From an uncultured Planctomycetia bacterium (GTDB lineage: Bacteria > Planctomycetota > CAYHQZ01), in contig CAYHQZ010000004.1 of the NCBI GenBank assembly GCA_964358555.1, forward strand, positions 1-39,196: DNA of 39,196 bases. The letters are read 5' to 3'. Below are positions 1 to 39,196 of this stretch, one piece after another; within the stretch, counting starts at the first letter, position 1; each line of letters opens with the position of its first letter. The translations under genes were made by a program, and so were the position numbers. The notes beneath the pieces were generated by a model that worked only from the letters and a program-made list of their open reading frames with translations, did not search any database and was not told the origin of the DNA.

Positions 1-3000
1 GCGAAACGATCCTCCCGGAAGATCCACGTCCTCTCCTTCACGCCGAGGCTCGCCGCGGCCGTCATCGCCCTCGCGGCGCTCCCCGCGGCGTGGATCGGTT
101 GGCGCCTCTGCTCGCCGCCCCCAGCGGCCTGCTCGCTTTTCTGGCGCGCGGACAACGAGATCCCGGCCGGCGGATCGTTCATTCCCTACGTGCAGGCGCG
201 GGATGCCTCGTCGGGCCGGCCGATGGAAGACGTCCGGATCCGGGCGAGCCTGGCGCCTTCGAACGGCGGCGACCGGCTCCCCCTCGGGGAGGGCCGGACC
301 GGGCCCGACGGAATGCTCGTCTGCCCGCCATGGAAGATCCCCGATGCCGAACCCGGAACCTACGGACTCGTCCTCGAAGCGGACGGCGGATCGGGGCGGG
401 GCCGGGATCGCCTGGAGCACGCGATTTCGATCGCCCCCGACGCGCGAGTCGCCCTCTCGCCTGATCGCCTCCGGGCAAGGCCCGGCGAGACAATCCGCGC
501 ACGCGTCCTCCTCGTCCGACCCGGAAAGGAAATCCCGATCCCCGGCTGGCCGGTCGCAATCGATCTCCTCGATCCCGCCGGAAACCGAATCGGGAGGGCC
601 GAGACCGTCACGTCGAAATTCGGCCTTGCCTCGGCCGAGTTTCCGCTGGATAGCGAAGCGCCCGAGGGGACCTACCGGATTCGCGCGGAATCGAAAAGGC
701 TCGCTTCGGAATGCGCCGTCGCGGTCCTCTCGTATCGGCTCCCCCCCTTCCGCGTCGCCGTGACGCCGGGGCGGAAATGGGCGGCCCCCGGGGGGGCGAT
801 CGAGGGGACCCTGGAGGCGCGGACGTTCGATGGCCATCCGGTGGGCGGCGCGAAGGGCGAGGTCCGGCTCGTGGGGCCGAAGGGAGAGGTCCTGCGGAAG
901 GCCGTGACGCAATTGGACAACGAAGGCCGCGGCCGCTTCTCCCTCGCGCCGGCCGGGACGGCCGAAACCTCCGCGCCATTCCTCCGCTGCCGGTTGGAGG
1001 CGGAGCTCGCGGATCCAGCCGGGCGGAAGACGGAGGGAGCAGCCTCGATCGCCTTGAGTGCCGCCCCTGTTTTTGTCACCGCCGTGCCGGAGGCGGGGGA
1101 CCTCGTCCGGGTCGGCGAAAACCGCGTCTATCTCGTCGCGAGGGATCCGGAGGGGGCGCCCTACCGGGGAGGCCTGGAGGTCTGGCGGGAAGGGACGAAT
1201 CCGGCAGATGCGGTTCCGGACAAGCTTTCGATCGAGACCGACGCCCACGGCGTCGCGGTCTACATGCTGAAATTCCCGAAGCCCCCGAAGGAGACGCTTC
1301 TGGTCCGGCCGAAAATCGCCTCCGCCGGAGAGCCGATCCGCATCCCGCTCGGCATCCGCCCGGACACGGCGTTGACGGAAGGCGCCCTCGGCGAGCAGGC
1401 CGGAAGGCTTCTTATCCGGACCGACAAGGCTTTCGTCCGGGCCGGCGAGACCATCTCGATCCGGGCGTTCTCGGGCGAGCCGGAAGGGATCGTCTCGCTC
1501 GCCCTGCGGGAACGCGGCCGGACCGTCGCCGTCGGATCGCTAACCCTTTCGGGTGGCGAAGGCCTGGCAACGCTCGCCGTGCCGGAAGGCGTTTCCGGCC
1601 TCGTCGCCCTGGACGCAACGCTCGATCCCAAGAAAGGCTGGACCGCCTGGACGGATCGGCGGCTCCTCCGCGTCCGGAAGGATTCCGCTCTCCGGATCTC
1701 CGCAACCGCCGACAAGCCCCGCTACCGCCCCGGCGAAACGGCGAGGATCTCGTTCTCGGTCACCGATGCATCGAACGCAGGCGTCCCCTCCGCCGTCTCC
1801 CTCGTCGCGGAGGACGAATCCCTCCTCGCCATCACAGGCAAGCACCCGGGCCTCGCCCAGGCGCTAGAGGCCCTCGATGCGAACATCCTTGAGAATCCGG
1901 ACCTGCCCCTCGATGAAGCGGCGAAGGCGAACGGAAAGGGCGATTCGATCGAGCGCGCCGCCCTCGCGGGGGTCAGGCAATCCAGCGCGGAGAACGCAAC
2001 GCAGTTGCTCGAACGCCTTGTAACAAAGGGCATCCTCCACCCCTCGATCGCCAAGGAAGTCTCCGATCTTTTCCTGCGGTCGGATTCGTATCTCACGCCG
2101 GAAGCGAAGGCGCAGGTGCTCGCAAACCTGCGCAATAGTCCGGAAGGAGGGCGATTGGCGGCCGCGTTTGAAATGCGAGGCCAGCCCGCAGGGGAAATCT
2201 GGCTGGATTCGGCGGTTCCCCAAAGGGAGAAGGCCGCGGCGGAGCGCAAGAAACTCCGAGGCGATTTGTTGGCGGCCCTTATGAATCTCGTCGCGGTACT
2301 CTCCATCGTTTTGGTCCTGCGACTGGTTTCGTCCTCCAGCCCCTGGATGGGGTCCGCGAACGAATACTGGCTGGCCACCACCGGAATCCCCTTGGTCACG
2401 GGCACGAGCCTCGTCGCATGCGTTGTCGGAATCGGCCTCGTCCCGGAATCCGCCTACGCAAGGCTCTTCGCGATCAATGTCCTTGCGATGGCCGCAGCGC
2501 ACGCCTTCCTGAGCGTCCGGGCCTGGCGGCTCTGGAATGCCGCTGACGAGTCCGCGCCTTTCTTCCTCACCCTCGGATTGAAGTCCTTTCTCCTGGACGC
2601 CTGGCTCCTTGCACTCGCGATATCCGTCCCGATCGGGCGTTGGGACCGGGAGGGCTTCCTGATCTTCTTTTTCGCCAACTTCGCAATCGCCGCGGCGATC
2701 CAGAGCGTTCGCTTGAGCCTCGGAAGAATCCTTGGCGCAACCGCGGGCCTGGGCTTCGTCCTGGCGATGCTCCTTCCCGCCCTCGGAAAGAGCCGATCCG
2801 AAGCCCGGAAATCGTCCGCGCGAAATGCCCTGAAACAGATCGAGACCGCCCTGGTGCTCGAGGACACGACCCCGGAGGCCGGTCACGCCGTGGTTTCTCT
2901 GAATCCCGCCCCTCCCCGCCTCCGTTCCGACTTCCGGGAGACGCTCGCGTTCGTGCCGGAGATCGTCACGGACGAGCAAGGAAGGGCTAGCCTCGCGCTG

Positions 3001-4992
3001 CCCGTTCCGGACTCGCTCACGGCCTGGCGGATCCTTGCCGACTCGGTCGCGGAAAGGGGCGGGACGGCATGGACGAGCCTCGGCGTTACCGTGACGCAGC
3101 CATTCTCGTTGGACCTTTCGCTCCCGACGGACGTGACGGCAGGAGACGTCCTTTGCGTCCCCGTCGTCGTCTCGAACCACGGCGAGCGCGCAAGGGAGGC
3201 GGAGGTGACGCTGAAGGTCTCCGGGGCGGAGCTCTCGGAGGGCGGGGCGACCCGGCGGATCTCCGTCTTGCCGAAATCCGTCGCCGCCGCGGAATTCATC
3301 CTGAAGTTCCCCCGGCCGGGCGATGCGCGCCTCGAGGTCTCGGTCCGCGCGGGCGTTGACGCCGACGCGGTCGTGCGAATCCTTCCCGTCCGGCCGGATG
3401 GCCGGCCCGTACATCTCTCGACCTCTTCCCTTGTCGACGGCGAGACCGTCCTCGAGCTCGACGTCCCGAAGGACGCCATCCCGGGAACGACCCGCTCGCG
3501 GCTCACGCTCCACCGCGGGCCGCTCACCCAATTCATCGAAGGACTCGACGGGATGCTCGTCGAGCCCTACGGCTGCTTCGAGCAGACGTCGTCCTGCAAC
3601 TATCCGAACCTGATGATCGTCCGCTACCTGCGCGCGAACGGGATCCGCAAGCCCGACATCGAGAAGCGCGCGATGGACTTCCTCGCCCGCGGCTACCAGC
3701 GTCTGCTTGGCTTCGAGGTGGGCTCGAAGAGCGGCGGGTTCTCGCTCTACGGCCAGGCCCCCGCGAGCCCCTGGCTCACCGCCTACGGCCTCATGGAATT
3801 CCAGGACATGGCGAAGGTCTATCCCGTAGACCCCGCCCTCCTCGATCGGATTCGCGCGTTTTTGAAGGGCGGGATGCGCGGCGACGGCTCCTTCGCCCTC
3901 GACGGCGGCGCGCACGAACGCGTCGCAGGCGGCCTTCTCGCCGAAACGGCCTACGTCGTCTGGGCGCTGGGTTCCGAGGCGCCCGAGACAAGCCTCCGCT
4001 TCCTCCGCGAGAATCTCCCCGAGATCCGGAAGGACGCCTACCTCTCGGCCCTCGCCGCGAACGCGCTGCGCGCGAAGGACCCGCAGACCGCGAACGCGCT
4101 CGCCCGGGGCTTGAAGGCGCTCGCATTGCGGGAAAAGATCGGCGGGAAGATCGTCCTGCGGATGTCGGCCGCCCGCTCGCTCGCCTGGGGCTACGGCGAG
4201 ACGGCCGGAATCGAGGCGATGGCGCTCTCGGCCCTCGCCGTCCTCGATTCTGGCGAAAGTTTGGACTTCGCCCGCGAGGCCCTCGCAAGCCTGCAATCGC
4301 AAATCGGCCCTCGAGGCGCTTGGCACTCGACGCACGCGACGGTCCTTTCGCTCAAGGCGCTGGAGCGGGCTTCCATCGCCGGCCGGAACATGGGGCCTGC
4401 AACCGCGACCGTTCGCGTCGGAGAAGAGGCCCCCAAAACCCTCCGGATCCCCGCGGAGGAAACCGCGGCGCCTGTCGTCCTGCCGATCGAGCTCAAGCCG
4501 GGTCCGAACCGGATCCGGATCCGCACGGAAGGCGCGCCGCTGGCCGCAAGGCTTTCCTGCGAGACTTACGTCCCCTGGGCAGCCGCGGAAGCCCCTTCCG
4601 AGCCTGCGGCGAATCCCCTCCTCGCCCATGTCCGCTATGACAAAACGGAGGCGGGCCAAGGCTCGGCCGTCTCTGGAACGCTCGAAATCTCCGCGAAGGA
4701 AAGAACCGTGGAGGTCCCCATGGTCGAATGGGGCCTCCCCGCCGGATTCGAGCCGTCGGCGGCCGACCTGGACGCCGCCAAGGCGGACGGCCTCCTCGAG
4801 CGCTGGGAAATCTCCGGGCGAACGCTGCGGCTCTACTTCCCGGACCTTCCCCCCGGCCCGCCGAAAACCCTCCGCGTCCGGTTCACAGCCACCTCGAAAG
4901 GCTCTCTCGCCGCCCCCGCCGGCCGGGCCTACGAGTATTACCGGCGGGAAGCAGCCGTCGCCCTCCCACCCGTCCGGTTCACGATTCGGTGA
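1..4992 (+). CDS. Bacterial alpha-2-macroglobulin family protein (MG2/A2M/thioester), 5'-truncated by the window edge
   Basis: Frame 1 is open from nt 1 (AKRSSRKIHVLSFTPRLAAAVIALAALPAAWIGWRL, a TM-like anchor), so the true start lies upstream of the window. MG motifs (TSKFGLASAEFPL, YRPGET), the post-bait motif RLRSDFRETLAFVPEIVTDEQG...PDSLTAW, thioester PYGCFEQ (GCFEQ at 3571-3585) and C-terminal AYEYY are present. Confidence 0.92.
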   Translation, partial: AKRSSRKIHVLSFTPRLAAAVIALAALPAAWIGWRLCSPPPAACSLFWRADNEIPAGGSFIPYVQARDASSGRPMEDVRIRASLAPSNGGDRLPLGEGRTGPDGMLVCPPWKIPDAEPGTYGLVLEADGGSGRGRDRLEHAISIAPDARVALSPDRLRARPGETIRARVLLVRPGKEIPIPGWPVAIDLLDPAGNRIGRAETVTSKFGLASAEFPLDSEAPEGTYRIRAESKRLASECAVAVLSYRLPPFRVAVTPGRKWAAPGGAIEGTLEARTFDGHPVGGAKGEVRLVGPKGEVLRKAVTQLDNEGRGRFSLAPAGTAETSAPFLRCRLEAELADPAGRKTEGAASIALSAAPVFVTAVPEAGDLVRVGENRVYLVARDPEGAPYRGGLEVWREGTNPADAVPDKLSIETDAHGVAVYMLKFPKPPKETLLVRPKIASAGEPIRIPLGIRPDTALTEGALGEQAGRLLIRTDKAFVRAGETISIRAFSGEPEGIVSLALRERGRTVAVGSLTLSGGEGLATLAVPEGVSGLVALDATLDPKKGWTAWTDRRLLRVRKDSALRISATADKPRYRPGETARISFSVTDASNAGVPSAVSLVAEDESLLAITGKHPGLAQALEALDANILENPDLPLDEAAKANGKGDSIERAALAGVRQSSAENATQLLERLVTKGILHPSIAKEVSDLFLRSDSYLTPEAKAQVLANLRNSPEGGRLAAAFEMRGQPAGEIWLDSAVPQREKAAAERKKLRGDLLAALMNLVAVLSIVLVLRLVSSSSPWMGSANEYWLATTGIPLVTGTSLVACVVGIGLVPESAYARLFAINVLAMAAAHAFLSVRAWRLWNAADESAPFFLTLGLKSFLLDAWLLALAISVPIGRWDREGFLIFFFANFAIAAAIQSVRLSLGRILGATAGLGFVLAMLLPALGKSRSEARKSSARNALKQIETALVLEDTTPEAGHAVVSLNPAPPRLRSDFRETLAFVPEIVTDEQGRASLALPVPDSLTAWRILADSVAERGGTAWTSLGVTVTQPFSLDLSLPTDVTAGDVLCVPVVVSNHGERAREAEVTLKVSGAELSEGGATRRISVLPKSVAAAEFILKFPRPGDARLEVSVRAGVDADAVVRILPVRPDGRPVHLSTSSLVDGETVLELDVPKDAIPGTTRSRLTLHRGPLTQFIEGLDGMLVEPYGCFEQTSSCNYPNLMIVRYLRANGIRKPDIEKRAMDFLARGYQRLLGFEVGSKSGGFSLYGQAPASPWLTAYGLMEFQDMAKVYPVDPALLDRIRAFLKGGMRGDGSFALDGGAHERVAGGLLAETAYVVWALGSEAPETSLRFLRENLPEIRKDAYLSALAANALRAKDPQTANALARGLKALALREKIGGKIVLRMSAARSLAWGYGETAGIEAMALSALAVLDSGESLDFAREALASLQSQIGPRGAWHSTHATVLSLKALERASIAGRNMGPATATVRVGEEAPKTLRIPAEETAAPVVLPIELKPGPNRIRIRTEGAPLAARLSCETYVPWAAAEAPSEPAANPLLAHVRYDKTEAGQGSAVSGTLEISAKERTVEVPMVEWGLPAGFEPSAADLDAAKADGLLERWEISGRTLRLYFPDLPPGPPKTLRVRFTATSKGSLAAPAGRAYEYYRREAAVALPPVRFTIR

Positions 4993-5133
4993 CCGCCAAG
5001 GCGGGAACGCCGGCTACCTCCCCAGATCCCTCGGCACATACCGCTGGAGGCCGCCCACCCGATCCGCTTGCTCCTGATAGGCACGCAACCATCCATGGCG
5101 ATCAGGATCCACGCTATCGCCCGCCGCCGGTTC

Positions 5134-5403
5134 CTATCCATGCGAATTCGCGGCGACGTAGGCGTGGAGGACCGCGTTGATCCGCGTCTGGTAGCCGCGA
5201 CCGTGCCGCTTGAACCACCGGATCACATCGGGATCGAGGCGAATGGAGACAACGGACTTCCGCTGGGGCATCCGGACGACCATCTTCGAGAAAACGGCCG
5301 GATCGATGGGCGGGATGTCGGAAAAGTCGATCTCCTCGTCCTTCATCGCTTTGAGCCGATCCCAGTCAGTCCTTGATTTCCCGTGCGTAAATGCGTTCTT
5401 CAT
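5134..5403 (-). CDS. brnA: BrnA-family antitoxin (89 aa)
   Basis: TDWDRLKAMKDEEIDFSDIP...VSIRLDPDVIRWFK..GRGYQTRINAVL is the BrnA pattern. Start reassigned to ATG 5403, overlapping the brnT 3' end. Confidence 0.87.
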   Translation of the reverse strand: MKNAFTHGKSRTDWDRLKAMKDEEIDFSDIPPIDPAVFSKMVVRMPQRKSVVSIRLDPDVIRWFKRHGRGYQTRINAVLHAYVAANSHG

Positions 5404-5644
5404 GCTTGCTCGCCTTTCGGGCTGAAATGATCCGGATGACTTGTTCGGCCGGCTCGGTAAATACCACCACCGCCAGAACATCGCCCAACCACCCGATCCC
5501 CACCCATCGAGTCTCCCTGTAATCTTTCCGACGATCCAGAAAAGTCACCATGGGGTGTTCGAACATGGAGGCGACATCCATGAAATCGATGCCGTGATTC
5601 CGCCGATTGAGCCGGTTCTTGGCCTCGTCCCATTGGAACTCCAC
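5366..5644 (-). CDS. brnT: BrnT-family ribonuclease toxin
   Basis: FQWDEAKNRLN..NHGIDF...DYRETRW.GIG...VVVFTE...IRIISARKA is the BrnT pattern. Confidence 0.9.
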   Translation of the reverse strand: MEFQWDEAKNRLNRRNHGIDFMDVASMFEHPMVTFLDRRKDYRETRWVGIGWLGDVLAVVVFTEPAEQVIRIISARKASKHEERIYAREIKD

Positions 5645-5651
5645 GTCTTGG

Positions 5652-5680
5652 ATTGTATATACGTTTTATGTTGACGTCAA
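5652..5680 (-). promoter_or_regulatory. Sigma70-type promoter of brnTA, likely leaderless
   Basis: Minus strand reads TTGACG-N17-TACAAT-N7-GTG(start). The -35 lies in the palindrome TTGACGTCAA. Confidence 0.75.
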
Positions 5681-5708
5681 GCCACCCCTCCGACAACGAT
5701 CTCCGTTA

Positions 5709-5977
5709 GGGCTCGAGACAGAATAAATGTCGCATTTGGCGGCGGTGATTTCGGAGCGAGGCAAGGAGCGCGTGGCGCCGCGATGTGGGAGGCATCGCAA
5801 GCAACGCGCGACGCGGCCGCAGCCCGAAAGCGCCGCCATCCTTCGGGAGGCCCGTCTCTTCGCCGGCTGCGTTGTCGCTCGGCCTCTGCGGTCCCTCCAA
5901 GACCGCCTTCGGCCTCGCTCCTAGCATCCGACGAAGATCCGGGCCTCCAAATGCGACAGTTATTCTGTCGCGAGCCC
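5709..5977. mobile_element. 269-bp MITE-like element with 31-bp TIRs and TTA target duplication
   Basis: Left end GGGCTCGAGACAGAATAAATGTCGCATTTGG versus reverse complement of right end GGGCTCGCGACAGAATAACTGTCGCATTTGG (29/31). TTA sits at 5706-5708 and 5978-5980. No transposase inside. Confidence 0.72.
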
Positions 5978-6023
5978 TTACGCCAGCCCCAGCCTCTTAT
6001 TCTTCGCGTCGGGGCGATGACAT

Positions 6024-7088
6024 TCATGACTCCCTCCGCACCGGGCTCCTTCCCGCGGCGCGGATGATTCGCTCGAGTTCGGCCCCCGGAAGGCCGGCGG
6101 GCGTGTCGGCGCCGGCCATGTGGGCGATCCGCTCGCCGCAGACGGTCCCGTGGAGGTCGTCGGCACCGTACCAGAGGGCGACGGATGCCACGTCCACGCC
6201 GGTCATCGGCCAGTAGGCGACGATCCGGTCCACATTGTCGAGCATCAGCCTCGAGACGGCGATCTCGCGCAGGATCGCGCGGGCCGTGGGCTTCGGGATC
6301 CGGGACAGCGCCGTCCGGGCGGGGACGAACGGCAGCGGCACGAACGCCTCGAATCCGCCCGTCTCGTCCTGCAGCGCCCGCACTCGCAGGAGGTGGTCCA
6401 CCCGGTCGGCGGCCGACTCCACGTGGCCGAAGAGCATCGTCGCGGTGGTCGGGATCCCGAGGCGGTGGGCCGTCCGATGGACGTCGAGCCACGCCGCGGC
6501 GGAGGGCTTCGCGGGACAGATCCGCCGGCGCACGCGCGGAGCGAAAATGTCCGCCCCACCCCCCGTGAGGGCGTCGAGGCCCGCCGCGCGGAAGTCCTCG
6601 AGGACCGCCCGCGCGGTCCGCCGCCCGATCCTCGCGGCGTGGAGAATCTCCACGGCCGTGAAGGCCTTGATCCGGATCCTCGGCGCCGCGCGGCGGATCG
6701 CGCGGAGGATCCGCGGGTACCAGGCGTAGGGCCGGTCGGGATGCAGCCCGCCGGTGACGTGCAGTTCGGTCGCGCCGCTCGCGGCCGCATCCGCCGCGCG
6801 CCTGGCGATCTCGGGGACGGACATCTCCCAGGCGAGCGGGTCGCCCTTCTTGCGTCCGAACGCGCAGAACCGGCAGGCGTTCCGGCAGACGTTGGTGTAG
6901 TTGAGATGGGCGTTCGCGACCCAGGAGGCCTCCGGGCCGTGCCGGCGCTCCCGGACGATGTTGGCGAGAAGGCCGAGGGCGTGGAGGTCCCCGCATGCCT
7001 CGAGGCGCTTCCCGTCGGCGCACAAAAGCCTGCGCCCGGCGAGAACCCGGCGCTCGACGAATCGAAGGGAGGCAGGAATGGGGTTCAC
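6024..7088 (-). CDS. mqnE: Radical SAM protein, aminofutalosine synthase MqnE-like (CofH/MqnC/MqnE family)
   Basis: NYTNVCRNACRFCAF (CxxxCxxC), HVTGGLHP, IKAFTAVEI, ATMLFGHVES..RVDHL..LQDETGGF, RLMLDN...AYW. Confidence 0.78.
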   Translation of the reverse strand: MNPIPASLRFVERRVLAGRRLLCADGKRLEACGDLHALGLLANIVRERRHGPEASWVANAHLNYTNVCRNACRFCAFGRKKGDPLAWEMSVPEIARRAADAAASGATELHVTGGLHPDRPYAWYPRILRAIRRAAPRIRIKAFTAVEILHAARIGRRTARAVLEDFRAAGLDALTGGGADIFAPRVRRRICPAKPSAAAWLDVHRTAHRLGIPTTATMLFGHVESAADRVDHLLRVRALQDETGGFEAFVPLPFVPARTALSRIPKPTARAILREIAVSRLMLDNVDRIVAYWPMTGVDVASVALWYGADDLHGTVCGERIAHMAGADTPAGLPGAELERIIRAAGRSPVRRES

Positions 7089-7150
7089 GCCGGGGCCAGC
7101 CTAGGGGCTCGCGGCCCCCGGGCGCAAGCGCCCCCGGATCGCCCTAACTC

Positions 7151-7385
7151 CTGAACTTTTGCGTCGGGGGGTAAAACCGGGCACGGGCGAGGGACGGGGG
7201 CTCGGCTCTTGCTCCCGGTCTCCGCGCGGTCCACGGCAGGCATACGAATTCATGGCGTTGGACCGTGCTCCGACAGGTCGCCACGATCCGAGCCCCCACC
7301 CCTCGCCCTTCTTGTTATTCGTACCTAGGAATACAGGGGTCGGCGCCGCCATGCCGCAATCGAGAGGTCGGACGCAAAAGCTCAG
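7151..7385. mobile_element. 235-bp non-autonomous element with 15-bp TIRs and a 6-bp flanking direct repeat
   Basis: CTGAACTTTTGCGTC (7151-7165) and GACGCAAAAGCTCAG (7371-7385) are 14/15 inverted. TAACTC lies immediately outside both ends (7145-7150, 7386-7391). Confidence 0.55.
7174..7308 (-). ncRNA. Candidate structured ncRNA motif of unknown class, copy 1
   Basis: 21-bp outer stem (7185-7205/7288-7308), 10-bp inner stem (7224-7233/7259-7268) and two potential pseudoknots. 88/99 ungapped identity to 39087-39185. Strand is inferred from G-U pairs. Confidence 0.5.
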
Positions 7386-9577
7386 TAACTCGCCCGTTGC
7401 GCGGAGCGAATCGCAAACCGCGTGCGGCCCTCGGGAAGGTCCGCCTCGACCTCCTCGCCGACGCGCCGCCCGAGAAGGGCGCGGCCAAGGGGGGCAAGGT
7501 AGGAAATCGCGTCCTGGCCCTCCTGGTCCCACGGCCCGAGCACGAAGATCGAGCGCTCGCCGCCGGTGGCGACGTTCGCGATCACCGCCCGGACCCCCGG
7601 GACGACGACCCCGTCCGGAATCGACTGGTCCTCGATCGCACGCACCTTCGAGAGCTCCTCCGAAAGTTCCCGGGCCCGCTGGGTAAGCAGGCCGCGGGCC
7701 CGGATGGCGCCCTCCCATTCGGAGTTCTCGGAGAGATCGCCGTGGGAGGCGGCCTCCCCGATCTGGCGGCTGTTCTCCGGGATCGTCACCTGGACCAAGA
7801 CCCGATGGGCCTCCCGCTGGCGCTCGATGCCGGCGCGGGTGCAATAGATCCAATTCTCCTCCCACCAGGGGCGGTCCTCCCGGACCACGAATTCCGGAAA
7901 GCGTTTCAAAAGCGACGCGCGGACGTAGACCGCAAGATCGACCGGGAAGTCCCCCGTCCGCTCAACGACGTCGAGGGCCGATCGGGCGACCGTCCGGTCG
8001 AGGGACTCGCAGAGCCGCCGGATGACGGTCCCGCGGCTGTCCGTCAGGAAGGAGACGAATTTCTTGAGCAGGGCCGCGTTCTCGCGGCTCGAACGGCGGG
8101 TCGTGGAAAGGTATTCGCAAAGCGACAGGACGCCGCGCAGGCGATCCGCGGGGGGCGGAATGTCCCCCGCCTCGGCGAGTTCCCCCTTTTCGGCGAGACG
8201 GATGAAAGCGGCGAGCGCCCCCGGACCGCGGGTGGCGGCGCCGAGCAGCATTTTGAAAGCCCCTCGGACGTCCGCCGCGCGGCCCTCGGACAGCAGGCAC
8301 TCGATGGCGCTTTCGGCGGCGTCCCAGCCGAGGGCGGGCAGGGCGGCGCGCAGGGACTCGGCCCACGAGTCGGGCGCCGCCTTTCGCAACGCGTCGAGGG
8401 CCCATCGGCGTTCCCGGTCGCCATCCAGGGCGCCGAGGAATGCGGCGATGGAGCCGCTCCCGCCCCGCTGGATATCCTTCACGACCGCCTCCGAGGGCGG
8501 GTCGGACGCCCGCCCGTAATGCTCGAGGACGTGGGCGGCGAGGAAGCGGCCGGCGGGCGGATCCTGGCCGGCGCGGGCGGCCGCGCGGGCCGCGAGGGCG
8601 TCGAGGATCGGGGCGCGGGAGGGCTCGTCGGCGTCGGCGAGGAAACGCCTCGCGGCCTCCACGGCCTCGGCCAGCGTCCCCGCCGCGGCGACGGCCACGA
8701 CGCCCTCGTCTGCGAGCGACAGCGGACGCTCGCGCAGCCCGAACACGGGCTTGGCGTTCGTGCCCTGGATGGAGATGTCGGCGGCCCGGGCCGCCTCCGT
8801 CCGGGCGCGACGCCACCAGGATGGCCACTCCGATTCGGTCAACACGCTCCCGATGAGGTCCTGCTTCACCTGCGTGACGCTCGCCTCCCCGCCCCGGATC
8901 CGGACGATCCGCCGGATGGCCTCCGCGGGACGGTCTTGAACGAGTTCCCGGAGCGCCGCTGGCCGGAGGATTCGCATCGCGCGCAAGTCGTCCGGATGGA
9001 GGGGGTCCAAAAACTCGATGGCCGACACCAGGGGAAACACCCGCTGCTCCCCGCCGACGAACCGGACCTCGAGTTCGCCCGTGGCCGCCCGGACGGACTC
9101 GATGACCCCCACCCCCCAGCCGCGGGGGTGGTGGACGGCCGCGCCGGCCACGAACCGCCGCAGCGTCCTAAACCGCCGCATGGCCTCGGAAAGCGGGGCG
9201 CCGCCCCCGATCCCCGACAGATCCATCCAGCGTCCGAACATCGCCTCGGCCGCATAGGAGCGCTCCAACGCCCGCTGGACGAGCGGCCGCATCGCCGACT
9301 CGTCCCCCCCGTGGGCAAGGATGGCCTCGGCGATCCGGAGGAGTTCGGCCGCGGCCCCCTTCTGGTCGAGCGATTCCGCGAGTAGCGCAAGCAGCGGCGC
9401 CGCCCGATCTTCCGCGGCCGTCCCGCGGAGGGCGTCGGCGGCCTCCAGGAACACGGGCGCGGGCACGTTTTTCGGCAGCGCCTCCAGCCAGGCGCTCTCC
9501 AGTGCATCGAACTGCGACGCGCGTGCCAGACCGGCGAGATCAACGGACGGCATGAAGGGGCGGTAGTGTGGAGGCAA
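7382..9577 (-). CDS. greA: Transcription elongation factor GreA with long N-terminal extension
   Basis: C-terminal EAASHGDLSENSEW, LGPWD and ISYLAPLGRALLGRRVGE are Gre motifs, preceded by about 570 aa of mostly helical extension. The start may be ATG 9553. Confidence 0.85.
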   Translation of the reverse strand: MPPHYRPFMPSVDLAGLARASQFDALESAWLEALPKNVPAPVFLEAADALRGTAAEDRAAPLLALLAESLDQKGAAAELLRIAEAILAHGGDESAMRPLVQRALERSYAAEAMFGRWMDLSGIGGGAPLSEAMRRFRTLRRFVAGAAVHHPRGWGVGVIESVRAATGELEVRFVGGEQRVFPLVSAIEFLDPLHPDDLRAMRILRPAALRELVQDRPAEAIRRIVRIRGGEASVTQVKQDLIGSVLTESEWPSWWRRARTEAARAADISIQGTNAKPVFGLRERPLSLADEGVVAVAAAGTLAEAVEAARRFLADADEPSRAPILDALAARAAARAGQDPPAGRFLAAHVLEHYGRASDPPSEAVVKDIQRGGSGSIAAFLGALDGDRERRWALDALRKAAPDSWAESLRAALPALGWDAAESAIECLLSEGRAADVRGAFKMLLGAATRGPGALAAFIRLAEKGELAEAGDIPPPADRLRGVLSLCEYLSTTRRSSRENAALLKKFVSFLTDSRGTVIRRLCESLDRTVARSALDVVERTGDFPVDLAVYVRASLLKRFPEFVVREDRPWWEENWIYCTRAGIERQREAHRVLVQVTIPENSRQIGEAASHGDLSENSEWEGAIRARGLLTQRARELSEELSKVRAIEDQSIPDGVVVPGVRAVIANVATGGERSIFVLGPWDQEGQDAISYLAPLGRALLGRRVGEEVEADLPEGRTRFAIRSAQRASY

Positions 9578-9597
9578 CGGCCCAAGATTTCCAGTGG

Positions 9598-10782
9598 CTA
9601 CGCCGGAATTATCGGTTCGGGCCTGCCCGCCGAGGCGAGGAGTTCATCGTAAACCGCCTCGATCCGACGAACCATCTCGGCTTCCCCGAACCTCGGGACC
9701 ACCCAGGCCTGCCCCGCAAGACCCATCCGACGGGCCTCCGCGGGATCCCCGATGAGCCGGAGACATCCCTCCGCGAGCGCCGAAACGTCCCCGGCGGGAA
9801 CCAACCACCCCGTCTCCCCGTTCCGGACGACCTCCGCGACCCCGTCGGTGTCGAAGGCGGTCACCGGAAGACCGGCGGCGAGGGCCTGGGCGACGGCCCG
9901 GGGCAGGCCCTCCCACAACGCCGCGTGCGCGATCGCGTCCATCGCGGCCAGCATCGCCGGAACCCGGGCGCGAGGCACGAGGCCCGCGATCGAAATCCGA
10001 TCCGAAAGGCCCATGCGCGCGATCTGGCTTTGGAGGCGATCCCGCAGGGGACCGTCCCCGACCCAGAGGAAGCGGGCGTCGGGACGGCGCGCCGCGACCT
10101 TCGCTACCGCCTCCAGGAGCAGGTCGTGGCGTTTCTGCTCCGCGAACCGCCCGACCGTTCCGAAGACGAACGCCCCCGGCGGGATGCCGAGGGAGGCACG
10201 GACCTCCGCGCGCGCGCTCGCCGGCGGACAGCGGAACGCCTCCACGTCGAACCCGGAGTAGATGGTGTCGAACTGGCCTTCGCGCCCGACCCCGGCGTCC
10301 CGGGCCTGGCCGACAAGGCACCCGGCGACGACGATGAGGCGGGAGGTGCGCCGGGCGAGGCGGCGCTCGATCGCGCGGAAGAGCCGGACCCGCCAGCGGG
10401 CCTGGAAGGGATGGAAGGAATGCCCGTGGATCGTGTGGACGACGACGGGCACGCACGCCCGGAACGCCGCAAGGCGGCCGAGCACCCCGGCCTTGCTCGA
10501 ATGGGTGTGGACGACGTCGGGCCCGAGCGCGCGAATCGTCCGCGCGAGCCGGAAGAGGGCACGGAAATCCTTCCAGGGGTGCAGGTCCCGCACAAGACAG
10601 GGTTCCACCACGACCCGGATCCCGGCCGCCTCCGCCTCGGGCAGGAGCGTCCCCTCGGAGCCGGTCTCGGGGCCCGTGACGAGCGTCACCTCGTGGCGGG
10701 CGGCCTGCCCCTTCGCGGTGGCCAGCGTGTTCTCCTGCGCCCCGCCGAGAATCATCCGGGTGATGACGTGGACGATCCGCAT
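9598..10782 (-). CDS. Glycosyltransferase family 4
   Basis: MRIVHVITRMILGGAQENT, VVHTHSSKAG, HTIHG, GRFAEQKRH, WEGLPRAVAQALAAGLPV. Confidence 0.9.
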   Translation of the reverse strand: MRIVHVITRMILGGAQENTLATAKGQAARHEVTLVTGPETGSEGTLLPEAEAAGIRVVVEPCLVRDLHPWKDFRALFRLARTIRALGPDVVHTHSSKAGVLGRLAAFRACVPVVVHTIHGHSFHPFQARWRVRLFRAIERRLARRTSRLIVVAGCLVGQARDAGVGREGQFDTIYSGFDVEAFRCPPASARAEVRASLGIPPGAFVFGTVGRFAEQKRHDLLLEAVAKVAARRPDARFLWVGDGPLRDRLQSQIARMGLSDRISIAGLVPRARVPAMLAAMDAIAHAALWEGLPRAVAQALAAGLPVTAFDTDGVAEVVRNGETGWLVPAGDVSALAEGCLRLIGDPAEARRMGLAGQAWVVPRFGEAEMVRRIEAVYDELLASAGRPEPIIPA

Positions 10783-10789
10783 TCGAATG

Positions 10790-11695
10790 TCAGCGATCCG
10801 GTATCGGGCGGGCCTCGTAGGAGCGGCCGCGCAGGAGGACGGAGGGGTTGTCGCGAATTTCCGAGAGGGTCTCCTCGAGGAGGCGCACGGATCGGTTCAC
10901 GCCGTCAAAGGTTTCCCGCAGGCGCAGCCTCGTCTCCTGGCTGGCGCCCTGGACGTCGCCTAGGGAGGAATCGAGCCGTTTGAGGATGTCGTCGAGCCGG
11001 ACCGCGGCCTTCTGGACCGACTCCGCGCCGTCGGCGGCGGCCTTCACGGTGCGGTTCAGGCCGCCCTCGTTCTCCTGGAACGCCTTGTCGATCCGCGCGA
11101 GCACCCCCCGGAAGTCCTTCGTCGCCCCGTTCAGTTCCTCCAGGGCCTTGCGGAGATCCTCGCCTTGGAAAAAGGTGCGGACCTCGTCGATGGTGCTCTT
11201 CATGGACCCGATGGTCTCCCGAACGTCCTTCTGGAGCAGGCTCTTGACCTCCTCGAGGGTCTGGTCGAGGCGCTCGGCGATGTGGAAATAGGACTTCGCG
11301 GGGGACGCCCGGACCTCGTTTTTCTCGAGCGCCATCCCCGGCGGGGTCTTGTCCACGAACCGCAGATCGATCCACTTCTGCCCCGACGGGAACTTCGTCT
11401 CGAGAACCGCGACAACCTTCGCGGCGTCGACGTCCACCTGAAGCTCGAACTCGACGAGGACGCACTGAATGTCGCGGGGGTCGAGGTCGAAGGAGAGGAC
11501 CCGGCCCTTCCGGACGCCGTTCACCGTCACGGAAGCGCCGGGCATGAGCCCGTCCACGGACTCCCGGAAGGAAACCGTGTAGCCCTTCGCCAGCATCGAA
11601 CGCTCGGTCTTCATCTGCCGGAGGGTCCAGACGAGCCCCGTCCCGACGGCGGCGGCGAACGCCAGGACCGCGACGAGGGTTTTCAGGCCGCGCAT
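10790..11695 (-). CDS. mlaD: MlaD/MCE-family substrate-binding protein
   Basis: N-terminal TM, FRESVDGLMPGASVTVNGVRKGRV, SGQKWIDL, coiled-coil tail ending NPSVLLRG. Start set at ATG 11695. Confidence 0.8.
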   Translation of the reverse strand: MRGLKTLVAVLAFAAAVGTGLVWTLRQMKTERSMLAKGYTVSFRESVDGLMPGASVTVNGVRKGRVLSFDLDPRDIQCVLVEFELQVDVDAAKVVAVLETKFPSGQKWIDLRFVDKTPPGMALEKNEVRASPAKSYFHIAERLDQTLEEVKSLLQKDVRETIGSMKSTIDEVRTFFQGEDLRKALEELNGATKDFRGVLARIDKAFQENEGGLNRTVKAAADGAESVQKAAVRLDDILKRLDSSLGDVQGASQETRLRLRETFDGVNRSVRLLEETLSEIRDNPSVLLRGRSYEARPIPDR

Positions 11696-11705
11696 GGCGT
11701 GGAGT

Positions 11706-12494
11706 CTACCCTCGATCCGCCGCCGCAGGTTCACGCGCGGCCTCCCCCGGCGAGGGCGCCTCCGGACGCAAGAACCCCTGGACGCGCGGATCCGCGGAGG
11801 CGTCCAGGTCCGCGAACGTCCCGCTCGCCGCCACCTCGCCCGCGACCAGCAGCGTCGCGCGATCGGCGACCCGACGGGCGCTGCCAAGATCGTGCGTCAC
11901 GATCACGAGGGTCACCCGCCAGAGCCTTTTTACCCGCAGGATCAGGGCGTCGAGGCCGGCGGCGGTAACGGGGTCGAGGCCCGCCGTCGGCTCGTCGAGG
12001 AAGAGGATTTCGGGGTCGAGCACGAGGGCGCGCGCGAGGGCGACGCGCTTCTTCATCCCGCCCGAAAGATCCGACGGCATCTTCGAGGCGGCCTCCCGAA
12101 GGCCCACGGCCTCGAGCTTCGCGAGGGCCGTCCGCTCGAGGGCGCGCTCCGGAAGCCCCGGGGCGTGCTCGCGGAGCGGGAAGAGGACGTTCTCCAGGAC
12201 CGAAAGGCTGCCGAAGAGGGCCCCGCCCTGGAAGAGAAGGCCCACCCGGCGCAGGAGCCTCGGGCGATCGGCCTCGGAAAGCGCGTGGATCGGCTCGCCG
12301 AGGATCCGGATCTCCCCCGCCAAGGGCCGAAGGAGCCCCACGAGCATCCGCAGCAGCGTCGTCTTCCCGCAGCCGCTCGTCCCGAGGACCGCGTGGGCTT
12401 CGCCCGCGGGAACTTCGAGATCCACCCCGCGCAGGACCGCGCCGGCCCCGTATCCCCCCGTAACCCCGCGCGCGAAAACCGGCGGGCCGCTCAT
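11706..12494 (-). CDS. mlaF: MlaF-like ABC transporter ATP-binding protein
   Basis: GTSGCGKT, LFQGGALFGSLSVLENV, LSGGMKKRVALARAL, DEPTAGLDP, VTHD. Confidence 0.9.
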   Translation of the reverse strand: MSGPPVFARGVTGGYGAGAVLRGVDLEVPAGEAHAVLGTSGCGKTTLLRMLVGLLRPLAGEIRILGEPIHALSEADRPRLLRRVGLLFQGGALFGSLSVLENVLFPLREHAPGLPERALERTALAKLEAVGLREAASKMPSDLSGGMKKRVALARALVLDPEILFLDEPTAGLDPVTAAGLDALILRVKRLWRVTLVIVTHDLGSARRVADRATLLVAGEVAASGTFADLDASADPRVQGFLRPEAPSPGEAAREPAAADRG

Positions 12495-13606
12495 GCGAGC
12501 ACCCCCACCAGGTAGAAGAGGGCCGTCAGCGCCCCGTCCGCGACGATGGTGAGGACGATGGAAGCGACGACCGCCCGGGTCGCCGCGACACCGACCCCCT
12601 CCCCGCCGCCTTTCACCCGGAGGCCGAAGAAGGCCGCAAGGCTGCCAATGATTCCCGCGAACACGACGCTCTTCGAAAGGCCCGTGAGGACATCCTGGGG
12701 GTGCAGGTCCATGAAGAGCCAGGTCCGGAAGTAGAGCGGGTCCTGGCGGAGATCCAGGGCGCAGAACATGTAGCCCCCGAAAATCCCCGCGGCGTCGGCG
12801 ATGAAGGTGAGGCAGGGCAGCATGACGAGCAGCCCCAGCACCCGGGGGATGACGAGGTGATCCGTCTCGGAGACGCCCAGGCTCTTCAGGGCGTCGATCT
12901 CCTCGTTCACGCGCATCGTCCCGATCTCCGCCGCGATCGCCGCCCCCGAGCGGCCCGCGACGAGGACGGCCGCGAGGAGAGGCCCTATCTCGCGCGTCAT
13001 GGACATGGAGACGAGGTCGATGACGTAGTCCTGGACCCCGAACAGCCTAAGCTGGATGGCGGCCTGGAGCGCCAGCGTCAGCCCCATGAGCCCGCAGCAC
13101 AGCGCCACGAGGGGGGATGCGTTGATCCCGATGCGGACCATCTGGTCCAGCGCCAGCACCGTCCGAAACCCCCGCCGCCGGAAGGGGGCGCGAACGGAGG
13201 CCGCCAGGAGGTAGCCGAGGAAGGCGAGGTAATCCCCCGCCGTCGAGAGGGCCGAGAGCCCCCGGCGCAGGAGCCGGCGCAGGCCGCCCCGCCCCGGACG
13301 CGGGAGCGGATCCGTCCGGATGCCGGCGTGCTCGATCCCGTCCCGGACAACCGCCGGGGTCTGCTCGAGTTCGAAACCCCGGCCCGCGGCCTCGGCGATC
13401 GCGCGGGCCTCCAGCAGGACCGCGGCCCCCGCCGTGTCGATCCGCTGCAGGCCCTGAAGCGAAATCCAGAGGGTCCCCCGGCCCGAACGCGCGGCTTTCC
13501 GGACCGCCTCCAGGAAGGCCGGCGCCGTCCGGAACGTCAGCGCCCCCGAAAGCCGGAGGGCCTCCTCGTCGGCCTCGATCGTGAGATCCGGAAAGTCCTT
13601 CGGCAT
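12491..13606 (-). CDS. mlaE: MlaE-family permease with N-terminal STAS domain
   Basis: STAS-like IDTAGAAVL followed by REIGPLLAAVLVAGRSGAAIAAEIGTMRVNEEIDAL and GVGVAATRAVV. The true start is ATG 13606; the longer ORF is the antisense shadow of der. Confidence 0.9.
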   Translation of the reverse strand: MPKDFPDLTIEADEEALRLSGALTFRTAPAFLEAVRKAARSGRGTLWISLQGLQRIDTAGAAVLLEARAIAEAAGRGFELEQTPAVVRDGIEHAGIRTDPLPRPGRGGLRRLLRRGLSALSTAGDYLAFLGYLLAASVRAPFRRRGFRTVLALDQMVRIGINASPLVALCCGLMGLTLALQAAIQLRLFGVQDYVIDLVSMSMTREIGPLLAAVLVAGRSGAAIAAEIGTMRVNEEIDALKSLGVSETDHLVIPRVLGLLVMLPCLTFIADAAGIFGGYMFCALDLRQDPLYFRTWLFMDLHPQDVLTGLSKSVVFAGIIGSLAAFFGLRVKGGGEGVGVAATRAVVASIVLTIVADGALTALFYLVGVLA

Positions 13607-13626
13607 GATCTTCGCTCGCCGCCGCC

Positions 13627-13636
13627 AGTATAGACT
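13627..13636. promoter_or_regulatory. Overlapping divergent -10 elements between mlaE and der
   Basis: AGTATAGACT gives TAGACT on + and TATACT on -, in the centre of a 51-bp GC-rich intergenic gap. Confidence 0.45.
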
Positions 13637-13657
13637 GCACCGCCCGAGGCGACCCGC

Positions 13658-14977
13658 ATGAAGACCCTCCCCGTCGTGGCCATCGTCGGCCGGCCGAACG
13701 TCGGAAAGTCCACCCTCTTCAACCGCCTGACGGGCCGCCGGATCTCGATCGAGGACTCGACCCGGGGGACGACCCGCGACCGGATCTCCGCCAACGTCAC
13801 GGAGGGCGGCGCCCCGTTTGCGCTCGTGGACACCGGGGGGATGTTCATCGACGACCCCGACGCCCTCACGGCGCTCATCCACGAGCAGATCGAACAGGCC
13901 CTTTTGGAGGCGGACGTCCTCGTGCTGACCGTGGACGCCCGGGAGGAGCGGACGGCGCTGGACGATCGCGTAGCCGAACGCCTCCGGACCCTCGACAAGA
14001 CCGTCGTCGTCGCCGCGAACATGTGCGACACCCAGGCTAGCGCGGACTCCATCTCCGCGTTCGCGGGGATGGGCTGCGGCGGGGCCGTCGCCGTCGCCGC
14101 CATGGCCGGCGACGGCTGCGACGACCTCCTGGCGCGGATCCGGACGGTGCTGCCCGCCCTGGGCGCGCCGGCCGTGCCCCCCGACATCGCGGTGAAAATC
14201 GCATTCGTCGGGCGGCGGAACACGGGCAAGTCCACCCTGTTGAACGCCCTCGCGGGGGAAACCCGCGTAATCGTGAGCGAAGTCCCCGGCACCACCCGCG
14301 ACGCGGTGGACGTCGAGATCCGGTGGAAGGACAAATCCATCCTCGCCATCGACACCGCCGGAATCCGGCCCAAGGGCAAGACCGACAGTTCGATCGAATT
14401 CTTCTCGCTGGAGCGGACGGAACGCGCGATCCGCCGCGCCGACATCTGCGTGCTCCTGCTCGACGCGCGCGAGGAGATCACGGCCCTCGACCGCCGGATC
14501 GGAAGCCTGCTCGAGGAATCCTCCAAGCCGGTCATCCTCGGGGTGAACAAGTGGGATCTTGCAAAGAGCGCCACCACCGAGCAATACGCGACCTATCTGA
14601 TCAACCGCTTCCCCGGTCTTTCCTACGCCCCGGTGGCGTTCCTCTCCGCCAAGGAGAAAACGAACCTCGACGGGCTCCTGTCGCTCGCCTTCTCCCTCTA
14701 CCGCCAGGCGAACACGCGGGTCGGAACGGGCGTGCTGAACCGAGCGCTGCGGTCGGCCTTCGCGCGCGAAACCCCCGTGCGCCGGCGCGACGCGAAATTC
14801 CCGAAGCTCTTTTACGGAACCCAGGCGGGCGTCTCGCCGCCGACCTTCATCTGCTTCGTCAACGACCCCTCGCTGTTCGGCTCCCGCTACGAGCGGACGC
14901 TCGCCCAGTTCCTGCGCCGCCACCTCCCCTTCCCCGAGATTCCGCTCCGGATCAAGTTCCGCGGGCGGGCGCGGTAG
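13658..14977 (+). CDS. der: Ribosome biogenesis GTPase Der (EngA)
   Basis: Two tandem GTPase domains (GRPNVGKSTLFNRL/GTTRD/DTGG and GRRNTGKSTL/PGTTRD/DTAG/NKWD) plus a KH-like C-terminus (YGTQ...PPTF..FVN). Confidence 0.95.
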   Translation: MKTLPVVAIVGRPNVGKSTLFNRLTGRRISIEDSTRGTTRDRISANVTEGGAPFALVDTGGMFIDDPDALTALIHEQIEQALLEADVLVLTVDAREERTALDDRVAERLRTLDKTVVVAANMCDTQASADSISAFAGMGCGGAVAVAAMAGDGCDDLLARIRTVLPALGAPAVPPDIAVKIAFVGRRNTGKSTLLNALAGETRVIVSEVPGTTRDAVDVEIRWKDKSILAIDTAGIRPKGKTDSSIEFFSLERTERAIRRADICVLLLDAREEITALDRRIGSLLEESSKPVILGVNKWDLAKSATTEQYATYLINRFPGLSYAPVAFLSAKEKTNLDGLLSLAFSLYRQANTRVGTGVLNRALRSAFARETPVRRRDAKFPKLFYGTQAGVSPPTFICFVNDPSLFGSRYERTLAQFLRRHLPFPEIPLRIKFRGRAR

Positions 14978-15043
14978 GAAACATGCGCCGGACGAGGACG
15001 CGAACCGCTCGCTCCCCGGGGAAATCCGCGAGCGCCCAGGCAG

Positions 15044-15265
15044 CTATCTCTTGCTCACGTGCAGGAACGTGAGACCGACGACCTCATCGCCGTCGTAGCG
15101 GACGATCACGTCGTCGTCCGTCAGCTCGCTATCCGTCGCATGGCTCGGCTTCTTGAAATTGACATAGAGGGTGTCCGCCTCCTGATCGTAGGTGGACCAT
15201 AGATAACCCCGAGGAGATTCGCGGACGGCGGGCACCAACTTCAGGTATTCAAGAACGTTCGTCAT
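15044..15265 (-). CDS. DUF2283-family small protein (putative antitoxin partner)
   Basis: YDQEADTLYVNF...SELTDDDVIVRYD..EVVGLTFLHVSKR. ATG 15265 overlaps the upstream stop (ATGA). Confidence 0.8.
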   Translation of the reverse strand: MTNVLEYLKLVPAVRESPRGYLWSTYDQEADTLYVNFKKPSHATDSELTDDDVIVRYDGDEVVGLTFLHVSKR

Positions 15266-15563
15266 GGCCAGACCTGCTTTCGTTGCTTGAGCGTGCGCTC
15301 CCGAAGCGTCCAGAACGCCATGATGATGAACCCATCGTACTTCCCTTCCCGATATACAACAACCATCACTTGCCGGGTTCGTACTGCCGAATCGCCAGGA
15401 GTTCGCCGGCACCCCCCTCCAAGACCCGGTCGGGATTTGCGACGGTTTCGAGCACTTCCAACCGGAGCCCGGCCAGCTCGCAATGCTCCTCGGTGATGTG
15501 CAACCATCGCTCGTCGGTCAGTCGGATGGTCAGGCCGGCGCGGGAAACGACTGTAACGTTCAC
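15262..15563 (-). pseudogene. Frameshifted small toxin-like gene (DUF4258/RelE-like partner of DUF2283)
   Basis: IRLTDERWLHITEEHCELAG...EPGK-TGA continues in a shifted frame as MVVVYRE..DGFIIMAFWT...KQVWP. Adding one base near 15367 (AAG TG ATG to AAG TGG ATG) gives a continuous ORF of about 100 aa coupled at both ends. Confidence 0.7.
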
Positions 15564-18181
15564 GGCGCCGGCTCCTCGAACCGGGCCCTCTCCTTCGCGT
15601 ACCAGTCCTCGATATCCTTCGCCCAGACCTCGCGATGCGACTCGGGTTTCGCCGGATCGAACGGGAAGTCCCGCCGCAGGACCGATTCCAGCGCCCGGTG
15701 CGCCCACTCGCGGCGGGCGGGCTCGCCCGTCCGCAGCTCGGCCGCAAGGACGGAGACGACCCGGTCCGGATGGAACTGCGCCAGGGCCGCCGCAACCCTT
15801 CGCCGGACGTAGGCGTCCTTGTCGCCGAGGGCCTCCAGCAGCGGCGAAACGGCCTCGGGGTCCTCGAGGCGGCCCAGCGCGCCGGCCGCCTCCGCCCGGG
15901 CGAGCCAGTGAGAATCCCGGAGGACCGGACGGACGTCCGCCGGATCCGCCCCGATCCTCCCCGCAACGAAACAGGCGCAGGCCCGCACGATCGGATCGCC
16001 GGACTTGAGGGCGGCCGGGAGGATCTCCTTCGCCGCCGCCGGCTCCAGCCGCAGCAGCCCGAACGCCCCGCGCCGGCGGGTCGGGAGGTCGTCGGATGCG
16101 ATCTCGGCGGGCGGGTCCGTGGAGTCCGGAATCGCGTTCCCGATCTCCTCGAGGATGTCCCTCGCGTCTCCCCGGATCCCGGCCTCCGGCTCGGCCGCCC
16201 CCGCCACCCGCGCGCCCACGAGACCGATGGCGGCCTCCCCGCCGCGCCTGCGCAAGAGTCCCAGCGTCCGGCGGCGCAGTCGTGCGTCCGGCGAGGCGAC
16301 GGCCTCGGACAAGGGCTTTCCCACGGCCTCCCACGACATCGCGACGAGGGACTCCTCCGCCATGTCGAGGATCAGGAAGTCCGTCTCGAGCACGTTCGGG
16401 ACGAGGACGCGAACGCCGGCCTCGCCCTGGGCCTCGATCGCGCGCAAGGCCTTCCGCCGGACGATCCGGTCGGGATCCCGCAGGGCGCGCTCGAGCCTCG
16501 GCAGCGACGCCGGCCGCTTCAGCGCTCGCAGATCGTCGGCGACGATCCGGCGCACGCCCGGATCCTCGTCCCGGAGCGCCACCGAGAGCGGTTCCTCGGC
16601 GCGGGGGTCGAGGATCTGGCCGAGGACGGCGGCGGCATTGCGCCGGACGGCCGTCCGCGCGTCCCGCATGGCGAGCAGCACGCACGGGATCGCCTTCGCC
16701 TCGACCGATTCGGCCTTGGAGCCCGCCAGGATCGCCTCCATCTTCACGTCGTCGAAGGTGTCCTTCGTGGCGTCGAGCCGGGGCTTTTCGTCGATCATCT
16801 CGAGGGCGAGGGAAATCCGGTTGCGGCGGGGCAGATCGGCTTCGGCCCGCAGCGTCGATACGAGTTCGGGAATCGCGACCGGCCCGATCCCGGCCAGCGC
16901 GAGCGCGGCGTTCCGCCGGACCTCGCCGTCCGCATCCGCGAGCGCCTTCACGAGGGCCGGGATCGCGGATTCGTCCCGGAAGGCGCCGGCCGCCCGGACA
17001 GCGGCGGCCCGGACCTTGGGATCGACGTCGCCTATCAGCGGCCGGACGTCGGGGGCCGCCTTCTTCGCCTTCGCGGCGATAAGGATCCGAACGGCCGAGC
17101 CCCGGACGATCGGATCCTTGTCCTTCAGGCATCCGACGAGGGCGGAAACAAGCGAAAGGTCCGGCATCCGGGCCAGCGACTCCAGCGCCACGATCCGAAG
17201 CGCCAGGTCGTCCGCCTTGAGCGCCTCGGCGAGATCGCCCCTCGCCTCCTCCGCCCCAAGGACCCCGAGGCCGGCCGCGGCGAGCCTGCGCGCGTAGGGC
17301 TTCCCCTTCCGGAGCATCTCGCGAAGCCCCGGAACGTCCCGCGCGGCCTTCATCCGCTCCACGAGCGCGATGAGCGCCGCCTCCTCGCCCTGCAGGCCCC
17401 CGCGATCCCCCGCCGGAATCCCCAGCCGATCGAGGATCTTCTCGATCCGCCGCTTCACGGACGCGTCCGGCAACGTGGCCAGTTCCGAGATGAGCAGCGC
17501 CGCCTGCCCCTTCCCCGACGCCACGATCGCGTCCGACGCGGCCGCGCAGACGGCCTCGTCCGTCCCCTGCAGCCCCTTGAGCAGCCCGGGCAGGACCCGC
17601 GGGCCCCCGATCCCGGAGAGGCCCTTCACCGCCGCGAGCCGGACGGAGGCGTCCGCGTCGGAGACCGCGCGCTCCAGATCGGGAATCCGGTCGGCGCCGA
17701 AACGCGCAAGCCTCTCCACCGCGGAGCGCCGGATCCGGGGCGAGGCATCCGACGCCCAAGCCTTCGCGATCTCAAGAATCCGTTCGGGCGCCAGCGCGTC
17801 CAGCGCGGCGAAGGCCGCCAGCCTTCGAGCGTCCGTCTCCCCCGGAGCGGCCTTCGAGGCGAGGAAATCGATCGAAGATGGCCCGCGGTCCCGGAGTGCC
17901 GCCAGCGTGTCCTCCCCCGGCTTCAAGGCATAGGCCGAGAACGCCCGGCGGATCTGGATGCCCTCCCAGTTCGCAACCACGAAATACCCGCCCGCCCCGA
18001 GCACCGCCAGGAGGATGCCAAGGATGACCAGCCGTTTGCCCCGCCTGCCCGGAACCGCGGCAGGCCGCTTCGCCTTTTCCTTCCCCCCCGCCCCCTCGCC
18101 CGGCCGCGCGCCCCCGGAAGGTCTCCCCGGATCCGGCTTCGGCCCCGGCTTCGGTGCGGGCCTGAAAGGAGGCTTTTGCAT
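15560..18181 (-). CDS. Membrane-anchored HEAT-repeat (PBS lyase-like) protein
   Basis: Pro/Lys-rich N-tail, one TM (LVILGILLAVLGAGGYFVVA), then many L.D.D..VR..A..AL repeats. Confidence 0.87.
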   Translation of the reverse strand: MQKPPFRPAPKPGPKPDPGRPSGGARPGEGAGGKEKAKRPAAVPGRRGKRLVILGILLAVLGAGGYFVVANWEGIQIRRAFSAYALKPGEDTLAALRDRGPSSIDFLASKAAPGETDARRLAAFAALDALAPERILEIAKAWASDASPRIRRSAVERLARFGADRIPDLERAVSDADASVRLAAVKGLSGIGGPRVLPGLLKGLQGTDEAVCAAASDAIVASGKGQAALLISELATLPDASVKRRIEKILDRLGIPAGDRGGLQGEEAALIALVERMKAARDVPGLREMLRKGKPYARRLAAAGLGVLGAEEARGDLAEALKADDLALRIVALESLARMPDLSLVSALVGCLKDKDPIVRGSAVRILIAAKAKKAAPDVRPLIGDVDPKVRAAAVRAAGAFRDESAIPALVKALADADGEVRRNAALALAGIGPVAIPELVSTLRAEADLPRRNRISLALEMIDEKPRLDATKDTFDDVKMEAILAGSKAESVEAKAIPCVLLAMRDARTAVRRNAAAVLGQILDPRAEEPLSVALRDEDPGVRRIVADDLRALKRPASLPRLERALRDPDRIVRRKALRAIEAQGEAGVRVLVPNVLETDFLILDMAEESLVAMSWEAVGKPLSEAVASPDARLRRRTLGLLRRRGGEAAIGLVGARVAGAAEPEAGIRGDARDILEEIGNAIPDSTDPPAEIASDDLPTRRRGAFGLLRLEPAAAKEILPAALKSGDPIVRACACFVAGRIGADPADVRPVLRDSHWLARAEAAGALGRLEDPEAVSPLLEALGDKDAYVRRRVAAALAQFHPDRVVSVLAAELRTGEPARREWAHRALESVLRRDFPFDPAKPESHREVWAKDIEDWYAKERARFEEPAP

Positions 18182-18204
18182 CGTGATGCCGGAAGTCTAC
18201 CGCC

Positions 18205-19992
18205 TCACGCCGCGGGCAGGCGGAGGACGAACGCGACGCCGCCGGGGGTCGTGGACTCGAGGCGCAGCTCTCCCCCCATCGCCCGGGCGAGCCGCCAGGA
18301 AAGCGCGAGGCCCAATCCCACGCCGGGGGCGGATTCGGCGGCCTCGCGGGCGGACTTGGAGAACGGCGTGAAGAGGCGGCGGACCTGCTCGGGCGGCAGG
18401 CCCGGCCCGTGGTCCCGCACGCGGATGATCGCGCCCCGGCCGGCCCGCTCCGCCTCCAGATGCAATCGCCGGTCGGAGGCGCCCGCGGCGTACTTGCAGG
18501 CGTTGTCCACGAGGTTGAAGAGGATCTGGTCCACCGCGCCGGGGTCCGCCCGGACGTCGAGCGCCTCCGAAGGCACGCCGGAAATCTCGAGGGAGAAGCC
18601 GGCGGGGGCGGCCCGCGCCGCGAGGCGCTCGCGGCAGCCCGACACGAGGGCGTCGAGGCCGACGACCCTTGCGCGATCGCCCAGGCGGCCGCGCTCCAGC
18701 CTCGCGTAGGCCAGGACGTTCTCGACGAGGGCCGAGAGGCGGTTGGACTCCGACTGCAGGGTGGAGAGATACTCCGCCCGGCGCTCCTCGGGCACCATCC
18801 CGAGGGAGAGCATCTCGGAATACATCCGGAAGGTGGTGAGCGGCGTGCGCAACTCGTGGGTCACGGCCGACACGAACGCCCCCCGGCGCTCCGAGAGCGA
18901 AACGGCCCCGTGGAGCAATGCCGCGACGGCCGCCCCCGCCAGCAGGATCCCGGCCCACGCGGCGCCGAGGACGATCCGGAGCGGCGAGGGGGGAAGCGGC
19001 GGCGTCGGAACCTCGCCCGACTCGAGCCGGACGGGGAGCGACGCGAGCCTCCGGCCCGGCTCCGACGACGGCCCGGGCGAGGCCGCGACGAGTTTAGCGG
19101 CGGGCAGGAGGTCGCGCACCTCGTCCAGGAGAGCGCGCCGGATCGCCTCCCAGTCGAGCCAGCAGCCCTGGATGACGCTCCCCTTCCCCCGGGAAATCCG
19201 GCGGGCGAGGACGAGCGTTCGATCGATCCAGAGAGGCTGGAGGCCGGCGCCCTCGTTCGGCGCCGCGAACGCCTGATCGGGATCGTTCAGGATGAGATTG
19301 TCCCCCGAGGAGGCGACCTTGACCCGGCCCGCCCGGCTGCCGAACTCCCGGCTGCTCTGCACGTCCTGGTGCTGCGCCGCCTGCTCCCGCTGGACCTTCG
19401 CCAGGCCCGGCCCGAACGCCTCCTGGGGGTTCGGATCCGGCGGCGCCAGGAGCGCCAGGCCCCGCGTCGGGGGATCGGCCTTGCTCATGTAGGCTTCCAA
19501 CGCGATCGGCTGGACGAGCCGGCGGAATTCCGCCAGCCGTGCGTCCGCTTCCGAAATCCTGCCGGCGCCGAGGATCCGCTCGGCGAGGGCGCGCTCGGAC
19601 TCGACAGGGGATTGCGGGGAGGCGATCCGGTCCTTAGGCCCGGCCTCGAAATGGAGCCGGACGAACGGGGATCGGAACGAAAGAAGCGGCGAGGCCGACA
19701 CCACCGCCCCCGGCGCAAGGGGCGAAAGGGATTTCCCGAAGGCCCGCTCGATGCGCGGGAAGGACGCATACTCCGCCGGGGGCCGGCCGCTCTCCTGGGC
19801 CAAGAGCGGCGCGAGGACCGATTCCATCCGCCACAGCGCGAGGCGCACGGATTCCTCGGCGTCCGCGCGCCTTCGTACCGCGCGCTCGGCCGCATCCAGC
19901 CGAAGTGCCGCGAGACTCAACCACCCCATGGCCGCGAGCCCCACGGCCAGGCACGCCCCGAACGCAAGCCACGTCTTCCAGGGCCGGTTCAC
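18205..19992 (-). CDS. Sensor histidine kinase (HisKA + HATPase)
   Basis: Two TM segments, H-box FVSAVTHELRTPLT, N-box NLVDNACKY, DHGPG, GVGLGLA. Confidence 0.93.
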   Translation of the reverse strand: MNRPWKTWLAFGACLAVGLAAMGWLSLAALRLDAAERAVRRRADAEESVRLALWRMESVLAPLLAQESGRPPAEYASFPRIERAFGKSLSPLAPGAVVSASPLLSFRSPFVRLHFEAGPKDRIASPQSPVESERALAERILGAGRISEADARLAEFRRLVQPIALEAYMSKADPPTRGLALLAPPDPNPQEAFGPGLAKVQREQAAQHQDVQSSREFGSRAGRVKVASSGDNLILNDPDQAFAAPNEGAGLQPLWIDRTLVLARRISRGKGSVIQGCWLDWEAIRRALLDEVRDLLPAAKLVAASPGPSSEPGRRLASLPVRLESGEVPTPPLPPSPLRIVLGAAWAGILLAGAAVAALLHGAVSLSERRGAFVSAVTHELRTPLTTFRMYSEMLSLGMVPEERRAEYLSTLQSESNRLSALVENVLAYARLERGRLGDRARVVGLDALVSGCRERLAARAAPAGFSLEISGVPSEALDVRADPGAVDQILFNLVDNACKYAAGASDRRLHLEAERAGRGAIIRVRDHGPGLPPEQVRRLFTPFSKSAREAAESAPGVGLGLALSWRLARAMGGELRLESTTPGGVAFVLRLPAA

Positions 19993-20696
19993 GTGGAGGG
20001 TCCTGATGCCGCCAGGCGGTAGCCCTTGCCGCGCGCCGTCTCGATCACGCGCGGGTGATCCGGATCGTCGCGGAGCTTTTCCCGAAGGCGCGCGATGTGC
20101 ATGTCGATCGTCCGCGTCTCGACGCCGGACGGCTCGATGCGCCAGACGCGGGCGAGGATCTCGTCGCGGGAGATGACGCGCCCGGGATTGGCCGCGAGGT
20201 GGCGCAGGAGGGCCGATTCCCGCTCGGAGAGATCCTCGCGCGTGCCGTCCTCGAACCGGACTTCCGACCGGGCGAGATCCGCGAACCCGCCGGGGACGTC
20301 GATCCGAGAAACGTCCGTGGGGCGCTCGGGGGAGCGGCGCAGGACCGCCTCGACCCGCGCGAGAAGCTCTTTCGCGCTGAAGGGCTTCACGACGTAGTCG
20401 TCGGCGCCTTCCTTCAGGCCCGCGACGCGATCGCCCTCGGCGCCGCGCGCCGTCAGGATGATCACGGGCAGCGTCGGGCGGGTGCGCCGGACCTCGCGCA
20501 GGATCTCCATCCCGTCGGCGCCGGGCAGCAAAAGATCGAGCAGCACGAGGTCGCAGTCCGCCTGGACCGCGATCCGTTTCCCCTCGTCGCCTCGGGCCGC
20601 GGAAAGGGTTTCGTAGCCGGCGAACCGCAGGGCATCCAGGACGCCCCGCCGGATCGCCGCGTCGTCCTCCACCACGAGGATTCGCCGGGCGGGCAT
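19989..20696 (-). CDS. OmpR/PhoB-family response regulator
   Basis: ILVVEDD, LLDLLLPGADG, LTA, GADDYVVKPF, RTIDMHIARLREKL, TARGKGY. SD GGAGG precedes ATG 20696. Confidence 0.95.
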   Translation of the reverse strand: MPARRILVVEDDAAIRRGVLDALRFAGYETLSAARGDEGKRIAVQADCDLVLLDLLLPGADGMEILREVRRTRPTLPVIILTARGAEGDRVAGLKEGADDYVVKPFSAKELLARVEAVLRRSPERPTDVSRIDVPGGFADLARSEVRFEDGTREDLSERESALLRHLAANPGRVISRDEILARVWRIEPSGVETRTIDMHIARLREKLRDDPDHPRVIETARGKGYRLAASGPST

Positions 20697-20754
20697 GGTG
20701 TTCTCCTCCCGCGGCAGTCTACCCCGCCGCGCCCGGCGACGGATGCGCGGCCGG

Positions 20755-20773
20755 GTAACGGCGCTGTAACGGC
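20755..20773 (-). promoter_or_regulatory. Putative OmpR-family binding site (direct repeat)
   Basis: GTAACGGC at 20755 and 20766 (11-bp period), upstream of a minus-strand TAGACT -10 (20716-20721) and the regulator gene. Confidence 0.5.
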
Positions 20774-20782
20774 CCTTCGCTC

Positions 20783-23263
20783 TTACGGGGCGCCCTTCTT
20801 CCAATCCACGGACATGATCTTCCGGATCTCCGATGGTGCCAGGCCCCGGGCGCCGGGCACGTGGGAGGCGGGGGCGCCGGCAGGAACGAAGGCAGCCGGA
20901 TCCGCGTGGCAGGACTCGCAGGCGCGAGCCTCCTTGCGGATGGCGTGGGACGAGAGCGGCATCCAGCCCGAAGGCGGCGGGACGGGGGGAACGACGAGCG
21001 GCGCCGGGACGCCCTCCGGCGGGGCCCGCGGGGCGGGAATCATCGGCGAGAGGCGGCCGGCGGAGGTCCATCCGAGAAGCGGCCGGCCCGATTCGAGGAC
21101 CTTCGGCGCGAGGACCCAGCGCCAGGGCGTCGTCTCGCCGTCCTGGAAGTTCCACTGCCCCCGGGCGTCGTCGGGGCCCGAGATGGCGGCGGGGCGGTCG
21201 GGATCGGTCCCGAAGAGGCGGAGCGTCGGAATCGGCGCGTCTCGCGTCCGGGAATCGGCGGCGTGACAGGCGATGCACTCCAGCCGCTCCATGTGGGCCG
21301 CCACCCGATGCGCGGCCTGGGCGCTGGAGGCGTCCGGAATCCGCCGCGCCCGGCCCCCGTCCGATGGCTTGAAAAACCAGGCCCCGTGGCGCCGGTCCAG
21401 CACGATCCCTCGGGGCGGCTGGGGCGCCCGGGTCGGCGTCGCGTGGCAGGAGACGCACCGGACGGACGTGTCCGGGCCCGCCCGAAGCGCGACCCGCCCG
21501 CCGCCGTGAACGTCGGTCCCCCGGTGGCAGTCGGCGCACTCCATCCCCCGCTCCCGGTGCACGCCGGGGGCGGAAGGCTCCCAGAACCGGCCGAACCGCC
21601 GCATCGCCCCCGGAATCCGGGCGTCGGTCTCCTGGCGCTCGACGAGCCCCTCGAAGCCGGGCCCGACGCTCCAGGCGCAGTGGTGGCAGGCGAGGCAGGC
21701 CGCGCTCGCGGGCTTGCGAACGATCGAATGGCGCTCCGGGCGGACCCGGAAGACCCGGTCGAGGTGGCCGTTCGCCTCGTCGGATTCCTCCGGCGGCAGC
21801 GTGGGATCGCCCCCCTTGTGCCCGCCGGACGGCGAAACGGACAGGTGGCAGGCCGCGCAGCCCCCCAGCCGGTGGCCGCCCCGGGCGGTGGATTCCATGC
21901 TGACGGTCCGCCCGCCGCCGCGGATCCGCGTGTCAATCCACAGATGGCAGGACGAGCAATTCTTCGCGGCGTAGTCGAGGGTCCGCCCCTCGTAGGTCAG
22001 CAGATCCCTCCGCGGATCCCCCTTCGGCGGGAAAGGGGCGAGGCGAACGGACCCGTCGGCGGCCTCCGCCGGCTGCGCGCCGAACAAGGCGGCATCCTTC
22101 GGGGCGGACGGCGAGAAGCGACGGACGGAGGCCATGACCCCTGCGGCGGTGGCGTGGGTGGACAGGAGCGAGCGCGCCGCGATTTCCTTGTGGCACTCCC
22201 CGCATGTCTCGCGCGCGACGGGGAAATCCGCGGGGCGCACGACGAGGCCGTCGTGGGCCTGGAACTGGGCGTCCAGGAACGCCGGCTCCGCGAGCATCAC
22301 GCGCGCCCAGCGATCGGCCCAGTCGGCGTCCATCCGCCGGACGATCTCGCGCATCTCGTCGATCGGAAGGTCGTCGGGCAGCGGCTGGAACCGGCCGTCT
22401 TTCCCGCGCATGGCGTAGCGGGGGTCGTCCTCCTCGAGGGCCCGCTGGAGTTCGGAGGCGGCCCGGCGGCGCTCGACGAGGCCCGGCAGGCCTCCGGCGA
22501 ACCGCGCCTCCCACGCGCCGAGGACGCGCGCGAAGGCCTCGAAGGATTTCCCGCGCGAGCGCTGGGCGTCGAGGAACATCCGCTGGAACGCGAGGATGTT
22601 CGCGTCCGCGCCCTCCTCGGCCTTCGCCCGCAAATCGGGCATCGAGCCGGTCCGGATGGGCTCGAGGAAGCGGCGCCGATCCTGCGCGAGGGCGTTGCGC
22701 GCGAAATCCTCGAGCGACAGCCCCGGGATGTCGCGCGCGAGCGCCGCCGAAAGATCCTCGAACGCCCGCCGGCGATCCTCGGGGGTCCGGGGGCCGCCGG
22801 GCGGCTGGTTCGCAAGGCGCTGGAGGGCGGCGCGGAACCGGATGCAGCGACCGCCGGTCGCCGGATCGAGGTCCAGCAGGAACTTCAGCATCGTCAGGGC
22901 CTCGAGGTCGACCCCCTCCGGAAGCCTCGATGCGATCTGCGTCCGCTCCCGGAGCGCCTCGAACCAATCCCGCCACGCCCGGACGCGCATCCGGGCCGCC
23001 CCCTCCGGAACGAGCGTCCGGCGCTCGCGCAGGTAGGCGGCCGCATCGCCCGCGAAGGCGAACTCGGGACGGCCCCGGTGGCAGTCGGCGCAGGCCGGCG
23101 TCCCCTTCGCGGGGCGATGACTCGGCTCGATCCCGGCGTGGCAGGAAAGGCAGCCTGCGTCGCGGGACGCGGCCGGGACCGGCGCGCGCTCGCCCCCGGG
23201 GGGCGGGGACGGGGCGGCGGCCGCGAGGAAGAGCGCGGCGGCGGCCGTCCGGAGGCGCCTCAC
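20783..23263 (-). CDS. Decaheme cytochrome c (826 aa) with a large helical insertion
   Basis: GTG start 23263 overlaps the upstream stop, followed by a signal-peptide-like N-terminus. 10 CxxCH: CLSCH, CADCH, CGECH, CSSCH, CAACH, CLACH, CADCH, CVSCH, CIACH, CESCH. Confidence 0.85.
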   Translation of the reverse strand: MRRLRTAAAALFLAAAAPSPPPGGERAPVPAASRDAGCLSCHAGIEPSHRPAKGTPACADCHRGRPEFAFAGDAAAYLRERRTLVPEGAARMRVRAWRDWFEALRERTQIASRLPEGVDLEALTMLKFLLDLDPATGGRCIRFRAALQRLANQPPGGPRTPEDRRRAFEDLSAALARDIPGLSLEDFARNALAQDRRRFLEPIRTGSMPDLRAKAEEGADANILAFQRMFLDAQRSRGKSFEAFARVLGAWEARFAGGLPGLVERRRAASELQRALEEDDPRYAMRGKDGRFQPLPDDLPIDEMREIVRRMDADWADRWARVMLAEPAFLDAQFQAHDGLVVRPADFPVARETCGECHKEIAARSLLSTHATAAGVMASVRRFSPSAPKDAALFGAQPAEAADGSVRLAPFPPKGDPRRDLLTYEGRTLDYAAKNCSSCHLWIDTRIRGGGRTVSMESTARGGHRLGGCAACHLSVSPSGGHKGGDPTLPPEESDEANGHLDRVFRVRPERHSIVRKPASAACLACHHCAWSVGPGFEGLVERQETDARIPGAMRRFGRFWEPSAPGVHRERGMECADCHRGTDVHGGGRVALRAGPDTSVRCVSCHATPTRAPQPPRGIVLDRRHGAWFFKPSDGGRARRIPDASSAQAAHRVAAHMERLECIACHAADSRTRDAPIPTLRLFGTDPDRPAAISGPDDARGQWNFQDGETTPWRWVLAPKVLESGRPLLGWTSAGRLSPMIPAPRAPPEGVPAPLVVPPVPPPSGWMPLSSHAIRKEARACESCHADPAAFVPAGAPASHVPGARGLAPSEIRKIMSVDWKKGAP

Positions 23264-25683
23264 GGCCCCGCCTTCCCTTCGGCGGCCGGGAGTTCGCGCG
23301 AGGACTCGAAGATCACCGTATCCAGCGGATCGGCGGGGTCCTCCTCGAGGCCGAGGGCGCGGAACGCGTCGAGGGGAAGGCGGCGGCGGACGCCCTTCAG
23401 GGCGAGGCGGACGGGCCCCGGCGGGGCCTGGAAGGAGAACCGAAGCGTTCGTTGCGCGCCGGCCGCCAGCCGCTCGTCCTCGCCGCCGGCTGCGACCGCC
23501 TGCCAGGGCCAGACCACGCCGCCCTCGCCTTTCGTCCCGGCGAGGCGGCGCTCGAAGAGGACCCCCGCCTCGAGCGCCCACTCCCCCTTCTCGAAACGGT
23601 TCGCCGCCCCGCCGCTCGCCGTCCCCGCGGCGGATCCGAGCGCCGGCCCCGATGATAGCGGAATCGGCCGGCCGTCGGCGCCGACCGCCCGCAGCGCGAA
23701 GATCACCTGGCGGAGGGGGAACCCGGAGGGGACCGCGTGTCCCGTCTTGTCGTTCTTGATCGTGACCTCGACGGAGATCTCCGCGCCCGCGCGCTCTGCC
23801 TTCCAGTCCACGGCAAGACCCGGCAGCAATCCGGGACCGGCGAACCGGTGGGAATGGTTCGGCGGGCGCGGGAACCGGGGCATGCAGCGGTAGATGATCG
23901 ACGTCGGCGGCCCCTCGACCGGCGGCAGGTGGCACTCCTGGCAGGTGCGCGACGCGGGGCCGGGCTTCGCGAAGTCCGAGGCCTTCCAGGCGTCGTAGGT
24001 GTCGTCGAGGACGAGGCCGTCGTCTCGCTTCTCCTGATGGCAGCCGGCGCAAAGCAGGCTGTCCTTGAACAGCGGGTTGTAGGAGGCCCCCATCCAGGGG
24101 AACGTCGCGTCCTGGAGCGGGCTCATCGTGAGCTTCACCCTTCCTGGCGGATCCTTGCCGGCGGAGCCCGGCCGGACGACCTTGAGCGATCCGAGAAGCC
24201 CCGACCGGTCCGGGTCGGAAACATCGTCGATCTTGTGGCAGAAGTCGCAGTGGTTGCCGTCGGCCGAGGAGGGGATTTTCTTCAGGTCGGCCGGCGCCCA
24301 GGACGCCTCCCCGCCCTCCCACCGGGCGGGCTTCCCGCCCTCCGCCGGCGCCGCGGCCGCCGTCTCGATCGCGGCGGCGGGCACGTGGCAGACGGCGCAC
24401 GCGGCGCTGCCCGGCGAGGCCCTCCCGGCGGCGCGGTCCTTCCGGAACAGGCCCTCGTCGAGCCGCCGCACCCAGGCGTTCGCCGAGGCGCGCGCGTGGC
24501 GGGACTGGTTCCACTCGCCGTATCGCTCGGTGTGGCAGTAGCCGCAGCGGAAGTTCGTGATGCCGTCCCCCCGAGGGTCCTCGTGGTAGGGAATCGGATG
24601 CGGGGAGATGAAGGTATAGGCCTTCTGATCCCGCCGGACGGGCCGAAGCAGCAATTCGGCCTTCTCCGTGTCGGCGGGCAGCAGCGGCAAGACGTCGGTG
24701 TAGTAGCCCTTCTTCGCGGCGCAGAGCAGGAAGAGGTCCGCGTAGCGGCCATCGGGCGAGGGCAAATCGAACGAGAACGCCCCGCCCTTCCCGCTTTTTG
24801 CGAGCAGCCCCTGCGGACCCTTGAGCCGGATGTCCGCGCCCTCGACGCCCGCGCCCTCCGCGTCCCGGACGAATCCCCGGAACCGCAGGGGCGTCCGGAC
24901 GGGCTTGGGCAGCCGCCAGGAGAAGCGGGCCGTCTCGAGGAGCGAATTCCGGATCCGATCCTGGGTCTTGTGGAACGCCGGGTCGTTGGCCTCCTTGAGG
25001 CCCGCCACGCGGATCCCGATGTCCGTGTAGATGTCCGGGTAGTGGATGAACATCATCCCGTCGCTCCGGAGAAGATCCACGTGGTAGACGTGGAAATACC
25101 GGAACAGGAAGTGGTCGCGCTTGGGCACGTCGGCGGGGATCGCGTTCCAGGGATCGTCCTTCGAGACGAACCGCAGGATCGCCCAGCCCTCCGAGCACGG
25201 CGAGTTCGAGATCTGGAGGGTCCGGGGGTCCGGGGATCGATCCGCCACGAACAGCTTCTGCCCGCCGCGCTTCTCGTCCTTCTGCCAGAGGATGTCGGGG
25301 TTGAGGCAGCCCCAGTAGAGGATGACCTCGCGGCCCCGCGGGGCCCCCCAGCCGGTCCCCTCCCAGCGCGTCCCGTCGACGTCGTATCCGGTGGACTGGC
25401 GCAGGAACGTGCGGCCGCCCGCGCCGGCTTCGAGTTGGATCCGCATCTGGGCGACCGCCAGGGACACCGTCCACTGGCCGGTCGGATTGAAGGGCGGAAC
25501 GGTCCGCAGGTCCGGCATCGGGGCGGGCGGGACGGCGGGCGCCGCGGGCGCGCCGGGCGGCGGCGGCGGCGCCGGGGGCGTCGGGGAATGGCCGCGCAAC
25601 GCGTCGAACACGGGCGCGGCCGCCCCCAGCCCGAAGAGGACGGCGAAGACCGCCGCGAGCCGGACGGAACGGAAGCGGCTCAT
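23260..25683 (-). CDS. Pentaheme cytochrome c (c554-like) with a carboxypeptidase-regulatory-like domain and an unknown N-terminal domain (807 aa)
   Basis: ATG 25683 (ATGA overlap), signal peptide, Pro-rich linker, G.VRDAEG.GVEGADI beta-sandwich motif. Hemes: CGYCH..YGEWNQSRHA, CAVCH, CDFCH, CAGCH, CQECH. C-terminal GHAVPSG..LRQV. Confidence 0.85.
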   Translation of the reverse strand: MSRFRSVRLAAVFAVLFGLGAAAPVFDALRGHSPTPPAPPPPPGAPAAPAVPPAPMPDLRTVPPFNPTGQWTVSLAVAQMRIQLEAGAGGRTFLRQSTGYDVDGTRWEGTGWGAPRGREVILYWGCLNPDILWQKDEKRGGQKLFVADRSPDPRTLQISNSPCSEGWAILRFVSKDDPWNAIPADVPKRDHFLFRYFHVYHVDLLRSDGMMFIHYPDIYTDIGIRVAGLKEANDPAFHKTQDRIRNSLLETARFSWRLPKPVRTPLRFRGFVRDAEGAGVEGADIRLKGPQGLLAKSGKGGAFSFDLPSPDGRYADLFLLCAAKKGYYTDVLPLLPADTEKAELLLRPVRRDQKAYTFISPHPIPYHEDPRGDGITNFRCGYCHTERYGEWNQSRHARASANAWVRRLDEGLFRKDRAAGRASPGSAACAVCHVPAAAIETAAAAPAEGGKPARWEGGEASWAPADLKKIPSSADGNHCDFCHKIDDVSDPDRSGLLGSLKVVRPGSAGKDPPGRVKLTMSPLQDATFPWMGASYNPLFKDSLLCAGCHQEKRDDGLVLDDTYDAWKASDFAKPGPASRTCQECHLPPVEGPPTSIIYRCMPRFPRPPNHSHRFAGPGLLPGLAVDWKAERAGAEISVEVTIKNDKTGHAVPSGFPLRQVIFALRAVGADGRPIPLSSGPALGSAAGTASGGAANRFEKGEWALEAGVLFERRLAGTKGEGGVVWPWQAVAAGGEDERLAAGAQRTLRFSFQAPPGPVRLALKGVRRRLPLDAFRALGLEEDPADPLDTVIFESSRELPAAEGKAGP

Positions 25684-28001
25684 GCCTTCTTCCTCCGCCG
25701 GCGGCCGACCACCAAGACGAGCCCGAGGACGGCGCAGGACGCGATCAGGGCGAAGACGACCTCGCTCGGAGCGTCCCGCGCGGTCCGGACCTTCAGCAGA
25801 TTTGAAATCTCGGCGGCGTTGAGGGGCCGCGCGCCCTCGACCCAGGATTCGGCGGCGGGCTCGTATCCCTGCGGGCCGCGCCGGACGAACGCGTCGAGGT
25901 CCACGAACGTCTTCTCCTGGGCGCCGGCGGCGCGCAGCGCCCCCGAGGCGATCCCGGCGGCGGCCGGATTGCCGTGGCAGGAACCGCAGGCGCGGGCCTG
26001 GCGGCGGATCCCGTGGGGCGTGAACGGCCGAAACGAGCGCGGACGCCCGGAGGCCGATCGCAGCGAAGCGCCCTGCTCCGCCGCGTTTCCGTCCCGATCG
26101 ATCCGGGTCAGCCGAATCTCGGGCCCGGGCCGGATGGGCGAGATCCGCCCGCGCGCGTTCACGCCGAGGGACGGCGCGCCTTGGATCTCCCGGATGGTTT
26201 CGGTCAGGATCCGCCCCGGCTTCAGCGGCCAGACGCCGCGGGCGGGGATCTCGAGTAGGTCTTGGGTCAGCCGGAAGGGGACGTGGTCCAGGCGCCACCT
26301 GAATCGGCTCTTCTCCAGGAGCGTTGCGTCCGGGCCGTAATCCTCGAGCACGCGCAGGCCGTAGGCGAGGGAGGCTTCGGGGGCGTGGCAGGCGTAGCAC
26401 TCGAGGCGCTCGTGGCGGGCGATCCGGTGGGCCTCGGGCCCGGCGGCAGCGCCGCGCCGCTCGGAGGGCAGCGGGATGGTCTTTTCCGATCCCGCCCACG
26501 TTTTCAGCCTCCAGCCCACGGGCTTCTTCGAAAGGCCGGGGAACGGCCGGCCCTTAGCGTCGTTGCCGTCGGGCCCCTGCGCAAGCGTCCCGTGGCAGGT
26601 CTCGCAGCGGACGGAAACGCCGTCGCCCGCGTGCCGCCCGATGGTGCCGTCGCCGTGGAGATCGCTTCCCCGGTGGCAGTCGATGCAGGACATCCCCTTC
26701 TCGAAATGGACGCTGGGCGGGGTCTCGGCCCAGGCGGAGCCGTAGATCCGCCGGAATGCCGGCGCCTCCGGAAGCACCTGCGAGGCCGGGGCCGCGCGGA
26801 CGCGGCCGACGAAATCGGGGCCCACGCCGAACGGGCAGTGATGGCAGGCGAGGCAGGCGTCGGTCCGGACCTTCGTCACGATCCGGTGCCGGCGGGGATG
26901 GACCGTGAACGCCTCCGTCAGCGACCGCTCGCGATCGCGAAGCGCGGTCCGGAGGAGCCGCGCGACGGGGTCGGTGTTGGCGAATCGCCCCTCGGGGGTC
27001 CGCGCCTGGATCGTCTCGAGGGAGGAAACCCGCTCATGCCAGGGCACGGTCTCGTCGCCGGATTCCGCCAGGCCCGTCTCGTGGTACTCGAAATGACAGG
27101 CGGCGCAGCCCGCGCCGCGGGCGGTCCCGAAGGGCATCTGGAAATAGGACGGGTCCCCGGGCGGAAGCGGAGGCGAAGGCGCCGGATTCCGGCGCTCGAA
27201 CTCCGCGCGCTCCGCGGGCGCAAGCGGCTTGCCCCGGCGGGCCTCCTCGGCCCGGACCCGCCGCTCCATCTGCTCCCGCTCGCCGCGCTCCCGGATTCCC
27301 CGGTAATACTCGTGGGCGGCGCCGTCGACGGAAAACCCCGCGTGGCAGGAGAGGCACTCGAGACGGAGGAGCGCGTCGGGGCCGCCCTCCGGGATCCGGG
27401 CCGCGGCGAGGGATTCCAGCGCGCGGGCGGGGCGATCCTTCGGGGTGTTCTCCTCGCGAATCGGGAAGGGAAGGGCGGAGGCGGGCGCCAGATTCTCGCC
27501 GCGCGCGCCGTAGGCGTGCCGGACCCCCCGGATGACGCCGGCGGCCGTCGCGTGGAGCGACCGGAGGTGGTTGGCCACGACCTGGCCGTGGGCGTGGCAG
27601 GCCCCGCAGGTCGTCTTCACCACCGACGGATCCCCGGGGTCGCGGATAAGTTCGCGGTGCGCCGAATCGATCGCCGGGCGAAGGACGCCCTGCAACTCCC
27701 GCTCGGCCGCGACGCGCCGGCTGCTAAAGAGCGTCTTTGAATTGAAATCCCGGGCCTCGAGGAGCGCTTTCTCGATTTCCTGGACCCTGGCACGGAGTTC
27801 GAGAACCGCCGAAGGCAGGCCGGCGGCGGGATCGCCGCGGTGGCAGGAGACGCAGGAGGGATGCGAGGGATGCCCGCCTGGATTCGCGTCCACCGCGTCC
27901 AGGCCCTTGTGGCATTCGAGGCAGCCCTCGGGCTTTGCGGAGGGAGCCGCCGCGGCGGCAAGGATCCCGGCGAAAATCGGCAAAGCAGCGGCCAGGCGCA
28001 T
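25680..28001 (-). CDS. Decaheme cytochrome c with C-terminal membrane anchor (773 aa)
   Basis: Signal peptide and 10 CxxCH: CLECH, CVSCH, CGACH, CLSCH, CAACH, CLACH, CIDCH, CETCH, CYACH, CGSCH. Ends with a TM helix followed by RRRRKK. Confidence 0.88.
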   Translation of the reverse strand: MRLAAALPIFAGILAAAAAPSAKPEGCLECHKGLDAVDANPGGHPSHPSCVSCHRGDPAAGLPSAVLELRARVQEIEKALLEARDFNSKTLFSSRRVAAERELQGVLRPAIDSAHRELIRDPGDPSVVKTTCGACHAHGQVVANHLRSLHATAAGVIRGVRHAYGARGENLAPASALPFPIREENTPKDRPARALESLAAARIPEGGPDALLRLECLSCHAGFSVDGAAHEYYRGIRERGEREQMERRVRAEEARRGKPLAPAERAEFERRNPAPSPPLPPGDPSYFQMPFGTARGAGCAACHFEYHETGLAESGDETVPWHERVSSLETIQARTPEGRFANTDPVARLLRTALRDRERSLTEAFTVHPRRHRIVTKVRTDACLACHHCPFGVGPDFVGRVRAAPASQVLPEAPAFRRIYGSAWAETPPSVHFEKGMSCIDCHRGSDLHGDGTIGRHAGDGVSVRCETCHGTLAQGPDGNDAKGRPFPGLSKKPVGWRLKTWAGSEKTIPLPSERRGAAAGPEAHRIARHERLECYACHAPEASLAYGLRVLEDYGPDATLLEKSRFRWRLDHVPFRLTQDLLEIPARGVWPLKPGRILTETIREIQGAPSLGVNARGRISPIRPGPEIRLTRIDRDGNAAEQGASLRSASGRPRSFRPFTPHGIRRQARACGSCHGNPAAAGIASGALRAAGAQEKTFVDLDAFVRRGPQGYEPAAESWVEGARPLNAAEISNLLKVRTARDAPSEVVFALIASCAVLGLVLVVGRRRRKKA

Positions 28002-28051
28002 GTTCCCCCGTAGTCTAGACCCCGCATACGGGAATGGGTTACGGTTCTTCC

Positions 28052-28801
28052 ATGGACCTGAAAGGCCGTCTCGCCCTCGTCACCGGGGGGGGCGTCCGCG
28101 TGGGCCGGGCGATTTCCCTCGCCCTCGCCGCGAAGGGCGCGCGCCTCGCCGTCCACTACCGAGCCTCCCGAGCCGAGGCCGAATCCGCGGCGGCCGAGAT
28201 CCGGAAGGCCGGCGGCGAGGCCGTGTTGCTCCAGGCCGATCTTTCGAGGATGGAGGACGTCGAGCGGCTCGCCTCGGAAGCCGAACGGACGGCGGGCGGC
28301 GTGGACGTCCTCGTGAACTCGGCCTCCGCCTTCTTCCGCACGCCCGTCGAGGCGATCACGGAGGCCGACTGGGACGCCCTCCTCGACGGAAACCTCAAGG
28401 GCCCCTTTTTCCTCGCCCGCCGCCTGGGCCTGGCGATGCGCGCCCGGGGCCGCGGCAAGATCGTGAACATCACCGACTGGGCGGCCGAGCGGCCCTATCC
28501 GTCGTACCTTCCCTACTGCATCTCGAAGGCCGGCCTCGCCGCGGCGACGAAGGGCCTGGCGCGCGCGCTCGCGCCTTCCGTCCAGGTAAACGCCGTGGCC
28601 CCCGGCCCGATCCTGCCCCCGCCCGGCATGAGCGAATCCGAGCGGGCCGAGGTGGCGAGCGGCACCCTGCTTGGCCGCTGGGGCTCGCCTTCCGACATCG
28701 CCGCCGCCGTGGCCTTCCTCTGCGAAAGCGACTACATCACCGGCGAGACCCTCACGATCGACGGCGGCCGATCCCTCGCCGGCCCGGCGGGGACGTCGTA
28801 G
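28052..28801 (+). CDS. Short-chain dehydrogenase/reductase, pteridine reductase (PTR1/FolM)-like
   Basis: TGGGVRVG, VHYRAS, VNSASAF, NITDW, YCISK, VNAVAPG, TGETLTIDGGR. Alternative start at 28034. Confidence 0.85.
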   Translation: MDLKGRLALVTGGGVRVGRAISLALAAKGARLAVHYRASRAEAESAAAEIRKAGGEAVLLQADLSRMEDVERLASEAERTAGGVDVLVNSASAFFRTPVEAITEADWDALLDGNLKGPFFLARRLGLAMRARGRGKIVNITDWAAERPYPSYLPYCISKAGLAAATKGLARALAPSVQVNAVAPGPILPPPGMSESERAEVASGTLLGRWGSPSDIAAAVAFLCESDYITGETLTIDGGRSLAGPAGTS

Positions 28802-28810
28802 CCCCGCGCG

Positions 28811-30247
28811 TTACGGCTCCCGCTCCCTCGGCGGGGCCTCGCCGAAGAAGGACTGCAGGATTTCGCGCCACCCCCCCTTCTCGACCTCGCGCGCCTCGCG
28901 GATCGCCCGGAGGAAGAAGACCGTAACGAGGAGGCGCAAGAGCCCCGAGAGGATGAAGAGGACCTGCAGGGGCGAGACAAGCGGCAGGACCGCGAGGCCG
29001 AAGAACTCGATGCTGCAGGGAAGACGCGGGGCGAGCCAGCCGCCGGCCACGCCGCCCAGGAGGACCGCGAAGGCGACGAGGGTGTTGTAGTAGGCAACGC
29101 ACCGGACGCGCTTGGCGGGCGTCACGGCGTCGAAGAAGAAGTTGAACGACGCGAGGCTGAATCCCGCCCACATCGACCCGCCGAGCACCTGGAACGCGAC
29201 GAGGTAGGGATACCACGTGGAGAGCGACCAGAACGTCGGGAGGAACGAGATCAGGAGGCTCGTGACGACGAGGATCCGGCGGTTTCCGTAGCGATCGCCG
29301 ATCCGCCCCCACGCAGGCAGCGTGAGGACCTGGAAGAGAACGAACGTGGCGCCGATCGCCGTGTATTCCATGTAGGACAGCCCGAGATCGCGGAGCATGA
29401 ACGGCGCGAAGAACGGCCCCGCGAGGCCCGTCGTCGAGAGGAAGAGCGCCTGGAAGATCGCGAACCGCCCGAAGTTGCTCTTCGGCGTGCGCCGGAGGAA
29501 TTGCAGGAACGTGAACCGTTCCTCCTCCGCGAGCGGCTGGGGGGGCGGCTCGTCCATCTTCCGGAGATAGCGGACGGAGAAGAGCCGGGCGACGAGGGCG
29601 ACGCCGAAGACGGCGGCGAACCCCCACCCCACGGCGCCCCAGGACCTCGTCTGGTCCAAGAGCCTTCCCGCCGCGAGCATCGCGGCCAGCTGGAAGATGA
29701 GACGGAAGCGGTCCCGGCGGGCGAAATATACCCCCCGGCCGTCGGGCGGCACCACGTCCCCCATCCAGGAGTTCCAGGCGGGCACCACGAATCCGCCGAG
29801 CGAAAAGTAGACGAGCGCGCAGGCGAGGAGGAGCAGCGGCGCCTCGCGGGCATATCCGAAATGGAGCGCCGCGAGCGGGAGCGCCGCGAGGGGCACCCAG
29901 ACGAGCGCCTGGATGAAGACGGGGACGGTCACGAAGAGCTTCCGCCGCCGCGAGCTGCCCAGGAGCCGGACGGCCGCGATCTGGATGAGCGAGCCCAGCC
30001 AGTTCGGAAGCGTCGTAAGAAGGCCGAGGAGCATGTCGTCGGCCTTCAGGAAAATCGCGAACGGGGAGAGGCTCGCCTCCCCCGTCCCGAGCATGACGGC
30101 GTGGGCGCAGCCGTCCTTCACGGAGTATTTCAGGCTCGAGGACGCCTGTTCCGGCGAAAGGGCAGACGGCGACGGGACGGCCGGCGCATCCGGGGGCGAG
30201 GGCGGCGGCGCCACCTCGTCCGGCTTGGATTCCGTCCCGTCGGGCAT
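28811..30247 (-). CDS. MFS transporter
   Basis: About 12 hydrophobic helices, PAWNSWMGDVVP..GRG.YFARR and WGRIGDRYGNRR. Start set at ATG 30247. Confidence 0.88.
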   Translation of the reverse strand: MPDGTESKPDEVAPPPSPPDAPAVPSPSALSPEQASSSLKYSVKDGCAHAVMLGTGEASLSPFAIFLKADDMLLGLLTTLPNWLGSLIQIAAVRLLGSSRRRKLFVTVPVFIQALVWVPLAALPLAALHFGYAREAPLLLLACALVYFSLGGFVVPAWNSWMGDVVPPDGRGVYFARRDRFRLIFQLAAMLAAGRLLDQTRSWGAVGWGFAAVFGVALVARLFSVRYLRKMDEPPPQPLAEEERFTFLQFLRRTPKSNFGRFAIFQALFLSTTGLAGPFFAPFMLRDLGLSYMEYTAIGATFVLFQVLTLPAWGRIGDRYGNRRILVVTSLLISFLPTFWSLSTWYPYLVAFQVLGGSMWAGFSLASFNFFFDAVTPAKRVRCVAYYNTLVAFAVLLGGVAGGWLAPRLPCSIEFFGLAVLPLVSPLQVLFILSGLLRLLVTVFFLRAIREAREVEKGGWREILQSFFGEAPPREREP

Positions 30248-30257
30248 CAAGCGGAGT

Positions 30258-31217
30258 CTACCCCGCCGCCTCGACGAGGGCGTCGGCGAGCCGGATGAGT
30301 TCGCCCTCGCGGACAATCCGCCCGCTCCCGACGGGCCACTCGCCGTGCACGCGCTCGCGCCAGCCGGCCGGAATGGAAAATCTTCCGTAGGCCGCGCCCG
30401 CAAACGCGCCGGCCATCGTGGAGGCGGTGTCGGCGTCGTTGCCGAGGTTGCCGACCTTCACGATCGCCTCCGTGAACGACAAGGACGTCCGGAAGCCCCA
30501 GACGGCGCTTTCGATCGTGTGGCGGACCCAGCCGGTGTTCGGGAAGTCCGACGGCTGACGGGTCGAGGCCTTCTCGATCGCCTCGCGAAGTTCCGACGGC
30601 AGGTCGGAAACGTCGGAAAGCCCCGCGTCCACCGCCTCGGCGGGGCTGTCCCCCTGGAGGGCATGCCACAGGACCGATCCCGCGAACGTGCAGGCCGCGT
30701 CACATTCGGGGTGCGCGTGGGTCACGCGCCCCTGGAGCCGGCAGGCCTCGAGACAGGCCGAAAGATTCCCGGCGTTCGCCAGGACCGCCGGGACGACGCG
30801 CATGACGGAGCCGTTGCCCGCCCAGGCGGGGCTGTCCTGGTGGACGGACTCGGCCGCGATCCTCCAGTCCTCGCCCTTGGCGATCCGCGAGAGGACCTTC
30901 GCGGTGTGCAGGCCCATGTCGGGCGGCCGCGATCGGAACCAGTCCGCGAAGCGCTTCGCGATCTCGTCGGGGTCCAACGGATTCTTCGCGAGGATCCCGT
31001 CGGCGAGCGCAAGCGTCATCTCGGTATCGTCCGTGAAGTGCCCGGCCGGCAGGCGCCCCGGCTCGAAGTCGTCCACGGGCCGGTCGTAGGTGCGCGGGGC
31101 GGCGAACTCGAGCGGCATCCCGAAGGCGTCGCCCACCGCCGCGCCCACCAGGCATCCCCGGGCGCGATCGAGGAGGCTCCCCGGCAGCGGCTCGGCGTCC
31201 TCGCGTTTCCCTTTCAT
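30258..31217 (-). CDS. ADP-ribosylglycohydrolase (DraG/ARH family)
   Basis: GAAVGDAFGMPLEF, FTDDTEM, AGNGSVMR, THAHP, GNDADT. Purine-rich SD before ATG 31217. Confidence 0.9.
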   Translation of the reverse strand: MKGKREDAEPLPGSLLDRARGCLVGAAVGDAFGMPLEFAAPRTYDRPVDDFEPGRLPAGHFTDDTEMTLALADGILAKNPLDPDEIAKRFADWFRSRPPDMGLHTAKVLSRIAKGEDWRIAAESVHQDSPAWAGNGSVMRVVPAVLANAGNLSACLEACRLQGRVTHAHPECDAACTFAGSVLWHALQGDSPAEAVDAGLSDVSDLPSELREAIEKASTRQPSDFPNTGWVRHTIESAVWGFRTSLSFTEAIVKVGNLGNDADTASTMAGAFAGAAYGRFSIPAGWRERVHGEWPVGSGRIVREGELIRLADALVEAAG

Positions 31218-31290
31218 CTCTCTCTTCCCTCTTCCTGATTCTCGCCCCCCCGAAGCGGACCGTCCAGGGCGGGGCGTTACACTCCGCGCC

Positions 31291-32550
31291 ATGATGGAAA
31301 GAACCCCGGCCGGACGCGATCCCGCGGAATGCCCCCGCCTGCGCCCCATCGACGCGAAGCCCGTCCGGATCGGCGGCTCGGCGTTCGTCGAGGTCCGCGA
31401 CCCGATGGGCTACACCGACGTAGGCCTCCGGATGCCGCCGGCCGCCTTTTTCCTGGCCAACCTCTTCGACGGCGAGACGAGCCTCGAGGAGATCCAGGCC
31501 GCCTTCGCCCGCCAGTTCGGCGAGGACGTCCCGCGCTCGCAAATCCTCGATATCGCCGCGCGGCTCGACGAGGCGGGGTTCCTCGAAGGCGAGCGCTTCG
31601 AGAAGCGGAAGGCCGACGCCGTCTCGATGTTCCGGGCGATGCCCGCGCGGCTCCCCAGCCATGCGGGCCTCTGCTACAGCGAGGACCCGGACGCGCTGAA
31701 GAAGGAGCTGGACGCCTACTTCGATCCCCCGGGCGGCCCGGGCTTCCCCGACCCGCTCGCGGAGGGCGCGATTCCGCGGGGGATCATCGCCCCCCACATC
31801 GACCCGCCGCGCGGCGGGCATCTCTACGCGCGCGCCTACAAATGCGTCGCCGAGCGCGGCAGGCCCGTCCGGACGTTCGTCATTCTCGGCACAGGCCACG
31901 CGGCCCCAGGGTGCGCCTTCATCCCGACCCGCAAGGACTTCGCCAATCCCCTGGGGCTTTTGCCTATCGAGAATCGCGCCGTGGACGCCTTCGCGAACGC
32001 CATGGGCCCCGGGGCCTTCGAGCACGAGTGGCTGCACAAGTCCGAGCACTCCATCGAGTTCCAGTGCCTGTTTTTGCGCCACGCCCTCGGAGGCGATCAT
32101 CCCTTCCGGATCGTGCCCATCCTCTGCGGCTCGTTCGCGGGGATCATCGAGGAGGGCCGCGACCCCTCCGACGACGAGGACGTCACGCGCGCGATCGACG
32201 CGCTCCGCGCCGCCATCGACGCAGCCGAAAAACCCGTCTGCGTCGTCGCGGGCGTGGACCTCGCCCACATGGGCCATCGCTTCAACGACCCCGAGAGCCC
32301 GAACCCCGCCCTGCTCAAGGTCCTCGAATCCAAGGACCGCGCCACCCTGGACCGGATCGCCGCCGGCGACGCCGCCGGCTTCTACTGGGACGTCGCCCTA
32401 GAGCGCGACCGCCGCAAGATCTGCGGCCTCTCCGCCATCTACACCCTCCTGCGCCTCCTCAACGGCCCGAAGGGCAGCGTCCTCGGCTACGCCCAGGCCG
32501 TCGAAAACGACACCGAGTCCGTCGTCACCTTCGGCGCGGCGGCGTTCTGA
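31291..32550 (+). CDS. amrB: Memo-family protein (AmmeMemoRadiSam protein B) with N-terminal PqqD/RRE-like domain
   Basis: HAG.CY, IIAPHID..RGG..YA.AY, ILGTGH, EHSIEFQ..FL, DLAHMG, ICG. The N-terminal LFDGETSLEEI...LDEAGFL segment is winged-helix-like. Confidence 0.85.
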   Translation: MMERTPAGRDPAECPRLRPIDAKPVRIGGSAFVEVRDPMGYTDVGLRMPPAAFFLANLFDGETSLEEIQAAFARQFGEDVPRSQILDIAARLDEAGFLEGERFEKRKADAVSMFRAMPARLPSHAGLCYSEDPDALKKELDAYFDPPGGPGFPDPLAEGAIPRGIIAPHIDPPRGGHLYARAYKCVAERGRPVRTFVILGTGHAAPGCAFIPTRKDFANPLGLLPIENRAVDAFANAMGPGAFEHEWLHKSEHSIEFQCLFLRHALGGDHPFRIVPILCGSFAGIIEEGRDPSDDEDVTRAIDALRAAIDAAEKPVCVVAGVDLAHMGHRFNDPESPNPALLKVLESKDRATLDRIAAGDAAGFYWDVALERDRRKICGLSAIYTLLRLLNGPKGSVLGYAQAVENDTESVVTFGAAAF

Positions 32551-32782
32551 ACTCTCCCCGGCTTCCGCCAAGAGCCCAGAAACGCACCCACGTCAAGGAG
32601 TTATTTGACTGTTTTACAACGTCCCCTTTGTCCCGGGCCAAGGACGCGGCCCGGCGTGCCCACGGGGCCAGGAAACGGCCGGGGGCGGGCGCCTGTGGCT
32701 GCCTCTCGGGGCGCGCCGCGATCCCTAGCCATCCGATGACAACGGATCGCGGGCTCCGAACCCCCTCCGATCCGCTCCCTCG

Positions 32783-33439
32783 TCATGGCTTCTCCTTCTC
32801 GCGGTGCATGTTGTCGTCATTCTTCGCCGGGTTCAGGCTGGGACTTGGTTTTTGCACGGGGCGCTCGGGTCGAGTCTCTCCCGTATGCGGATCGAGGGAG
32901 AACGATTCCCACCGTGAAAGCTGCATATCCCCAAGAACCCGCCTGTCATTCCCGCGTCCCCTAAGCAACATATCGCTTTCGACTAGAAGCCGGTCTCCCT
33001 CCCATCGCTTTACCCGGATTCCACCGGGATATGGATCTACCTGCAACACAACGTTCCACTGATCCTCAAGGAGATCCTCCACATCAACCACCACAAGCCC
33101 AGAATCTCCCTCGCCCACCGTCGCCACCGCGAGCCATCTACCACTATCAGAAATCTTGAGGTTCATAACGGACCGCCCTCCACTCGCCGTGCCGATCAGC
33201 TTATTCTCGTTTCCCAGCAAGAACCACTGTGGCCCCTCACGCGTACAATTTATCACCAGCAGCATTCTTCCGTCGCCCATCTCCTCGTACGCGATTCCAC
33301 TCTCTGTAGCCACTCGTCCTACATAGATATCAAGGGGGTGGCCCTGCGCCTCACATCCCGTCACGCCTATCGATATTAGGATTATCAGCCTACGGAAGAG
33401 ACATCCTGCCACAAGACAAAACGCCGTTTGAGAATACAC
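32783..33439 (-). CDS. Hypothetical exported protein, possible lipoprotein (lower GC)
   Basis: Open frame with hydrophobic LIILISIGVTG-C (lipobox-like) and a beta-rich body (SDSGRWLAV..VGEG, DPYPGGI...WEGDRLLVESDMLL). Start uncertain (33439 or 33445). Confidence 0.5.
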   Translation of the reverse strand: MYSQTAFCLVAGCLFRRLIILISIGVTGCEAQGHPLDIYVGRVATESGIAYEEMGDGRMLLVINCTREGPQWFLLGNENKLIGTASGGRSVMNLKISDSGRWLAVATVGEGDSGLVVVDVEDLLEDQWNVVLQVDPYPGGIRVKRWEGDRLLVESDMLLRGRGNDRRVLGDMQLSRWESFSLDPHTGETRPERPVQKPSPSLNPAKNDDNMHREKEKP

Positions 33440-33483
33440 GACCAATCCAAGATGCTTTTCAAAGATCCGCGCTGTCGGTGGCG

Positions 33484-33746
33484 TCACTGCGCCCTCACCA
33501 TGACCGTGACGGTTTGAGGCTTGGAGCGCGCGTAGGAATCCTGCGCAACGAACGTAAATGTGTCTGTCCCAACGAAGTCTTCCCTCGGTGTGTACGTGAC
33601 GCAGCGTCATCCGCGCCAGAGGCGACGGCGAACGTTGCCGTCTCGGTCGAGGCGAGAGCGGTTCCGCCAAAGGGCGGAGAGAGCGGGAGGAACAGGAGCG
33701 AGAGGAAAAGGGAGAGGCACAGGCGGTTCCGCGCGGCTGGAGTCAT
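33484..33746 (-). pseudogene. Collapsed remnant of a large secreted Ig-like-repeat protein
   Basis: MTPAARNRLCLSLFLSLLFLPLSPPFGGTALA-STETATFAVASGADDA (signal peptide and domain start) is joined out of frame to VTYTPREDFVGTDTFTFVAQDSYARSKPQTVTVMVRAQ* (Big_9/tandem-95-like C-terminal half). Confidence 0.65.
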
Positions 33747-34327
33747 CCGGCGATTCCCTTCTCGGTGCGAGGGCGCTGAAGTGGACGGAGCATAGATAGA
33801 AGGATGGCGAGTCGTCTGACTCATTGGAGACTTCTCCCGGGGGACTTCCCATCGGCAAAGGTTCCGGTGGGTCGTGGGCCGCATGAGGATCTGCGTTCTA
33901 AATATTCAAAGTAACGTTCTCGCGGGGCACGGGCAAAGGAAAACAGAGAAAGTTCCGAGGCTTGGCGTTTTCCATGCCGAACCGGTGCCCCGGAGGGTTG
34001 TTAGCAAGGACGCAGCTGCCCTGTCATAGCCCGTCCCGTGACATGCCCTACGGCGCCCGAAGAAATCCGCTGGGCGCGGCACCGGGCATGTGTCCGCTAC
34101 CCGGAGCACGGCGTGGGCCTCGCGTTGCCCTCTGCATGGCGACGGCGCGGATGTGCACTTCGCTCCATGCACTGCCACCGGTCTTCTTCGCCTTGGTGCG
34201 ATGCCTGCGCTTCGCTCCCGTACCAATCGCCCCCGCCCTTTGGCCCCTTCCTTATATACAGGACACATGGGGGACGTACCTCGCAACCTTCTCGAATTCC
34301 AATGGTTATGGAACAGTTACGCCTCTC

Positions 34328-34729
34328 CTAAATCCAGATCACGTCCACCTCGCCCTCGACTTCCTTGAATTCCTTGTCCCCCGTCACGAGGGAAGCCTTG
34401 CGGGCCTTCGCTAGGGCGGCGGCGAAGCAGTCGGCGTAGGCCATTTTTCGGGTTGCCTTCAGTTCGGCGGCCATTTTCGCGAGCGGCCGGTCCGCATCCA
34501 CGATCTCGATGGGAAGCGTCTCGAGGATGCGGATCATTCGCTCCCCGACCTCGCGCCCGCCGGTGCGAACGGCGTTGTAGTAAACCTCGCCCCAGTTGAC
34601 GACCGAGAGGAGGAGGGGATGGTCACGATCCTTCGCTTGCTTCACCAGTTCTGCGACCTTGGCCCCTCCGGGTTCGTCCTCCAAGAAGGCGATGACGGCG
34701 AAGGAATCGAGGACCTTCTGCGCGCTCAT
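34328..34729 (-). CDS. vapC: VapC-family PIN-domain toxin
   Basis: VLDSFAVIAFLEDEPG, SVVNWGEVYY, MAYADCFAAALA, LVTGDKEF. Confidence 0.92.
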   Translation of the reverse strand: MSAQKVLDSFAVIAFLEDEPGGAKVAELVKQAKDRDHPLLLSVVNWGEVYYNAVRTGGREVGERMIRILETLPIEIVDADRPLAKMAAELKATRKMAYADCFAAALAKARKASLVTGDKEFKEVEGEVDVIWI

Positions 34730-34956
34730 CGATCCCGCTCCCGCTTCCGATCCTCGACGAGGGACCGCAGGATCTTACCGCCGGTCTTGAGCGAGCCCCG
34801 CAGGCTGTCGATGTACTCATCCGTGACGGGCCGAAGGACAATCTCGTCGGCGCGCTCGATGAAGCATACCTGGGTGCCTTTCTTGATCCCGTGGCGCCGG
34901 CGAAGCCGGGAGGGAATCACGACCTGTCCCTTCGTGGTCACGACCGCGCTTTCCAT
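34726..34956 (-). CDS. AbrB/MazE/SpoVT-family antitoxin
   Basis: MESAVVTTKGQVVIPSRLRRRHGIKKGTQV.F. SD GGAGG precedes the start; ATGA overlap with vapC. Confidence 0.88.
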   Translation of the reverse strand: MESAVVTTKGQVVIPSRLRRRHGIKKGTQVCFIERADEIVLRPVTDEYIDSLRGSLKTGGKILRSLVEDRKRERDR

Positions 34957-34990
34957 GCCTGCCTCCTTCCGAAGTATGCCTTTCAAATAA

Positions 34991-35019
34991 AGTATACGTT
35001 TTTGTTGAAAGTAAGTCAA
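34991..35019 (-). promoter_or_regulatory. Sigma70 promoter of the AbrB-VapC operon
   Basis: Minus strand TTGACT-N17-TATACT in an AT-rich patch, overlapped by the imperfect palindrome TTTCAA...GTATAC...TTGAAA (34981-35010). Confidence 0.8.
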
Positions 35020-35117
35020 AAATAAAATAGGCACCCAAAGAAGGAATCGGCCCCATCACTCCATCCCTGCCGCCATCTCCGGAATCATTCCGACGGCAAC
35101 GAAAGGATGATGCCCAA

Positions 35118-35146
35118 ACTTGAGATCGCAAATTGCGATCTCAAGT
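35118..35146. repeat. Perfect 14-bp inverted repeat downstream of treZ
   Basis: ACTTGAGATCGCAA-A-TTGCGATCTCAAGT. Confidence 0.9.
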
Positions 35147-35160
35147 CGCCCGGCTCGCCT

Positions 35161-36993
35161 TCACGCTCCTGGTTCGCGCACGTAAAGAGCGTAGGCGCGC
35201 GCCGGGAGGCGCAGGGCGGCGGGGCCGTCGGAGCGGAGGCGGGCGGGAAGCGGGCTGCCGGGGCCGTTCCAGCGGGCTTCGGCGGAGTCGAGGATTTTTC
35301 GCCACCCGCCCGCGGGCAGCGGGAATACGGCTTCCGACGGGGCCTCGCCGAACGAGAGGATCCCGAAGGCCTCCGAGCCTTCCCCCCGGCGCCGCCAGAA
35401 GACGGCGCTCGCCGGTTCGAGAACGCCGGTCTCCTGGCGCTCGTCGGTCGGGCGGGACAGCGCGGGGATTTCCCGGCGGAGCCGCAGCAGTTCCCGGTGC
35501 CATTCGAGGAGCGTCCGGTTCGGCTCGCGGTTTCGGAGCGACGCGTCCAGCCTCGAGCGCTCGAACGTGGATTCGGCCTGCGGGTCGGGCGGGACGCCGG
35601 AGAGGCCGGAGGCCGCGTATTCCGCGCGCCGGCCCCGGCGCACGGCGTCGGCGAGGCCTTCGTCCAGGTAGCTCGTGAAGAACGGAAACGGCGCCGTCTC
35701 GCCGTATTCCTCGCCCATGAACAGAAGCGGCAGGAACGGCGAATGGAGGACCGCGCCGGCCGCGAGCTTCAATCCCTCGAGCCCGACAAGCGAGGCGAGC
35801 CGCTCCCCCCTTCCGCGGTTGCCGATGTGGTCGTGGTTCTGGACGCTCGAGACGAACCGGAACGGCGGGAGATCGTCGGAGGGCCCGCCGAACCGCCGGC
35901 GGCGGTAGCGGGAATATTCCCCCGTGAGGCCGAATCCCTCGCGGAGCGTTTTCGCGAGGATGCCGAGCGAGCCAAAATCCTCGCAGGGGCCGGCGCGATC
36001 ATTCGTCAGGAGGGAATGGAGCGCGTGGCGCAGGTCCTCGGTCCAGACGGCGTCGAGGCCGAGGCCGCCGGCCGCCGCGGGCCTCACAAGGCGGGCGTCG
36101 TTTCGGTTGTCCTCGGGGAAGAGGAACACGCTCCGCCCCAGCCGCGCCCCGGCCGCGCGGACCGCATCCGCGAGCTCCCGGAGGAACGGCTGCGGGGATC
36201 GATCGAACATCGCGTGGGTCGCGTCCAGCCGGAGGCCGTCGAAATGGAATTCCTCGATCCAATACAGCGCGTTTTCGATGAAGAAGCGCCGGACCTCGTC
36301 GGAATCCGGGCCATCGAGGTTCACGGCCGGGCCCCAGGGCGTGGAGCAGCGGTCCGAGAAATACGGGCCGAACTCGGCGAGGTAGTTGCCCTCGGGGCCG
36401 AGGTGGTTGTAGACGACGTCCAGGACCGCGGCGAGCCCGCGGAGGTGGCAGGCCTCCACGAACCGCTTCAACCCCGCCGAACGGCCGTAGGTGTTCTGGG
36501 GCGCGAAGGGATGGACCCCGTCGTATCCCCAGTTCCGCGCCCCCGGAAACTGCGCGACGGGCATCAGCTCGACGGCCGTGACGCCGAGCGCGCGCAGATC
36601 GTCGAGCCTCCCCGCCGCCGCGTCGAACGTCCCCTCGGGCGTGAACGTCCCGATGTGGATTTCATAGAAGACGTGGTCCGGAAGCGCGATCCCCCGCCAG
36701 CCTGCGTCCCGCCACGGAAACGCGGACTCGACCACCTCGGAGGCGCGGTGCACGCCGTCCGGCTGCGAGCGCGACGCGGGGTCCGGCCGCTCCTCGCGAT
36801 CGTCCAGGCGGAAAAAATACCGCGCCCCCGGCGCGAGGCCGTCTGCGACGGCCTCGAAATGCCCGGCCCCCGCAGCCTCGAGCGGGATCCGCCGCTCCAC
36901 GGGCACGGCCACGAGAACCTCGGCCTTCTTCGCGAGCGGCGCCCAGACCCGGAACCGGACGCGCCCGCCCCCCAGCCATTCGGCTCCGATCAC
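35161..36993 (-). CDS. treZ: Malto-oligosyltrehalose trehalohydrolase (GH13)
   Basis: FRVWAP, DPASRSQPDGVH, RNWGYDGV, DVVYNHLGPEGNYL, GLRLDATH, QNHDHIGNR, LFMGEEYGE..PF.FF. Confidence 0.93.
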   Translation of the reverse strand: MIGAEWLGGGRVRFRVWAPLAKKAEVLVAVPVERRIPLEAAGAGHFEAVADGLAPGARYFFRLDDREERPDPASRSQPDGVHRASEVVESAFPWRDAGWRGIALPDHVFYEIHIGTFTPEGTFDAAAGRLDDLRALGVTAVELMPVAQFPGARNWGYDGVHPFAPQNTYGRSAGLKRFVEACHLRGLAAVLDVVYNHLGPEGNYLAEFGPYFSDRCSTPWGPAVNLDGPDSDEVRRFFIENALYWIEEFHFDGLRLDATHAMFDRSPQPFLRELADAVRAAGARLGRSVFLFPEDNRNDARLVRPAAAGGLGLDAVWTEDLRHALHSLLTNDRAGPCEDFGSLGILAKTLREGFGLTGEYSRYRRRRFGGPSDDLPPFRFVSSVQNHDHIGNRGRGERLASLVGLEGLKLAAGAVLHSPFLPLLFMGEEYGETAPFPFFTSYLDEGLADAVRRGRRAEYAASGLSGVPPDPQAESTFERSRLDASLRNREPNRTLLEWHRELLRLRREIPALSRPTDERQETGVLEPASAVFWRRRGEGSEAFGILSFGEAPSEAVFPLPAGGWRKILDSAEARWNGPGSPLPARLRSDGPAALRLPARAYALYVREPGA

Positions 36994-38987
36994 ACGTTCC
37001 TTCGCTCGATCCGGAGGATGTGGGCCGGCAGGACGTGCGGGTTCAGACGGATGTAGTTCTGCTCGGACCAGGCGTAGACGGCGCCGGTGAGCAGATCGCG
37101 CACCTCGTAGCGGGCGCCGGGACCTGCGCCCGACACATCCGGCGGGACGCGCACGGTCGCCTCCTGGGTGTGGTGGGGATCCAGGTTCACCGCCACGAGC
37201 AATACGTTCGATCGGTCCGGATTCGCCTTCGCATAGACGAGGATCTGGTCGTTGTTCGACTCGAGGAACCGGATGTTCGCAAACGACTGCAGCGCCGGGT
37301 TCTCCCGGCGGATCCCGTTCACCTTTGAAACGAGGTCGTTGATGTTCCCAAGTGTGTTCCAGTCGCGCACCTTGATCTCGAACTTCTCCGAATCCTTATA
37401 TTCGACGTCGTTGGCGAACGACTGGTGCTTGATCCAGGCGTTCTCGCAGAGCTCGAAGCCGCTGTAGATCCCATAGGAAGGCGAAAGCGTGCCTGCGAGG
37501 ATCAGGCGGATCATGAACGCCGGGCGGCCGCCGTGGACCAGCCCGATCGGCAGGATGTCCGGGGTGTTGGCGAAGAAGTTCGGCCGGTAGAACTCCCGCG
37601 CGTCCGGATGCGCGAGTTCCTGGACGTAGTCGATGAGCTCCTGCTTCGTGTTGCGCCAGGTGAAGTAGGTGTAGGACTGGGTGAAGCCGATCTTCGCGAG
37701 GTGGCGCATCATCGGCGGGCGGGTGAAGGCCTCGGCGAGGAAGAAGACGTCCGGGTGCTTCCCCTGGATGTCGGAGATGAGCCACCGCCAGAAGGACTGG
37801 GGCTTCGTGTGGGGGTTGTCCACGCGGAAGATCCGGACGCCGTGGTCGATCCAGTGCTGGAAGACGCGCCGGATCTCGGTCCACAGCGCCTTCCAGTCGG
37901 GCGTGTCGAAGTTGAGCGGATAGATGTCCTCGTATTTCTTCGGCGGGTTCTCGGCGAAGCGAATCGTCCCGTCGGGCCGGCGGTAGAACCAGTCGGGGTG
38001 CGCCTTCACCCACGGATGATCCGGCGAGCACTGGAGCGCGATGTCCAGCGCGATCTCGAGACCGTTCGCACGGCAGGCCGCGACGAAGTGATCGAAGTCC
38101 GCCATCGTGCCCAGGGCCGGCTCGACCGCGTCGTGGCCGCCCGCCGACGAGCCGATCCCCCAGGGGCTGCCGGGGTCGTTGGGGCCCGCGGTGAGGCTCG
38201 CGTTCCGGCCCTTGCGCTTCGTGACGCCGATGGGCGAGACGGGCGGGAGGTAGAGAACGTCGAAGCCGAGCCGCGCGATCTGCGGGAGCCGCGATTCCGC
38301 CTCGCGCAGCGTCGAGGCCTTGCCCGGCACCGTTCCCTGGGATCGCGGGAACATCTCATACCACGAGCCGAAGACGGCGCGCCACCGATCGGCGACCGCC
38401 TCGAGCCAGGGCGTCCGCTCGACGGCGTCGGCGCGCGGCGAGAGGCGGGTCATCGCAGGTTCGACCGCCTCCGCCGCCTCGAGCCAGCGGCCCGGCGCGA
38501 GGCCGGCGTCGCCGAGGCGGCGCAGCGCCTCCCCGATCGCGGCGGCGTCCCCGTCGCGGGCGGAATTCCGGACGACCGAAAGCAGCGCCGAGCCCTCGAC
38601 CCGCTCGCTCGGAAGCCCCGTCATGCCCGCCTTCACGCGCTTCCGGAAATCGGCGAGCCACGTCGCGTAGCGGTCCGTCCAGGCCTGGATCGTGTAGAAG
38701 TAGCGGGCGTTGCGCGCGAGGTGGAACCAGCCCTCCCAGAAATCCAGCCCCGGGTTGATGCAGCGCATCGGCGATTCCATGACGGAGCCTTCGGGGCCCT
38801 CCCGCCACCGGATCACCACCCGCATGACGTCGTGCCCGTCGCGGAACACCGTCGCCCAGACCGGTAGCCACTCCCCCGCCAGGCGCTTCAGGGGATACGC
38901 GCCTCCGTCCACCGCCGGGACGACGTCCTGGATGACGATGTGCGTGGAAGCCGGAAGCCCCGGGGCGCGTTCTTTCGTCGGTCTCAT
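36990..38987 (-). CDS. glgE: Alpha-1,4-glucan:maltose-1-phosphate maltosyltransferase
   Basis: FRDGHD, WYEMFPRS, RKGRN, QCSPDHPW, AENPPKKYEDIYPLNF, FRVDNPHTKP, LAEAFTRP, QSYTYFTWRN, NTPDIL. Confidence 0.95.
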   Translation of the reverse strand: MRPTKERAPGLPASTHIVIQDVVPAVDGGAYPLKRLAGEWLPVWATVFRDGHDVMRVVIRWREGPEGSVMESPMRCINPGLDFWEGWFHLARNARYFYTIQAWTDRYATWLADFRKRVKAGMTGLPSERVEGSALLSVVRNSARDGDAAAIGEALRRLGDAGLAPGRWLEAAEAVEPAMTRLSPRADAVERTPWLEAVADRWRAVFGSWYEMFPRSQGTVPGKASTLREAESRLPQIARLGFDVLYLPPVSPIGVTKRKGRNASLTAGPNDPGSPWGIGSSAGGHDAVEPALGTMADFDHFVAACRANGLEIALDIALQCSPDHPWVKAHPDWFYRRPDGTIRFAENPPKKYEDIYPLNFDTPDWKALWTEIRRVFQHWIDHGVRIFRVDNPHTKPQSFWRWLISDIQGKHPDVFFLAEAFTRPPMMRHLAKIGFTQSYTYFTWRNTKQELIDYVQELAHPDAREFYRPNFFANTPDILPIGLVHGGRPAFMIRLILAGTLSPSYGIYSGFELCENAWIKHQSFANDVEYKDSEKFEIKVRDWNTLGNINDLVSKVNGIRRENPALQSFANIRFLESNNDQILVYAKANPDRSNVLLVAVNLDPHHTQEATVRVPPDVSGAGPGARYEVRDLLTGAVYAWSEQNYIRLNPHVLPAHILRIERRNV

Positions 38988-39086
38988 GGAGGGCGGATTC
39001 TAACGCCCTCCCCCCGCCCCCGACGGCGGCGCGATCCTTCGTATTCCTGGAAGGCGGGAAGAATCGGTCGCTTTCGTCAGGGATGC

Positions 39087-39196
39087 AAACCAGGCACGGG
39101 CGAAGGGCGCGGGCTCGGCTCTTGCTCCCGGTCTCCGCACAGTCCACGGCCGGTAGACGAATACATGGCGTTGGACCGTGTTCCGGACCTTCGGTC
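39087..39196 (-). repeat. Second copy of the structured noncoding motif, truncated by the window edge
   Basis: 39087-39185 aligns without gaps to 7174-7272 with 11 substitutions. Same orientation, upstream of a minus-strand gene (glgE). Confidence 0.85.

What the first reader, a model, noticed from the sequence alone, without database searches (positions are those of the whole stretch)
2260..2790. Alpha-2-macroglobulin whose bait region contains a six-helix membrane domain
Seen: between the pre-bait segment (VAEDESLLAITG) and the post-bait motif (RLRSDFRETL) lies an insert of about 360 aa with six hydrophobic stretches (LLAALMNLVAVLSIVLVLRLV; WLATTGIPLVTGTSLVACVVGIGLV; LFAINVLAMAAAHAFLSV; FFLTLGLKSFLLDAWLLALAISV; FLIFFFANFAIAAAIQSV; ILGATAGLGFVLAMLL). 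The thioester GCFEQ is intact. Established: in characterised bacterial A2Ms (E. coli YfhM/ECAM, Salmonella, Pseudomonas MagD) the bait is a soluble, disordered protease-cleavage loop. Inference: an even TM count returns both halves to the same side, so the trap would be stitched into the membrane through its trigger region. It could act as a protease-sensing receptor or be triggered by an intramembrane or juxtamembrane protease.
Basis: partly seen in the sequence, partly recalled or inferred. Interest (0 to 1): 0.8.

Follow-up and report, generated by a model that had tools for sequence, protein, structure and literature searches.

The report
Membrane-threaded, sigma-linked bacterial alpha-2-macroglobulin
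A bacterial protease-trap protein of the alpha-2-macroglobulin family is fused to an anti-sigma factor and carries six membrane-spanning helices exactly where its protease bait should be, an arrangement shared by many uncultivated bacteria and, in the papers searched, not described.

Summary
Window 1-4992 (+) is one open frame of 1663 aa, cut at the contig start. It is a thioester alpha-2-macroglobulin (A2M) with a 358-aa insert between the pre-bait and post-bait motifs. The insert holds six hydrophobic helices (aa 756-925, nt 2266-2775).

All 12 closest relatives keep this module at the same site. AlphaFold2 models it as a six-helix bundle (pLDDT 80). Contigs from two samples tile it without a skipping joint.

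The missing N-terminus lies on contig C218. It is an anti-sigma-type domain, and its start overlaps the stop of an ECF sigma gene. A second genome (G090) shows the same gene pair on one contig.

New points:
- The last helix plus about 30 aa is homologous to the N-terminal helix of type IV prepilin-like proteins.
- Relatives carry a two-helix hairpin, another six-helix module or a soluble GspG-like domain at this site.
- Every anti-sigma-fused member sampled has membrane helices in the bait.
- A hypervariable soluble linker of 46-97 aa remains after the last helix and is the likelier cleavable bait.

Protease sensing that releases the sigma factor is inferred, not shown. I found no description in the literature searched.

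The parts
1..4992 (+). Open frame of the anti-sigma/A2M fusion protein (P0001, 1663 aa). It is cut at the contig start. About 99 further N-terminal codons lie on contig C218 of the same assembly.
49..111 (+). First membrane anchor (TM1, aa 17-37). It follows the cytoplasmic anti-sigma domain.
   Evidence: Hydrophobicity peak at aa 8-37. Homologues have the same peak at aa 111-158.
112..1839 (+). N-terminal macroglobulin (MG) domains up to the pre-bait strand. MG2 is at aa 160-232, A2M_BRD at aa 472-610 and the pre-bait motif at nt 1804-1839.
1840..2211 (+). Soluble, mostly helical N-linker of the insert (aa 614-737). Its start (HPGLAQAL) is conserved across the family. A sub-insert of about 70 columns is present in 7 of 13 aligned members.
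2266..2328 (+). Insert helix 1 (aa 756-776)
2368..2442 (+). Insert helix 2 (aa 790-814)
2464..2517 (+). Insert helix 3 (aa 822-839). Holds the invariant His834.
2560..2628 (+). Insert helix 4 (aa 854-876). Holds the invariant Asp866.
2656..2709 (+). Insert helix 5 (aa 886-903). Holds the invariant Gln901.
2722..2874 (+). Insert helix 6 plus its periplasmic extension (aa 908-958). This is a degenerate type IV prepilin-like N-terminal helix. The peptidase-site Gly(-1) and the Glu(+5) are not kept.
   Evidence: 51% identity and E 3.2e-9 to prepilin-like ORFs of the same genome. One of those ORFs is TIGR02532-positive. In 23 other genomes of the phylum, only this part of the insert matches, in frames of 145-726 aa.
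2863..2913 (+). Hypervariable low-complexity linker (aa 955-971). It is the end of the 46-aa stretch between helix 6 and the post-bait motif and is the candidate cleavable bait.
   Evidence: The commonest residue is shared by only 0.29 of the 13 rows on average, and the length ranges 17-54 aa. pLDDT is about 50.
2917..2946 (+). Post-bait motif RLRSDFRETL, where the MG domain resumes.
2941..3213 (+). Pfam A2M domain (aa 981-1071)
3535..4365 (+). Thioester domain (TED, aa 1179-1455) with intact GCFEQ at nt 3571-3585.
4720..4950 (+). C-terminal MG / receptor-binding-type domain (aa 1574-1650)
   Evidence: A2M_recep 22.8 bits, cut-off 21.7

Best explanation
The gene encodes an inner-membrane protein of about 1760 aa, co-transcribed with an ECF sigma factor.

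Domain order:
1. A cytoplasmic, zinc-less anti-sigma domain.
2. One membrane helix (TM1).
3. The N-terminal half of a thioester alpha-2-macroglobulin in the periplasm.
4. A 358-aa module at the bait site, made of a helical linker, a six-helix membrane bundle and a hypervariable linker. The bundle's last helix descends from a prepilin-type helix.
5. The C-terminal half of the macroglobulin, with an intact thioester.

Because the helix count is even, both halves of the split MG domain meet again in the periplasm.

Proposed working, which is inferred:
- A protease that reaches the periplasm cuts the exposed hypervariable linker next to the membrane.
- As in E. coli ECAM, the cut untethers the post-bait segment. 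The protein snaps into its activated form and the thioester binds the protease covalently.
- Both fragments stay anchored in the membrane.
- The rearrangement is passed through the membrane module to TM1 and the anti-sigma domain, either directly or by exposing TM1 to regulated proteolysis.
- The sigma factor is freed and a transcriptional response follows.

Shown: the architecture, its conservation, the sigma linkage and the prepilin ancestry of helix 6. Inferred: the topology, which linker is the bait, and all of the signalling.
For: Family and position
- Pfam finds MG2, A2M, TED and A2M_recep in one frame.
- The insert lies between the BRD and A2M domains. Its C-terminal edge aligns with the VRKYFPETW stretch of human A2M, which I recall as directly following the bait.

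Conservation
- All 12 closest homologues (40-47% identity to P0001 in alignment A1) carry an N-terminal domain of about 100-150 aa, a TM at 111-158 and five or six hydrophobic peaks at the bait.
- Asp736, His834, Asp866 and Gln901 are invariant.
- AlphaFold2 of the module alone gives pLDDT 79.7, pTM 0.66 and six helices.

Sigma linkage
- The end of contig C218 overlaps window 1-29 with 1 mismatch, in frame.
- C218 encodes an ECF sigma factor (Sigma70_r2 3.7e-14, r4_2 6.2e-10). Its stop overlaps the ATG of a 107-aa open frame that is 43% identical to the N-terminus of P0002 (E 2e-12).
- In genome G090 the sigma ORF ends a few bases past the first ATG that precedes the anti-sigma-like N-terminus of a six-helix A2M, on one 165-kb contig. 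That start was located by eye.
- Profile comparison joins this N-domain to the HxxxCxxC anti-sigma domains of the two-helix relatives (probability 93.8%, E 1.8e-7).
- NCBIfam 'antisigma' hits those relatives at E 1.4e-5 to 2.6e-4, with 21-25 bits against a curated cut-off of 100.

Association
- Among 85 database relatives, 36 of 36 with an anti-sigma-type N-terminus have bait helices, and 0 of 36 helix-less members have such an N-terminus (P0001 is assigned through C218).
- Among 62 evaluable genomic loci, 17 of 17 anti-sigma loci have bait helices. A sigma gene lies upstream on the same strand in 14 of those 17, against 1 of 45 others.

Orientation and bait
- Helix 6 matches prepilin helices. 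By established knowledge of pilins (recalled), these run from the cytoplasm outward, which fits a periplasmic body.
- A stretch of 46-97 aa between helix 6 and the post-bait motif is hypervariable and polar.
- In ECAM, activation works by untethering the segment that follows the bait (passages of PMC4498604).
Against: - No experiment or expression data exist. No RNA run holds the stretch.
- The topology is not settled by charge. Within the bundle, the loops that should be cytoplasmic carry more K+R (69 in 533 residues) than the others (17 in 219). But the two periplasmic flanks are the most basic parts (46 in 195 and 37 in 215). The prepilin parallel explains the C-terminal flank only.
- The anti-sigma domain of this clade lacks the zinc ligands and has no Pfam or NCBIfam hit of its own.
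- Signal-peptide relatives without any anti-sigma domain also carry two- or six-helix modules. So the module cannot exist only for sigma signalling.
- The association counts are phylogenetically clustered. The tree shows at least four anti-sigma lineages, but it has no support values and a midpoint root.
- The C218-to-window join rests on 29 bases, homology and synteny.
Confidence: 0.5

Rival explanations
1. Anchor only. The membrane module simply fixes the trap, and after cleavage both of its fragments, to the cytoplasmic membrane. It takes the place of the lipid anchor of E. coli ECAM. The sigma/anti-sigma pairing works by some other cue or merely regulates expression, and the module carries no signal.
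For: Signal-peptide members with no anti-sigma domain also have two or six bait helices: 13 of 85 database relatives and 24 of 45 non-anti-sigma loci, many from Anaerolineae. ECAM is likewise held at the inner membrane (passages of PMC4498604).
Against: Anti-sigma members already have TM1 as an anchor, yet none lacks the bait helices: 36 of 36 and 17 of 17. Polar residues inside helices 3-5 are invariant, which is more than a passive anchor needs.
Confidence: 0.3
2. The trigger is a membrane-embedded or membrane-adjacent protease, such as a prepilin peptidase or a site-2 protease, that cuts within or at the edge of the module.
For: Helix 6 descends from a prepilin helix. In the two-helix relatives, 4 of 22 keep a Gly at the peptidase position (P0019, P0020, P0021, P0050) and 2 of 22 keep both Gly(-1) and Glu(+5) (P0021, P0050). 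These counts are my reading of the alignment. Complement C3/C4/C5 are processed at the same site; this is established knowledge, recalled.
Against: In P0001 the equivalent positions are Arg905 and Arg909, and the motif is not conserved among the 13 clade members (my reading). No TIGR02532 hit was found for aa 885-982. A soluble hypervariable linker is available as an ordinary bait.
Confidence: 0.1
3. Pilus display. The prepilin-like helix is still a working pilin stem. The C-terminal half is pulled out of the membrane and mounted on a pseudopilus or type IV pilus fibre, like a modular pilin.
For: Prepilin homology of helix 6. A GspG-like globular domain sits at the same site in helix-less relatives (P0023, T2SSG 23.3 bits against a cut-off of 21). 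Modular pilins with bulky modules exist (search listing and abstract of bioRxiv 10.1101/2021.01.27.428410).
Against: Glu(+5) and the cleavage site are lost in this clade. The helix is internal and preceded by five further helices. No pilus genes lie in the window.
Confidence: 0.05
4. Artefact. The insert would be a chimeric assembly, a frameshifted pseudogene, or two genes read as one.
For: The genome is a fragmented draft of 469 contigs, 85.6% complete. The gene is cut by a contig end.
Against: The frame is open for 1663 aa with A2M domains on both sides of the insert. Thirteen sequences from different sources share the layout. Contigs of two samples bridge every junction, and a second study holds part of the helix region. 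G090 has the same gene on a 165-kb contig.
Confidence: 0.02

Closest known systems
E. coli ECAM (YfhM) and Salmonella A2M: type I bacterial thioester alpha-2-macroglobulins
   Same: MG-domain body, TED with a CxEQ thioester and a C-terminal MG domain. The bait is inserted in one MG domain. Both are periplasmic and held at the inner membrane. P0001 988-1377 aligns to ECAM 953-1344 (E 3.3e-16).
   Different: ECAM is membrane-anchored at its N-terminal end (passages of PMC4498604); that the anchor is a lipid is recalled and fits the depositor's name 'lipoprotein YfhM'. Its bait is soluble and largely disordered, and its gene is paired with pbpC. Here the N-terminus is an anti-sigma domain plus a membrane helix, the bait site holds a six-helix membrane module, the partner gene is an ECF sigma factor, and no pbpC lies nearby.
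Complement C3/C4/C5 (anaphylatoxin domain) and human A2M bait region
   Same: This is the same insertion point in the split MG6 domain. C3/C4/C5 carry a small helical bundle, the anaphylatoxin domain, there (established knowledge, recalled). The post-insert motif aligns with the VRKYFPETW stretch of human A2M.
   Different: Those inserts are soluble. None spans a membrane.
Class I (zf-HC2 / RsiW-type) single-pass anti-sigma factors of ECF sigma factors
   Same: An N-terminal domain of about 90 aa before one membrane helix, and a gene start overlapping the stop of an ECF sigma gene. Profile similarity to HxxxCxxC-bearing relatives.
   Different: The zinc ligands are absent in this clade. The sensor part is an entire thioester macroglobulin that re-enters the membrane six more times.
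Type IV prepilin-like / DUF1559 and GspG pseudopilin N-terminal helices
   Same: Helix 6 plus 30 aa is 51% identical to prepilin-like ORFs of the same genome. Two-helix relatives hit the N-terminal parts of DUF1559 and GspG models.
   Different: The helix is internal rather than N-terminal. The cleavage/methylation motif is lost and no globular pilin domain follows in this clade.
CD109 (membrane-tethered eukaryotic thioester protein)
   Same: A thioester-family protein held on a membrane. It is a sequence relative (E 3.3e-28).
   Different: CD109 is tethered by a C-terminal GPI anchor (recalled), not through its bait region, and has no link to transcription.

Membership tests
Alpha-2-macroglobulin / thioester-containing protein superfamily | Series of MG domains with the Pfam MG2 and A2M domains | tested here: met
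   MG2 2e-20 and A2M 1.1e-16, both above their cut-offs. A2M_BRD scores only 17.3 bits, below its 22.7 cut-off.
Alpha-2-macroglobulin / thioester-containing protein superfamily | Thioester domain with a CxEQ motif | tested here: met
   TED 6.8e-27. GCFEQ at aa 1191-1195, invariant in 13 of 13 clade members.
Alpha-2-macroglobulin / thioester-containing protein superfamily | C-terminal MG / receptor-binding-type domain | tested here: met
   A2M_recep 22.8 bits against a cut-off of 21.7. bMG10 scores 20.8 bits, below its 26.2 cut-off.
Alpha-2-macroglobulin / thioester-containing protein superfamily | Soluble, largely disordered bait region inside one MG domain | tested here: inconclusive
   The position is met. 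But the region holds a six-helix membrane module. A hypervariable soluble linker remains.
Alpha-2-macroglobulin / thioester-containing protein superfamily | Protease-triggered conformational change and covalent capture | not testable with these tools
   Needs biochemistry.
Type I bacterial A2M (ECAM/YfhM type) | N-terminal lipoprotein anchor | tested here: not met
   The N-terminus is a cytoplasmic domain of about 100 aa plus a membrane helix.
Type I bacterial A2M (ECAM/YfhM type) | Gene paired with pbpC | tested here: not met
   The downstream genes are convergent: BrnA antitoxin, a radical SAM enzyme, a GreA-like protein, a GT4 glycosyltransferase and MlaD. The upstream gene is a sigma factor. 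The rest of the genome was not searched for pbpC.
Class I anti-sigma factor (ASD, zf-HC2 type) | N-terminal anti-sigma domain followed by a single membrane helix | tested here: met
   hhalign probability 93.8%, E 1.8e-7, to the N-domains of relatives that carry HxxxCxxC. Those relatives hit NCBIfam 'antisigma' at 1.4e-5 to 2.6e-4, below the curated cut-off. The C218 fragment itself has no direct Pfam hit.
Class I anti-sigma factor (ASD, zf-HC2 type) | HxxxCxxC zinc motif | tested here: not met
   The clade consensus LAFxLGALDD...LIRGRLE has no Cys ligands. Many anti-sigma domains lack zinc; this is established knowledge, recalled.
Class I anti-sigma factor (ASD, zf-HC2 type) | Cognate ECF sigma gene directly upstream | tested here: met
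   C218, with an ATGA overlap. G090 synteny. 14 of 17 related anti-sigma loci.
Class I anti-sigma factor (ASD, zf-HC2 type) | Binds and inhibits its sigma factor | not testable with these tools
Type IV prepilin-like N-terminal domain | Hydrophobic N-terminal helix homologous to pilins | tested here: met
   aa 908-958: 51% identity, E 3.2e-9, to an ORF on contig C7. Its tandem neighbour, matched at 47% identity and E 6.2e-6, scores 35.5 bits in TIGR02532 against a cut-off of 16.3.
Type IV prepilin-like N-terminal domain | Gly(-1) peptidase site and Glu(+5) | tested here: not met
   The equivalent positions are Arg905 and Arg909 (my reading). No NCBIfam hit for aa 885-982.

The most novel reading that the evidence does not exclude
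The protein is a one-shot protease receptor. Cleavage of its membrane-tethered bait springs the macroglobulin trap, fixes the attacking protease covalently at the cell membrane, and releases an ECF sigma factor through the bait-site helices packed against the anti-sigma anchor. That would directly couple thioester-based capture to transcription in bacteria. The scaffold would have been built by capturing a pseudopilin stem.
Probability: 0.35. Interest if true: 0.85.

Novelty: new variant of a known kind. Interest (0 to 1): 0.68.

Why it matters
Bacterial alpha-2-macroglobulins are known as passive periplasmic protease traps with a soluble bait. Here, and in many uncultivated Planctomycetota, Chloroflexota and other lineages, the bait site is threaded through the membrane. 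In a large subset the whole trap is the sensor part of an anti-sigma factor.

If the inferred signalling holds, this would be a way for bacteria to detect proteolytic attack on the envelope, using the same irreversible thioester switch that animal complement and A2M use. It would also be the first membrane-spanning insert at the bait site of this superfamily that I know of.

The idea can be tested. A cultured strain, Singulisphaera sp. Ch08 (locus L083), carries the two-helix anti-sigma form.

The link between bait-site modules and pseudopilins is unexplained and may bear on the very large DUF1559 family of Planctomycetota.

Tried and rejected
**Origin of the module**
- Pfam on the insert alone at E up to 10 gave only chance-level hits (Ribosomal_S20p 0.018, LapA_dom 0.13).
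- A word-based search of the insert among proteins of 914-2911 aa gave 0 hits.
- phmmer of the insert against 1.84 billion representatives gave 1 hit, another full-length family member. No stand-alone membrane protein was found.
- The ESM Atlas gave no usable hit.

**Fold searches**
- With the 511-aa model and the 258-aa module model, only generic helical bundles came up.
- Best Z was 10.5 and 10.3, under the tool's level of about 13 for helical noise. Foldseek E was at least 0.01 and 0.06.
- Weak rows to six-helix haem proteins appeared: cytochrome b561 (Z 8.4), Dcytb, STEAP and NOX5. I do not follow them, because only one His is invariant.

**Complex prediction**
- Complex prediction of TM1 (aa 1-62) against the module (aa 735-960) gave no verdict (score 0.02). 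This is no evidence either way.

**Expression and topology**
- No RNA holder was listed for the stretch.
- The positive-inside count alone does not fix the topology.

**Relation between the module types**
- hhalign gave only moderate or weak links. Anti-sigma six-helix against two-helix: probability 87.6%, E 3.5e-6, but that stretch includes 12 residues of the post-bait motif. Anti-sigma six-helix against signal-peptide six-helix: probability 17%, E 0.0014. Common descent of the modules is therefore open.

**Context**
- The order of this genome holds no other genome to compare.
- In the phylum sample, only 1 of 400 other genomes (G090) matched most of the insert.

**Literature**
- Five searches found no paper that links A2M with an anti-sigma factor or with membrane helices in the bait.
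- Six papers hold both 'anti-sigma' and 'macroglobulin'. By title and abstract none concerns a fusion.
- The ECF classification paper PMC7826278 has 0 occurrences of 'macroglobulin', 'A2M' or 'MG2' in its main text. Its supplements were not seen and could list such a domain.
- The CAGE preprint concerns another protein.
- Two planctomycete papers were not held.
Full report
**Observation**

Window 1-4992 (+) is one open frame of 1663 aa that runs off the contig start. Pfam finds MG2 (aa 160-232), a weak A2M_BRD (472-610), A2M (981-1071), TED (1179-1455) and A2M_recep (1574-1650).

The six hydrophobic stretches lie at aa 756-925 (nt 2266-2775) and each exceeds a Kyte-Doolittle 19-residue mean of 1.6. 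The thioester GCFEQ is at aa 1191-1195. The whole insert between the pre-bait and post-bait motifs is 358 aa.

**Position**

phmmer against solved structures aligns P0001 968-1321 with human A2M 699-1081. The post-insert motif pairs with the human stretch that contains VRKYFPETW, which I recall as the residues right after the human bait.

P0001 988-1377 aligns with E. coli ECAM 953-1344. By that offset the post-insert motif falls in or next to ECAM's disordered bait, Arg923-Leu942 (passages of PMC4498604). The module therefore sits at the bait site.

**Is it real?**

- A whole-protein search found 168 relatives. The 11 best (1034-1304 bits, labelled Planctomycetota where named), plus one more found with the insert alone, share the layout.
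- All have an N-terminal hydrophobic peak at aa 111-158 and five or six peaks at the bait.
- In the 13-row alignment the module lies between the same conserved flanks. Asp736, His834, Asp866 and Gln901 are invariant.
- AlphaFold2 with this alignment gives six long helices: pLDDT 75-92 within a 511-aa construct, and mean pLDDT 79.7 with pTM 0.66 for the module alone.
- Logan contigs of two samples of one study tile nt 1-3070 and bridge each junction of the insert. No joint skips it. A 250-nt contig from a different study covers nt 2292-2541 with 2 mismatches. The first two samples may be the source of the assembly, so they are not independent.

**The N-terminus and the sigma factor**

The window is the start of contig C4. 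The reverse complement of contig C218 ends in 29 bases that match window 1-29 with one mismatch, in frame.

C218 encodes a sigma factor with Sigma70_r2 and r4 domains. Its stop overlaps the ATG of a 107-aa open frame that runs into the overlap. That frame is 43% identical over 77 aa to the N-terminus of the full-length homologue P0002 (E 2e-12). A contig of run X1 extends 766 nt beyond the window start.

In genome G090, the one other genome of 400 sampled in the phylum that matches most of the insert, a single 165-kb contig carries a closely similar sigma ORF. That ORF ends a few bases past the first ATG preceding the anti-sigma-like N-terminus of a 1959-aa stop-to-stop frame. The frame has the same N-domain, TM1, six bait helices and GC.EQ.

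The N-domain has no Pfam hit of its own. Profile comparison links it to the N-domains of the two-helix relatives, several of which carry HxxxCxxC (probability 93.8%, E 1.8e-7). Those relatives hit NCBIfam 'antisigma', though below its curated cut-off.

**The wider family**

Between the same two motifs, relatives carry one of three things:
- a two-helix hairpin;
- a different six-helix module behind a signal peptide;
- no helix, but a domain with the DPWG...GPDG signature of pseudopilin GspG (P0023: T2SSG 23.3 bits against a cut-off of 21).

Of 85 database relatives, 36 have an anti-sigma-type N-terminus. This was judged by a first hydrophobic peak at or beyond aa 60, with P0001 assigned through C218. 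All 36 have bait helices. A further 36 have no bait helix, and none of those has such an N-terminus. The remaining 13 have helices without it.

An independent sample came from species-representative genomes, using two thioester-domain patterns. It gave more than 591 relatives, of which 80 loci were kept, spanning Planctomycetota, Anaerolineae and other Chloroflexota, Acidobacteriota, Verrucomicrobiota, Armatimonadota and others. Together with 10 earlier loci, and after removing 2 duplicates, 81 open frames held GC.EQ. Of these, 62 had both bait-flank motifs.

| Locus type | Total | 0 peaks | 1-3 peaks | 4 or more peaks | Sigma gene upstream, same strand |
|---|---|---|---|---|---|
| Anti-sigma | 17 | 0 | 16 | 1 | 14 |
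| No anti-sigma hit | 45 | 21 | 11 | 13 | 1 |

These counts rest on a simple hydrophobicity threshold and on related genomes, so they are rough and not independent.

A FastTree tree of the non-insert columns places the anti-sigma forms in at least four lineages, with helix-less clades interspersed. It has no support values and a midpoint root.

**Prepilin ancestry**

Searching the insert against its own genome matched aa 908-958 (helix 6 plus about 30 aa) to two tandem ORFs on contig C7, at 51% and 47% identity (E 3.2e-9 and 6.2e-6). Both begin with a classical prepilin leader and hydrophobic stem. The ORF matched at 47% scores 35.5 bits in TIGR02532 against a cut-off of 16.3.

In 23 other genomes of the phylum, almost all matches covered only this part of the insert, in frames of 145-726 aa. 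One weak match in G089 fell on query 52-111 instead.

In 7 of 22 two-helix relatives the second helix reads like a DUF1559/GspG stem (my reading). This is supported for P0021 by SBP_bac_10 at 26.1 bits (cut-off 23.3) and by GspG positions 2-67 at E 1.1e-6.

In P0001 the positions equivalent to the peptidase Gly(-1) and to Glu(+5) are Arg905 and Arg909, and the motif is not kept in the clade.

Prepilin stems run from the cytoplasm outward and carry a basic stretch on the outer side (established knowledge, recalled). This fits a periplasmic macroglobulin body. It also explains why the flank after helix 6 is basic, which otherwise conflicts with the positive-inside rule.

**What remains as bait**

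Between helix 6 and the post-bait motif lie 46-97 aa. They are rich in small and polar residues (0.61-0.80) and are the least conserved part of the protein: the commonest residue is shared by 0.29-0.34 of rows, against 0.60-0.72 in the MG and thioester domains. AlphaFold2 leaves P0001 955-992 without secondary structure, with pLDDT about 50.

In ECAM, cleavage untethers the segment just after the bait. That segment then displaces the thioester domain from the C-terminal MG domain (passages of PMC4498604). The equivalent segment here starts at the post-bait motif. An ordinary soluble cut next to the membrane would therefore be enough.

**Surroundings**

Downstream genes are convergent and unrelated: a BrnA antitoxin, a radical-SAM MqnC-like enzyme, a GreA-domain protein, a GT4 glycosyltransferase, MlaD, Der and a HEAT-repeat protein. 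The functional unit is the sigma gene plus this gene.

**Reading**

Shown:
- a thioester macroglobulin fused to an anti-sigma-type domain and paired with an ECF sigma factor;
- a conserved six-helix module at the bait site, whose last helix is prepilin-derived;
- a family-wide pattern in which the bait site accepts membrane or pseudopilin modules.

Inferred:
- the periplasmic topology;
- the soluble linker as the bait;
- relay of the activation to the anti-sigma domain.

The main rival is that the module is only an anchor. This is supported by helix-bearing members that lack any anti-sigma domain. The test of TM1 docking on the bundle gave no verdict. Fold and sequence searches gave no origin for helices 1-5.

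**Novelty**

Five literature searches, and passages of three papers, showed no description of an A2M fused to an anti-sigma factor or of membrane helices in a bait region.

I rate this a new variant of known kinds. It is widespread in uncultivated lineages and has one cultured carrier of the two-helix form (Singulisphaera sp. Ch08, locus L083).

Noticed in passing
P0023 aa 794-845; also P0026, P0040, P0052, P0058 (bait region): Helix-less relatives carry a GspG-like pseudopilin globular domain (DPWG...GPDG signature) inside the bait region of the macroglobulin. A Pfam T2SSG hit above its cut-off was found in P0023 only, out of the four helix-less relatives scanned.
   Followed up: partly
L015 976-2088 and 2268-2894 (own genome, contig C7): Two tandem prepilin-like genes have near-identical leaders and stems. 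They are the closest matches in the genome to helix 6 of the insert.
   Followed up: partly
L073, L031 (related loci): Some relatives show more hydrophobic peaks at the bait site. L073 has 10 between its bait-flank motifs. L031 has 7 in the window before its thioester, but no pre-bait motif was found there. Larger membrane modules may exist.
   Followed up: no
L017, L031, L074 (related loci): These are multi-helix forms: six peaks in L017 and L074, seven in L031. They have an ECF sigma hit upstream, but my anti-sigma profile does not hit them. Their frames are longer at the N-terminus, so they may carry a different cytoplasmic domain.
   Followed up: no
window 5134-5481 (-): A BrnA-type antitoxin ORF (2.6e-16) lies directly downstream of the macroglobulin gene, in a stretch of lower G+C (0.65 against about 0.70-0.73). 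The overlapping ORF 5400-5696 (-) has no Pfam hit and could be the toxin partner.
   Followed up: partly
window 7382-9577 (-): The GreA/GreB domains sit at aa 577-724 of a 731-aa open frame. Either there is a long N-terminal extension or the start is over-called in this high-GC DNA.
   Followed up: no
window 32001-36000: G+C drops to 0.62-0.65 against about 0.70-0.75 around it. No ORF there passed my high-GC3 filter between 32550 and 36990.
   Followed up: no
window 1840-2211 (aa 614-737): A helical soluble sub-insert of about 70 columns before the first bait helix is present in 7 of 13 clade members and absent in the other 6.
   Followed up: no

Follow-up and report, generated by a model that had tools for sequence, protein, structure and literature searches.

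The repeated motif analysed here is probably the hairpin core of a family of small, non-autonomous, MITE-like mobile DNA elements, and the family numbers roughly 130-200 copies in this genome. It has the size, the terminal repeats, the duplications and the dispersed copies of a MITE, the one exception being a known parent element. We refer to the whole stretch of DNA that was analysed (39,196 nt) as the window. The first-pass annotation of the window had described two copies of a 99-nt unit and had read them as a stand-alone double-pseudoknotted non-coding RNA, with a mobile or transposon-associated RNA held in reserve. It was the mobile nature of the sequence that stood, on the evidence of terminal inverted repeats, target duplications and one contig that represents an apparent empty site in a relative. 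The 99-nt unit proved too small, as the element in copy 1 spans 7151-7385 and is framed by terminal inverted repeats and a 6-bp duplication. The features on which the analysis draws are the following.

6024-7088, minus strand: neighbouring radical SAM / CofH_C gene, mqnE-like (Pfam; its protein look-alikes are named aminofutalosine synthase)
7145-7150: left copy of the target-site duplication, TAACTC, the same 6-mer as at 7386-7391
7151-7385: complete type A element (copy 1), 235 bp, with boundaries from the alignment of 19 near-full copies and the nhmmer profile
7151-7165, plus strand: left terminal inverted repeat, CTGAACTTTTGCGTC, 14 of whose 15 positions are complementary to 7371-7385
7185-7205 and 7288-7308: 5′ and 3′ arms of the outer stem P1, 21 bp (helix 1 of the covariation test)
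7211-7223 (GCTCCCGGTCTCC) and 7269-7281 (TCCGACAGGTCGC): 5′ and 3′ sides of a near-invariant imperfect helix with conserved symmetric mismatches
7224-7233 and 7259-7268: 5′ and 3′ arms of the inner stem P3, 10 bp (helix 3 of the covariation test)
7234-7258: apical loop, 25 nt, almost invariant in all subfamilies
7312-7370: right-hand module of the type A element, which forms a small hairpin of its own and accompanies type A copies only, except for one relic on contig C79
7371-7385, plus strand: right terminal inverted repeat, GACGCAAAAGCTCAG, which supplies the current stop codon of the greA-like gene
7382-7870, minus strand: greA-like 3′ part of the open reading frame 7382-9577 (GreA/GreB N- and C-terminal domains, amino acids 577-724 of 731)
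7386-7391: right copy of the target-site duplication, TAACTC, the same 6-mer as at 7145-7150
39069-39196: copy 2, of type A, its left end degraded and its other side truncated by the end of the contig (39069-39185 match nhmmer model positions 6-122)

Copy 1 was shown to have inserted at the stop codon of the greA-like gene, into a 6-bp target that contains TA and was duplicated in the process; the targets and duplications of other copies are different ones. The stop codon of the reading frame 7382-9577 now falls within the right end of the element: read from the sequence, the frame ends in AGT TAG when the element and one duplication are taken out, and in AGT TAC TGA when they are present. The element itself has no conserved reading frame in its 235 bp, and its intragenic copies differ in frame and orientation. 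The fold of copy 1 bore out the closing stem of 21 bp, the inner stem of 10 bp and the 25-nt loop of the initial description.

The two copies in the window are both intergenic and lie in the same orientation, as first noted, and the ungapped 99-nt match between 7174-7272 and 39087-39185 was reproduced by blastn (88.9%), with the linker CTCTTGCTCCCGGTCTCC identical in the two. A repeat search lengthened the match to 114 nt, at 85% identity. Near the small hairpin the copies do differ, as had been noted and put down to a varying loop length, but for another reason: copy 2 carries, from 39181 on, an inserted module of two hairpins (about 52 nt), in which the contig breaks off. The module sequence of copy 2 matches the module in a copy on C76 and in other copies. 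Eighteen occurrences of the module were found in the genome, 15 of them inside cores, where it flanks the inner stem on one side or the other and never changes its orientation. Upstream of copy 2, what had looked like a fragment of the element came down to matches of 8-12 nt and was dropped.

The genome holds many more copies than the two seen at first. The host assembly (4.1 Mb in 469 contigs, 85.6% complete, 68% G+C) breaks at repeats. When positions 7100-7400 were compared with it by blastn, 244 HSPs were obtained, and an nhmmer profile built from 19 near-full copies gave 266 matches, 23 of full length and 138 cut by contig ends, a count that includes weak opposite-strand self-matches due to the palindrome. 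Merging the matches of at least 60 bits left 178 (26 kb, 0.63% of the assembly): 93 were cut by contig ends, 23 had both type A ends, 35 had one type A flank, and 27 consisted of the core only or had other flanks. The genome assembles badly because about one contig end in seven falls in an element copy (135 of 938), and some copies were collapsed to poly-G runs in the assembly. Counts of short motifs also point to a large family, with 114 genomic occurrences of the apical-loop motif CATGGCGTTGG vs 2.8 expected, and 47 matches to the left terminal repeat at up to one mismatch vs 0 for the reversed control. The copies were also present in an independently made second assembly of this population, at 77 loci with about 99-100% identity. 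In sequencing run X1 the summed contig depth was 700-1100 over the element and 4.6-7 in its flanks; this is a rough measure rather than a copy number, and it fits well over a hundred element copies.

Several lines of evidence speak for the mobility of these copies. Type A copies have common terminal inverted repeats that are conserved at their ends. Fifteen type A copies are complete and have both flanks; the 6-bp duplication matched at 6/6 positions in three of them, at 5/6 in one and at 4/6 in five, so that nine of 15 matched at four or more positions, compared to nine of 270 control comparisons; the mean flank match was 3.6 positions in the type A copies and 1.35 in the controls. In the other six of the 15 the duplications were degraded or absent. 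Copy 1, on contig C4, and a copy on C357 are 100% identical, while their flanks are unrelated and their duplications differ. Many contigs stop about 35-55 nt into an identical type A end, which, together with the identical C4 and C357 copies, fits a recent burst of copying. A 201-nt contig from run X2 (depth 2.43) joins position 7132 to 7391 by way of 18 other letters; it has eight differences in 124 nt of flank and a net loss of 240 bp, close to the element plus its duplication. We read this contig as weak evidence, coming from a single low-depth contig, for an empty site in a relative of about 93% identity. On C41, what seemed to be another empty site proved to be a run of poly-G that had collapsed during assembly.

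The family is modular. The core of about 130 bp was also found lacking type A flanks, inside at least three other recurring flank families, one of which has inverted ends of the type TGCATTCCCCA...TGGGGAATGCA; one copy of that family, on C70, is bordered by a 9-bp duplication, GCGCCTCGG. Only one or two of the non-type-A copies had a clear duplication. One core is thus associated with at least four sets of termini, and the duplication, 6 bp long in type A, measures 9 bp in at least one copy of type B. Host elements that lack a core were not found in this search, the relic on C79 being the sole right-hand module without one. Some cores are read through in frame within genes. In a DHDPS-family gene the domain is interrupted by a core, so that Pfam recognises it as two stretches, and in a HemN-like protein a core separates the Radical_SAM domain from HemN_C; two further in-frame cores are backed by codon-position GC only. 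As the intragenic copies differ in frame and orientation, they do not encode a conserved peptide.

Either strand of the core can form a long, imperfect hairpin, and the hairpin is supported by covariation. Folded as single-stranded DNA, the two strands reached -61.5 and -56.9 kcal/mol. Across 37 diverse copies, 95.0% of the cells were paired vs 88.3% in shuffles, and 16 of the 33 pairs changed on both sides; none of 500 shuffles reached any of the five measures that we used. By helix, nine of 15 pairs of helix 1 (P1) and six of 11 pairs of helix 3 (P3) changed on both sides (in helix 3, e.g., GC in 22 copies and AU in 11), while five of the seven pairs of helix 2, the imperfect helix, never varied. 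The alignment columns of the apical loop and of the symmetric mismatched loops are nearly invariant.

Of the two pseudoknots in the initial proposal, the first, PK1 (7279-7285 with 7251-7257), can form in copy 1, but none of its pairs changes on both sides; three of its seven pairs are unpaired in nine, 17 and 27 of the 37 diverse copies, uncompensated, and 500 of 500 shuffles did as well. The tail of the second, PK2 (7176-7181, with its partner at 7214-7219), is present only in type A flanks, as seen by eye in the alignments. It varies there (CCGGG, CCAGG, CCTGG, ACGGG, CCAAG) while the partner is invariant, and judged by eye, not by a formal count, there is no compensation.

Invariant loops on covarying stems are the classic signature of a structured RNA, and we considered whether the core is a functional one (an sRNA, a ribozyme or a guide-like RNA), transcribed from the minus strand and multiplied by a mobile element. 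We regard this as unlikely. Part of the evidence does suit it. The minus strand gave the more stable RNA fold in 47 of 57 copies (mean difference 5.8 kcal/mol), the conserved mismatched loops are purine-purine there (G/A-rich and symmetric), and the youngest copies, C4 and C357, have two adjacent G-U pairs on that strand; the minus-strand stability and the purine-purine loops would suit a strand-specific RNA too. The 52-nt hairpin module, optional and placed at fixed junctions, is reminiscent of an expansion segment. Low-depth contigs of the RNA library X4 carry pieces of the element at about 90% identity, although they could be DNA or read-through and are not proof of transcription. Against these observations, wobble cells were balanced, 47 on the minus strand vs 40 on the other among 1782. 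Neither a sigma-70-like promoter nor an intrinsic or T-run terminator was found in 6950-7550, and the proximal -10 boxes first noted for the downstream genes were thus not reproduced there. The first-pass annotation had found no match to 6S, SRP, RNase P, tmRNA or common riboswitch consensuses, in which it was right: the whole window gave no Rfam match at the gathering score, and 7000-7500, searched at E-values up to 10, gave only chance matches of the miRNA type with E >1.

The placement of the copies also argues against an RNA. Genes were called by a crude caller based on codon-position GC, by which 79% of the genome was called coding. Of 68 internal copies, 16 lay between convergent genes and eight between divergent ones, 29 lay between tandem genes (15 in one orientation and 14 in the other), 10 lay inside an open reading frame call, and five lacked a gene call on one of their sides. 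The 68 thus have no preferred orientation with respect to genes, and the copies that are read through in frame lie in differing frames and orientations. With PK1 failing, with no bias in orientation or in the strand of the wobbles, and with some copies in frame in genes, the stand-alone double-pseudoknotted RNA is not upheld, although active copies may have a role as RNA.

The distribution of private mutations bears on the same question and on the role of the hairpin in general. Singletons per column among 53 copies were 0.64 in the stems, 0.60 in the apical loop and 0.58 in the internal loops, and the loops are therefore not depleted of private mutations, which counts against a functional RNA. 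Since private mutations are equally frequent in loops and stems, individual copies drift freely, and conservation acts on the lineages that copy themselves and not on each copy. Such a pattern would be expected for a cis-acting requirement for propagation rather than for a host or RNA function of every copy. Conservation on propagating lineages would make the folded core, be it a single-stranded DNA hairpin, a cruciform or a transcript, this cis-acting requirement.

The same mutation data weigh on a host role, by which the elements would be domesticated structural DNA or RNA akin to REP/BIME or ERIC, serving as protein-binding sites, insulators, stabilisers of mRNA 3′ ends or terminators. Both strands form a very stable hairpin, many copies take up the very short gaps between genes directly after stop codons (3-30 nt), and convergent contexts outnumber divergent ones (16 vs 8), all of which would agree with such a role. 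The tandem contexts are unbiased, however (15 vs 14), there is no T-run terminator, and private mutations are spread evenly across loops and stems, so that individual copies look unconstrained. Recent identical copies and the empty site point to ongoing selfish spread, and searches of 150 (by model) and 40 (by DNA) other genomes of the phylum did not detect the family. Domestication by the host is in our view very improbable.

To trace the family beyond this genome, we searched further collections. The genomes of the phylum in which it was not found, 40 by DNA and 150 by model, included no closer kin, and the plasmid and phage collections gave no match to the element. A loop-pattern scan of species genomes had a sole match, L102, which covered the loop only (19.3 bits, model positions 49-83) and was put down to chance, and two metagenome candidates, L107 and L152, failed to match the element model. 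A true copy was found on another metagenome contig, L104 (62.9 bits, E 2.6e-11), which is 87.6% identical to C16 over 1.8 kb.

An autonomous element with type A ends was found neither in the host genome, at its 85.6% completeness, nor in the second assembly; all matches to the type A ends in the two were small elements, contig ends or chance matches in genes. In 400 other genomes of the phylum the type A end motif did not occur in multiple copies, its counts being equal to those of the reversed control. The genome has five rve matches and one DDE_Tnp_1 match, and none to DDE_3 or to the TnpB-type domain PF07282. A UPF0236-type insertion sequence on C411/C449 was considered as a parent and rejected, its ends being unrelated, and an origin from IS200/IS605 with a TnpB guide RNA was rejected on the lack of a PF07282 match in the genome and of an Rfam match. 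Four RVT_1 reverse transcriptase matches were found, three of them within about 1.5 kb of a core; judged by their motifs, they look to be of different classes (intron-type, retron-like and DGR-like). As they share no family, the link to retro-mobility was dropped. None of the candidate enzymes of the genome can be tied to the element.

The Y1_Tnp domain gave 10 matches over the Pfam cut-off, about seven of them paralogues of about 330 amino acids and the others further Y1 proteins. These matches raise the question whether the family is REPIN-like and moves as a single-stranded DNA hairpin by means of a Y1 (HUH) tyrosine transposase of the RAYT kind. REPINs are described in the cited passages of PMC3116915 as hairpins with conserved ends at the base, a variable spacer and common compensatory changes, and as acting, it is thought, as single-stranded DNA or RNA. 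The present family resembles them in its high copy number, its mostly extragenic location, its long hairpin with two-sided compensating changes and the presence of Y1 transposase genes in the genome, and the symmetric wobble statistics fit a DNA hairpin. It differs from them in having clear 6-bp target duplications, which those passages of PMC3116915 do not describe for REPINs, and in the place of conservation, which is at the apex over a variable base and not, as in their account of REPINs, at the base over a variable spacer. The Y1 genes, moreover, have different inverted repeats at their borders, GGGGACGT...ACGTCCCC, together with variable short tandem repeats, and not the core, and the element profile (nhmmer) found nothing in their flanks. 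We thus hold movement of the REPIN kind to be quite improbable.

The family is closer to the MITEs, including the Correia / NEMIS elements. MITE features listed in the cited parts of PMC10969869 include terminal inverted repeats with direct repeats that decay over time, transcripts with stable stem-loops and mutual nesting, as well as in-frame fusions, which are most marked in the Rickettsia palindromic elements. Like the Correia / NEMIS elements and MITEs in that account, the present elements are small (about 100-300 bp), non-coding and bounded by terminal inverted repeats and target duplications; they number more than 100, are mostly intergenic and nested, and have predicted stem-loop transcripts (PMC10969869). 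They have no sequence similarity to those elements and are GC-rich rather than AT-rich. A core common to subfamilies with differing termini and duplication lengths is a further difference from MITEs, as is the parent insertion sequence, which was not found. A point against the MITE reading is that a classical cut-and-paste MITE should conserve its termini and not its centre, and here this is reversed, with the apical and internal loops of the centre most conserved.

Two other groups of small repeats share single properties with the family. The Rickettsia palindromic elements (RPEs) are described in the same source, in the part cited here, as palindromic repeats of about 150 bp that lie in frame in genes and encode a conserved peptide (PMC10969869), and BOX is named there among the prokaryotic small repeats. 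The in-frame copies in the DHDPS-family and HemN-like genes recall RPEs, but the intragenic copies of the present family vary in frame and orientation, most copies are intergenic, and no sequence relation was seen. The BOX elements of pneumococcus are modular in their make-up. The present family is likewise modular, being composed of termini, core, right-hand module and the optional 52-nt module; it has no sequence relation to BOX and differs in its clear terminal inverted repeats and target duplications.

Taking these comparisons together, we conclude that the family is an unusual MITE-like element and not a new class of pseudoknotted RNA. Most of its features are those of bacterial MITEs, and it departs from their norm in its conserved centre, its several sets of termini and its high G+C. 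Under the MITE-like reading, the terminal repeats would define the cut sites for a transposase supplied in trans, and the mobilising machinery or a host factor may recognise the folded core. A further reading, which we consider doubtful, is that invariant loops on covarying stems, common to elements with different termini, represent structured nucleic acid of a new class, be it RNA or single-stranded DNA, with an enzyme that would recognise the folded centre rather than the ends. If recognition of the folded centre were true, small repeats of bacteria would have a mechanism of mobilisation or guidance that has not been described for them, and one with a nested mini-module.

For the host, the insertions remodel stop codons and add in-frame segments to enzymes. 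For the family, the combination of a conserved folded centre, covarying stems and several sets of termini hints at recognition beyond the terminal repeats during its spread. Were the mobilising enzyme to be found, this family could reveal the way in which hairpin cores give rise to new small mobile elements in uncultivated bacteria of high G+C.

Two copies of the hairpin element, the MITE-like repeat dispersed through the window's own genome (G000), have their centres replaced by long poly-G runs (C41:8051-8072 and C193:31-60), and the second assembly of the same population (L141) holds a full hairpin copy where G000 has poly-G. These runs are artefacts that arose at the hairpin during assembly or sequencing. 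The right module of type A, the subfamily with 15-bp terminal inverted repeats, looks like an interrupted copy of the hairpin loop region in inverted orientation, and its CGCCATG (window 7340-7346) is the exact complement of the loop motif CATGGCG (7251-7257). As older copies disrupt this match without compensation, we gave the complementarity no weight.

In the same genome, an insertion sequence present in two copies about 90% identical (C411:280-1960 and C449), with ends of the GGGTGTGGCCG...CGGCCACACCC type, encodes a 511-aa UPF0236-family protein; it has no relation to the hairpin element. A stretch roughly 3.4 kb long (C42:2261-5653) codes for a lysine/isoleucine-rich reverse transcriptase (ORF 3471-4553, minus strand), which we take to be retron-like. 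Hairpin cores lie on both sides of the stretch (2101-2260 and 5654-5772), with an additional copy at 5853-6054, and it could be an island with small hairpin elements at its borders. There are three more reverse transcriptase ORFs, which, judging by their motifs, are presumably retron-like (C70:2255-3202), DGR-like (C143:2074-3183) and group II intron-like (C373:314-2335); a hairpin core lies within about 1.5 kb of those on C70 and C143.

About seven paralogues of a protein of roughly 330 aa carry a Y1_Tnp (IS200-like) domain at the N-terminus, and their C-terminal ~200 aa gave no Pfam match:

C51:4753-5778, Y1_Tnp paralogue
C34:2276-3340, Y1_Tnp paralogue
C116:8262-9320, Y1_Tnp paralogue
C246:3305-4363, Y1_Tnp paralogue
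C72:1108-2187, Y1_Tnp paralogue
C170:6318-7400, Y1_Tnp paralogue
C224:5509-6153, Y1_Tnp paralogue

Every one of these genes is bordered by inverted repeats starting GGGGACGT, adjoined by short tandem repeats whose units vary between copies (e.g., TAACCTCCCC or GGACTAAG). A solo GGGGACGT-type end was also seen on C396, between two tandem hairpin elements.

One non-type-A hairpin copy (C62:2330-2620) lies between direct repeats roughly 50 bp long (GGGGCGGGGTCCCCCC...GGTTGCAGGCTTCGGCCGT), which far exceed the 6- or 9-bp duplications at other copies. Short tandem repeats of the GGACTTAG/GTCCTAAG type, which are AT-richer and also border the Y1_Tnp genes, surround several type A copies:

C357:1782-2016, type A copy within such repeats
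C155:1293-1519, type A copy within such repeats
C165:1758-1987, type A copy within such repeats

Stop codons are other targets of type A insertion. Because several copies sit inside such repeats, the data suggest that type A elements prefer TA-containing targets of this tandem-repeat kind.

Follow-up and report, generated by a model that had tools for sequence, protein, structure and literature searches.

The window, by which we mean the whole stretch of 39,196 nucleotides that was analysed, carries three overlapping minus-strand genes (denoted g1, g2 and g3) with 10, 5 and 10 CxxCH motifs. The locus raises the question of what such a trio of multihaem cytochromes does, and whether it is a known respiratory system, a variant of one or a new enzyme.

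Organization of the cytochrome locus

The original prediction described three translationally coupled genes, and the coordinates, overlaps and motif counts agree with it (Table 1). The g1/g2 junction, where the stop of g1 meets the start of g2, reads GCATGAGC with a 4-nt ATGA overlap, and the g2/g3 junction, between the stop of g2 and the start of g3, reads CCGTGAGG with a 4-nt GTGA overlap. GGAGG-like ribosome-binding sites lie 5' of both overlapping starts. The number of CxxCH motifs is not due to chance, because only 9 of the 34,106 six-frame ORFs of at least 60 aa in the whole 4.1-Mb assembly have at least three such motifs, and the trio accounts for three of these nine. Residues per haem come to 77 for g1, 161 for g2 and 83 for g3, in agreement with the low density of about 80-160 aa per haem noted before. 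By hydropathy all three proteins look exported, as had been claimed: g1 has a hydrophobic N-terminal signal and a C-terminal membrane helix followed by RRRRKKA, which would tether it to the membrane; g3 has an N-terminal signal and no C-terminal helix; and in g2 a single hydrophobic segment at the N terminus (aa 4-30) leads into a Pro-rich linker.

The candidate -10 box TAGACT is found 6 times in the window versus 1.95 expected, every copy being near or just upstream of a gene start, and a single copy lies before g1. A scan for consensus signals gave no promoter; terminator-like sites numbered 7, where 5.3 are expected. The trio lies directly upstream of a two-component system on the same strand, another point on which the original prediction was right. 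The OmpR-type response regulator starts 86 nt past the g3 stop and has its own TAGACT at 20716-20721, and the GTG start of the histidine kinase overlaps the stop of the regulator (GTGA). Two predicted membrane helices of the kinase flank a sensor region of ~310 aa, which matched no family.

None of the 25 other ORFs scanned in the window matched a porin, cytochrome b, NrfD or NapC/NrfH-type family, so the claim that the 39-kb contig lacks a porin and a quinol-oxidising subunit stands, and the electron donor is therefore a guess. Elsewhere the genome encodes a Rieske-cytochrome b operon (contig C111), two NrfD-type genes and NrfH, as well as dsrAB, DsrJ and DsrP. One quinol-module candidate is an NrfD-hexahaem fusion. 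A TAA flagged as an internal stop in the dsrA match is the ordinary stop codon of dsrA.

Table 1. Positions of the genes and features at the locus, in coordinates of the window
Feature	Position	Strand	Description
g1	25680..28001	-	ExtM-like decahaem c-type cytochrome, 773 aa, 10 CxxCH
g2	23260..25683	-	pentahaem cytochrome, 807 aa, 5 CxxCH
g3	20783..23263	-	ExtM-like decahaem c-type cytochrome, 826 aa, 10 CxxCH
OmpR-type response regulator	19989..20696	-	235 aa; PF00072 + PF00486
Histidine kinase	18205..19992	-	595 aa; PF00512 + PF02518
TAGACT, candidate -10 box	28012..28017	-	10 nt 5' of g1 ATG
g1 haem-6 motif, CLACHHC	26835..26855	-	extra His and Cys right after CxxCH
g1 C-terminal membrane helix	25698-25772	-	aa 744-768, then RRRRKKA (hydropathy)
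g2 orphan beta-rich N-terminal domain	24898..25431	-	aa 85-262
g2 transthyretin-like (CarboxypepD_reg) domain	24634..24894	-	aa 264-350; PF13620 E 5.1e-4, below cut-off
g2 pentahaem c552/PHC core with C-terminal Ig-like beta-sandwich	23290..24624	-	aa 354-798
g3 insert	22259..23068	-	aa 66-335, 270 aa, between haems 2 and 3
g3 haem-6 motif, CLACHHC	21677..21697	-	extra His and Cys right after CxxCH

Relationship of the decahaem cytochromes to ExtM

The two decahaem proteins are paralogues (30% identity, E 1e-47) with the same motif order, as first proposed, and 10/10 motifs share alignment columns. Their resemblance to Geobacter Ext-type cytochromes, which had been suggested before, was borne out by the ExtM profile (NCBIfam NF040943), which matched g1 with 157.6 bits (E 3.9e-46) and g3 with 82.8 bits (E 1.7e-23). 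Neither protein is the ExtM equivalog itself, the scores being far under the curated cut-off of 800 bits, and neither is a true ExtM, which requires 12 c-type haem motifs (PMC5877670) against the 10 found here. Family haem columns 10 and 12 are empty in both g1 and g3, and all twelve are filled in 30 of the 62 aligned rows. Both proteins have the motif order and the distal residues H115, H372, H432, H530 and H663 of the broad ExtM-like superfamily. In a quick tree of the family, with g1, g3 and the relative P0020 on long branches, g1 and g3 form a sister pair (SH-aLRT 99). The ExtM clade of Geomonas, Trichloromonas and Desulfuromonas is the sister group of this pair plus P0020 (support 93); a position inside this ext-cluster clade was rejected (support 93 and 100). 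By sequence, g1 and g3 belong to the 12-haem ExtM-like family as divergent members and have lost haems 10 and 12.

At two conserved distal-ligand columns the family alternates between His and Met (Met 49/His 13 and His 33/Met 27), and g1 and g3 have His at both. Bis-His ligation lowers haem potential, hence the decahaems are probably low-potential. The CLACHHC motif is present in 2 of the 62 aligned family rows, namely g1 and g3; of the 110 ExtM-like ORFs in the full set of loci retrieved, it occurs only in g1's own ORF at locus L001, where g3 is clipped before the motif. The other 12 family rows have gaps opposite the g3 insert, which is rich in Ala, Arg, Leu, Asp and Glu and aligns partially to a shorter insert of g1. 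The low haem density, read at first as a sign of catalysis, is in the decahaems the result of lineage-specific insertions, chiefly the 270-aa insert of g3, and of the loss of two of twelve haems.

The AF2 model of g1 (pLDDT 77) gave 0 matches in PDB at E<=0.001 with Foldseek, and a wide VIA search matched a helical hairpin (aa 57-117) as its sole hit and no multihaem protein; for a 773-residue model built without haems this does not imply a novel fold. Comparison with NrfA, HAO and OTR detected sub-threshold local matches only (PF02335, 22.0 bits vs 24.1; PDB NrfA, E 0.19 and 0.77). A porin-conduit cytochrome of the MtrAB or Pcc type was rejected, since the DmsE/MtrA model, whose cut-off is 192 bits, gave scores of 9.3 and 19.7.

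Fold and gene neighbours of the pentahaem cytochrome

Behind its signal/anchor and Pro-rich linker, g2 has an orphan domain and then a transthyretin-like one, followed by a pentahaem core of the c552 type that includes an Ig-like domain. Its AF2 model has a pLDDT of 77.9, with ~90 across aa 260-800. Among the best 150 of 995 relatives (E<=1e-3) the orphan domain is covered only by P0005 (61% identity); it was found in none of 400 other genomes of the phylum and had no usable match in the Atlas (TM <=0.37). The VIA comparison placed the transthyretin-like domain near the SusC NTE domain 9hfj (Z 9.3) and 2nsm (Z 9.0), and our literature search found no report linking a carboxypeptidase regulatory-like domain with a multihaem protein.

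For the core, a profile of 60 g2 relatives matched Thermochromatium tepidum c552 (5ze8) with E 8.4e-36 and MccSep (9wt8) with E 5.8e-18. Foldseek aligned the g2 model to 5ze8 (E 1.2e-16, TM 0.69 by target), and VIA superimposed the core on it with Z 26.9 and an rmsd of 3.0 A over 338/385 residues. Five CxxCH motifs in conserved order, a C-terminal Ig-like domain and a full-length structural match place g2 in the PHC family. By these models, the C-terminal 445 residues of g2 have the fold of the T. tepidum pentahaem c552, whose family also holds ExtKL/MccSep. The protein had been called c554-like, a label that rests on a partial Pfam match (PF13435, 21.9 bits vs a cut-off of 20.8, profile positions 2-62 of 84 only) and gives way to the c552 fold: the c554 structure 1bvb reached E 3.5e-6 over two haems, compared with 8.4e-36 for 5ze8. 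Nor is g2 the ExtKL equivalog (NF040886), which it matches with 39 bits (E 3.7e-10) against a cut-off of 250.

The residues that mark MccSep are replaced in g2. Sec325 of MccSep corresponds to Phe655, within GHAVPSGFP, and in the 60 relatives the commonest residues listed for this column are V, F, T, S, I and H, with Cys not among these six. Cys239, the distal ligand of haem 2 in MccSep, aligns to Leu559, and neither g2 nor any of its 59 aligned relatives has a Cys in the stretch from the haem-4 to the haem-5 motif. Having neither the haem-ligating Cys nor the Sec/Cys, g2 therefore cannot use the chemistry of MccSep. At least one g2 haem appears to lack a universally conserved distal His, judging by conservation among the relatives; a catalytic role for g2 is putative, with haem 2 the likely reactive site. 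The c552-type subfamily to which g2 belongs is large and uncharacterised (995 representative clusters at E<=1e-3) and lacks the Cys/Sec site, so its chemistry is not transferable from MccSep.

The homologue searches covered up to 8000 candidates, with proteins of 0.55-1.75 times the query length. Apart from this genome, the trio was found only in groundwater contigs about 88-92% identical to it, from a second study, which span the g1/g2, g3/regulator and g1/upstream junctions; a sediment sequencing run (X3) gave contigs of 151-320 bp only, too short to point to a habitat. The P0005 contig measures 4993 bp, and any short g1/g3 homologue fragments on it would fall outside the searched length range. 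Co-conservation, which with predicted interfaces was to decide on the proposed heterotrimer, thus fails past close relatives; as for interfaces, when g1 (aa 24-745) was modelled in complex with the haem domain of g2 (aa 365-640), the score was 0.07 against a mark of 0.32, which weighs neither way.

Scanning ExtM-like loci with a 7-row alignment (A3), we found a PHC gene directly upstream of the ExtM-like gene at 4 of the best 80 loci (L043, L044, L048 and L067) and no adjoining PHC gene at the other 76. All four belong to the ExtM clade sister to g1/g3, and thus, among these 80 loci, ExtM-like/PHC adjacency outside the trio is confined to Geobacter-type ext clusters. No PHC neighbour was present at 29 same-phylum ExtM-like loci (flanks of 1.5 kb only), and no ExtM-like neighbour at 25 loci of the nearest PHC relatives. 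These 25 loci had no recurrent partner, the biggest neighbour clusters comprising 4 loci. Those 4-locus clusters that have an annotation encode gamma-glutamyltranspeptidase, a RACo-like protein and a sigma-54 regulator. The relationship between ExtKL and g2 is distant (41-64 bits vs 376-531 for 24 full or near-full closer relatives), so that the ExtM/PHC pairing is either ancestral or was acquired twice, and both point to a working ExtM/PHC partnership. Two ExtM-like paralogues share a locus in 15/80 cases, the downstream member of six pairs also lacking haems 10 and 12. A cytochrome b gene lies beside ExtM-like genes at 11/80 loci and a Rieske gene at 9/80; the ExtM-like relative P0023 is a cytochrome b fusion.

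Proposed role and comparison with known systems

We give an even chance to the reading that the trio is a membrane-tethered periplasmic multihaem electron-transfer module of the ExtM plus pentahaem (PHC) type, fed by a quinol-oxidising module from another part of the genome and with g2 as its terminal subunit. In this scheme g1 would be anchored in the cytoplasmic membrane via its C-terminal helix and act as a 10-haem wire, its soluble paralogue g3 would be a second 10-haem wire, and g2, with its c552/ExtKL fold, would take up electrons at haem 1 and probably react at haem 2. Electrons may come from menaquinol by way of that module, for which the Rieske/cytochrome b operon, the NrfD-hexahaem fusion and NrfH are candidates, and would pass through the bis-His, probably low-potential decahaems to g2 and on to a periplasmic acceptor, for which our guess is a small inorganic sulfur, selenium or nitrogen compound. 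We infer this direction of flow from the ligand types that the sequences predict. The neighbouring OmpR/kinase pair probably controls expression of the trio and would have a separate promoter.

A more far-reaching form of this reading, which we think unlikely, makes the trio a new periplasmic respiratory enzyme, namely a Sec/Cys-independent c552-type pentahaem with a reactive haem 2, wired by two CxxCHHC decahaems and acting as a sulfur- or selenium-compound reductase unlike MccSep. The CxxCHHC site would then possibly be a His/Cys-ligated or thiol-active haem. If so, a DsrAB-bearing groundwater bacterium, probably a planctomycete, would gain sulfur- or selenium-reductase chemistry distinct from that of MccSep.

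The same haems could run the other way, with g2 or the CxxCHHC haems oxidising periplasmic sulfide, polysulfide, thiosulfate or Fe(II) and the decahaems passing electrons to the membrane. Among solved structures, the nearest relative of g2 is from a purple sulfur bacterium; dsrAB, DsrJ and DsrP serve sulfur oxidation in some lineages; and His/Cys-type haems, which the extra haem-6 Cys common to g1 and g3 brings to mind, are typical of sulfur-oxidising cytochromes (10.1101/2025.11.18.688581). However, His at both alternating columns of g1 and g3 argues for low potentials, the one g2-family protein whose function has been tested is a reductase, and the 25 window ORFs scanned include no oxidase or reaction-centre gene, which leaves oxidation improbable in our view.

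A cell-surface or extracellular electron-transfer device, for mineral reduction or as a filament-forming cytochrome, is another reading, favoured by the anchor and Pro-rich stalk of g2 and by its transthyretin-like domain, which resembles those at the N-terminus of SusC/TonB-dependent receptors. The PHC fold is reportedly related to archaeal cytochrome nanowires (PMC11976967), and the ExtKL name was first given for extracellular electron transfer (PMC5877670). We nevertheless find such a device quite improbable, as those 25 ORFs hold no porin or outer-membrane partner, the C-terminal helix and positive tail of g1 point to the cytoplasmic membrane, and an assembly with just 9 ORFs of at least three CxxCH is unlike that of typical metal reducers. 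That g2 is a working MccSep-type polysulfide/selenite reductase in a reduced ext cluster is very unlikely: it shares the fold family, the order of the five haems and the ExtM-like neighbours of the Geobacter protein, in a genome with dissimilatory sulfur genes, but has Phe655 for Sec325, no Cys in the haem-4/haem-5 span where MccSep has Cys239, and an ExtKL score far under the NCBIfam cut-off, while the MccSep variants C239H, U325A and U325C lose most activity (10.1101/2025.11.18.688581).

Our preferred reading of an ExtM plus pentahaem module can be set against known systems; a literature search on ExtKL/ExtM and Planctomycetota found nothing beyond the papers cited here. The low-potential T. 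tepidum c552 (5ze8) is the best match of g2 aa 354-798 in both structure and sequence and shares the five haems and the Ig-like C-terminal domain, at 23% identity; its haem-4/haem-5 loop has a Cys that g2 and the 59 aligned relatives lack, and g2 adds the anchor, linker, orphan domain and transthyretin-like domain. The discussion in PMC11976967 assigns no function to this closest solved relative. MccSep (9wt8) belongs to the same pentahaem family, and the GHxxPxG loop of the Ig-like domain is conserved; g2 differs at the Sec325 and Cys239 positions described above and has no Cys in the loop of Cys239. MccSep/ExtKL was lately shown to be the Geobacter polysulfide reductase, and the trio offers a compact three-gene test system for a partnership of ExtM-family proteins with this pentahaem family. 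Pipelines that annotate such genes as 'selenite/tellurite reduction' on the strength of weak ExtM/ExtKL matches would err here.

Tandem ExtM-like pairs in MAGs of Nitrospinota, Thermodesulfobacteriota and anammox Planctomycetota are of the same cytochrome family as g1/g3, but their members are directly adjacent, with no pentahaem in between, and many tandem or linked loci carry cytochrome b or Rieske genes, unlike the contig of the trio. These pairs represent two old clades, whereas g1/g3 is a young sister pair; the loss of haems 10 and 12 is therefore convergent. The ext cluster of Geobacter sulfurreducens (extKL-extM; GSU2937-2936, GSU2935) likewise has a PHC-fold pentahaem directly beside an ExtM-family gene, with all products exported. 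In the present locus two ExtM-like paralogues, each with 10 instead of 12 haems, flank the pentahaem; near the trio nothing matched ExtH/I/J, ExtN, Rieske (ExtO), cytochrome b (ExtP), ExtQ or ExtS; and g2 lacks the Sec and the haem-ligating Cys and has two added N-terminal domains. The pairing of ExtM with a pentahaem is already known, and the decahaem-pentahaem-decahaem arrangement is new. The fact that an unrelated lineage has ExtM-type cytochromes on either side of a pentahaem with the fold of MccSep/ExtKL lends support to the view that the ExtM family are redox partners of the pentahaem family.

Organization of the cytochrome genes and their surroundings

The three minus-strand genes g1, g2 and g3 encode exported cytochromes and are joined by 4-nt overlaps (ATGA at g1/g2 and GTGA at g2/g3), each preceded by a GGAGG-like site; the coupled 10+5+10 trio of the original prediction was thus recovered in both its motif counts and its junctions. 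Pairwise alignment of g1 and g3 showed 30% identity (E 1e-47). Hydropathy analysis detected in g1 an N-terminal signal plus, at aa 744-768, a C-terminal helix with RRRRKKA right behind it, a signal as the sole hydrophobic feature of g3, and in g2 a single hydrophobic segment at the N-terminus, after which comes a Pro-rich linker. Throughout the 4.1-Mb, 85.6%-complete assembly, just 9 of 34,106 six-frame ORFs carry at least three CxxCH motifs, indicating that the cluster is no chance pattern of GC-rich sequence (72% GC).

Downstream of the trio, on the same strand, are an OmpR-type regulator and a histidine kinase, directly followed by a gene that has a TAGACT of its own and encodes a HEAT/PBS-lyase-repeat protein whose N-terminus is hydrophobic over one segment. 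The other genes of the contig are housekeeping genes, encoding an alpha-2-macroglobulin, an MqnC-like radical-SAM enzyme, GreA, a glycosyltransferase, Mla transporter parts, Der, an SDR, an MFS transporter, GlgE and toxin-antitoxin proteins. We noticed a BrnA-type antitoxin at 5134-5481(-) and a PIN-domain protein at 34328-34729(-); the alpha-2-macroglobulin-like protein (1,600-1,663 aa; 1-4992(+)) runs past the contig start.

The window contains six copies of TAGACT versus 1.95 expected, and 2 of 100 shuffles reach six. All copies lie on the coding strand, near or just upstream of a gene start, and at g1, the regulator, the HEAT gene and Der the motif stands 10-22 nt ahead of the ATG (10 nt at g1). 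In the host organism, TAGACT is a candidate -10 box for promoters with a short leader or none. We read the copies before g1, the regulator and the HEAT gene as three putative promoters, and the trio as a single transcription unit with a short leader.

Features of the trio and its surroundings (window positions unless marked aa), and loci with paired ExtM-like genes
Feature	Position	Strand	Remarks
g1	28001..25680	-	773 aa, 10 CxxCH motifs
g2	25683..23260	-	807 aa, 5 CxxCH motifs
g3	23263..20783	-	826 aa, 10 CxxCH motifs
OmpR-type regulator	20696..19989	-	
Histidine kinase	19992..18205	-	
HEAT/PBS-lyase-repeat protein	15560-18181	-	873 aa
CLACHHC, haem 6 of g1	26835-26855	-	extra His and Cys right after CxxCH
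CLACHHC, haem 6 of g3	21677-21697	-	extra His and Cys right after CxxCH
g2 orphan domain	aa 85-262		beta-rich
g2 transthyretin-like domain	aa 264-350		Z about 9 to SusC NTE and carboxypeptidase domains
TAGACT	28012-28017, 20716-20721, 18194-18199, 11703-11708, 30255-30260	-	
TAGACT	13631-13636	+	
Adjacent ExtM-like pairs	L022, L027, L028, L033, L034, L036, L045, L057, L058, L062, L071, L074, L076, L079, L081		fetched loci

Family, haem loss and candidate ligands of the decahaem proteins

In g1 and g3, Pfam detected nothing but generic c3/c7 modules. The nearest NCBIfam family for both is ExtM, the 12-haem cytochrome of the Geobacter ext cluster, whose model belongs to the Geobacter 'selenite/tellurite reduction' cluster (g1, E 3.9e-46, 157.6 bits; g3, E 1.7e-23, 82.8 bits). 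The suspected Geobacter Ext-type link therefore holds for the nearest family, but the scores remain far under the cut-off of 800 bits.

A scan with an ExtM-like pattern, one genome per species, yielded at least 600 candidate stretches, and 546 of those listed proved to be relatives; the 80 best loci are spread over many phyla, with identity to g1 of 30% or less throughout. Across 62 aligned rows, the family archetype is one of twelve haem motifs, complete in 30 rows, and motifs 10 and 12 are missing from g1 and g3. Lineage-specific inserts are present as well, namely, in g1, Glu/Arg-rich stretches together with a helical hairpin and, at the same site in g3, an insert of 270 aa. The low haem density, previously taken as a sign of catalysis, is traced to haem loss and inserts and not to a catalytic domain. 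A quick maximum-likelihood tree placed g1 and g3 as sisters (SH-aLRT 99) and, together with the relative P0020, as sister (93) to the genuine ExtM clade (100). In other lineages, the genes with 10 haems fall in the opposite half of the tree, indicating that haem loss was convergent; the deep placement of g1 and g3 is provisional because of long branches and deviating amino-acid composition.

The conserved residues H115, H372, H432, H530 and H663 are candidate distal ligands. Two further candidate columns alternate between His and Met across the family, and both are His in g1 as in g3. By general haem chemistry, His in place of Met lowers the potential, and these residues hence argue for low potentials and a reductive branch. 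The CLACHHC motif was found neither in the other 60 aligned relatives nor in the other ExtM-like ORFs examined; its extra His and Cys may serve as axial ligand or redox-active thiol. Fold searches with the AF2 model of g1 (pLDDT 77) found no recognisable solved relative.

Fold and missing residues of g2

Exhaustive HMMER searching gave 995 representative clusters of g2 relatives at E<=1e-3. Among the 150 best listed, P0005 alone (61% identity) extends over the first 260 residues, and the others match from about residue 260 on. A profile of 60 relatives matched the pentahaem c552 of Thermochromatium tepidum (5ze8; E 8.4e-36) and the Geobacter pentahaem MccSep (9wt8; E 5.8e-18). The AF2 model, with pLDDT of about 90 across aa 260-800, also matched 5ze8 (Foldseek, E 1.2e-16; VIA, Z 26.9, rmsd 3.0 A over 338/385 residues), a fold named the 'PHC family' in PMC11976967.

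A preprint (10.1101/2025.11.18.688581) describes MccSep, which is ExtKL, as a homotetrameric periplasmic polysulfide reductase with a His/Cys239-ligated haem 2 and an essential Sec325 from an Ig-like domain. In g2 the Sec325 position is Phe655, and the haem-4 to haem-5 stretch lacks any Cys in g2 and all 59 aligned relatives, leaving no counterpart of Cys239. This puts g2 within the PHC fold family but outside the MccSep enzyme family, and the missing Cys/Sec site excludes MccSep-type chemistry. Right after the haem-5 CxxCH, g2 has Leu586 (23926-23928(-)), a position held by Met in 58 of 60 relatives, MccSep and 5ze8.

Co-conservation, redox partners and relation to known systems

A PHC gene lies beside the ExtM-like gene at 4 of the best 80 loci, all Geobacter-type ext clusters in the clade sister to g1/g3, and ExtM-like genes are absent from all 25 loci that hold the closest PHC relatives retrievable (28-35% identity); broad co-conservation of the trio was thus not borne out. 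Within the phylum to which the window belongs, 94 of 400 other sampled genomes encode an ExtM-like protein (best score 385 bits versus 724 for g1 itself), the g2 N-domain was found in none of the 400, and no PHC gene was found within the 1.5-kb flanks of 29 fetched loci. In a second groundwater study, contigs with about 88-92% identity span the g1/g2, g3/regulator and g1/upstream junctions. The trio is thus real and stable within a narrow lineage, and its arrangement is unique among what could be searched.

Two adjacent ExtM-like genes occur at 15 of the best 80 loci, in Nitrospinota, Thermodesulfobacteriota and Calditrichota MAGs, with a PHC gene between them at none of the 15. Both members were aligned for six of the pairs; in these, the first gene carries 11 motifs and the second lacks haems 10 and 12, and the two sit in different old clades. 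To our knowledge, this conserved two-paralogue module is undescribed. ExtM-like ORFs of at least 980 aa predominate in the phylum sample, and 16 of 17 at named loci are from Planctomycetota MAGs. Together with two protein hits bearing the same phylum name, this suggests that the host is probably a planctomycete.

ExtM-like genes are linked to cytochrome b at 11/80 loci, to Rieske proteins at 9/80 and often to monohaem cytochromes c; one relative, P0023, is a fusion with cytochrome b. For the ExtM-like proteins, the most obvious missing partner is an operon of Rieske protein and the N- and C-terminal parts of cytochrome b on another contig of the assembly (C111, L121:673-3122; 3.3 kb, cut at both ends). 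The genome also encodes NrfA, NrfH, DsrJ and DsrP. On contig C98 (6832-11522; loci L114, L119, L123), dsrA (534.6 bits, above the cut-off) and dsrB adjoin an ORF with six CxxCH for a 684-aa protein in which an NrfD/HmcC-like membrane domain is fused to a C-terminal six-haem domain; a search for aprA in the assembly, 85.6% complete, found none. We propose that menaquinol electrons would enter via a quinol-oxidising module encoded in trans and pass through anchored g1 and soluble g3 to g2, with its haem 2 region as the likely reactive end.

We found no published account of the trio arrangement in the literature covered. The trio is a variant of the known pairing of ExtM and PHC families, and its new traits are a duplication specific to the lineage, extra domains, and the loss of haems and of the Cys/Sec site.
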